Shown: in pieces, positions 1 through 64,000 of the stretch
Layout of the letters: the number at the start of each line of letters is the position of its first letter
Position numbering within the stretch: the stretch's first letter is position 1
Assembly (NCBI GenBank): GCA_973895155.1
Contig: OZ316894.1
Coordinates: 23,868,709-23,932,708, forward strand
Length of the DNA stretch: 64,000 nucleotides
Source: Marsupella aquatica
Taxonomy: Eukaryota > Plantae > Marchantiophyta
Direction of reading: 5' to 3'
Program-made: the position numbers and the translations under genes
Notes under the pieces: model-generated
Databases searched by the model: none
The model's input: the letters and a program-made list of their open reading frames with translations, nothing else
What the model was told of the DNA's origin: nothing

Positions 1-1456
1 CAACAACTAAAACATATATCAAGAATTCTTCACAAGTTCTTCCCAATTAGAAGAGGCGGTGTGGCTGGTGGAGGGGGGAGGGAAATAGTGGTCTTAGAGA
101 TTGGAGATACGCTACTTTGAGAACTCCTTGCAACTATTGCCAACTGCCCACCTTTCCCAGAGGTAGGAGATATAATGAGTACATTTACGGATGACTCTGT
201 GTTGGATGTCGATTCATTCCCTGAACTTTGTGTAGTGAGGGAGGTCATCATGCCCAGGCATGACACAGGGGCGGAAGATGATGCAACAGGATTGGACGAT
301 GCGTCTGACGGGGAGGAATCAGGGCTGGAAGATACAAACAAGACTCCCAATGCAGACAGGTCTGAGAAGGACCTGGGAAAAGTTGGTGTGACCTGGCTGA
401 CGGTAGTGGGTTCTCGATCAAATTGTCCTGTGTACAAAGCAAATACCCAAATCAACGAAAAAATTGGGTTTGAAAGATTAGTCGCATTGAAGGGTGAATT
501 TCGCACCATTGCAACTACCAACGGTATATCTACATGGTGGAATATGGTGTAGATTGTGACCATGGGTGTACGTTGCAGCGGGCATTGCGGTAGTGAAACC
601 GTTGGGGACGGTGTGAGTTATGTTGTTTTAGTGGGGTATGTTGGGTAATGAGGGGTATGCAGGATGCCTACGAAGTAGATGGCTATGATTCAGATGGACG
701 GCTATGATTATGCAAAAAGTGAATCAACGGCCAGTAAGGTGTCTGAGAATGGGCGGATGATGAGGTTTGGGAGTGAAATGTATGAGCGTGAGGAAAGTAC
801 GCTTAGGGGCTACGGGGCTACATTTAGGGTAATGATCGGTCACTTTTAGGGAGTGTAATGGTGACGGCACACACAAGGCTTTGCGGGAGTGATTACTGCA
901 GCCCGTAAGGTCATTGTTGGTCGTGATGAAATGTTGGCGCACAGAGGATACATGTTTACGATACATATGAAGAAAGGAAGGCTTGCTACATTTCATTGTG
1001 GAGCTTCCTACAGTTTCCAGTAGTGATGTGTAATCCATTTTTGCAATACTTACGACGTGCCTTCTCCTACAGACATTCCAGTTGATTCCTTTTTATAGCG
1101 TCTTCTGCAGATTGCTCCCACTTACTTTCATTTTGTGCAGCATGACATAGGGTACGAGAGAATGGCATTGGGTATGAGAGGGATACCTATTAATGATAGT
1201 GGTGAAAAGTCTAATGGCGACTAGCAGTCGCCCTAGTGGTCGACACCCAATTGTGACAAGAAGTCGCCTTGCAAGTCGACCCCCAATGGCGACAAGAAGT
1301 CGTGCACACAGTGCTGGTCATCCGACGCAAACTTCAAACCTCATGCAGGAAACTAAGGACGTCAAAGATAGTGAGCACTTCTCACTAATGTTATTTTGAA
1401 CATTGCAGTTGTTTGCTTATAATGTTGGGATTCTTATTCATGCTCTGTTTTTATAG

Positions 1457-2029
1457 CTCAGGAGACGCAAACGATATGGAAGTCGTTTACTAGGACACAA
1501 ATATAGAATGTACTGGAGATGGTGCCATCCAAACATAAATTGGTGAAATCGGTGGGTCTCGTGAATACCCTGGAGCTTGATTGGCCACCAGCAGCAATTC
1601 TAGCTGTGAAGGATTTTGCCATGGGGTACGATGGCCACCTCAACACAGTTCACTTTTGGGGTGTTGTTCTCAATTCACAAGGATGTAATTCGACAGGCGT
1701 TCAGTCTCCCCACGGGAAATTTTGCAGAATTATCGACTGAGTGGGTTGACGGTCAAATCGATTCAATCTTTACAAAATGGGTTGCGGGAAACCCATACAC
1801 CATTGGACATTTCAGCTCACCCTTCATCAATTGGTGTGGGATTATCAAGGTGCTGAATTCCTTGCTTTTATGCAAGCGCAAACCCAATCAGGTGAACGCA
1901 AGGCAAATGTGGGTGTATTGGGCATACTGGTGGAATGAAATTGTGGAGTGTGATCGATTTGAAGGTGTTGCGACTCCAATTGTGAAGCCGGATTGGGCGG
2001 AATTGATTTTTGAGGAATTAGGAGCATAA
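1457..2029 (+). pseudogene. Decayed exon encoding a transposon-associated domain (plant mobile domain / Transposase_32-like)
   Basis: Acceptor tttatAG at 1455-1456. ORFs 1519..1740 and 1616..2029 join across a frameshift to give VKSVGLVNTLELDW...KDF...IRQAFSLPTG...IIKVLNSLLLCKRKP...KPDWAELIFEEL, which aligns motif by motif with the ORF at 7127 and the pol extension near 17990. Family name is inferred by eye. Confidence 0.5.
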
Positions 2030-2204
2030 ATTCTCAATTTATAGAGGCACCTATTGAGGAAAGGTAAGGTGGATAAATGGCAACCGTCCGGTGTATTGTG
2101 GAACTGCAATTACCAAACTGCTTCTACATCATGGGTATTCCCTGGACCAGCTGATGTGCGATTGGGACGGTGGTGAAGTGGAAATGTCAGAGGGCAGGGA
2201 CGAT

Positions 2205-2490
2205 GAAGAGCAACACGTACATGGTGAGGAGCATGAATGTTCCGACGGTGCGTAGAGTGTACCCAATGATGAGCAGCATGCTGCGCAGGAATGTGACGAT
2301 GGTGCACAGAGAGCTCCCGATGGTGAGCAGCATGCTGCGCAGGAATGTGACGATCGTGCGCAGAGATCACCTGATGGTGAGCAGCAGGAATGTGATGATG
2401 GTGCGCATAGATCACCCGTTGGTGAGCAGAAATCACCCGATGGTGAGCAGCATGCTGTGCATGAATGTGACAATGGTGCGCATAGATCGT
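2205..2490 (+). repeat. Degenerate 54-bp coding-type tandem repeat (DGEQHAAQECDDGAQRAP-like unit)
   Basis: gagcagcatgctgcgcaggaatgtgacgat recurs at 2271 and 2325 (54-bp spacing), with shortened variants to ~2490. Confidence 0.8.
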
Positions 2491-3599
2491 CAGGAAGAAT
2501 TGACTAACGGTGACCGGACAACCCCTCCTGCGGCAGAGTGCTTGCAAATTTTGGGAAAGCACATTCCCGACCTGGAGTTGATGTTGCAAAGAAACGCGAG
2601 ACCATCTAGGTGAACTAGTGGAGAGTTACAAATGCCTAAAACATGTTCTGGAACGTCATGTGTGTGGTCATAAGCCATACAAGGCAAAACACAAGAAGAT
2701 TGCATTTGAATTGATAAATGAAAATGAGTTTCTGAGGAACCGTTGTGAGAAAATTGCTCAGAAAACAAGAAGCTGTCAGTGACACATTTCCTAGACAAGA
2801 TGCAAACGTTGTTGCTGAGGAATGTGAGGTTCTGCTAGCACTTCAAGGCACGACACCTGCAGATACGCAACTCGGAGCTGAGCAGGTGCAACATTGCGTG
2901 ATTTCAGAGCCCACCTTTATTTCAGAGGGAGAGGCACCAAATGCAACAGCAACATCCAAAGTTGAGGTACAAGATTCAAGGGAACCATCAGAAGTTGAGG
3001 AACCAGCTGCAGAGGGAGAGGCAGAAATGGTTGGACCAGCATCACAAGTAGAGGTCCCGGCTGTAGAGGGAGAGGCATAAATGGTTGGACCAACATCACA
3101 AGTAGTCAGAGGTCCCAGTTGCAGAGGAGGATGCACCATCAGATGTGCCAGGTTCATCAACGATTTTTGTTCTTTTCAACACACCAAATAAGATATAGCG
3201 ATGGAGGGCTGGGCCGAGTCACACTCCGTCGCCACCTAAGAAGAGAATATGTGTTGACCAGAGTACCCCATCACCACCCAAGGAGAAAGATGTCGAATCC
3301 CAGACTCCATCATACAAGTATTTGAATGCCTGTTCAGATGAGGAGGACGCGGGTGAGGATGAGGACGAGGACGAGGACAAACCCGAGGAGGAGTACTCTG
3401 AATCAGGGTCCAAAGGAGATAATGATGACCGATCGCTATTGATGGATCAAACTGGCAAGAGGAGGCAATTCAGTGTGGAAAGGTAAGTGCTTCTAATCCA
3501 GACCTCGATCTGTTTCAAGTTTGAGTTCAAGGATTTTAGGAACTGTTTCTTGATATGACCGAAGAGCGGAAACTTCAGACCATTCTTGTACAATTTCGC

Positions 3600-6500
3600 A
3601 AGAGGATATTGAAGGAAGTCATTTGACAGCAATGATGAGCCCCCCATCTGGTACAATGTCAATAACTCTGTATCCCCACCAGCAGATTGGTCTTGCTTGG
3701 ATGGTGGATAGGGAGTCAAGGAAGAGCTCTCCACTTGGAGGAATCTTGGCAGATGACCAGGTAATTATTAAATCTATTTTGTTTGGATTGGAAACTCTAC
3801 GTGCACCCTTTGTCCGTCGCTTTCAATGTTTACAAGTGGGGTCTTGGTAGTGGGGTATTGGGGTATCAGTAGTGGGGTATTGGGGTAACTATGTGCATGG
3901 TCTTTTTGTTCCTTGTAAGCACAGAGTATGTTGAGTGTTTGTTTTGTTGATTTTTTGCAGGGAATGGGGAAGACACTCCATGTGATTGCCCTCATGATGA
4001 CCAACCGGCCTCAAAATTGCAGGCCAACTCTCGTTGTTTGCCCATCCAGTGCGATAATTCAATGGGCCAAGGAAATCAACGATATGACCACGAAGGCCGC
4101 CAATATGATTGTTCTTGTGTACCACGGCAATAGCAGGAAGAAGGACCCAAAGTACATTGCAACATTTGGGGTTGTCGTAACAACTTATGCCATTTTGTCA
4201 GCCGAGTTGAGCGTGGTTCCCAAGAAGCGGAAGAAAGGTCACTGGTGCCTTTGACAATTAAACGGGCACTAGGTGCTTTGGAGCGGACCCGGTGGTTCAG
4301 AGTGGTCCTGGACAAGTGTCATGTCATGAAGAATAGATTGAGCCAGTACTTTAAAGCAACGTGTTGTCTCCCGACGGAGAAAAGATGGTGCCTAAGTGGC
4401 ACACCAATACCGAATGAACCTAAGGATCTCTTTCATTATTTCAGGCAAGATTTCAGGTTCCTGCAATACTGTCCTCTACGCAAGTGGGGGGATTTCAACA
4501 AAATGTTGAAGATGATGAATGGTAGCACGAGTAAATCATATCAATTCCTATCTTGACACTTGGTGGCGATTACACTCAGACAAACCAAAAGTAAGTATGT
4601 TGTAGTTGTTGACATCATTTGTCCGTTAGGTTGACTCTGTTAGCAAATGATGCACTGATGGTCTCATTGTGTTCATGTGCAGGCATTCAATCTTGAGTTG
4701 CCGGTAAAGCACTCTCAGGAGGTAATAGTGGAATGGAGGAATGCAGAGAGAGATGCTCTCAACCAACATGATCGAATCAAATTATTGGCAGATCTCCAAT
4801 CAGTCAACATGCAAAGTGCTTGTATAGAATGCAAGGTAAGTATCTTAGCTCTAAGTGCGATGGGGTATTGGGGTACGAATGGCATGCAATTTGGTTGAGC
4901 GATTGTTCCTACCTGCATGGTGTTTGTAATGTTGACATTGGACATTTGTTTGTGCAGTCAAATTATGTTGGAGGTCCAATACATATTTCTCGCTATGGCC
5001 ACTTTTATTGTGGGTCTTGCGCGCTTCGAGGGCAGAAGGAAATCTTCACTTGCAAGTTCCCCAATTAATTGTAGGAGAAAGGTGGGCGCTGCAAAACTTT
5101 ACAGGAACGTAGACTTGTCAAGCAAGGAGGGTGATGGTGACGTCCTAGATGGATTGAAGTTTATTCAAACCCTTCCAACGACAACCTCTTCTGCCAAATT
5201 TGATGCAATCATGACATACTTGAAGGGTATTCCAAAAGATACTACAAAGCCACTCACCAAGGAACAATGTCATCCAAGAGAGAAGGCTCTTCTATTTTCG
5301 CAATGGACAAAATGTCTGGACTTGCTTGAGCCGCACCTCACAAAGGCTGGCCTTCGGTTCACAAGGATTGATGGGTCAATGGCCCCAAAAAAGAGAGACA
5401 AGGTGCTTCACATGTTCAACAGGACCTCTTAGGTGAGTCAAATTTGTCCATTTTCAGATAGCTAATTCATGTATACTTTTACATTATAATTTTAATGACC
5501 AATGTTTTCTATGGGCTGTATAGGTGAGCATCATTCTGCTTTCCTTGATGGCAACATCTACAGGTCTCAACATAACTTGCACAAATCATGTAGTTCTAGT
5601 AGACGGGTGGTGGAATCCCTGTGTGGAAGACCAGGCTGTGGACCGGGCACCCACCGTATTGGGTAGACAAAACCAGTCACTGTTGCACGGTTTATTGCTA
5701 GGGATTCCCCCTGGCCCCCCAGCATTATTAATAATGGGCTGGACGTGCGAACGAATGAAGGGTGCAAAAAATCTGATTTGAGATTATTTTTTATAATTGG
5801 CTTAGAAATATCAAGGGATGGTTTTATTCAAATAAACCTTTCTAACTAATATAGGCTTATATAAATGTCGCCCAAGTTAATATGCTTCAAGAGGTGATGT
5901 AATATGGATGTGACACGCGTCACAATAGGATTGGTCCTTGTGGCCACCCTTTATTGGAACATGTGTATATGACATATAATTATGCTTGCAACATCTATGA
6001 TTCAGAGTAGTTTAGGACTTTGGAGCTTTGAACCCTAACTACCCTGCCCTGTGGTTCAAAAATGCCCCAAAGTTGAAGTTTGGGGTTAAAGGGTCACGAA
6101 CACAAAAATGTATGTACCCAAAACCCTTCCAAAACACTCCCGTCAATTTTAGAACCGTTTGCACATGATGAATTTATAACTTTTCAAGGCTTATATAAAT
6201 GGTGTAAAATGTGAAATTATAATATCTCAAAGGGGCAGATTTATTCTGCAAAATTAAGTTTTTAAGAATAACAAGAGAAGTTTTTATAGGCTTCCAAAAA
6301 TAATAAGGGGTACTAGGGAAGGGGGTGTACGCACGTATACCTCTTTAGTTTACAAAGGCTGGGGCCCGGGGGGATTCCATTGAGGTGAAGATATTGAAGC
6401 TATAGGTAATTCCCTGTAACTATTACATCGAGTGTGCATTGTTTGTATATGGCTTTTATAATTAACCTGCTAGTTTTTGACTGCATTTCATGTGGATTGT

Positions 6501-6618
6501 GTTGATTGTGCAGAACAAGAAGTGGAGGATGATTGGTCAGATTATGTATGGTGGTGTGAAAAAACAGGATGTATCACAAGAAGACATTGCCTACTTATTC
6601 GCAAGTGACAGTTCTTAG
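3600..6618 (+). pseudogene. SNF2-family RING-containing helicase (RAD5/RAD16/RIS1-like; CHR27/CHR28-type GGILADDQG motif), intron-containing and disrupted
   Basis: Motifs LYPHQQIGLAWM, GGILADDQ|GMGKT (intron 3761-3960), PTLVVCP, VVVTTY, WFRVVLDKCH (altered DEAH box), RWCLSGTPI, RING CIEC...[55 protein letters not shown]-terminal EDIAYLF then TAG at 6616-6618. GT-AG introns at 4590, 4836 and 5433. Several stops and frameshifts plus a MITE insertion. Confidence 0.92.
5707..6373. mobile_element. ~660-bp MITE-like insertion within a helicase exon
   Basis: Imperfect terminal inverted repeats ccccctggccccccagc and gctggggcccgggggg. GGGATTCC is duplicated at 5701-5708 and 6371-6378. Removing the insert restores RFIARDSIEVKILKL. 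Confidence 0.85.
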
Positions 6619-6848
6619 TCGGATTCTGATTAGGTATATATAGCTAGGGGTTCACTTGGCAACTCAGGAGCAAGCTGTATATATAGCATCAGAAGTATGT
6701 AGTACGTAGAGTTACATTGTACTACACACTGTGATTTTATATATAAAGGTGTGAGTATTGGGTAATACCAAAAACCTGAAATTACTGAAAAATTTAAACT
6801 TTTTACAGTGTTTAAGCTTGCTGTTGCTGTTAAAGTGCCAAGTGTAAA

Positions 6849-7025
6849 CTACGGGTATACTTTATAACGGGATTATGCATTTACGCGTATAAGCGTTATG
6901 GGTTACGGGTTTACGCGTTTACGCCGATACGGGATTACGGGTTACGCCTTACGCATTTAAGGAAAGTTCACGTTACGGAGCTACGGCTAACTTCGCAACG
7001 GGACTTAGCAACGGAACGGGGACTT
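6849..7025 (+). repeat. Array of TTACG/TACGG short motifs (left)
   Basis: ttacgcg, ttacggg, ttacgcc, ttacgca and ttacgga recur, densest at 6881-6980 with ~7-8 bp spacing. Confidence 0.8.
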
Positions 7026-7126
7026 CATGCCTTGATAGGAACCAAGCACAGAGTTCAGGCGCTCACTCTTGTCTCTTCACCACCCCTATTCACTTGCTCT
7101 TTCCCTTCGAAAGTAACCTTCGCAGC

Positions 7127-8413
7127 ATGCAAATTATCGTTGCAGCTATGGCGAACCTGGGTGCTGAGGAACAGTATCAAATTGAAGCTCCAACAGTCTC
7201 AAAAGTAGTGGCAGCTCGTATACCACGAGCGCCTGATAGTCTTTCTAATTTACAAGACTCTTTACAGCACTTAGGATTGGAACGCTTACTCAAGATTCCC
7301 TGGAATGTCGAGCTCGACTCATACTTACAGGATTTTGTAAAGGGGACTATCATTCCGATTGAATTCAGGCGAACGATTCGAGCTCGCCCCAGCCTGTGGA
7401 TTGTTGAGCAAATTGCTTATGCCTTTGGATGCCCGTCAGAAGGAGAGGCGTTATATTCCAAGAAGCAGGACTTATCTACTCCATACTTTTCAGGAACTCG
7501 AAATCTCAAAAATGGCTGGAACTTGTCCGAGTGTACTTATCCCGAATTGAGAGTGCTCATGGAATTTCTGGTACCCATTCTTCATCCGAAAAAGCCAACC
7601 CTCTGTCCTGTGGCCTTGGCTAGCACTATTGTAGCTGCTCACAGTGGAGCTATAAAAGTAAATTGGGCCCTACTTCTGTTTAATGTAATGAAGGATCAAG
7701 TAAGGAGCTTGGAATCGGGGAGGACCACTTGCTTGCAGAATTATCTCTCTCAGCTCTATTATGCCCATGACTGTTTACATCTTGAGGAAGAGACAGAGAG
7801 GGGGTTACTCCTAATTGACCTGGGTATTGAAGAAGAAATTCCTATGGACGACATTGTACATGTCACCCCTTTGAATTCGAATGATCAGAACGTTGAGGAG
7901 AATGCTGATGTTCCTATGGAGGATGCTTCAATAGAAGTTCCTACACATTCTCCTATGCATAACAGGGAAGTTGTTTGTCATCCAATAAGTAATGAGAATT
8001 CCCCCAGCCGGACTACGGATGCAGATCCACTAGAAGCTAAAGAAGTAAGGAGCATTCATCAACAAGACGATGTTGCTACACCAACTACTGCTGTCATCCT
8101 AAGGACCAGCTCGTCCACTCCTTCAAAAGCAAAGTCGAATCAGTAGCTTATTGATAAGTTGACATCTCTTCTAAGTTGCAGTGATGATGGACTATATGAT
8201 GTTGTTAGTAATTTGAGAATGGAGGCTGTTAGTTTGGGATCACCATTTCATGATCAGCTAAGCCCTGTCAGAATGACCTCTCCCCCAAGAGAACCAACAC
8301 CAATGGAGTTTGTGATCTGTACTCCTGTCACTATACAGCCCCCTCCCCTAGAAACAAGTGAACCTGTTCCAGTGACAGAAAGTATCAGCTGTGTAGCCAT
8401 TGTGGATGACTTG
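7127..8413 (+). pseudogene. 5' half of an interrupted ~810-aa ORF with a transposon-associated (PMD/Transposase_32-like) N-terminal domain
   Basis: ORFs 7094..8146 and 8159.. are in the same frame, separated by one TAG. Motifs LQHLGLERLLKIPW, AFGCPSEG, KNGW..SEC, ILHPKKP, KVNWA. Cut at the ACTTG target site by the gypsy insertion. Confidence 0.7.
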
Positions 8414-8540
8414 TGTAAACGATAAAAATTACACCGGCAATATTATAGTTTTTTTTAGGGTTTAGAAGTGTCAACTAGAGGTCAACCAAGAGTATTTAGG
8501 AAGTAGTAAGCAAGGACCAGCGGTTATTCATTTTGTTGCG

Positions 8541-9145
8541 ATGACAGAAAGGCTAGAAGTAGGGGAGGCGACCATCATCTCGATTAACGGTCGTGGAGGA
8601 GTCAAGTTCTGCTATGAAGGCTGCGATGGCCTACTAGCAAATGGTAGAGTATGTGCCTTAGGCACAAGAGCTCGACAGAAAAGGCAAGGGGGGGCGAATA
8701 TAGAAACCCCCGTTAGCAGGAATCGGTTAGCTCATGAGTGTAAGTCGCTAGGCAAAGGAGTGCCTATGTTCATGTTCACTATTCGGATCAAAGAAGGAAG
8801 CTGTCGTGTATGGGATGCGGCGGGGCAACAATTGTTCGGAATGAAGGGCGAAGAGTTCCGCCAACGATTCACCACCGGCGAGGCCATTGAAGAACTCTGT
8901 AGAAAGGTCATGCGGAAGAAATGGAATCTGCTGCTAAGATGGGAGAACAGCACGATCAGCGAATTACGTGGCGATTAATCACCGCCGAACAAGTAATCAT
9001 GGCCGGCGAACCGAGCAACCCCAAGGAAGATGACAGAAGTCAGGAGGTCGAGGCACATATGGCAAGATTAACAATCAGGAGTCCGGAAGCTTCCGGATCA
9101 GGCGCAACCGAAGGGAATCGAGGAGGCCGTTGCACAGTTCAGTAA
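8541..9145 (+). CDS. LTR-encoded RPA70 C-terminal (DBD-C)-like zinc/OB-fold protein; one frameshift in this copy (consensus 201 aa)
   Basis: ATIISI..FCYEGC-x9-C...HEC...FMFTIRIKEGSCRVWDAAGQQLFGMKGEEF...KKWNLLLR...RITWRLITAEQV parallels the RPA1 DBD-C pattern (ATI..I..F.Y.AC..C..C..C..Y.L.....D......F...A..LLG..A.E). A 1-nt deletion near 8950 relative to the 3' LTR breaks this copy. Confidence 0.7.
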
Positions 9146-9470
9146 CCAGGAAGACAGAACTTCTTGACATAGTAATCAGCAGTTCTTGGCTTCCACTCAT
9201 CGTTCTGGTAGGCATTAGTTAGCGTTCTTGATGAATGAGCGAAGGAGATCAAAGAGGAGGCGCGAGTCGTCCAACTGTAATCGGCGCACCCCAAGAAGTA
9301 GTAGAGGCCTCAGGCAAAGACGGACGCGAGGCATAGGTATTTAGAGGATGTGGAGCGCTAGGCGCTCTGTCACTTTTTGCTAGAAGTCTGGGGCAAGGTA
9401 GGGCTCCGCTCACCTTAGGAATGCCAGCAATTTTGTAATAGTGTCCCTACTCAGTTGAGTAGTCTTTGAG

Positions 9471-9477
9471 TATAAAG
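9471..9477 (+). promoter_or_regulatory. Candidate LTR TATA box, followed by a (GA)n tract at 9544-9564
   Basis: TATAAAG present in both LTRs, at a position plausible for the U3/R boundary. TSS not known. Confidence 0.5.
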
Positions 9478-10284
9478 AGAGAGTTTGGAATGAATGCAAC
9501 AGAGTGAAGTCCGCACTTGAGCAGTGAATGAGAACGTCGAATCAGAGAGAGAGAGAGAGAGAGAAGGAATTTGCCTTATGCAGCAAGTCGTTACTCGTTA
9601 ATCGCAACGATGAATGAATATTGTCTCATTGCGAACCAGAACCTTACGGGCCAGCCCCTCAAGGTATAGGTTGAACAGACAGCTAGTGAGAAGCGGTGTC
9701 TGGTTGGAGATAGTGTGTTTTGAAGGCGATACACTGGTCGTCATACACCTCCATCATATAAGGGTAAATGTGATACTGGGGTACTTGCTTAGGGTAACCC
9801 TGTCACAGTCACCCACACAATCCGGAAATCAATTGCCAGGCAGGCTGATTCAAAGGACAGCCGGACTTAATCAGGTCACGGCTACTAAAAACCATGAACA
9901 TAGACAGTAGTGACGACAAGTCTTGCTCCTTGATTACCTTAAGATCACTGGAACTGTGGATCTATTCTGTCAGCACCCATCTTATTTCCCGTCAGTCACT
10001 ATACGAGAACATTCTGATTTGCTTGATCACTTACCGCGAGTGGTGTGGGTTCATTGAGATTGTGTATAGAGAGGGGTTAGTGTTGGCCGAGGCTGAAGTA
10101 CCTAAGAAGTGGAAGACGGAACTCGACATTCAAGAGCACTTGGTCGGATTCACTTACGGGGACTGTGTCGAGATAGAAGGAGTTCCGCCTCTTGGAGGTC
10201 GGTTAATCATTTAAACGAGATTACTGAGGAGAAGGTAGTTAAACGGCCATTAATCGCAAGGTTGAAGTTGGCATTTAACATTTT

Positions 10285-10301
10285 TGGCGACCATACTGGG
10301 G
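10285..10301 (+). promoter_or_regulatory. Primer-binding site, tRNA-Arg(UCG)-type
   Basis: TGGCGACCATACTGGG after a 4-nt spacer following the LTR; complementary to a tRNA 3' end of the form ...UGGUCGCCA. Anticodon assignment is from memory of tRNA-Arg sequences. Confidence 0.8.
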
Positions 10302-11203
10302 AACGCCTCGTTGAGGGTTCCGAAAGAGGAGCAACTGCTACGACCAGCAGTCCGAACCAAGAGAGAAACGCGCAGATCCAAAAAGGCGAACGGGTGACAT
10401 GAACTCGCCAAAGGAGTTCTGGACGATGTTCTATTTTGAGAAGGAGGCCGAAGCAGCAATCATAGCAACACTGAACAAGAAAGAGCACTCGATACTAGCC
10501 AGCGGGAGAAGTAGGGCACGAGAAGGCGATGTTATGATAATTGCTTACACCACGCCCACACACACAGAGTTGGTACTTCGAGAAGTGCATGGAGGAACCT
10601 AGAACGTGAGGAGGCGAGCAATTCATTTGCAATCCTCTGTTCGGAGCAGCGTTTACAGCAACGACCATGCCACCAAGTGATCGATTACCTCAAGGCTACA
10701 CGCAGTACCGCCTACCCAAGAGAAAGGAGGACCTTAGAAAACTCTTAGAATGGTGTCATTGGAATCGAAATGAGTACCCGGTTGCGATAGCATTGCAGAT
10801 AGGCAGAATCGCTAGGAAATTAAGTTCTAAACTAGAGGAAACCGTAGGAGCTTGCCCAAGATGTATGATGTGGAGTCAACATGACAGTTTTGAGTTTTCT
10901 ATGTTAAACCAGTTATTAACGATGTGCTTTAACGAGGAACTCATGGCTCCAGAAGCCTGCACTCCTAGTTTAAGCAAATAGGAGTCATTTCGTAGAGGGC
11001 ATAGCCGCAGTTGAGCAAAGGAGAGAGAGGAACTGATTAACATAAGTTATAGCATTAGTCAAGTAAAGGAGACAGTAGAACGTCTCCGTTTTTGTGAAAA
11101 GTAACAAGTAATAAGATCTTGACATCACCCTTGTAAAGAAAGACCTGATCGTTGAGTATATTGCTTGAAGGCAGAGAAAAGGCTTTGCTAACCCAGAAGA
11201 TAA

Positions 11204-14200
11204 ATGGGCAAGACGCCCATCAATCCCAACGAAGGGGAAATGGCAGAGAAGTTCGAACCTTTCCAAGAAAGCAGACTCAGACTTGAGGTCGAAGAACGAA
11301 TCGAGACTTCAAGGGCTCAAGATAAGGTCGAAGAACCCCTGGAAGAAGCCATGGAACGACTTAAAACCCACCAAGGAGCTGGCATTAGTTCGAGATTGGC
11401 TCCTACCAGAAGGGTTAAAATACCCATGTTCAAGGGAGCACCTGATGAAGATGTCGATACCCACTTAGCACGTTTCGAAGAAATGCTCAGAGCTAACCAC
11501 GAACAGAACGACACAGCCCGATTAGAGTTGTTTCCCAGCTCACTGGACAAGGAGGCTTTTGTATGGTACACTCAATACCCAGCTGACCATTTCAAAACTT
11601 GGCCTGAGTTTTCAAAAGAATTCTTAGATCATTACAGAAGGGCTAAGGAAGAATCTGATTTGTATAGCATTCTACAAAACATGACTCAGAAGAAAGGAGA
11701 ACCAGTACAGAACTATATATTGGACGATTAAAGGTAACATTGAGGTGATTAACTAACAAACCGTCCGACGGGCAACGAATTAGCTGGATGAGAAAGGCTG
11801 TGAAGGGAAGTCTAGTCACAGTGGTAGAACAAAATCCCACTTCTAATGCTGACGAATACGAGAAAAGATTAATACGGCTAGAAGGCATTACTCAAATGCT
11901 TAACCAGGAAAAGAACGAGAGCAGTAAGGATGAAGAGAGGGTTAACCGGAAAACAGAACCTTCTAAGGTAGAAGTCAAGGAAAACCGAGAGCTAGGCAAG
12001 CTTAGTACTCGTAAATTCTGTGAAATACATATGAGGCCTGGACATACTACTCAGGAATGCAACCAGAATCCTTTTAAAAAGAAACCTAGCCTAGGTGTAA
12101 ATCAGGTAGGAACAAGCAAACAAGATGGGGATAGGATGGAGAGTAGTCAGGGATATTACAATCCGGATTGTAATGCAAACCGAAGGCCCTATAAGGATGG
12201 TGGTACTAAATACCCACCGATTTGCTATTACTGTCGACTAACTGGCCACATCAGGGGGCCCGATTGTGAATTATGGATGAAGCACATGAAAGAAAAAGAA
12301 GAAATAGCGGGGAAAGCCCCAGCACCTGTGAATACTGTGCAGGTGTCAACATACGTGGTGACAAGATCTCAAGGGCAGCCAGAGAACTCAACCCAAACCA
12401 ATTCCCCGGAGACGGAGGGGGGATTCGATTGGAGCCAAATGGATGCAACCACCCGAGAAATGGCGGATGAAATTCGCCACAAACAGCGGAATGAGACTTT
12501 GCCACGACCTGAACGATTAATGCGTTCAGAACCTTACGCAGAGACAGATACGGAAATTCTAGAGGAGGGAGTGACGATGGGGGGATTCGATCAAGAAATG
12601 GGACAACTTCCACGAGATGAAGAACCAGCGAATAACCCTGCCGAAGCGAACCAGCGAATAGTGGATAAGCTAGTCCAACTCATCGCGAAGACCAGAGTCG
12701 ACATCACTATCGAGGAACTGTTCCAGTTAGCACCACAGTGCAAGGAAGCAGTAATGAGACGGTTGGGGGGCAGAATAAGTCCTACCACATTACCCGGAGT
12801 ACCACTGTACCAAGCTGGGAAGATTCCCCTAATCGACAAAGGAGCCGTAGTACAGATCAGCGTAAGGGGCATCAAACTAAAGAACGTATTGTTGGATGGA
12901 GGGTCAGCCGTAAACCTCATGAGTGAGCAGACCTATAGACTGCTAGGCAGAGTCAAACTCTTACCAGCCCCTTTTAATTTAATAATGGCCGATCAAAGCA
13001 GCTGTCACCCACTGGGTTATGTGCCAGACTTACCAATGCTGATTTTAGGCATCAAGTACAATTTAGGAGTGGTAGTTTTGAGAGAAGCATATTCCACCCG
13101 AGGACAACCCATGTTGTTAGGACGACCTTGGCTAAGACAGGCCAAAGTAAAACAACACTGGGGGGAAGAGAAGGATTATATAAAAATAGAACACGGAGGA
13201 GAGACTTTCAAGATCAGAACCAAGGCTATCAAGGACGGTGTACCACCTATGGCCAGAGTCTGTACCTTGAACTGGGCAGAGGGGTTGAATGAGGATGAAG
13301 AAGAGACCTATTTAAAATGCCGTCCAGACTTAGTCCCAATTTCAGATATGGAAATAGTCAAGCTCGACGAGATGCAAGGAATGACCAAAGAAAAAATGGA
13401 TCATGATCTACGAAACGATCTGTTTAAACACATAGACCCGCAAGGCATTCAGGAGTGCTCATTAAAGGAGGAAGAAGCACAGACCACCTTGCAGGATCTA
13501 GCAGAGAAGGTGGTGGGATGGAGTGCCACCGAGGAAGAGCACATTCAGAAGGTCGATTTGAGTGACACTGAACGACCACGAGAAGTAAAGATAGGGAAAC
13601 ACCTTTCCCCCGAGCTCAAAGAGGAACTTGTTACCCTACTCGCCGAATTCCGAGATGTTTTTGCCTGGGATTACACGGAGTTAAAGGGAGTTCCAGAGTC
13701 AATTGGCGTACATCGAATCCGACTCGTACCAGGATCAGTACCGGTGCAGACACAACGATATAGGATGAACCCCGACTATGCGGAAAAGGTAAAAGAAGAA
13801 ATCCAAAGGCTCCTTGATGCCAAATTCATTGAACCTGTTAAGCGTTATATGTGGCTATCCCCGATAGCCGTAGTACCTAAGAAAAATGGGAAGTTAAGAG
13901 TCTGCATTGATTTCAGAAAATTAAACGCAGCGACCATAAAAGACCCTTTTCCGGTACCCTTTCTAGAAGCAGTTCTGGATGTGGTAGCAGGAAAGTCAGC
14001 TTATTCATTTTTAGATGGGTACAACGGGTATAGTCAGGTCCGGTTAGCAATAGAAGCAAGGGAGCTGACCACTTTCATTACGGAATGGGGCGCTTTCCAG
14101 TGTCTCGTATTACCCTTTGGATTATGCAATGGGCCTAGTACATTCCAGCGATTAATGATGATGTTATTTCATGAGTATTTGAATCAGTTTATGCAAATCT

Positions 14201-17200
14201 TCCTAGATGACTTCACCATATACGGAGAGGAAGAGCAACATATAGGTCATCTCAGATTATGCCTCTTAAGATGTAGGGAAGGGGGAGTCAGCCTGAACCC
14301 TGATAAGTGCACCTTCTTTGTACCATCGGGCAAGATATTAGGACACAGTTTGTAAACAGGGCTTGTTAGTACGTAGACCCAGATAAGATAAAAATCATTA
14401 AAGAGATGCCAGTCCCCAATAGTGCAACTCAAGTCAGAAGGTTCCTGGGAAGTGGAGGTTTCTATCGTCGTTACATCAAGAGTTACTCCCAAATCAGTGC
14501 CCCGTTGGCACGATTAACGGGTAACCATCAAATGTTCACTTGGGACGACGACTGTCAGAAAGCGTTTGAAGAAATCAAGGACCGGTTGTGCCATGCACCC
14601 ATACTCAAGGAGCCAGATTGGAAGAGGGAGTTCCATCTCCATACAGATGCTTCTCTGGTGGCGGTGGGGGCAGTGTTAGCACAGAAGGGAGAACAAGGTA
14701 TCGATTTACCAGTATACTATGCCAGTAGACTGTTAAACGTGCATGAAAGGAACTACACCACGACTGAGAGGGAAGCATTAGCCATGATATTTGCAGTAAA
14801 GAAATTTAGGCATTATTTACTTGGGAATCGATTCATATTCTATGTAGATCATAATGCCTTGGTCAACTTAGTAAACAAACCACAGCTGTCGGGCCGAATT
14901 GCAAGATGGATTTTGTTATTAGCTGAGTTTGATTACACCATCATTTATAAACCCGGGAAAACCCATGTCATACCCGATTATTTGAGTAGACTCGAATCAG
15001 GAGAGACAGGCAAGGAAGAAGACGATCAATTACCGGATATGGAGCTATTTCAAGACGCCAAGGAAAGGCATCCTGTAAATCTAGTGACCTTGGATGACGA
15101 ACCAGCATTAGAAAGGTATTTATGCACAGCAGTATTCCCCGAGGGGTTGTCCAGTAAGGAAAGGAAGGTCTACGCCTATAAGGCAAGGCCCTACACCTTG
15201 ATCAACCACGTGCTTTATTACCAGGGGCCCGATGACATACTACGTAGAGTAGTTCCGGAGGAAGAACGGCCAGAAGCCTTAATCGCGGCACATGAAGGAC
15301 TAGGAGGGGGACATTTCGGCACCGAGATCACCCTGAGGAAGATTCTTTAGCAAGGACGTTGGTGGGCAACTGTCCATAAAGACACTCGGGAGTTTGTAAA
15401 AACTTGCAACCTGTGTCAGCGTACAGGACCTATAAAGGAAAACATGGAGTTCAGGCCTATAATCGCCCCTTATATTTTTCAGAAATGGGGAGTAGATTTC
15501 ATAGGACCCATCACTCCATCTTCCAGATATAGTCAGAACCAGTATATTTTAGCAGCAACAGAATATACCACAAAATGGGTGGAAGCAGTCGCAACTCGGG
15601 AGAACACTGCCCGAGTAACAGCCAAGTTCTTGTACCAGAACATCATCACGAGATACGGATTACCAGGTGAGCTAGTGAGCGATCAAGGTTCACATTTTCT
15701 GAACAAGGTTATCCAGGAACTGACGGATAATTACCATATAAGCCATCGGTTTTCGACTCCCTATTACCCTCAGTGTAACGGGCAAGCGGAGTCAACAAAC
15801 AAAGTCTTACTCAACGTTTTACGGAAAGTGGTTAACGAACAGCAAAATGATTGGGACGTTCAGCTACCGGCGGCAGTATGGGCATTCAGCACGGCATATA
15901 AGGTAACCACGGGCCACACCCCTTTTCAATTACTGTTTGGAGTTGAGGCCCGTATGCCGACAGACTACGAATTACCTAGTTTGCAAATTGCAGCGGGATA
16001 CGACATAAATCAAAACCCGTGTTTAACTAGATGGTTAAAAGCACTATTGGAGGTTACCGGAACCCGGAGAAGGGCCGAAGAGCGATTAGAGTATGTACAA
16101 GGACAACGCAAGCAACGAATAGACGATCAACGGGAGGTAACCACGTTCACGGAAGGGGAATTAGTACTGTGGTGCCGAAAGCGGGCACGAATAAAAAAAG
16201 GAAAGTTGAGACTTAAATGGGAAGGACCCTTTACCGTCCTCAAGGCGTGGGGAAACGGAACCTTTGAAATTACCAGCCAGGATGGGAGCGAGCAACAGCG
16301 GGTGAACGGGAATAAGATGAAGTCGTACCACATAAGGAACGACGTGTACTTACGGGAAGTAGAGGATACGGGTAACGACTACCCAGGGGAAAGCGAAGCC
16401 GGCAACGACTCCGATACGGTACCGGTGCTCAACGAGGACGACGATAGCTATCAACTGCCGACAGCACCACCTAACGAGAATCAAGCGGATGGAGAAGGGT
16501 ACGAGCTACCCACTAGAATGGTAGCCTGTATCGGCGTGACCCCCGATCAAGCATCTACGGAAGCCACCGGAGGGGCACTCACCGCCAAGAACAAGGAACG
16601 ACCCTTAGCACACGCAAAGAAGCTAGTCGCGACCACCACACGTGACACACTACGACGAGAAGAAAGCACCAATGAACAAGGACGAGAACTAATGATCAAG
16701 GGGTACCCGTTAGAGGATTACGTGAATGGAACCATTCCATCAAATGAACCAACGGAATCAGGTCAAATCAAGTCAGTGGTTCTAGCGGAGGAGGACCTAT
16801 CTGAAATCTTTCAGATCCACGATTGGAAGCACAAATTACCCAAAGGCCAGGAAGAGAGGAGGAGAAGGTTTCCTTATAGAGTAGTAATCGTAGGATGTAC
16901 ACACGGACCCTTTTCCACATGGATTGCAGATCGGATTTTGATAGGACCCAACTCGATACCCTGTATTGAGGACTACTCCACGGGAAAATTACATGTTATA
17001 CTAGAAGTTCAGGATACACTAGAATCCAAAGGGCGAGCACCATCATCCGCAAAAGAACTGTTAAACCAAAAACCCTATTTCCGATTGGCAAGGAGATTAC
17101 GAGAGAACCCCGAGTGGAGTGGCTATCAACGCGAGGTGAAATTTGAATGGTCGAGGGTCGGTAATAGGTATTACACATTACCGGTGGGCATGAAGACTTT

Positions 17201-19597
17201 GAAGCTGAAACGATCAAACGAGTTTGAGGACGATAAACCGAGGAAGCGCGTTACTATCAGCGAACTACTCAAAACCCCGGTGATGGAGGAGACACCAGCC
17301 CCCACGCACACAGAGGGAGAAGGGCCGACAACAGCAGAGGGCATGGAGCTGGAAGTTTCCGAGTCAGCGGAAAGAGAAAGGAGCAACCCCGAAGATGATC
17401 AAGAGATCGTGAGTCAAGGACCTTCAGCGGCTGACCATCTCTCGGAAACTACAGCCAAAAGGGAAGGGCAGGGGCCCGCCGAGGAGCCAACCCTAGAGAC
17501 ACAAACCGAATCAGTAATCGAGGCACCAACGGAGCAAGCGGCCGAGAAGACAGAAGAACAACAGGGAAACCAGCTGAACGAACTTCAACAAGAAGGGAGA
17601 CGGAAGCTGACCATGGCAGAATTGTTAGCCAACCCGGATCCCACGGAAGCGATCACGGCGGTCACCACAGCGATAATTGAGGAAACGACTCCTTCTAGGA
17701 CCAAGAGGAACCGCAAGGGGACAGCCAAAACGATTAAACTTGAGCCGCCAATGATGAGGGAGGTGCCATCCGTAAGGGGAAAGAGCAAAATAGTCGAATC
17801 CGAGGAGGAAGAACCGGAAGAATCTGACAGTGAAGAAGAAGAAGAACCAGCAGAAGAAGCAAAAAGTAGGACCGGGAAGGCGACGCGCGCCGCAAAGGCG
17901 AGTCCAGGGGAAACAAGTCATGTTTTGAAATTTGAGAGAATGGGGCCACAGATATTGCAAACTATGCACGGACAAGCACACAGGAAATTTCTACAGACAC
18001 AAGGATTGGAGAAATTCGTGAAACTAAAGTGGAATCAAACCACAAAGCTACAAGCAGAGGACTACAGCGAGTTCATCACCACGTGGAAACCCACCAAAAA
18101 TCAGGGAATATGTAGGGGCCAAGTCATTAAGACGAATCCTCGGAAGCTTCAGGAGCTTTTCAAACTACCAAAGCAAGGAGCGGAGATCAAGAAACGGATG
18201 GGGAAAACTTGGCAACCTGCCACATTTCCACAACACAAGGACGTAGACAACAACAGGGGCTATCCGACCAAGCATTGCACGAATGAGAAAATCAAGGAAA
18301 GGCTCAAATTTGTAACCCATGCATTACATTGGAAGAGGCCCAGATCAGAATATCCTCGATTTATGATTAAAATTGTAGAGGAAGGAGACGGGAAGCAAAA
18401 GGATTGGTCGTCCTTTTTCCACGAAGGGTTCCATGCAGCCATCAAGCGAGCTAAACGATTAATCAGCAGTAAAAGCAACCTGCCAGTAGAGATCGAGTCG
18501 CATCTCCAAGTGCTAATCGAGAGTCAGCTTACAGGGGAAGACGGGGGAAAAACGGAATCAGCAGCTACCATTTACCAACCAACGAGGAGTGAGGGAGCCA
18601 AGAAGCAGAAGGGCACCCTGCCAGAAGAGGAAGCAGCCAACAAAGAGCAAGAGGGGGACGCATCACCAGTGCGCACCACCAGGAGGAAAGAAACCAATCC
18701 AACACCGACCAAGAAGGAGTCAGAATCAGAGGGTCAAGAACCAGCGGAGGAAGACAAAATGCGAGCAGAAACCAAGGCTTATAGGACAGCGCCCATTGAT
18801 GACGATGACCTCAGGTACGCCCTCTCAACCGTAAAAGAAGGTGATGAACAACAATTACGGGAGAAGTTGGGGATCGAAGTATTGAAAGAGAAGATCAGCA
18901 CAGTGCAAAAAGATAGCATCTTTACAGTCATGATCGGACAAATCGCCAGTCAATTAGCCATTTATCAGGGAATAACGAGTTCGCTAGTACACTTGGAGTG
19001 GAACAAGCGAGAAGAAGAAATCGCCGAGGACTTAGCCGGGAAGGAGGAGGCAGATAAATGGGCAGTGGAGGCCGAGGAGACCATCAAGGAGTTACTAAAT
19101 CGTAACAAAGAGCTAATAGCAGATAAGGATCGACTGACAACCATAGGAAGAGGCTGGAGGCATGAGGAGGCAGCCACGCAGGAATTGGCTGATTACCTAG
19201 GAATAGAAGGGTTACGTCCAGGGGGACTAACGACAAATTACCAGGAGGTTGTCACGGCCATCGGAGCAGCCATAGCCACAGTCAAAGCAGATAGCCAAAA
19301 GATCAATTTAGGGTATCGGAGAGTTGGAGAATCACAGAAGACGACTATAAGCGGAAAATTGCTGAGTTAGAAGCCACTGTGAAGCTACAGGGCACTGGAG
19401 AGGAGAGTATCACTGAACAGACAAAGGAACTCGAGCAGTTGAGGACAGAGAACGATCAGCTTTCGCAAGAACTGGAAGATAAGGAACGATCAATTTTGGA
19501 TTTAAAATCCGAAGTGAGGAAGCTGAAGGCACAGAGTAGAGTTCCGATAACTCCAACCAGGACGACCAATGTTAGCGAGGGTAGGGGAGTGAAGTAG
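11204..19597 (+). pseudogene. gag-pol polyprotein (gag, two Zn knuckles, protease, RT, RNase H, integrase) with a long fused C-terminal extension; disrupted
   Basis: Gag IPMFKG...AFVWY...TW.EF..EFL; CEIH...GH...C and CYYC..TGH....C; protease LLDGGS; RT CIDFRKLN, FLDGY.GY.Q, LPFGLCN.PSTFQR, FLDD; RH TDAS, NYTTTERE; IN HEG...GH..CNLC, WGVDFIGP, SDQGSHF, NGQAE, KLRLKWEGPF. Frameshifts near 11715, 14350 and 19320; stops near 11745, 14374 and 15348. Confidence 0.96.
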
Positions 19598-19661
19598 ACC
19601 GGTGACGACTTGTCCCCAACGTATACCAAGCATAACGGATATCGAGGACGAATCCATAGGT

Positions 19662-19674
19662 AAGCAAAGGAAAA
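19662..19674 (+). promoter_or_regulatory. Polypurine tract
   Basis: AAGCAAAGGAAAA directly before the TGT of the 3' LTR. Confidence 0.75.
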
Positions 19675-21541
19675 TGTAAACGATAAAAATTACACCGGCG
19701 ATATTATAGTTTTTTTTAGGGTTTAGAAGTGTCAACTAGAGGTCAACCAAGAGTATTTAGGAAGTAGTAAGCAAGGACCAGCGGTTATTTATTTTGTTGA
19801 GATGACAGAAAGGCTGGAAGTAGGGGAGGCGACCATCATCTCGATTAACGGTCGTGTAGGAGTCGAGTTCTGCTATGAAGGCTGCGATGGCCTACTAGCA
19901 GATGGCAGAGTATGTGCCTTAGGCACAAGAGCTCGACAGAAAAGGCAAGGGGAGGGCGAATATAGGAACCCCCGTTAGCAGGAATCGGTTAGCTCATGAG
20001 TGTAAGTCGCTAGGCGAAGGAGTGCCTATGTTCATGTTCACTATTCGGATCAAAGAAGGAAGCTGTCGTGTATGGGATGCGGCGGGGCAACAATTGTTCG
20101 GAATGAAGGGCGAAGAGTTCCGCCAACGATTCACCACCGGCGAGGCCATCGAAGAACTCTGTAGAAAGGTCATGCGGAAGAAATGGAATCTGCTGCTAAG
20201 ACGGGAGAACAGCCACGATCAGCGGATTACGTGGCGATTAATCACTGCCAAACAAGTAATCGTGGCCGGTGAACCGAGCAACCCCAAGGAAGATGACAGA
20301 AGTCAGGAGGTTGAGGCACATATGGCAAGATTAACAATCGGGAGTCCGGAAGCTTCCGGATCAGGCGCAACCGAAGGGAATCGAGGAGGCCGTTGCCCAG
20401 TTCAGTAACCAGGAAGACAAAACTTCTTGACATAGTAATTAGCAGTTCTTGGCTTCCACTCATCGTTCTGGTAGGCATTAGTTAGCGTTCTTGATGAATG
20501 AGCAAAGGAGATCAAAGAGGAGGCGCGAGTCATCCAACTGTAATCGGCACACCCCAAGAAGTAGTAGAGGCCTCAGGCAAAGACGGACGCGAGGCATAGG
20601 TATTTAGAGGATGTGGAGCGCTAGGCGCTCTGTCACTTTTTGCTAGAAGTCTGGGGCAAGGTAGGGCTCCGCTCACCTTTGGAATGCCAGCAATTTTGTA
20701 ATAGTGTCCCTACTCAGTTGAGTAGTCTTTGAGTATAAAGAGAGAGTTTGGAATGAATGCAACAGAGTGAAGTCCGCACTTGAGTAGTGAATGAGAACGT
20801 CGAATCAGAGAGAGAGAGAGAGAGAAGGAATTTGCCTTATGCAGCAAGTCGTTACTCGTTAATCACAACGATGAATGAATATCGTCTCATTGCGAACCAG
20901 AACCTTACGGGCCAGCCCCTCAAGGTATAGGTTGAACAGACAGCTAGTGAGAAGCGGTGTCTGGTTGGAGATAGTGTGTTTTGAAGGCGATACACTGGTC
21001 GTCATACACCTCCATCATATAAGGGTAAATGTGATACTGGGGTACTTGCTTAGGGTAACCCTGTCACAGTCACCCACACAATCCGAAAATCAATTGCCAG
21101 GCAGGCTGATTCAAAGGACAGCCGGACTTAATCAGGTCACGGCTACTAAAAACCATGAACATAGACAGCAGTGACGACAAGTCTTGCTCCTTGATTACCT
21201 TAAGATCATTGGAACTGTGGATCTGTTCTGTCGGCACCCATCTTATTTCCCGTCAGTCACTATACGAGAACATTCCGATTTGCTTGATCACTTACCGCGA
21301 GTGGTGTGGGTTCATTGAGATTGTGTATAGAGAGGGGTTAGTGTTGGCCGAGGCTGAAGTACCTAAGAAGTGGAAGACGGAACTCGACATTCAAGAGCAC
21401 TTGGTCGGATTCACTTACGGGGACTGTGTCGAGATAGAAGGAGTGCCGCCTCTCGGAGGTCGGTTAATCGTTTAAACGAGATTACTGAGGAGAAGGTAGT
21501 TAAACGGCCATTAATCGCAAGGTCAAAGTTGGCGTTTAACA
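19675..21541 (+). repeat. 3' LTR
   Basis: Direct repeat of 8414-10280, followed by TSD ACTTG. Confidence 0.97.
19802..20408 (+). CDS. Second copy of the LTR-encoded RPA70C-like ORF (frameshift in the G-run near 19950, C-terminal part intact)
   Basis: Same ATG context as 8541. GGGGAGGG (8 nt) here versus GGGGGGG (7 nt) in the 5' LTR. ORF 20022..20408 carries the uninterrupted C-terminus. Confidence 0.7.
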
Positions 21542-21546
21542 ACTTG

Positions 21547-22711
21547 CTAGAAATACTTCAATATGAACCCCGGACAGATAGCATCTGTGGTCAGCAACTT
21601 GATCCAACAATGTCCAACTGCTAGTCCCACTCCTAGCCCAGGTTCGCAACATTACAGCCCTGATTCCAACTACGAACCCACCGAAGGACCCATCTACAAT
21701 CGGTCACAATATGACCACCCTTACGTCAGAGAGGATCTACCTGAAGACTCTGATCCACCCTCAGATGGTGAAACTTATAGATCTTATGATAATTCTCTTG
21801 AGTCATCCCCAAGGCAGGGATTTGAAGATGTTGATACTGCCTTAAGATCCAATCCAAACTTAGTAGCAGTTGTCACCTCATCTACTCAGACACCTCGGAA
21901 TGCCACCATCGAGAGTAGATACCCGAGACATCCAGAGTCCCAAGTGCACAGATATGTGGAGACCTGTAAAATAATGCAGGCCAACAGACCACCGGTTGGA
22001 GAGTTTTGGAGATACTACTATCTCAAGAAGACAGAGGCCAGTTATATCTTTGACCTCAGGTGTTTTGGAACTTCCAGAGTGGAGATGGCACAATTCGACG
22101 AGTTCTGGACTGACTCTCTCTACTTCCGACCTATTCTTGCTGTGATGCTACTTCAAGGAGATGTGGAAGTGGAGGATTCAGATTTAGTTTTGGCATACTT
22201 TGGGAACTTGGTAGCTTATGCCCTAGATTTTGTGGTTTCTTTTCTCATGCTGAGTAAGAAATCTACTTCTCCCCAGAATGCTTACCTTCCTCGAGAACCC
22301 AAGGTTACCCTTGTTTCAACCAGCTCATTTACTAAGAAACAGAGGATCTGGAACAATGTCACCTCTCAAACTCTGACCAACTTCAACCGGTATTTCAGAG
22401 ATGTCAAATGGAGGCTTCACCCTTTCTATTCCAGGATGCTGAACTCTGATGACTTCCTATATCATTATCCCCAAGTATATGCTGCTACTTACAATAATTA
22501 TGACGTGATTGGGATATATAGAGAAGCTCTTCGAATAGACATATGTTATCTAAGGAGAAGAATGCCCCTGATGTATCCTGAGAGGCAATTGAGATGCCTA
22601 CCTTACTCCAGAGGATCCCCATGCCAGGCTGAGCTGATGGAAGTTACTCAAGCTCGGACTGTTACCCTCGTGGAGCTACTCGAACCAAAAGACATCCGAC
22701 AACAAGCTTGA
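21547..22711 (+). pseudogene. 3' half of the ORF interrupted by the gypsy insertion; contains a 382-aa ORF of unknown function
   Basis: Removing the element and one TSD joins VAIVDDL to LEIL; a 1-nt shift then enters ORF 21563..22711, which has a disordered start and an aromatic-rich, globular-looking C-terminal part. Confidence 0.65.
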
Positions 22712-22911
22712 GGAGTAGTCTAAGTGTTTTTAGTTAGTTTTAAGAATAGTGCATCTTTTCCTATTTTTCAAAATGACTTATAGAGCTTTAAAAGTTATGA
22801 AACTTCTTTAGTATATAGTCTATACCTAGGAAAACCTGCTGGCAAAATTTCAGAATTTTCCGAGCTAGGAGTAGAAAGTTAAAAATAGTTGAATTTGCTA
22901 AGTCTTTAAGT

Positions 22912-22995
22912 CTACCGCATTTACCGGATTACGCCTTTACGCTCTTACGCTTTTACGAGTTTACGTTTTTACGCTTTTATGGGTTTACGGGTTCT
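22912..22995 (+). repeat. Array of TTACG short motifs (right)
   Basis: ttacgcc, tttacgc, ttacgc, ttacga, ttacgt, ttacgc and ttacggg at ~8-bp spacing; same orientation as the left array. Confidence 0.8.
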
Positions 22996-24240
22996 TACTT
23001 AGCCATTTCCCGGCTTTTCACTTACTGAATTGCTATTTTGACTTTTTGAGGAGTATGAAGAGGCATGTCTCTTCGACCCTATGATCTCTTACCCTGTAGG
23101 TTTTTACTATAAGACCTCTCCACCACTAGTGTAGTTTATGGTTAAGTTATGCATTTCTGCCTCTTCCTTGTGTTAACCTAGTTGATCATGAATCTATGAG
23201 TTCGAGATCAAGTTTAACATTTGGAGAGACTTACCTCCTTCTTGTGTTTTTACCTATGATTATAAACATAGGAAGTAAAATTCCTTTTGTGCAAATCTTT
23301 TGAGTTGTAATGATAGATTCCTTTTTGGTGATTCATTACAATCTCTGGAGTTCTTGAAGTTAACTCACTGAGTTTTAAGTCTTATTTGAAATTGATGGAT
23401 TTTCTTTCATGTTGCTTAGTACCATCTAAATGTTGAAGTAGTCACTCTTTTAGATCTTATCTGAGTACCACTTAGAAAGAAAGGATAAGACGTGTTGACG
23501 GCACTTTAAAAGAGTACTCTAGTAAGCATTTTAGATCTGAAAAGCAAATGTGGATTTGAATCCTTAAGTCTTTTCATTTTGACTTATGTCTAAGGAGTAA
23601 CCTTGGAAAATTCCAGACTCCCTTAGCGTACTTTGAAATTATTTTCTCTTGTGTTTTGTTAATCATTTCCTTTTCATTAATTTATGGTTACCTGATGCTG
23701 AGTTATCATTGAAAACTACTCACCGCTGTAGAGCGATCTTCAAAATACCTTATTAAAGTAATCAAACTTGATTACTATGTGTGAACATTTTTAGTTCTTT
23801 ATTATTGTTTAAATCTATCAAACCAACCCCATCTTGTTCTTTACGGGAACGAATACCGAGTTCGAAGACCTTTAAGTATGTTTTTAGTTCTTCATAGCAA
23901 ACTACAAAAGGACCGCATAGTCCATTTACCTGAGCATACTTTTGTTTTGTACATTGATGCATTTGGTTTCCCTCTCTTGGGACTTCATCATTTTCTTCTA
24001 TAAACTAGTAGGAGAAACAAACTTGTGGAATTCCACCGAGCAGTTAGGCTTCTTCGCACATTACCCTAAGGTACATAGGGAATTTAGGGGCATACGGACA
24101 CCTCCATGCCAAGGGGATTTGGTCCCCTACTTAACAGGGGAAAATATCTTATACAATTCAGTAAACAGGCGCGGGTACACTCTGAGGTTAATTAACCTAG
24201 ATAACCTCTGTAATCTATCTTCTAACACTCCATATCCTCC

Positions 24241-25661
24241 TTGTGGGACCCTTCAATGTATGAGAATTTGATGATGGATGTTGCATTCACTCTCTGCATT
24301 TTAGAAATCCATTTTCCACCAAGCTTCTTTGATGTCATGACCCATTTAATGATTCACCTAGTGGAGGAATTAGACTTGTGTGGCCCAGTTACAGGCAGAT
24401 GGATGTACCCAATAGAGAGGAACCTGAAGGTATTGAAGGGTTATGTACGAAACAAGGCACGCCCTGAAGGCTATGTATTAGATGAGTCTTTGGGATTCCT
24501 TTCTGAATACATGATTGATGCTAAGGGAGAGGGAAAATGAACCTGGGAGTTGGAGGAGGATGTAACTGGCGTTGCAGGCATTGTCTTGGAAGGGGCTACA
24601 AAGGAGATAACTTTGAATTGGTCTGAAATGATGGCCATGCATCATTATATATTGGAGAATGAAGAGATAGTGGCTCCATGGTACAGGTATGTAAACCCTG
24701 TACCATATGGATCATAATTATGTTGCCCCATTGTGTTTGTATATTCATGGTGGATTGTGCACTAATGTCTTCAGTGTTGTTGTTGCCGTGTAGGATATAT
24801 GATGCTACCAATGAGACCGTTACCAAACAAAGAGTGGATTTCCGAAAGGAATGGATGAGGAAGCCTGCCAATCAAAGAAAACCAGTGGAATTTCCCCTTG
24901 ACTGCCAAGAACTGCCACCTTTCAGGGAATTGTTCAAACATTAGTCAATACCCATACTTTTTAGACAGAGTCTGAGCAATCATTACTATCTGCATACTCC
25001 ACACCACCTAGTTTGAAGGCACGACTGTATAGGGCATGCAGAGCCTATGGGTATCACTGGAGGACTATTCCATTCTTGGGGTGTTTGAGTGATTGTGATT
25101 CTGGTGCATTCAACACTTTTGATTATGGGATGGCTTTGACATTCACCTGAGAAGCGAGTGGACAGGTCTGGCGCAACTAGAGAAGAATCGATATAGTATG
25201 TAGGGGCCTTGACAGATATCTTGGTACTGAATTACGACAGCTTGAGGAAAGAGGTGATTCTTTTCAAAGGGAAATGGGCAGATCCATCATGGACTCCTAA
25301 ATCCTCTGCCAGTATGAGGTATTATGAGTCTGGTCTTTGGCAGGTGAATTTCCACAGAGAACTAGGTGTGTCCAAGAAAATGGATTACGTTTTCCCAAAG
25401 CAAGTGGAGCAGGTTTTCTTCCACCCGAATGAGAAGGGGATAGCATGGAGAACAATTCTCCACAAAGAATCTAGGTCCACAAGGGTGTTAGGTGATTACA
25501 CAGATGTTGATTTCCATGCTACAATGGAAAACAATGCCAAATTACACATTGAATTGGCTAAAGCCTGTAGGACTAGAGCAAATCCAGGACCAAGTACTGG
25601 TCCCAACGAGGCAGAGATGCAGAGGGATCTACAAGAAAGGGTAGGCCTAAGCAGTGAATAG
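24241..25661 (+). pseudogene. CACTA/En-Spm transposase (TnpD/TNP2) C-terminal fragment, 5'-truncated
   Basis: TLCILEIHFPPSFFDVMTHLMIHLVEELDLCGPV..RWMYPIER.LKVLKGYVRNKARPEG (DUF4218-type motif) and GALTDILVLNY...VILFKGKW...YVFPKQVEQVFF...W..ILHKESR (DUF4216-type motif); stops and frameshifts present. Confidence 0.93.
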
Positions 25662-26099
25662 GTTTTAGGTGTGTGAAGTCCATAGATGGACTACATGTAT
25701 GGACTATATATGAAATCAGACTAATGTTTTGCCCATTAATTTGTGCAGTTGGTGAATGCAGCCTATGAAAGGAAGATTGCAAGGGTTGTCACATTCTGTG
25801 AATGCTTATTAGGAGGCCCGAAAGCGAAACATAGAGCATAATGTCAACATTATGCGTGATCTAGGACTGGGGCCAGACTGCATGCTGATGTGTGTGTTAA
25901 TATGTCTGTTGAAAATTTGATTCAATAGATATATGGAGTTGTCAGGTTCATGTTCTGTTTTCATATTCCAGATTGGTCTCATACTAGTATGGATCCTATA
26001 CATAAGAACCATTGTTACTCTGTTGCTCGTTGTGTTGTAGATTCTGCTTGCATGTATGTTTGATCTGCATTGGTGTATGTTGATGATTGCTTTGTTCCT

Positions 26100-28980
26100 T
26101 AGAGGCCCAACCACACATGCATGTGCAACAACAGAGAGAAAAGCCTGCATTGGTGAAAGGTACTTCAACTGGAACATTGCCAAAGAGGAGGAGCTCTAGA
26201 CTATCACAAGTTACCAAGGTGAACATGGCAGAGTCTGGTGATGATGGCTATGCCATTGGGTATGAGACTAAGGATTCTAACATTGGAGGGACGTCAAAAC
26301 CTAAGAGTGAACAGCAGGTAATGCTTGAACTTCATCATCCTAAACCCTAAACCCTTGTCCTTGTTTCAAAGTATTTGTTAATATGCCTAGTACGTTGTCC
26401 ATGATGTAGGTACAAAAACCAAAATTGTGGTCCTAAAAAGACTGGGCCTGGTGGAGGTGGGCTGGTGAGATGTTGGAAAGACCCAGACACTGGACTGTTA
26501 TATGAAAGTGAGTGGATTGTACTGATATATACCTTTTCAGTGTGTTTGGAAGTTGATATTCTACTTGGAAATGAAATTCATTGAAGTGCTTGGTGTTGTG
26601 TGTTTGTTTAGTGGTTCCATCAGCATTTGAAGGCAGATCAGGTCAATCTGACGTACTACATTCAAGAGGATCTTCAGGTAATACAAATTTGCTCGTCATG
26701 CATATGCAAGTGCATTTGCTTAACTTTTCAATGTACATATTTTCTGATTGAAAGCATGTGTGTGCATTGCAGGCGGGGCCTTTGAGATGCGCAGGGAACA
26801 AAGGCATGCTAAGAAGATGTTTGATAATGCTGCCAAACTAAGAAGGAATCAAGGATATTTGCCCAAACACATTAAAGTGAGTATTGGACTTTTTTTGAAT
26901 GTAGATTTAGACATAGATACTCTCTGTTATTGTGTGTATAAAACCTGGACTATGTATAAATTCCAGAGTTATGAATTGACATTGCATGTGAAATGCAGAT
27001 TTATGACAATGATATTGATGATTCTGATCCCAACAAACAATACTGGCTGGAGGAACTTTGTGGCAATGTACTCTGAGTCTTTGATGTATCAAAGCCAATT
27101 AAATGGACTGATCATCCACGAGTTCATATAACCAGTGTGTGGAATAACATGGCAGCCGAGTGGAAGTATGTGGGTGGGGACTCTATTGACAACAAATTCC
27201 AGAGTCATTGTCGTGGCATATTGAACAGAGAGCGCCATAAAATGCATGTTTACTGGAAGAAAGTTTGCAATGAGGATCCAACCAAACCTGGGCCAGGCCA
27301 TATGGTGTTGATCCAAAGAAATGGGCAGCTTTGGTATCTCATTTCACCAATTGTCCAACATTGATATATTTGAGTAAACAGATGACTGATAAAAGAGCAC
27401 GAGTGCAAGATACCAGTCACTTTGGTAAAGAGGGCATGTTGTAGCAGCAAAGAGAATGGTAATCTATATCATTTTCACTATCAATTATGTCTTGTTTGTG
27501 AATCTTGATGCAAATAGACTCTATGTTTCTCATTCATTGTGTGTTTGAACAGAAGCAGAATAGAGGATCAAGCCCAGGTATATCTGACCTGAAAGAAAAC
27601 CTTGGTAGTCAGGGTTCATTCCCAAAGATGACAATGAGCCCATCATTGGCAAGTGCAAAAGGTCAGACTGGTAGTTTTTTGGGAGCAAAGGTGAGCCTGT
27701 CATTGGCAAGTGGGGATGGTAAAAGTGCTAGCTTACTGGGGCAAGGATACAGACATGGATCAGCTGTGAGTATTGTAAATCCAATCTGATTTATACATCA
27801 TTTTCCATTTGATAGAGTGTTGTGTCATTTGTTAGTTTGACAGTGAGAATGTTGTGTAGGTTTGTGGTTCATTTACAGACCCCACATTCAAAAGAAGAGA
27901 TCTTTGCCATTGGGGCTGTCAAATTGGATGTCGATGTGTTAAAATTAAAGGCAGTGTGAAGGAGTTGACAAACATGATGACTATATGGATGGCACATCAC
28001 TCCAATAATGCACAAGTTCCAACATTTGTTCCTAGTCATAGTAAGTTGACTGTACAGCTACCAAAGAAGGTAGTAGAAAACGATCTCTTACTTTTTCAGG
28101 TGATAATGGAGGTAAAATTCTCTATCATCTATTCACTGTCCATTCAATGTAATTATTGTGGTGTATATATGTCATTGCATGCATGTTTATAATGTTCTTG
28201 CATGTTCTAGTGTAATTATATGTTGCTGGTGTATACATGTTTGTTTATGTATTTCTCTTGTGTGTGTTTTATGACAGCATCTTTAGGGGAGCCTCCTATG
28301 TCACAGGGAAATCCAACGGACACAGCTAACAGTATTCTGCAGCAAAATGAATTGGAAGTGAACCTATTGCCATCTGAGTTGCCCAAAGATGCCATTTCAG
28401 ATGCCTTTCAGTTGCCAAAGGATAAGTCAATTGAGTTGACACCAGATAAAACCCCAGAATCATCTGAGTTGCCAAAAGATACTCATGCTCTAAGTGAACA
28501 GGATGACACTCCATCAACTAGAAGGGGAAAGTTCAAGAAAAGGAAGAAAGGATATATATCTTCAGCAAATGCATCACCTGCATAGAAGAAACTCATTCAG
28601 TCTCCTAACCCCATTGCAAAGGTAAAAGTGTTGTTAGATTTTAGTGTTCTTAAATTGTATCTTTCAATTTGTGCATATTGCATTTTTAACAAAATGTGTT
28701 ATTCACAGTTTGCAAGAGGAGATTTGGTGAAGATGAAGAGTGTTGTGGACAATTCCATGATAGTGGCAGAAGGTGAGGTGACAGGGCTGCCAGGAGAAGA
28801 TAATTAAGTTCCATTGTGCAGATTTTGAAAGCCCTTTCTTGCGAGTGCATGTGATTGAAGTGTTTGTAGATGTGGCATTGCCATTTGCTAATGCAGGGGA
28901 GAACCAGTCTAAGTAAGTTATCTGATGTGAAGGGGATGAATGCCCTGTGGAACTCTAGATTGCTCAAGAAGCAGTAGAAG
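26100..28980 (+). pseudogene. CACTA second gene (TnpA/TNP1-like), multi-exon and decayed
   Basis: Short GT-AG-bounded exons downstream of the transposase, ending with GDLVKMKSVV...IVAEGEV.G, typical of the En/Spm ORF2 C-terminal region. Confidence 0.55.
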
Positions 28981-29129
28981 CAGCCATGGGCCAAGAAGCG
29001 ATAGACATGATAGAAGTAGGTTTTGTAGAATGAGAATGACAACTCTGTTTTTCTACAGACATTAAGAGTTGTTGGTATTTCAGATTGTAGCACTTGACAA
29101 TATATCTAATAATAATATGTGTATGCTTT

Positions 29130-30117
29130 TTTTCAATGTCATTTTTCTTGTCATTGAAATGACATTGAACAAAACTTAATCACACTTGCATTTGATTATT
29201 TGCTTGCATTTGCATTGAGTTGAATAACTATTGCAGGATTGAAGAATGTGTCATGTCAATTGGATTTGAAAGGTATAGAATGTCTCTTTAGGGTTTCATT
29301 CTGCAAATGTATTGAATAACTTTGTAGTGTATGACTCTTAAAATGACAAGAATTTCTGTCTAATAATCTTGACCACCCTAAGTCATTGAATACATGACCT
29401 GAATGACATTTAAATTGACTGATCTAATGGTCATTATGAACATTTACATTTGTGTCCAATATGACTCGACTCAAGTCATTAAATACATAACTTTAATGAC
29501 CCAAAAAATGACATCTAAAATGACCTATCTCATGGTCATTATGGACATATATAATTGTGTCCAATATGACTACTTTAAAGTCATTCAAGACATGTCATTA
29601 ATGACTAATGTGTATTTTACGTGTCATCTCCCAATTGGATCACGTGTTCCAATATCACTAGTCTACAATGTAGTCATTTTGGACAAGTCTTAAATGACCC
29701 AACCCTATTGCCACGTGGTGAATACCCTTTGAGCCACATGTCATTACTTGATTTGTTACATATTGTACGTCATTTTGGACAAGTCCTAAATGACAAATAA
29801 TCTTCCTTCTTTAATTGCCACATGGAATTATATAATTGGGTACGGAGACTGTCGACAGTGAACGGCAATTGATCATCAACTTACGGTGGTTTTTTGGTCA
29901 TTTTGGACTGTTCACCATTTATGACCAAATTGTAAATAATTAAGTCATTTCAGACTACACAAAATGACCACACATTTTTGCGTCATTTGTCCAAAAGGAC
30001 CGTGACCCATATGTCCGTTGTGATGCGTCTGGAAAGGCCAAAACAAATGCGTCATTATTTTGTTGAAAAGACCATTTGAATAGTCATTTTTGTGGTCATA
30101 AACAACCTTTTTTCTAC
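29130..30117. repeat. CACTA 3' subterminal repeat region (AATGAC/GTCATT motif in both orientations); terminus degenerate
   Basis: Dense aatgac/gtcatt occurrences. The region ends cctttttctact, where a ...TAGTG terminus would be expected. Confidence 0.65.
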
Positions 30118-31739
30118 TCTAACTGAATAGGTCCTTGAATGCCCAAAAGAGGTGGATTGTTCTTTCAAACCCCACTCATCCGTTAACTTCACTACCTCTG
30201 CATGCATATGGTCGAGTGCATGGTCATTTGTGGTGATCGAATCCCAACACTCAAGCCATGCTGGATGCAACACTTCAGAACAAGCTTCGCACTTAAAGGG
30301 GCTCTATCTCATCCTTTTAGAACAAGGGCCAGAAGCAACTTTCAATTGGATGGTAACAATGGCCACAAGGTGTTGGAACCCAATTATTACAAAAGAAGCC
30401 AAGAGTAATTATGGCGAACTAGGGGTCTCACTATACTCGTCACTATATGGAGGCCTCCCCATCACCTGCGATGTTTTTAGGCCTTGGACCCCCTAAAATG
30501 TAAGAAAAAATTAGTTAAAGGATCAATGATGAATCATGTTCAATGACATGTCAGTGGCACATTTGAAAGGTTACCTCTTAACCTTGCTACATACTTCTAA
30601 GTGCTTTCCTAAAATGAATTAAACGCCCCTTACTTCATTCTCAAGTACGTACATGCATGACATCAACATTGTAGTTCAAGTGACCCCCCCAAGCCCCAGC
30701 CCAAAGAGAGAATGGTGAGAAACTGGAGCCTCTTGTAAGATCTCTCCTGCGGCCACCCCCACATTCTTGTCAGCCCTCAGGCTCCTCCATCCCTTGGCTT
30801 CCTTATGAGCGTCCTTAGGGCCATCCGGTCTAGAACTGCCTAGATTGGACGTTTCATGTAAACTTTGATGGGTGAGGGGAGACGCCCAGTCCATACCCTA
30901 AATATATCCTAAAACCCAAAACCACAAACATGTACCGGTTGGGGCTTGACACATTGCTAAATCAGAGAGAGATGCATCCTCTTGACTCTTTTCCCCGCTA
31001 TTTTCATGTGCCTTTGGTTCAAAAACTTCCCCATGAATTACATTTTTTTGTAATAGGGAAGGCACGTATACAAGAATAGGACCTGGAGATTTTTCATTCA
31101 AATCTAGAAAGATTTAATATTTTTCCTGCCAAATCTATGATTAACACCCATGGTACGCCCAATCGTACGTTGTACAAGTATATTTTGTTGATTTAAATTT
31201 GTGAGCTGAGGGGTGCTGAAGCTCCAACTTCGATCCATGGGAATTGGATCCATGGGAATTCAATCTGCTGATTGGCAGGATGGAGCACGTGGGCCTAAAT
31301 ACACTGAAAGAAACTTGGGTCATTGTAGGGTGCAAACAAACATTAAAAAATTTCATTGCAGTGCAAGAGCAAAATTTGTCTTCACATGACCTCTAATTTT
31401 TCTATATCCAAGTACCTCGCTACCAACAACTTGGTTGATAATAGACATATTTTGGGACTCCTCCATTGCTAGCTAACTCGCTAGCCATATGGAGTCATAA
31501 AAAACACACAAAAAATTGATATTAATCGCAGCAAAAACCGAAAAGAAACTTTAAATTACTAGTGTCTGGCTAAGAGCCCTCTACTAGCTAACAAAATTAG
31601 TGTTTGCTCTCATTGTACAATACCTAACAAACTCTGAGCTCGAGAATACAAAGAGCGAGCACCTGCGTCATTGCCACTAGCTGATCGTGAGAACCTTCTG
31701 GACAGACCGAGATCTGATGGTGAGGAGCTTCCAGAGGAG

Positions 31740-31860
31740 TGACGTCATCAGATGCTAAACACGACGTCATCAGATGCTAAACGCGACGTCATCAGATGCT
31801 AAACGCGACGTCATCAGATGCTAAACGCGACGTCATCAGATGCTAAACGCGACGTCACCA
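31740..31860. repeat. 22-bp tandem repeat (GACGTCATCAGATGCTAAACGC) x5 plus a partial copy
   Basis: Units start at 31741, 31763, 31785, 31807 and 31829; each contains ACGTCA. Confidence 0.95.
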
Positions 31861-32029
31861 GATTTGTCATCAGCTCCTCGACGAGTGCATGGCAATATCT
31901 CATAGTTAGATCCAATGTCATCGGCTCCTCAACGAGTGCATGGCAAGATCTGATAGTTAGATCCAACTTGCATGCGGAGGGTCCTACAAGACGTTCGGCG
32001 GCTCTCATGTGTTTTGCATGTGTTTTGGA

Positions 32030-32545
32030 GGGAGAGCGAGCGAGGGAGCGAGGGAGCGAGCGAGGGAGGGAGCCAAAGAGCGAGCGAGGAAGCGCTGCTC
32101 ACGGGGTATAAAAGACCTTGCCACCTTGTTTTGTTTCAGAGCTCTTACCGAAGCGATATATTACTGTGCTTGTGCTGTTGCGAGAAGGAGAGAGTGTACC
32201 GAAGCCTTGCGCGAAGGACAGAGAGAGTAGCTTGTGCTGTTGCGAGAAGGAGAGAGTGTATCGAAGCCTTGCGCGAAGGAGAGAGAGAGTAGCTTGTGCT
32301 GTTGCGAGAAGGAGAGAGTGTACCGAAGCCTTGCGCGAGGGAGAGCGAGCGAGGAAGCCAAAGAGCGAGCGAGGGAAGCGCTGCTGACGGGGTTTAACGA
32401 CCTTGCCACCTTGTTTTGTTTCAGAGCTCTTACCGAAGCGATATATTAATTACTGTGCTTGTGCTGTGGCGAGAAGGAGAGAGAGTAGCTTGTGCTGTTG
32501 CGAGAAGGAGAGAGTGTACCGAAGCCTTGCGCGAAGGAGAGAGAG
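32030..32545. repeat. GA-rich ~62-bp tandem units nested in a ~280-bp duplication
   Basis: cttgtgctgttgcgagaaggagagagtgtaccgaagccttgcgcgaagga recurs 4-5 times; ccttgccaccttgttttgtttcagagctcttaccgaagcgatata occurs at 32116 and 32401. Confidence 0.9.
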
Positions 32546-32811
32546 TACCAAAGCCAAATCTTAGTGTGCTCGTGCACTGGCCAGAAGGAGAGAGTAATCA
32601 AGAAGCGAGAGAGCGGGAGAGTCGGAGAGCGCTGCGAACGGGGCTTGGCGACTGTGCCACCTTGGTTCAGGGCTCTTGCCGACGCGATACTGTATATCAC
32701 AACTTTGTTCAGGAGGCGTTGCTCGGTCTTGGAGGGAGATTTTGGTCGGTGCAGAACGGTGGACGGAGAGTGCTGAGGAGAGCTTCAGCAGCGCGAGGAA
32801 GCCACTTTGCG

Positions 32812-33381
32812 ATGTCGACGTTCAGGAAGCTGTACGCAGCGCGTGAGGTAGAACGGGATCAGAACAGGATGTACGTTGGGGCTCTACTCGAGCAAGACCT
32901 GGCTCGGAGACCTGTGCGCACGGAAGTGGATTGGAGCAGGATGTCAGTTGGGCCTCTACTCGAGCAAGACCTGGCTCGGAGACCTGTGCGCACGGTACGC
33001 GGAGTGTCACAGGAGCCTCCACTCATCTATTATTACAGCCCGATAATTCATCGGGCCAGTGAGTTGGGATACGGCGGCTCCTCTACATCGTCGAGCACCA
33101 CTGAACCACTACGACTGACGTTCAAAGGTGAAGACAAGGCGAGCACCACCGAACCACTACGACTGACGTTCAAAGGTGAAGACAAGGCGGAACCGAAGAG
33201 CAACCGCCTGTACTATGGGACTCTTGACTATGTGGTGGAGAAACACGGCAGTAAATACGTGAAAATCTGGGAACGCTCTCGATCAGGGCGTACTTCAAAA
33301 GCTAAAGTTCTAAAGTTCAATCTGCTGGAGAAGGCAAAGAAACTAGTTGGTTGTAGGGGCGTACGTACTTCCAGAAATTAA
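32812..33381 (+). CDS. Hypothetical 189-aa ORF built from in-frame duplications
   Basis: ATG at 32812 downstream of TATAAAAG (32107); repeats LLEQDLARRPVRT x2 and STTEPLRLTFKGEDKA x2; no recognisable family. Confidence 0.3.
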   Translation: MSTFRKLYAAREVERDQNRMYVGALLEQDLARRPVRTEVDWSRMSVGPLLEQDLARRPVRTVRGVSQEPPLIYYYSPIIHRASELGYGGSSTSSSTTEPLRLTFKGEDKASTTEPLRLTFKGEDKAEPKSNRLYYGTLDYVVEKHGSKYVKIWERSRSGRTSKAKVLKFNLLEKAKKLVGCRGVRTSRN

Positions 33382-33425
33382 TGGAATGAAACGGGTCGAC
33401 CTGCTGGATCGGAGGAGAATTTGAA

Positions 33426-33595
33426 GGAAGTAGTTGATATGATCGAGGACTCAAGAGATGCAGTGAAAATCGGGAGTAGACAAAGGAACTAGTTGATATG
33501 CGGACTCGGAGATGCAGTGAGAATCGGGAGTAGACAACGGAACTAGTTGATATGAGGACTCAGAGATGCAGTGAAAATCGGGTGTAGACGACGGA
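33426..33595. repeat. ~54-bp tandem repeat x3
   Basis: agttgatatg..gactc.gagatgcagtga.aatcggg.gtagac occurs three times. Confidence 0.85.
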
Positions 33596-33999
33596 CTTAC
33601 AGTACTTGATAGTCGCTTGCAATATAATACTTCCAGTGTGACACAAATCCAACAAGTGAGGACTGGTCGATCGCCAAATGGATCTGCTGTCACTGACACA
33701 AACCCTGGCGGAGAAAGGTTAATAGCTAGTCCCTTGCCAAAAACGAAGCACAAACTTACAAGGGATCCGCTGTCAAGAAAAGACACAAATCCCGCAAGGA
33801 AGGGCTGTTTGCCCCTTGCAAGCTCGAAGGATCCGCTGTCGAAAATGGACACAAATCCTGCAAGAAAGGATAATAGCTAGTCCTTTGCCAAAAGGGTCCG
33901 TTGTCACACTCAGATACAGGGAAGTGACGATTTGTTCCTTGCAACGTGGTGCTGCTGTTGCACAAAATCGAGCAAAGGGCGTCAGGTACATACTGTCCT

Positions 34000-34560
34000 T
34001 AGTTGAAGCCCGACCACAGCTAGCATCTATAAGTCCTCATGGAGATGAATTCATTAGTTGAAGCCCGACCACAACATCGATAAGTACTCATGGAGATGAA
34101 TTCCTTAGTGGAGGCCCGACCATAACGTAGATAGGGCCTCATGTACATACATTCTTTAGTGGAGGCCCGACCATAACGTAGATAGGGCCTCATGTACATA
34201 CATTCTTTAGTGGAGGCCCGACCATAACGTAGATAGGGCCTCATGTACATACATTCTTTAGTGGAGGCCCGACCATAACGTAGATAGGGCCTCATGTACA
34301 TACATTCTTTAGTGGAGGCCCGACCATAACGTAGATAGGGCCTCATGTACATACATTCTTTAGTGGAGGCCCGACCATAACGTAGATAGGGCCTCATGTA
34401 CATACATTCTTCAGTGGAAGCCCGACCATAACGTAGATAGGGCCTCATGTACATACATTCTTCAGTGGAAGCCCGACCATAACGTAGATAGGGCCTCATG
34501 TACATACATTCTTCAGTGGAAGCCCGACCATAACGTAGATAGGGCTCATGTACATACATT
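34000..34560. repeat. 51-bp minisatellite: 9 near-identical and 2 degenerate units
   Basis: TAGTGGAGGCCCGACCATAACGTAGATAGGGCCTCATGTACATACATTCTT repeated head-to-tail from 34106 at 51-bp spacing, with no spacers. Confidence 0.97.
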
Positions 34561-35285
34561 CATTATTCTTTATATACAGTTTACTGCCAGGGTTTTTACT
34601 ATGCTTGAAAACTCATGGTTCCCTTTCAATGATACGCGTGCTTGCAAATTGCTCATACGTTTTTCATGAGTTGGCTTGTACATGCAAATTGCTCATCTGT
34701 ATACGTTTTTCATGAGTTCATTGTACATAATGATCCAATGATTCGGGCCAATGATTACTCTTACACTCAACTTATCCGTAAAAGTGGTGCCTCGGTCAGT
34801 GCAGGTTGACCAAAATTTCTGTGACACATTTTGACACTCCTAGCCTAGCTACTATTCGTAAATGCACAGAGCAGTTTGAACTCTGTTAACTGAGATACAT
34901 TCTTTAGTGGAAGCCCGACCATAACATAGATAGGACTAGTGTACATACATTCATTATTCTTTATATAAAGTTTATTGCCAGGGTTTTCCCAAGCTTGAAA
35001 ACTAAGAGCCCGTTCCTGGACTCTGCCTTTCAAGCATGGTTTCCCTTTCAATGATTCGGCGTACTTGCAAATTGCTCATCTTAATACGTTCTTCATGAGT
35101 TGGCTTGTATACAATGATCCAATGATTCGGGCCAATGATTACTCTAACTCTAAACGTACCTATTCGAAAAAGTGGTGCTTCAGTCAGTGTGGGTTTGGAC
35201 AAAATTTCTGTTACACATTTGGAGACTGCTACTATCGATCCGTAAACGCACATAGCAGTTTGAGCTCCGATAACTGAGATATATA
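34514..35285. repeat. Diverged ~390-bp tandem duplication, each copy starting with one 51-bp unit
   Basis: Blocks cattcattattctttatata, tgatccaatgattcgggccaatgattactct and aaaatttctgt.acacatttt each occur twice. Confidence 0.85.
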
Positions 35286-36159
35286 GACTCCCCGATAAAC
35301 TTGTTGAGATATATAGTTCTTCAATGCAGCAATCTTTCCGATTAAGCTCTACAGCTTACGTAGTTTGCCTTTGGCTGCGGATGTCAATCTTGAGGTTGTG
35401 GCAGTTTTCTACAACTGGATTAACGTACGGGGTAAACTAAGACTTCATCTTATCGGGATCGTACGTACTCAAGCAAAAATGTTGTTTGGCGGATGCTGTT
35501 AAAGAAGTTTAGATCGCTTGAATGGATTGAAGTTTAGACGGTAAAGGATCACAGCATTCCCATTGTAAAGAAAAATACATCGATGATTCTGCCAACCTTT
35601 GGCGCAGCAACGGAAGAGTTGTTTTCTATCAGCCACTCTAGGCAAGCAGCTGAACTACACACTAATTTCCAATCCAGATTAATATGCAATCCATACTCCG
35701 CGTGCAGTGTACTGTTCACACAATGATGGCTAGTGGGCAAACAAAACCCGAACAAAAAACAAACATGTCTATGCACTCAATGCGATGATGACAAGGGATA
35801 TCCCATTCAAGCACCTTCAGTGACTAATTGATTTTCGCAACCACAAATACAAATTCAGTAGATTTTCTCTTGCTTCCGTGAGCATACTTCCGGTCACTTT
35901 GGCGATGAATGCACCACATACTTCCTAACCCCTCTAAATCCATAAAAAACGGGGGGAAGCAACTGGATCCAGAGAGTCGGAGAATACATATTCATAACCC
36001 TCCAGTACATCAGACTCAGTTAAGCTCCATATAGACGCCAACAATGTAGTCAAGATTCCACTGTGGCATAAGCCTGCACAAAGGTGGTACTTTCAGATGA
36101 TTGCATAATGTACATGAATGATAGCAGCATTGAGAAGTCACTGCTGTCTAAACAAAACC

Positions 36160-42302
<6,143 letters not shown>

Positions 42303-45300
42303 CAAACAGGTAGAACGGCATCTCCTAACTTCTTCGTACTCTCCTTTCCCATTAGAACTTAGTGAACACAGGTTTCAAATCCAAGCTATGTTGCTTTAGA
42401 AATACCGTCCAGCCTGGTTATCTGGATAATGTTCTGAATGTGCAAATATACAAGAATTCCACGAAAATATTATGCACTATCCAAGAGCAGACACGCCCCC
42501 ATGACCTCCAAGTAGCACTGACCTGAGAAGTCATTCAAGATGCTTAAGTGGCTGCCCAGAATAATGCCAGTCTGCTACGCAAATTTTCATCGTCCCCTAT
42601 CTTGATCCCCTGAGAGGAAGAAACCTGGCAAATAATTTCACGTTAAGACACATGTCCCTTGGTCGCGCAGCGCACTCAGCAAACGCAATTGTTTCTGAAC
42701 GAAGTGGGAACTCTCCCTAGCAAACAGTTGTCCTTCCGTCCTTCCGCACGGAGAAATCGCACGGAACAGGGGAAGAAACCGGGCGGCATCCTTAATTGTG
42801 GTCAGTTGCTTGTAAGACCATGATAACCGGGGGTCCCGATTGCCGCAGAGACATTCCAGTGAACTACAGGAGACATCATTGCAGAAATTTCAGTACCTCC
42901 AATTCAAAGATCAGTGAACGCTCGAAAAGCCCGTCCGTGCACGGACAGAGTGCTTGTGCAGCTAAGATTTCAATGCTGAGTTTCGACAAAATATATAAAC
43001 CTAATGTAGTAGCGAACTGAACCGGAACAGAGTGTGAGTAGATCGAGCTAAGATTTCTTTGCGGGAGCTTTGAGAAAAAGCTTCGACCTATTGCGAACGA
43101 CTTGAACGAAGCAGACAGAGAGTTAATTAACACAGCTCACGTTGCTGTGCGGAGCTCAAACAAAATGCTTCACCCTACTATTGTAATTGCAATTGTAATT
43201 GCAAACGAACAGACGATGTAAACGGCTCCCACAGGCTGATTGAGAGGAGAGAACTTACAATGATACATAACGCTCCTTCACCAACACTCAAACGAGGTGG
43301 CCCGCTGCGTTAGTAAACTCGGCCAGGGAGTGTTATTTCGGCGTGAACTAGCCTAGCTAATATATAGGGTTTCACCGACTGGAATGGCTCGTACAATGTC
43401 CATGCAGAAGAGCTAGGGGAAAGAGAGGGGGAGAGGCGCGACGACGAGGGAGGGAGGTGCAAATTGGCAAATTTCACACAGAGTATCTTGTCTTATTAGC
43501 AGGATGGCAATACGAGACCCCAGGCAATACGAGACCCAACGACAGAGGGTGAGGGCTTTTGCTGCCCTGAACATTGAGGAAATAGGTGTAGCCCTACTTG
43601 TTTCTAGTCCTTCCAAACTATGCAAACAAAAAACAAAATGCTTGGTTTGGCCTCTCTTGTCTTCTTGGGGTACTTTCCTACTCCCCCCTCCCTTTATTGC
43701 GTTTTTTTGCCTTGGGATCTTGTATCTGGGTTCTTGGCAATGTGATATATATTCAATGAAGGTGGCGCATGAATGAAAGTAGTATCTTGTAGAGCATCTG
43801 TTAAGAATTGACTAGAGTTCTTGATTTCTAGTTAGTTTGGCCTTACTAGGGTTAGTTAACCCTGGATTATTTTAGAAAATAAATCACTTATTTAGACTCA
43901 TAAATCTTAGTTCCCCTTGGGGGTTATAGGTTGGAGGGAGAGCTTTCTCTCCTTAATTCTTCACATGTCCTTTCATATATTGTGGATCCTTCATGAGTTT
44001 CTCCACTCTGAGTGTCTTGTTGGTGTAGTGTTTGATTGAGTGTCTTTCTCATGTTTCGCATTGCTGTCTAGTCCAGAGCCGACGGTTTCTTACAACATCA
44101 GCATGATATATGTCAAAGTTACTAGTCATTGCATACCTTACACATCCTAATCTGGAAACTCACACCATAGGGAGAGGCACATTGTACAGGAGCTTTAAGA
44201 GGGATGGACCAGTAAGATTTGTCCAAAAGTTTAAATTAAGGTGGGGTGAATTCCTTCCTGTGTGATTATTAAATTTGTTTTCTTATGATATAATATTTGA
44301 GAATGAACTTTAGAGGTTAGATCTTGCCTTTGTGTGAGTTTTAGTAATTAGGTGCATTTAGAGGTGGGGAGCATACAGTCTGAATGATCCCATGTGTATT
44401 TATTTCTGTTTTTCTAATTAGAAGAAATGAGAAATTGGGTGTTCTCACTAAGAATGGTTTGGCAAGTTCTCAAAGATGAAGTTTTTTCCTCTCCATTTCA
44501 TTTTGTTGGGGCAAGGTGATAATTTTTTTCGTGCATTTAGGATGTTTTTTTCCAGATTTTGCTTTTGCCCACATTCTTACAATGTACAGTGCTAGAGAAA
44601 GCTATTTTTGGGTGGGAGATGGGGACAAGAGAGGGAGCCTCCATGGCCGCACAACTTCTACCTCTCCCTCCTCTCCACTCACAACTCACTATTTCCCATC
44701 AATTTCTTGCTTCAACAACGTACACAAAATCTGGTTGGTAGCACTATTTCCTGCTGATCACTTTCAATGTCAATCATGTTCAATCTCTTGGTGCAATGCA
44801 AGAGAATCCCACTCTTATGTATTCTTATCACGCTCTTTTTGGACCACAAACTTCTTTGTCCATTGTGTTCTTCATTTTTGAATTCACCTCTCCTCCCTCC
44901 CTGCAACTCATGCTCTAATTTTCTTTTGATAAATAAATCCTTTCCCCATACACTCTTTTCCCTAATGCTAACAAGGCTTTGCTACTTACTACCAACATTT
45001 CATAAATGGTAACACTCCAAAATTGACATCACTTTCTTTTTTGCTGACAAAATGACGCTTACCACTTTAAAACATCTTTGTCCAATTATAGCACTTCAGT
45101 ACCAAATCAGTTACCTTAAGAAGACCTTTTCTTGAGAACTCTATTGTAGAACAATACTTTTGCTATCAACATTATGCTCGATATGTTTTTGGCTTAACAA
45201 GAATTTTTCTCTATTGTGCAACATGAAGGTATTAAGCTCATCTATATGTATAATATGGAATCCCACCAAAAGAAGTCATTGTCTGTTTACAAACTAGCTT

Positions 45301-46449
45301 TTGGTGAGAACTCGTGACCACCTTTAGATTTATTATGTCACTTTTGGGAACCATGAAATTATCTAAAAAATGAGATAACTTATAAACTGAGGTCAATGTG
45401 TATAAGTATATGTGTAAACAATCCCGCCACTTTTTGTCCTTTGTCCTATTACAAAAGTGAAAAAGGCAAAATACCTTGCTTAAATGTGCAAGGTTATTTC
45501 AAACTATTGGATTGACTTGAAAGGGCATCCAAGATTTTTTTTTAAATGGATTCCAAGGTATAGTATGTGTGATAGAGTACATGATGATGCGAGTACAATC
45601 ATGACTATGCTGCTGTAGCTATGTTATAATTAGCCTACTTAGAGTATTGTCTTGGCATGAAGCATTAAAGTGACAATAGATTAAACTTGAGATAGAAGTT
45701 TTTGGAGCTAGCAATAAAGGAGATGTAAGTTGACATGACTATTTAAGCTTTTGGCTTTTGCGAGGGCTTTTATTCTTGAGAAGAGAATTTCATCTTTTGG
45801 AGGTAAATTTTATCTTTTCTTTCCAATTTTTTTTCTCTTTTTAATGGTGTTGAAGGGAAGACAAGGGGGAGGGGGATGGACAAGGCACTCGGAGGGCAAG
45901 GGGGACAGCAAGAAGAAAGAAAGGGAGAGCATAGGGGAGCTAGAGGGAAAAATAGGGTGACCAAAACTAATAATTTTATTAATGTTCTCCCTACATATAG
46001 CATCCCCCAACCCCACCTAGGCAGCACAATGCCCTGAACATCCTTACCAGTCTTGAATCCCCCCGCCCTCCACGTGCTTGCCCTCACAAACAACATCACT
46101 TAAACAACACAACAATGAGTGACTAAAATGACAACATTGCCACAACAACAACCATGCACCAAAATGATACTTTGATCTACAACCATAACATAACTACACC
46201 AATGATCTCAAATTAGAACACTCTCGTAACACACACAACCACATGTATGACAATTGACTTTCAAAACCACAACACAGGCGTAATGACAACTGGACCTCAA
46301 GCACAACACATTCGCAATGAGAATTGTGCAATGCATGGGCATAGGGTTCAAAAGTTCACCTCGCCTCCACGACACATCTTATTGTCAATGGCTTGCTTCC
46401 ATGAAATCGTTTGCACAGTGACATCGTTTACATAACTACACTTTTTCTA

Positions 46450-47420
46450 CATTGACATTTTTTGCAAAGTGACATCTTTTACCCAATGACATATTTTTTG
46501 CATAAATATCTTTTGCACAATGACATATTTTGCATAAATATCTTTGCACAATGACATATTTTGTGCAACCACACTTGACCCTATGACCGCCTCTATCATG
46601 TGCTCCCCCACACCCTCGCCCTCACAACAACACCTTGAGACATGCTTAGTTTGCCTTGACTTGACATTTTTTGTCGCCTTGACATATTGGGTGACATATT
46701 TTTTCTCAACTTGATATCTTTTCCTCACCTTGATATATTTTTCTCATCTCAACTTAGTTTTCTCATCTTGATATCTTTGTCCCACCATGACATCTTTTCT
46801 TTCATTCTCTCCTTGCATCTTCTTCTCTCCTCAATATCTTCTCCTCACTTCAATATCGTTTTCTAATCTTTACCATGTTTTTCCTCGTGCACATCTTTTC
46901 TCTCCTTGACATTTTTTCCTTATCTCAACATCATTTTATCATTTTTGAAATTAATTAATTAATTTTTAAAGAGGAAATTTGTGAAACCCCACAAGTAAGA
47001 GAAGAGAAGAGTCATCCACAATAGTTGAACCCAATACCTATCAGTCTCTACTCAAGTGAGCTATCACAAAGTCATGTCTCTTTGGGCATCATTTTTTCAT
47101 TTTGACACTCTCTTTTTCACTTTGAAGTCTTTTTCTTATCTTGACATATTTTCTCTCTTGGACATTCTTTCTCACATTAACACTTTTTCTTTCCTCAACA
47201 TCATTTTATCTCCTTGACATGCTTTCCTCTCCAAGACATCTTTTTATCTTCTCAACATCTTTTGCTCACCTTACATCTTTTCTCTCCTCGAAATATTTTG
47301 TTCACCTTGACATCTTTTTCTCCTCAACATCTTTCCATCTCCTTGACATCTTTTGCTCACCTTGATGACTTTTCTATATTTGACATTTTTTATCTCTTCC
47401 ATATCTCTCACCTGGACAAC
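46450..47420. repeat. Degenerate CT-rich minisatellite (TTGACATCTTTT(C)TC-like units), probably TE-internal
   Basis: Recurrent ttgacat/caacat/tgatat followed by pyrimidine tracts at ~20-bp spacing; a ~31-bp triplication at 46480-46570. Confidence 0.75.
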
Positions 47421-48083
47421 TTTCCACCAAGGCACTGGCATTGGGCTAGTTCCTTATTATAATAGTAGATTGCATAGTAGGTCTAGTGGACGGGTAGACA
47501 CTTTCAATCATGCCCTCGAGTAGAGTGGGATGTGACTGGCTTTTTCACTCTAGCTTAAACTACTAGGTAGTTGGCCAAGGGAATATCGTTTGATTGTGCT
47601 TTATCAGTTAGATTGAACACTGCAAAGGAGCCGGAACATTCCGCATAGGAGTCGGAAGAAGCAATTCCTAAGGTGTATTCGATGAGGATTTCAACTCACC
47701 GAAGAGACTTCACATGATTTGCCAGTTCGATATCTTCCTCTCGTCGCCAATTTGGTCTGGGTTAAATTACCAAAGCAGTAGGGGAAGTATTATTACAAAG
47801 TTCCTTCAAAAACCCTCAGCAGTCAGTAAATAAGTCAGGTCCGGCGATGGCTCTTGTCGCCAATTTGCTGGGTTCTCCTCCATCTTGCCCCCTGCTCCGA
47901 CCACCTCGAGCTACAGGTATGGTATTCCCCGCGATTCTCTCCTCTTTTCTGGATTCTGGTCCCGTAATGTCATTCTCTGGGTCTTGCTGCCTTCCCCGCA
48001 AACCTTAGATCGTATTGTTCCGCTTTTTGGCCGTTACATTCAAACACCTCGTCATGCATATACTGTCTGTAAGACAAACGAAT

Positions 48084-48266
48084 GAATGAAGAATCGGTGA
48101 TTGAATGAGTAGAGTTGTAGTGCTGGTGGACAATTGACCATGGAATGAAGAATCGGTGATTGAATGAGTAGAGTTGTAGAGCTGGTGGACAATTGGCCAT
48201 GGAATGAAGAATCGGTGATTGAATGAGTAGAGTTGTAGAGCTGGTGGACAATTGGCCATGGAATGA
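48084..48266. repeat. 59-bp tandem repeat x3
   Basis: GAATGAAGAATCGGTGATTGAATGAGTAGAGTTGTAG..CTGGTGGACAATTG.CCATG starts at 48084, 48143 and 48202. Confidence 0.95.
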
Positions 48267-49650
48267 GACTATATGCGACTATATTCTGATTTGGGAATCA
48301 GGGGAGTTGTTTTCAACTGGTTGTCGGATCAAAATGGGGGCTCAAAATGGGGGATCAAAATGCTTTGCTGAAATATCCCACTCGAAGGAGCGGGAAACTG
48401 ATGGACGTTCAGGTTTTCTGGAACTGTGAGGATGAGCTGGGACTCGGGGTTCAGGATGTTACGAATAAATTGTCATCGGTTGGAACTGTTTAGACATCCT
48501 CTTGTTTAAAGTGTGAAAGGGTTCGGGGTTTAGGGTTTAAGGAGCCAAGTTAATTCGCTCCGAGCGGAAGACGCCGGCGAATAGCGAATGTACTTCGAGT
48601 GAGGGTGAATCTATGATTGTATGATGGTCCTGATGTTTTGGTCCGACGGGGACTGAATAAAACTCAACTCGCAGCTTCCTCGAAAGTAAGGGAGCCCACA
48701 CAGTACAGAGGAATGATAACGCTGGGAAAGAATGACGTACGGAAGTTCACAGGGTTCATGATGAAACAGACATATCAGTACAGACACAGCGATTGAAACT
48801 CATGAAGGGCAGTCCCGTCGGCATTGACAGGTGCATAAGAATGGACAGCATCACTGCGACAAATGCAAGGAACTTAGTCCAAAAGAGGCGGGCCTTTCTT
48901 AGATCTTGAGAAGGGCCTTTGCCGTCTTCAAAGCTGTTGTTCTGTTGTCTGCTCCAGCTGGGAACGAGTATTGCAGAAGCAAATTCACACCAAGATCTCC
49001 TTTCCGCTCTCGCAGCGTTGTTGAGAAGGAAAACCTTTTGCCTTATCTGGCTGAATTTGGTTCGTGGTCTTCTTGGCACTCAACAAGGAATTGCAAATGT
49101 GAAAAGGTGAAATCCGTTGGGTCCTTCGTAGACTTTTGAAGCAAGGGTGGCCGTTTAGTTGAGCAGTGGAGGATATGCTGACGGTGGTGATCGGGATAGC
49201 TGAATTCGGAGTGGATGTGATCTGCAATGATGATCACGTATTGTGAGTGTCATTTCCTGAGTAGAGATGGCAAGAACATATTGTTTTGACATAGATGAGT
49301 TACAGTGGGTCGTTTACCGTCACAGAGGAGGACAGCCTTACAATTATAAACATAAACTTGACTGACCCTAAAACCCATACTCCTAATTTCCGAATATTGA
49401 CACGCTTTTGTTTTCTCTGATAGTTGATGGCTTCAAACAATGGGTCCCTAGTAAGCTTACTGGTAGCGGAAATGAAAATATTGCGGCATAGAAGCTCCTG
49501 GCTCCTGGGTTGTTGCTTGCGTGAGAATGGCTCGGCTTGGTTCTGTCTGTATGATCTTGGCCCGAGGAAAATATGGGGGAGCCTCACTGCAACAAAAGTG
49601 CCTTCCTTCGACCCCACGGTTTTCTACAATTCTCAGAGAAGAAACCGCCC

Positions 49651-52263
49651 ATGGAGCATCACCACATTACTCCGATGATCAACAATCAACACTCTGGTGA
49701 AGACCGTGGAAGAGACTCTCTTGTGAGGAGATGTAACCCATTGTCGGCTAGGCCGCCTTTTGTTGGGTTTACTGTAAGGAGAATTAGGCCTGCCCTTGCC
49801 CAAGCTAAAGAATTGCAATATGTGAGGTCATGTAGGTCCTTTTTGGCCCCGCTGTATCTCAAGCTTTCCCTGCCTCAAAATCTGCAATATAGGGCAGGTT
49901 TGCCATGTAAAGCAAGATACTATGGGGTACCTGCATAGCAGGATACGGAGAGGCAGAGGGATTGCGAAACCATCAACACGGAAGGAGGCAGTGGCGCGAG
50001 AAGCTTGGAACTTAAAAGATTTCCAGCCCAAGTCAATGGCCGACAAACTTGTGGATAGAAACTCTCACAATGACATTTTAGCTCACCAAAGAACTTCATC
50101 GGGCTTCTCAGGAGTGAGGGAACGGCATTGGAGACCTCATTCGGGGGCAACAGACCTCTTAGAGCTGGCATCCCAGAAACCAACAACATTCCAGGTGTGC
50201 AAGGTTCTGGACGAACAGAATGATGCAGAGTTGGCTTGGAAGTTTTTCGTGTGGGCAGGACAACAAAAGGGATTCCAACACAATGGCCAAACTTACAATT
50301 CAATGATTATGACCTTCTGCACGGCGAAAGAAATTCAAAGATGTCTTGCAGCTGTTCGAAACCATGCGACGGAATGGCTTTTACCTTGAAAGTGGGGCTT
50401 GGGCGATGATCATCCACAGTCTAGGAGTTGAGAAGATGTACGAGGAAGCTATAAGGCTTTTCGAAACAGCAAAGGCGTATGGTAGCAGGGCCAATGCAAT
50501 GGTGTTCAACAATTATCTGGATGTACTTGTCAAAGCGGCCTATATTTGTCATTTTGAAGTTACTTTTGCTCAAATGCAATCAGCCGGCCATGTTCCAACT
50601 GTGCGGACCTATAGTATACTAATAAATGGGTTCGCAAAAGCTGAGAAAGTGGAGAAAGCTTGTCAATTCTACGATGAAATGAAAGCACAAGGGTGCGCAC
50701 CTTCCATCTCTACCTACAACTCGCTGCTCCATGCCCTTGGAATGGCAGGAAAGTTTGACAAAGCCTTGGAGCTTTGTGGGGAAATGATCGAGTGTGGTGT
50801 TGCACCTTCTCTACATACCTACAGCATTCTGAAATCTATGAGTTCCAGAGACTCTGGTGTACTCTCGACTTCCCACATATTTAAGCGGCTTCAGAAAGGT
50901 GATTCTGAACCTCGGGCGATAAAGTATTGTTCTCTGATTGCATTACTTGCCAACGAGCAAGATCTAGATTCTGCCTTACAGATGCTAAGAGACATGGAAT
51001 CCCGAGGTTGCCTTCCTTCCATTTTCATGTACAATCTAGTACTTTTTTCGCTTCGGAAAAAGCCGGACGCGTGGATACAATCGTGGACCTTTTCAGGATT
51101 TTGAAAGTAAAAGGGTCCGTTCCAGACACAGTGTCATACAGCATCGTCTTAGACGTACTTTGCAGGGCACAGAGGGTGGACGAAGCAGGGCAATTGCACA
51201 AAGAGATGGTGGGACAGGGTCTTGTTCCGGGCACTTGGTTAAGTAACACGCTGATCGAGCTCTTGGCCAGGTCAGATCGAGTGGATCGTGCCTGGGAGGT
51301 TTTCTTGCAAATGCCGGTTTGCACGCCGGATGGTTACACCTATAATATCCTCATATCTATCCCTTGCAAAGTAAGAAATCCAAAGAAAACTTTGGCGTGG
51401 TTAAAGAGGGCAGGTGTGACTCAGAGTTTCTCACCACAAGAACTCAAGGAATTATTAGTCTTTTGCAGCGAATGAAAGAGGTGACCGTTCCAGATAATAT
51501 GATGTATAATAGTTTAATGAGAACGTTATGCAATTCTGGCAGAGTGGATGATGCACACAGTCTCTTACTTGACATGCGAAAGAATGGTCTTCATCCTGGA
51601 TTGAAGGCATACAATCATGTTCTCGAATTTCTGGGAAACTCTGGACAGATAAGCAAGGCATGGAAATTATTCCTTCATATGGACACAGATGCTAACTTGA
51701 TCACCTACTCGATAATGATCAATTATCTGGGAAAAACAGGTAGTTTTGGAAAAGCTTACAAGCTTTTGCAAGAAATGAAAAGCAGCGGCTCTGCACCGAA
51801 TGCTATTACGTACACAGCATTGATAGGCAGTTTGGGCAAAGCTGGGAAACTGGAGGAAATGTATAGTCTGCTCGAAGAAATGCAAGCCAGTGGTTGCCAA
51901 CCCAACAAATTCACATATACTTGCCTCTTACATTCTTTTGCCAAGGCAGGGCAGGTAGAAAAGGCATACGAGATTTTTGAAGAAAGTATCGACAGTGGTT
52001 GCATTCCAGATGTTTATTGTTATAATTGCGTTCTCGCTGGATATTTTCAGGCTAAACGTCCTGATGAAGCTCTCAACCTTGACACTGTAATGAAAAGCAT
52101 GGGCTGTATTGCAAACGAGGCCACATTAAACATTCTTTTTGAAGGGTGTCGTAAGGCAGGTCGATCAAATCTGGCCTCCAACGTATTAGCAGAAATGACT
52201 GGTCGAGGCTATAGGCCTCGTGCTGGTTTCTCAAATAGAAATCGCATCCTTCGAAAAATCTGA
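49651..52263 (+). pseudogene. P-type pentatricopeptide repeat (PPR) gene with at least 3 frameshifts (pseudogene or assembly error)
   Basis: AWKFFVWAGQQKGFQHNGQTYNSMI leader and many 35-aa repeats (TYSILINGFAKAEKVEKACQFYDEMKAQGCAP; TYTALIGSLGKAGKLEEMYSLLEEMQASGCQP) spread over four reading-frame segments. Start position is tentative. Confidence 0.9.
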
Positions 52264-52719
52264 AGAGAAGCTCCAGCTCTGTAGCGTGATATGAGGCTCT
52301 TAGGTTATGTGCTTCCTCTGATTTGAGTCCTTCCCTGAACCTGAGAAGTGTTTAGAGCGGAGGACTTAGTTTTTCTAGGCATTAGTAAAAGCAAGGTAAG
52401 GATGTCGGCAGAGAAGGGTGACTACTTTTAGCTGTTGGCGGTGTTTCTTAGGTCAGCCACCTTTGCACTGAGCGTGCAGTTTTGTCTCTAGTGACTCTCT
52501 TAAAACATATTCTGGTAAAATTGAGAGTATGAGTGTTCATGTTTCGAATTATCGTCCCGAGTGAGACCAGAATGCGGTTTTCTGTGGTTTATAGAACAGT
52601 GAGACCGTCGTTTTTAATTATATTTTGGCTGACATGAGCGTCCGAAATTTCAATTTCATTTATATCCTGTGTCTCGTTGTCTGAGTACGTGGAGAACTTT
52701 TCCAGCTGTTTGTTTCAGT

Positions 52720-55700
52720 ATGGCGAACCTTGGATTTAACACGAAGCGTGAGTGTATCGTTTACGTTTGAAGTTGGTCAAAGGAAATAAGAAAAAAATGA
52801 AAGGGTCTGGTTTTGATTGTGGAGAATATGGGAGGGCATTCTGGTCAATTGAAGGACCAAGCTGGACATTTGCAGTACGGCATTGGTTAGTCCTGCAACA
52901 GAAGAGCTTTCTGGGTTCTGAATCCTTCTTCGAGCTATATCACCTTGTAAAGTCAGTCAGGGCACGCTTTAATACTGTTATCTCTGAATTGTAATGGTCG
53001 CGCTTCAAATTTCTCTTCTGTTAAATATTACTAACATGCACTAATATACCATCAACCCATATTCAGGACGTTGCAGATCATCAACCTCAAACGTTAGGGT
53101 CACTACAAGGGCGACCAGGTGTCTCAGTTCTGGATCGGAGGGAGGTTCCACTGTGCACGGTGCTGTGAGAGATCCACAGGCACCTCGAGAGGGGTCATCT
53201 TTCTTTACAGATGCCTCTCATCTCATACACGACAACCCTCCAAAGGTGCTACTCTATTAATTATGTTTAATCTATCAAGTAGGAACTGTGTTTACGCATC
53301 CACCTAAATGATTGCTCTGTGATGCAGTGTCTTTGCCAAACTATATTAAGTTAACGGGCAGTCGGTTGCAATGGACATGCCTGCTTTATCTATACTTGTT
53401 GCCTTAGTCTGGATTGTTTTTCTTGATCGAGCAGTTATATTATGGGGTCTGTGTCGCGGATCTGAATGGAGATGGACAAGATGAGCTCTTTGTGTGTGGA
53501 TTTGCAAACGAGAATCGTCTCTTGAAGGTAAAGGGGAAAAATCGATCACCAGAAAAGTGGTCAATCCTTCACTATCTTAGTCTTTTCGATTTCTGCCGTA
53601 TTGTGTTTCGCATGTAGATGCTGGCCAAATCGCTACGAGTTTCTGTGATGTGAACTTTAGACGAGATTCAAAATATTGGAACTGCTGCAAATCATTAAAC
53701 TGCCTGCTGGTATTACCTTTGCTCGAGGATGATGTATGACATATTGAACAAGTATTTGCAGTGGTCAGGAACTGAACTGGTGGACGTATCCGTTGGCACT
53801 CCATTAGAAGACCATGACAGGAGAGCAATAGGGGTAGCCGCTGGAGACATGGATGGTGATGGTCAAGAAGAGGTAACCAGAAACTTGTAAAAAGCTTGCT
53901 GATGCATTATATAATGTTTGCGTTATCCTATGCACAAATGACTTGGGTTCTATGTTATTGAAAGTATATGTTGTATTTTCAACGAGAAATGTGTTCTAGT
54001 TTCCCTCACATTTTGTGTTAATATTATGGGGTATTTTCTGCAGCTTTACGTGTTGAACACAGACACATTCCTGGGCAGGAAGCAGTTCACAGACCGGCTA
54101 TTTGATCTGAAGGAAGGCAGGTTGGTTATAATTGGTCGCCCTTAGCATGCATTTTTCAGAATACTGGGTGACTGAGTTTAGGCTAAGCATAGCATAGAAT
54201 AAATAATAATAACTAACATAGATTATAATGGAGGAATTCGCGTGTACAATCCAACTCATACCCTGTCAACGGATTTGTCTGTGTGAGTAAGATGCCTCTG
54301 TGAGAAGATTCATGTGCTGCGACAAAGTATTCCTGTTTTGTGGCACTTACTTCTTTTTCGGAGTCCTGCAGCTGGACAGATCTCTTTTCACTTCCCATGA
54401 ATATGGACGATGCAAACATGTGCGCGGGGCGGTCTGTTTGCTGCGTTGATAGGTTTGGCTCTGGCAGGTCAGTAAACTTGAACTCTTTCTCACAATGCAG
54501 TGCAATGCGTTATCTCATGAGCTACAGTAATCAACCAATATGTATTCAATCATAGTTGTATGGGTTAGAAGGTAAAGGTCAAGTAGCGACCTACTCCTCT
54601 CAGAAGGAATGCACAGGGCTTGACCAAAGTAAGTGACAGGCCGTTTCTTGGGCTTCCCACAGACACTTAGTAGAATACGTCATCGTTTCTGCTGTGTAAT
54701 ATGGTTGCATGGCTTGTTGGGTCTGTTTTGTCAGGTATGGCTTCTTTGTTGCTAATTATGGAGGGCTCATGAAGGTAAGTTACGAATGTGTCGCATCGGG
54801 AGACATCTTGATCATCTGAAACAAATGCCACAATGTCTTGGGTGTTCTGCACAGCACCCTTTGACCGTTTTGCCAAACCTGGGCAAAAGTTATAAAATCC
54901 AGACCTTGTGAAAGCAAGAGCAGCATCGTTGTCTCTCGCCGTTCACAGTTGTTTGGCATGTGAACAGCTATTTGAGCTCTCTGAAGAAGGATTTGTCGGA
55001 GACGTTGCAGCAAAGGCAGGACTATCGACGTACCCAACTGGTGGTCGAGCTCTTGTCTCGCTTCCCCTGGTGTCTCACACAGCCATGGACATCTTCGCTG
55101 GAAATGAGGTTGCTGTCCTTTCACAATCACTTCTTAGTAGGCTGCTATTATTGGCTGCTGCAATCCTGGGGATCATCATTGTGGTCCGTTGTTCTGGACA
55201 TGTTGACCGCTAAGGGAGGATGTAGCAATATGTACGCCAGAACTCCAATGTATGTTGCCATGGTAATCCCTTTTGGCAGGTGAAATAAGCAAATAGGTTT
55301 GCTACAGAGTGATGCTTAACTATATTGAGCTTTCTGGTTCCAGATGAACTTAGCTTCCGCATGTTAGAGTTCTTCTTTCTACATAACATTCCAACTATAC
55401 GCTTGCGCATCAGTAATGACTACATTGAGCAACTGCTTGTATGACGACCCTATTGCAGGGAGGACCTAACTTTTTATTTTGCAACAAATCTGATGGAAGC
55501 GGACAATTTGTGGAATGTGCAGCCACTTATGGGTATGACAATGGGCATCTCATGAAGTTTTGGATTTTACTAGAACACCTTATAATTGTTGTATCTGTGA
55601 AGCTTGACTGTCTTATTTTCACTCAAGCTTGCTCTCGTCTATGCTGACGTATTAGTTTTGTCATTTGAATCTCAGGTTGATGGACCAATCAAATAATTGC

Positions 55701-57847
55701 CGAGGTGTGGCTGTGGTTGATCCAACAGGCAGTGGAGAGCTTGGGCTTGCGACCGGAAACTGGCAGGTACAATGCTTGTTCTAATTGGCTAAGGTCAGAT
55801 GTCGAATTATTTTATCGTGGTCAGTCTGCCCGAGGGTTTTCTGAAATTTCAGTTTCCTTGCTCAGCTTTTAGTGACACTATTTGCTGCTTTTGAATTGGC
55901 CATCTATCAAAAGGAGAGGGTGTTGTATAGGGCACATTTTGAACCAGTTGTGGAGTCCTGTCCTAGTAGGTTTCTGCTCCTAAGGCAAGATATGTGGTAT
56001 GAATGCAGGGCCAACATAGGCTTTTTGCACCTGGACCGGGCCCTGTGGGTGCTGCTAGTTTTCTCGGCTTTGTCGATGCCAACAAGGAGGCTGGAGGATT
56101 TCAAGACATTGCCCCAAGAGAGATGGCTCGTCCTTCACCTATCAGAACAGTGATTGCCGCTGATTTTGACAACGATGGATATGAAGAACTATTTTTTAAT
56201 AACATTGGTGAGAGCAACCGCTTATTTAGACAGGTAAGGAATCTTTTCATATCGTCAGTAATGGGAGGTTGACACGTTTATGCAGTTGTATTTGAATGAG
56301 CGGCCACAACTGATACTGGTTTACTATATACATTATTGATTTAACATCGATTGTTAAAAACTTCTGTTGGTCACTACCATTAATCTACTCCCGAAAGAAG
56401 AGATTCTTACTGTATAAATCACCTTCAATCCCAATGAAAACGAGGAATACTTATGTAAATGATATGGGTTGACAGGATGGACCAGGAAACTGGGTAGAAG
56501 CAGATATTGGAGAGGCTAAAGAACCCCAAGGGCTCGGGACAGGTGCAGCTGTTGCGGACATTGATGGAGATGGACGACTGGAACTGCTCATGTAGGTTCC
56601 ATCACCATGGTTGTCAATATTTTGTCTATCTCGACATTCAAAAAGGAGAATGATTGACGTTGATTGAGCCAAGATATTTTCGCTTTAGAACAGACAAATC
56701 GTAGTCACCAATAGCATTCTTAAACAATGGGGGGTCAGTTTCTATGGCTTCTTTACTACACGGGCATTTCTGGGCTCTTATTATTAAGATATTGAGTGTA
56801 TTCTATAGCGCTCCTGGCTCAAAACCAGAAGAGATAAAAAGGTATATAGATGTGGACTTTACTTGGCTCTTGTAGGTCTTTCGCTGTAGGTATCGTGCAT
56901 GACATACAGGTTTTTCTGTCTGTGTTTTTGGTTCGGGGATGCAGCGCTCATGGAGAACTGAGGCCGCAGCCTTTGTCCTTGTATCTTCCTCCGAAAAATG
57001 ACAATGCATGGCTCCGTGTGAGGCCTTTGACAAAGCAGGTGGAATTTTTATTTCTCGTATATCTTCTTTCACCGTTTATCGCTGGAATATGCATCTTGTT
57101 CACGCACCGGGGTTAAAATGAAAATCAGGGAGCTCCTGCGAGAGGCGCGACTGTGCAGCTGACAGATTCTGCTGGACGTGTTCAAAAGCGAGCAATTGAC
57201 GCTGGGAGGTAGACACTTATTGATCTTGCAGTGCAGTGCTGTGATCCCTCTATTTGCACCCGATTAAAGGTTTCAAAATGTGATCTCCCGAGACTGTTTA
57301 AGTTATTCTGAGTACAAGGAAATTTCTAGCATGTTTTTGACCAACTGCAGTGTTTTAGTAAATAGCAGTGTTCAATCTTCACTGTTCTTTCTGTGATTGG
57401 TACTGAAGAAAGCATGTTTCCTTGTGCTTCTATGCATATCTCTTGGAAATCTATCGGCATTTGTTACGGCAGTGGCTACCTATGTCAAATGGAGGTCAGC
57501 AACATGTCTTTGGCACTTTCTTGGTGGTTTAATATGGTCTGAGATTCTCAGTGGATGAGTGGAACTTTGGTTCATTGATATCTCACAAAGTTACCTATAA
57601 GATTTAGAATGTAAAGATCCTCTTTGTCTAAACTGCTATCTTTTTGAGATGTTACTTCGTTGCCATTCATTAATTCAAGATGGTGTTATCATTGTGGCAG
57701 CCTGTTGCACATTTCGGACTTGGGCAAGTGAAGGGAGGCGCGAGGATAAGGGTTTCCTGGCCAGATGGTGCTTCAGTTGTTCACGAAAGCGTGTCACCGA
57801 ATGTGTTGCTTACAATTGCACACCCTTCTTCACCCAGACCTATATGA
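52720..57847 (+). CDS. CRTAC1-like FG-GAP repeat protein with C-terminal ASPIC/UnbV domain, 16 exons, N-terminal R/S/T-rich extension
   Basis: Spliced translation is continuous: FTDASHLIHDNPPK|LYYGVCVADLNGDG; AIGVAAGDMDGDGQEE|LYVLNTDTF; AGRSVCCVDRFGSG; FVANYGG; TGGRALV; GPNFLF; PSPIRTVIAADFDNDG.EELFFNNI; EPQGLGTGAAVADIDGDGRLELLIAHGE; WLRVRPLT..GAPARGA; IDAGSGYLCQMEPVAHFGLG..V.WPDG; TGA at 57845-57847. These are hallmark CRTAC-family motifs. Exon 1 (52720-52747) is tentative. Confidence 0.93.
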
Positions 57848-59412
57848 CAACTATAGTTTATTAGAAGATTATACTAGTGTAATACGTGAGAGGGGGAACT
57901 AGGAATAGGAAAGGCATACGAAGCTAGCGATTCGGATTTCGATGAGAATCTGCTATCTTGCCACAAGCCGTGGTCTCAAGAAGGAATGTATTCAACTTCA
58001 CATTACTGACGACGGTGACAATACTCTGACTTTGGGTTTATATTTTGGGTTTCTGACAGTGGTATCTCTCCACTTCTACGGAGAGTTAAGACTGGACTGC
58101 GACATGTCTGAAGATAGGGGCTCATTTGGTTTACGTTCCCTTTGGAGGTTTCTGTCAAATTAAAACGGGCAAAGTAACCTGATTCCCTTGTATACGATAT
58201 TTACGCCTCAACCTTTGTTGCGACATGCAGTTATTAAGTTACGTCTTCTGTTGCCCGTCCTTGTCCTTCAATCGAATTGAACTATGTCCAGAACGACAGT
58301 ATTTTGTTGATCTAGTGACTCCCTTGTTCACCGCAACAAACAGAATCAATGCTGTGATTTTCAACTAATTAGAATACCCATTGTTGAACCCAGACTTTAG
58401 GCTCACTATGGTAGATTTGTAAGGAGCTTCGCCACTCTTAAATGCCTTTACATCCTATTGCTTAGGATACATCATCATGTGTGCTGTGGAGAGGTTATCG
58501 TGGAGAATATCTGCAAATGCTTTGACGTTGAGCTGTTGTACTGAAAGAATTGTGAATAAGTGAACTATTCTCTTTCGAATCTGTCTCCCGTAGAAACATA
58601 AATGTCTCGAATCTGTCTATCTTCAATAGCTTAACAGCTCGAGTATACAAATGCCACGCTCAAATCCGGGAGTAACCGTGAGATTGATATACTGATTTGC
58701 CGGGGGCGTTCCAACAGGCCGGCAAGTCGGTGTGATACGTTTGTAGTGGCAACTTTTTGAATTTCGAAAATGCCCTGTTCTTGTTCATGGAATACAGAAG
58801 TAAAATTCTGATGTTTGTAGCTCTTCCTTCCACTTTGGATCTTGTGTGCAACAAACAACCAGGAGTCGAAGAGAGTCTTCTCGTCTGGTACAATGATTAA
58901 ATGAACCTCACCTTGCCACCAATAGCAACTTGCCTCCAGAGCTTGTTTTAATTGGTATTGAAATACTTGATGCCATTGGCCCTCTCGAGAAACTTGTCAG
59001 AAGTACACAACGCACTAAATGACTCATCTGGCCTTGCACTTGCAATAGGCCGTTGTAAACTACATTAGATGAACTGGTCTCGCATTGGCTGCCAAAGAAC
59101 GATGTGCACATAGAATTAGATACAATTTGACCACACCCAGGTAAACAGGGTGGACAACGGTTTGAAGAAACAGTCAACGTACTGGCAGATCTCCTTGGTA
59201 CTTTCCTTTTGATATAGATCTTTCCATCCCTGTGCATCGTTACACCAATCCCCGTCAGAACCTTGGACGGCATTAGTATTTCTACGCATGGGAAGGAGTG
59301 CTAGAGACCTGACACCAGCATGACGTAGAAGTTCACTTGAGAAAGTAGACTCATCTTCTGTTTGCATGTAAGGGACAATTGATGCATGAACACAACGACA
59401 TGTGAAGGAACT

Positions 59413-62400
59413 TTAGGAAGCACATTGCACCTGGAACTGGTCACCCCAATCGTCAGCTGTCACGTCTATCTCATATGAGAATCGTGCTGACACTGCATTC
59501 AGGAGAGTTCGATTAGCATGTCGCAACTTCCACTTGCATCCGTGGGACTTCAGATTGGTCTGGATCACATGGCTAGCGCCTGTCACCGTGTATGGGCCCA
59601 GGGACGTGGAACCAAGAGGCCAAGATAGACCCCCCTCCGCTTTTACATCATAGACAGCTTTGTCTACGATTGTTTGGAGCGCACTCATGTCTCCCTGCAT
59701 AAATGACCGTGTCAAGAGTGCCCCTAACATGCACTCAACAAAGAGAAGATGACAATGTCCAGAGCTTAAAACTTTGCATGGTGGGTGGGGATTTTCAATG
59801 CCTTTTTTGTTCTGGGTACCAACACATGATCACAACCACGTTGTAACAACATTACCCCGTTTCATTTTGCATATATGAACGATCCACACAAGCAAATTCT
59901 ACGCGTATTGAAATAATATGCCATCCATACTTTGAACTCTTGCCGTGTAGTAAGAATGAGCCTCAAATCCAGTTCCTGCTCCATGCAAGCAAAATCGGCC
60001 ACCATGTGTCTCAAGGGTTCTATCCTAACCTGCAACGGACATTCAAGTCCAAAATTAGATTATTTTTACTTTGCTGCCAGGACATTCAATGAAAATAAAT
60101 ATCTGTGTCATGGGGAGCTTTTCATGGGGAACTTTTCATCATTGAGAACTTCTCATTAGATGTTTTCACAGAGTAACAAGTTGCTCGCGGTGTCCTCCCA
60201 AGCATGATTTTAGATCCAACTAGGAGGAAAAGGGAACTAGCAATCCGCGATAGCAGCAACTTGCCTGTGACGAAACACGGTTGAACCCAACCAACAGAAC
60301 AGCATCTGTATTTACAACATGCAAGTAATGATTCTAAAACATTGAAATCAAGTTTATCATGTATGCGTCGGTATCGAAAACTAATTCTTACCTTGCAAAG
60401 AGTCAATCGCGGTCCATCTGACGTAAGCCTTCGTTTGCATGTACAGATCAAGGAATGTCTGGGTTGTGTGGCATCCGCAACCTGTTAAGGTAGCCAAGAA
60501 AATACACGGACTTATGTCCTGGACAGCCAAACCATGTCCCAATTTACTGATGGTGTTTGCTGCGCCCCTACGGACTATCCACGAAGCAATTATACTAATA
60601 ATTTATGACATGGCGCCCCGCATCGGGCTGACATGCTATGATTGAGTTGGACAGAAGATGCATGGAACGCACGTCCAGAAATCAACTCATCGCAAAAGAA
60701 TACACAAGTACGCCACGCAACAAACAAGTGGTAATAAAGCATGTACAATATTTCCCTTTTGCCTACTAGATGACAAACTCTGCATCGGAGCGGATAGAAA
60801 TCATACGTTGGGCAAATATTTGGTCAGCCCGTAGCAAGGGAGGGCCAACTGACCTGGATGATGAACTTCTCCTTGCTTTCAGGCACGAGCCCATTCCCAC
60901 CAACCAAAGCTCTTATTTTTCGAAAAAAATCGTGAGAGACACCCGTATCAAATGTTTTCAGCACTGAATCTTCGTGTTTGGGACCATGCAATGCCTTCTC
61001 TAAACCTTCTGCATCAAACGGTTTGTGAAATGCAAGATTGGACCTGCCACACGTAATCTCCATAAAAATCCTGTCTCCAATAGCGAAGCTTCACATCTTG
61101 GGACATACGGCTACAAAGCCTCGAGTCAGTCTTGAAGTTCCTCAAAGAGTTGGGCAGAGATAATTCACTGTTTGAAAGAATCTGACCTGTTCAGGCGACT
61201 GTGGAAAAGTATCCTGCCAAATCTTAGCCATAGTCTGGGCTTCACTCCAACCCAGAATCGGCTTTCCAAATAGCTCCTTACATAGTCCATTGCCAGAGAC
61301 ATGTCTGCGTAGAGATTGTCAATCACCGAGTCTATCACTTCATGCGCAGACAAAGTCTTGGCAGGACAGTGTTTCTCAGTGGCATGAGTGTAGAGCTCTG
61401 CACTCCTTTCTCGAATTTCTGGAAAACATATAAAAAATAGAGTAAACCGTCATTGAGAATTCCTGTCTAGTATATAGATCCACTCAACCCGACAAATCGA
61501 AGCGCGACCATTTCGGAATCTGTAATGGAGTTCAGTTGACGTTATTCCTCGTTCTTATTTGGTTAAGCATCTGACCAGAATGTTGAGTGCCTGAGAATTG
61601 GTGCCTGATCAATCCGATTTTCTCAAGTTTACAGCATGAAGTCGTAGTTCATGCCCTGGAAACCCGATTTGAAGAACATACTGAATTTCCAAATCAAAAA
61701 CCTCGTGCCCTGGCCGGCGAGTTCGTTGCACATAGAGAACAAATGGGCAATAACAACGCATCTGCCGAATACGGGGTCGAATATGAAAGCAACGACTTAT
61801 CTAAGTGCTTGCAGACAGGTGCACCACAAAAGTCAATAATTGGTCAAACAGCCCCACAAGGCCAGTCTTAAATAGACACTACATAGGGAATCAAGTGAAA
61901 TTCATGGTGCAAATAAACCATTCCGACAACGCTCTAGATCCGTTGCGATTGCGGCAAATGCTCTTTACGCAGCATAGTATCTAGAATCTTAAATTGTACA
62001 TAGAAGTGAAAAGTAATGACAGCAAAAACATGCGGAGGAAAACTAATTTTGTATCGGGGCTCAGGAGTATCAAGCTCCATTGTAAGCAAGAGCACAGTGG
62101 TGCGGTACTTCAAAACTATTTTAAGTATCACTGGCTCACAACTTGTGCAATGCACAGAGCGCAAAAGATGTCGCATAAATTATATCGCTGCTTGAAAAAA
62201 GTCATTATGTAAAAGATGTGGTTGCTTAAAAGATGCCATTAAGCAAACAATACGGCTTAGAACAATATAAAGCACACGAGGAAACCAGAGAACCTACGTC
62301 CAGGAGTGTGGCAGATAGCTAGCGTGTACGTCCTCTCCCCGGACAAGTGGGCCAAGCTGGTTTCCGAGACGGGCTCAAATTTGAGGAGCGTCGTCGACCA

Positions 62401-62733
62401 TGAGACCCCCGGATCCAGAGACGCTACAAAGGCACGTCGAATGCTCAACTCAGCGTATCGAACGTACAGTTGTGGTTTGCGACTGATGTGTATCCCCATT
62501 TCTGCATGGTGATACGGCTGGTGATGATGACGCTGTTGCTCCCATCTGTTGGCGTTGTTGCTGCCAGGACCATAGGAGGAATGGTTAAGAGAGTGTGGTT
62601 TTGATCTCGGTACTAATGCAGGGCGACCCGAGATGCCTGAAGCCGGAAGCGAATTCCAGGCCCCTTTCCTTGAATGTGGATGACTGTAGCCAGTCTGCTG
62701 CTGCGGCCTCCTCTGGGCATCCGTGTAAGACAT
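59413..62733 (-). CDS. Conserved uncharacterised plant protein (resembles the DUF7903-type family, from memory), multi-exon; 3' end unresolved, possibly extending to ~58455
   Basis: Exon fragments LKFEPVS..SL....GER; VKPRLWLRFGRILF; KTFDTGV; KEKFIIQV; ICTCK; VRIEPLRHMVADFAC....LDLRLIL; AVYD...EGGLSWPLG, with GT-AG boundaries. Confidence 0.65.
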
Positions 62734-64000
62734 TGTCGCCCTCTAATAGACACAGTCCTGGCGGGATGGGTCAGGGATAGAAACTGCGTTGGGGAAAGAA
62801 TCAACCCTCCACTTCAGTTTCCGTTACACACAAACTTCGGGAGACCCCCGTGTCTCCTCGAGGCATCAAGAATTGATCTGTGCCATGCACAGCTGCACAA
62901 GTCGGTTGGCAGCTCGAGCTGCTGATCTTCTTGCGCATACCTGCTGAAACTTGATGCACTTAAAACATTCATGTGAAACGATCGTTTGCGAAAGAAAGGG
63001 CCGTGATTCTTGCTATCTGTGCGGGTAGCTAGGTTCATCAGATGATGACACAAATGAATATGCTACCCTGCCAAGCTGACCTGCCATCACGCCTTGGCTC
63101 TCGGGAACAAATGGCATATTAATTGTGTCATCATCTGATGTTCGAGTTTACCAGCCTCCCTCAACCCATCTGTTAGAAGTAGAAACAAACCCTCCCTCAT
63201 CGGTCCTATGCTAGCGAGCCATCAGCCCTGACGTCCGCAATCCACTCACGCCACGCGCATCGTCGCAATTGTTCAGATCTATTTCGGGACGTAATTATCG
63301 TCCCGTGAGTCAGAGCGAGGCATGCATAATTCCGCCGTCCAGAGTCCAGATGTTTTCTGCGAATTCCCCGCTAAATCCAAGACTTGGAGATCCACTCCCG
63401 CGCGAGCAGCAGTCTATCGTCGAAGGGATTCCTTCCGCTCAAACCATAGCGCCCCTCCTCACATTCCAGGAAAACAACTGGACTTCGGTTTGTAGCACTT
63501 CCCGCAATCATGATGGTGTCGTCAATAACAAGCCCGTGACCATTCTGCGGATGAGGATTCTCTCCCAATTCCAATCCCACGGCCGTGACGTACACAATTG
63601 GGGATGAAGTAGTAATTGCGCGCAATCCACAAAACTGGCAACCGACATCATCTGAAACATGCGATCGCGAGTGTGATGATCGATCGAGTCCAAACAAAGC
63701 TCAACCCTCGGAGTGGCATTTCTCAGAGATCTCTTTGTTCTTGTCCGTTGCCTGAAAGTTGCAATCGCGAGCGATGAGTCCACCAAAACGTAACCCTCGG
63801 AGTCGCATCGCATCTCTCTGAGATCTCGTTCCTCTCCTCGCTTCTCCTCCGTCTCCATCTCCGCCACCACATGGGAGCTGTGCTTTCTTGGTAGACAAGG
63901 CTACAGCAGGCGACGGACGTGAATTGCATGGGTCATCAACTCTTCAGCTCTCTCTTCAGTCGAGCGTTTTCTTTAGTGACGAAAAAACAATTACCCAAAT

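Follow-up and report, generated by a model that had tools for sequence, protein, structure and literature searches.

In a stretch of 64,000 nucleotides from the liverwort Marsupella aquatica (contig OZ316894.1; hereafter the window), we found a complete Ty3/gypsy element whose LTRs carry an ORF that is best read, from its retention and its predicted fold, as a selected, stand-alone RPA70C-like Zn/OB-fold gene and not as a canonical RPA1. LTRs of plants are regarded as regulatory repeats that do not code for protein; here the LTR would hold a gene under selection. In the full-text literature, of which few subscription papers were covered, we found no LTR retrotransposon described as carrying a gene for an RPA-like or OB-fold protein.

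The element extends over 13.1 kb (8414-21541, plus strand), with LTRs, target site duplication, primer binding site and polypurine tract all in place (Table 1). Between the two LTRs, 41 of 1865 aligned bases are different (2.2%, K2P 0.022) and four columns contain gaps; we take the primer binding site to be tRNA-Arg-like. Pfam identified gag, RT, RNase H and integrase in gypsy order, and neither a chromodomain nor an additional RNase H (aRH) was matched in the 16 frames scanned. The gag has two CCHC knuckles. The window RT is 56-61% identical to the closest RTs from Riccia fluitans, R. sorocarpa and Adiantum, and 43% identical to those of seed-plant aRH elements. A quick RT tree (87 of 121 rows), which included no lineage references, places the element among those of seed-free plants with no well-supported named sister. 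An RPA-like domain was found in none of 120 RT-bearing relatives. The post-integrase extension combines acidic tracts with a globular part (~18012-18521) and ends in a coiled coil, and two scanned pieces of it matched no Pfam family. The insertion site of the element lies within ORFs of a different, older one (6893-8413 and 21547-22711), and the ORF of the 5' flank aligns weakly with the globular part (87 columns, pairwise E 0.03).

Table 1. Features of the element and its LTRs, numbered from the first letter of the window.
Feature	Position	Strand	Remarks
Target site duplication	8409..8413; partner 21542-21546	.	5 bp, identical
5' LTR	8414..10280	+	1867 nt, TG...CA
T8-AG run, candidate splice acceptor	8449..8463 (T8-AG 8449-8458)	+	82 nt before ATG; putative function
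RPA70C-like Zn/OB-fold ORF, 5' LTR copy	8541..9145	+	frame break near 8950; first 137 codons in family frame
Candidate TATA box TATAAA	9471..9477	+	followed by GA repeat ~9545-9565; TATAAAGAG also in diverged contig end
LTR ORF B, 98 aa	9614..9910 (copy 20875-21174)	+	open in both LTRs, no family found
LTR ORF C, 106 aa	9894..10214 (copy 21155-21475)	+	open in both LTRs, no family found
Primer binding site	10285..10302	+	starts TGG
Leader ORFs between PBS and gag	10399-10602 (67 aa); 10667-10981 (104 aa)	+	no family found
gag-PR-RT-RH-INT	11204..16350	+	in-frame stops in window copy
Post-integrase extension, ~1000 aa	16351..19597	+	in frame with integrase; coiled-coil tail 19295-19597
Polypurine tract	19658..19674	+	adjoins 3' LTR
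3' LTR	19675..21541	+	TG...CA
RPA70C-like ORF, 3' LTR copy	19802..20408	+	frame break near 19952

In each LTR the ORF begins 127 nt from the LTR start, with ATGs at 8541 and 19802, and there is no other ATG between the LTR start (8414) and 8541. Each copy is broken once. The 5' copy has one single-base indel near 8950, its first frame being open from 8541 to 8978. The 3' copy has a single-base indel near 19952, where the frame is left after ~50 codons; its C-terminal part is open from 19923 to 20408 and includes the last strand and the helix. The stop at 9143-9145 (20406-20408 in the 3' copy) gives 201 codons by arithmetic. The initial annotation had described an ORF starting 127 nt inside each LTR, upstream of the TATA at 9471, with one frameshift per copy at different positions and an intact frame of 201 aa; the coordinates and both indels agree with this description, and the frame length follows from the shared stop. 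Upstream of the ORF, which begins at its own ATG, the N, A and B domains of RPA1 are absent.

Parts of the LTR occur in five public runs, which come from three studies (share of words 0.15-0.48), and four of them were compared. According to the indel rows listed, contigs of runs X1, X3 and X5 cross the 3'-LTR break site without a gap, and at the 5'-LTR break site contigs of X1 and X4 show the state of the 3' LTR. With neither site broken in the public contigs, the two breaks probably reflect decay of the window copy. Moreover, X1 and X4 each contain one diverged contig over 8597-8998, with 67 differences and one gap (~83% alike). Joints extend that of X1 into 9080-9148 and 9314, and the TATA region and U5 blocks are represented by further diverged contigs. 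A sister subfamily thus keeps the same LTR layout, in which the ORF core is the longest listed LTR block above 80% identity.

For dN/dS, one collapsed contig was compared with the decayed window copy; 58 of the 67 differences were listed, and the 52 before the break were used. These fall on codon positions 1/2/3 as 15/7/30 (third-position null mean 17.8, P ~1e-4), with 21 silent and 23 changed codons (P 0.004) and no stop. From this one collapsed contig and its 52 differences, dN/dS of the ORF is ~0.20. The ligands C28, C38, H65 and C67 are unchanged among the listed differences. On this comparison, the ORF of the sister subfamily is under purifying selection, and this together with 63 aligned homologues indicates that the ORF is more than a chance open frame.

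The homologues come from a phmmer search against 1.84 billion representatives, which gave 79 hits. The 63 that were aligned show 24-52% identity; the other 16 were dropped (14 WD40 repeat proteins matched over a 24-residue stretch, one repeat protein and one SprB protein). A profile search returned 29 proteins, namely 26 hypothetical proteins of Riccia sorocarpa and three unnamed ones. The putative zinc ligands are arranged as C-x9-C-x26-H-x-C around a 26-residue Arg-rich spacer. All four (C28, C38, H65, C67) are present in 43 of the 56 homologues spanning them, and the third site is a His in 61 of 62 rows. Further conservation is seen at Y25-x-G-C28, L32-x-D-G-x2-C38-x-L-G, R45/R48/R60/R62, H65-x-C67 and F79 and, in the second half, at V90-W, G95-x2-L-x-G and W128. 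The domain is basic by composition (24 K+R vs 15 D+E), with Arg45/48/60/62 conserved. The RPA1 DBD-C layout claimed in the initial annotation is therefore only partly upheld: the ORF does carry the C-x9-C...HxC cysteine/histidine cluster and the RVWDAAGQ... segment, but the ligands are C-C-H-C and do not follow the four-cysteine spacing, the zinc site of RPA1 DBD-C being made of four cysteines.

The Riccia homologues are multi-copy. Some are short and stand alone, others are fused behind coiled-coil and RING-like parts; many of the models have a Met at the start of the domain, and no Pfam OB domain was found upstream of the fold in the named long homologues. The fused models of Riccia sorocarpa may have arisen where the gene caller merged genes of mobile elements. 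In six of them (P0028, P0083, P0085, P0088, P0090, P0092), an unnamed domain, a coiled coil and a RING-like finger accompany the OB fold. Homology of this upstream domain to the post-integrase ORF of the window was considered and is unsupported, as 13 of 150 shuffles reach the local score. Other searches returned no relatives: a word-index protein search with the single window protein gave no match, PDB sequence searches (single and profile) gave nothing under E 0.3, the ESM Atlas gave no usable match, and no relative of the RPA-like protein was found in metagenome and viral contigs. A motif-pattern search gave no viral and two metagenome hits, both of them chance matches in phage-like contigs.

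At the level of Pfam, the window protein has no match with E up to 1. Across the alignment, the family with the most matches is Rep_fac-A_C (PF08646), which recognizes 4 of 64 members, at best with E 0.024 and 14.9 bits against a cut-off of 28.5; this weak match covers the strand-helix segment. The Rep_fac-A_C search, one of the checks proposed in the initial annotation, did not detect the window protein. Since Pfam Rep_fac-A_C misses the window protein, the link to RPA needs structure, and the LTR gene was missed by profile searches and identified by structure only. A single-sequence model of the protein is poor (pLDDT 50). With a 64-row alignment and the natural 137-residue piece, AlphaFold2 gave pLDDT 92.3 and pTM 0.81, and the resulting prediction is an OB fold with an inserted zinc module, a helical cap and the topology of DBD-C. 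Foldseek ranked RPA70 chains first (probability 1.00, TM 0.55), with an E that is not significant (best 0.023).

The model was also compared by VIA-align with 48,161 representative PDB chains, a tool according to which Z values of 7-8 are common. The top match was human RPA70C (8rk2_A; Z 9.5, rmsd 3.8, 113 of 137 aligned, residues 458-579). It was followed by Ustilago RPA70 (4gnx_C; Z 9.3, rmsd 2.9, 110 aligned) and Tetrahymena Teb1 OB-C (3u50; Z 8.8), and then by yeast and archaeal RPA, CTC1, POT1, TEBP-alpha and Cdc13. Ranks 1-15 are all OB folds of RPA1, Teb1, CTC1, POT1, TEBP or Cdc13, and simple SSB folds score ~4. Identity is 10-14% to the solved RPA70C chains and 17% to Teb1 OB-C. No match under E 0.85 was obtained from a viral structure library. 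Three weak-to-moderate lines, the Rep_fac-A_C matches among them, agree on DBD-C for the predicted domain. In RPA70, the trimerization helix lies C-terminal of the last strand. A C-terminal amphipathic segment stands in the corresponding order in 11 of the 16 rows that are long enough (judged by eye), after the last strand and a linker of ~10 to 60 residues; the structure model ends before it, at residue 137. This segment, which the initial annotation had overlooked, may match the trimerization helix of RPA70. Overall, the RPA70-C-like OB fold suggested in the initial annotation is borne out by a predicted model with RPA70 DBD-C as best match (Z 9.5), and AlphaFold and Foldseek, run as it had proposed, gave pLDDT 92.3 and RPA70 chains in the first ranks, though with E 0.023. 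As for the proposed analysis of ORF retention and dN/dS, the ORF is kept in the LTR of the sister subfamily at dN/dS 0.20. Where that annotation had foreseen three contrary outcomes, we found an OB fold in the prediction, an ORF retained at low dN/dS, and its presence in sister LTRs.

How the ORF is expressed depends on the promoter. It is called U3-located on the one ground that it lies upstream of the TATA box at 9471, a box that one diverged contig end retains as well. If this TATA is the promoter, the ORF would lie in U3, and RNA would contain it nowhere but at the 3' end of the genomic transcript; a transcription start near the LTR 5' end would place it in R/U5 instead. The candidate splice acceptor overlaps TAGGGTTT, which we take to be telomere/telo-box-like, and a TATA-like ATATTATA stands just upstream (8440). 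Through this TATA-like run, both LTRs, and solo LTRs as well, could have a promoter of their own. The motif TTTAGGGTTTAG, presumably also telomere/telo-box-like, occurs near the LTR starts (8454-8465 and 19715-19726), overlapping the candidate acceptor. A possible donor, AAG/GTAT, is seen at ~9663 and also in diverged contig ends. Rfam yielded nothing real for 8300-11300.

Two further ORFs, B and C, which the initial annotation had also overlooked, overlap each other downstream of the TATA box. In three diverged contig ends, ORF C shows 8 silent among 20 changed codons and keeps its ATG, and in one diverged contig end 2 of 7 changed codons of ORF B are silent, all of these counts coming from 30-base pieces. 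They are suggestive of coding, and the LTR may be a three-gene cassette. ORFs B and C have no detectable relationship to each other, and for ORF C the ESM Atlas gave no match of at least 0.9, leads below 0.9 only. With the two leader ORFs, the number of small ORFs from the TATA box to gag rises to four, and translation of gag past them would need splicing, shunting or re-initiation.

Proteins encoded upstream of the LTR TATA are familiar from HIV nef, MMTV sag and foamy virus bel/tas, whose RNA is spliced or internally promoted. These are, however, unrelated proteins of vertebrate retroviruses, and the expression route is only a candidate here. With RPA70 DBD-C (8rk2_A, 1l1o_C, 4gnx_C; PF08646) and Teb1 OB-C, the LTR protein shares the predicted OB barrel, zinc insert and helical cap over 108-113 aligned residues (Z 8.8-9.5), and possibly, with RPA70 DBD-C, a C-terminal helix. 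In contrast to these, it is a single-domain protein with its own ATG, encoded in an LTR, with C-C-H-C ligands around a long Arg-rich spacer and 10-17% identity.

The RPA homologues of plant Helitrons (PHRPA; Mothra) are likewise transposon-borne RPA-like genes far diverged from core RPA, as described in the accessible part of PMC4683698. In that part of the source, their carrier is a rolling-circle DNA element with an ssDNA stage, the gene is multi-exon with 472 aa, and it is known from monocots and dicots only, whereas our gene, of one exon and one domain, is carried by an LTR retroelement and has liverwort proteins as its named relatives. The same text reports repeated acquisition of RPA homologues by Helitrons, and the available portion of PMC9033089 also ties RPA to Helitrons. 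The ORF does not lie in a Helitron; the two LTRs that contain it belong to an element with TSD, PBS and PPT, and it has the same place in the LTR layout of the sister subfamily. A remote Helitron origin is nevertheless conceivable. Among large non-chromovirus elements, Athila, Ogre and Retand have family-wide accessory ORFs, which in the accessible text of PMC6317226 and PMC7264820 lie in the internal region (5' of gag or from pol to the 3' LTR), whereas here 201 codons lie in the LTR. The accessible text of PMC6317226 covers only extra ORFs of at least 250 codons, and its table of domains with hits in at least five elements has no RPA or OB domain; PMC7264820 deals with ORFs of the internal region only. 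The Tat Z1/Z2 elements resemble ours in being Ty3/gypsy elements of seed-free plants, including liverworts, that lack aRH (PMC10508981, in part), and the main text of that paper does not contain the words RPA and additional ORF. The portions available of PMC12885004 and PMC11735767 treat liverwort repeat content without such detail.

In our preferred reading, whose chances we judge to be about even, the accessory protein of the LTR would bind ssDNA of the element and shield it from host nucleases, recombination and damage signalling. The gene would go back to an ancient capture of the RPA1 C-terminal module with later divergence inside elements. The predicted protein would act mainly in the nucleus, on cDNA ends, incomplete strands and integration gaps of the element's own DNA. 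DBD-C alone binds ssDNA weakly, the high-affinity domains being DBD-A and DBD-B, whose equivalents are absent from the LTR-encoded protein. We propose that the retained amphipathic helix at the C-terminus lets the protein assemble with further copies of itself or with host RPA32/RPA14; the avidity so gained would offset the weak binding by a single OB fold. Expression could occur from a subgenomic RNA spliced, in the manner of nef and sag, into the 3' LTR copy of the 8449-8458 acceptor, or alternatively be driven by a small promoter located at the 5' end of the LTR. RPA opposes rather than promotes annealing; for this reason, and because gag has its two CCHC knuckles, an annealing role is less likely than protection. 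What counts against an ssDNA helper, besides the missing DBD-A/B equivalents, is the low identity to solved RPA70C chains, the non-significant Foldseek E, a Z of 9.5 that exceeds the common 7-8 by little, and a ligand set unlike that of RPA1. The majority of LTR elements, moreover, replicate with no protein of this kind, and zinc knuckles are already present in gag. Single-stranded DNA ends at PBS and PPT on Tf1 cDNA (PMC11042837) and the shielding of ssDNA from a deaminase by RPA (PMC3174200) are described in the accessible parts of these papers.

In the main rival reading, the same domain would instead act on the host. As a decoy, the protein would displace host RPA70 in complexes with RPA32/RPA14 or soak these subunits up, and so weaken replication-coupled transcriptional silencing or checkpoint signalling at the element. 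The part that is kept matches human RPA70 from residue 458-579 onward, that is, the trimerization core without N, A and B, and the amphipathic segment is conserved beyond a variable linker; moreover, Arabidopsis RPA2 is reportedly tied to transcriptional gene silencing, in work said to be that of Xia 2006 and Elmayan 2005. At 10-14% identity, however, the interface of the hetero-trimer need not survive, the helix lies outside the folded model (which ends at residue 137) behind a linker of ~10 to 60 residues, and conservation of the basic Zn loop suggests that the protein binds nucleic acid, so that we regard a decoy as doubtful, though worth keeping in view. It is rather unlikely, in our opinion, that the first gene of the LTR cassette is a captured RPA70 trimerization core which forms an element-specific mini-RPA with host RPA32/RPA14 and thereby both protects and de-silences the element. 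If true, this would be a transposon counter-defence at the ssDNA hub of replication, repair and silencing, of which we found no description.

The Arg-rich insert between the zinc ligands would also suit a regulator of the Rev/Tat type, which would bind element RNA through OB fold and loop and serve export, splicing choice or translation. OB folds bind RNA as well, U3-overlapping retroviral genes encode regulators, and the four small ORFs before gag imply regulated expression; yet at the top of the structural ranking stand only OB-C domains that bind ssDNA and have a zinc insert, and no RNA-binding OB folds, and we consider such a role unlikely. The OB folds of Teb1, CTC1, POT1 and TEBP-alpha at ranks 4-15, together with the TTTAGGGTTTAG motif at 8454, might hint that insertions are steered by the protein, which would bind ssDNA of the telomere-type G-strand or of forks and make contact with integrase. 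The window copy sits, however, in an ORF of another element and not in telomeric repeats, TTTAGGG occurs 11 times on the plus strand of the window, and RPA70C outranks or ties the telomere proteins, which makes targeting of this kind quite improbable. Lastly, both window copies are broken and plant Helitrons carry RPA homologues (PMC4683698, accessible part), as might be expected of a Helitron or host-gene fragment that is copied within the LTR without function. This explanation is largely refuted and seems very improbable to us: the pol of the window copy is broken too, so that decay is general, the public contigs are unbroken at both sites, dN/dS is 0.20, and the ORF is the longest LTR block above 80% identity in the sister subfamily. 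In addition, the Mothra Helitron RPA has 472 aa in eight exons, and such RPAs are limited to monocots and dicots in the same accessible text.

Almost all extra ORFs of plant retrotransposons stand without a function. If the protein of the LTR binds ssDNA or host RPA subunits, a plant retrotransposon would have a defined accessory factor, and mobile elements would have captured an RPA module independently once more, in addition to the Helitron cases. The gene would represent a retroelement accessory gene that joins transposon-borne RPA with U3-encoded genes, a combination we did not find in print; LTRs are called non-coding in the accessible part of PMC13192763. Solo LTRs would spread the gene too, and this may explain many short 'hypothetical' gene models of liverworts.

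Elsewhere in the window, the fragments at 4899-5432 and 25197-25661 resemble, as we assume, the C-terminal part of an SNF2-type helicase and a CACTA-associated protein. A gene split over several frames lies at 49826-52263 and is presumably pentatricopeptide-repeat-like. At 33927-34640, there is a tandem array of 51-nt units, the minus strand of which is open as a 17-residue repeat.
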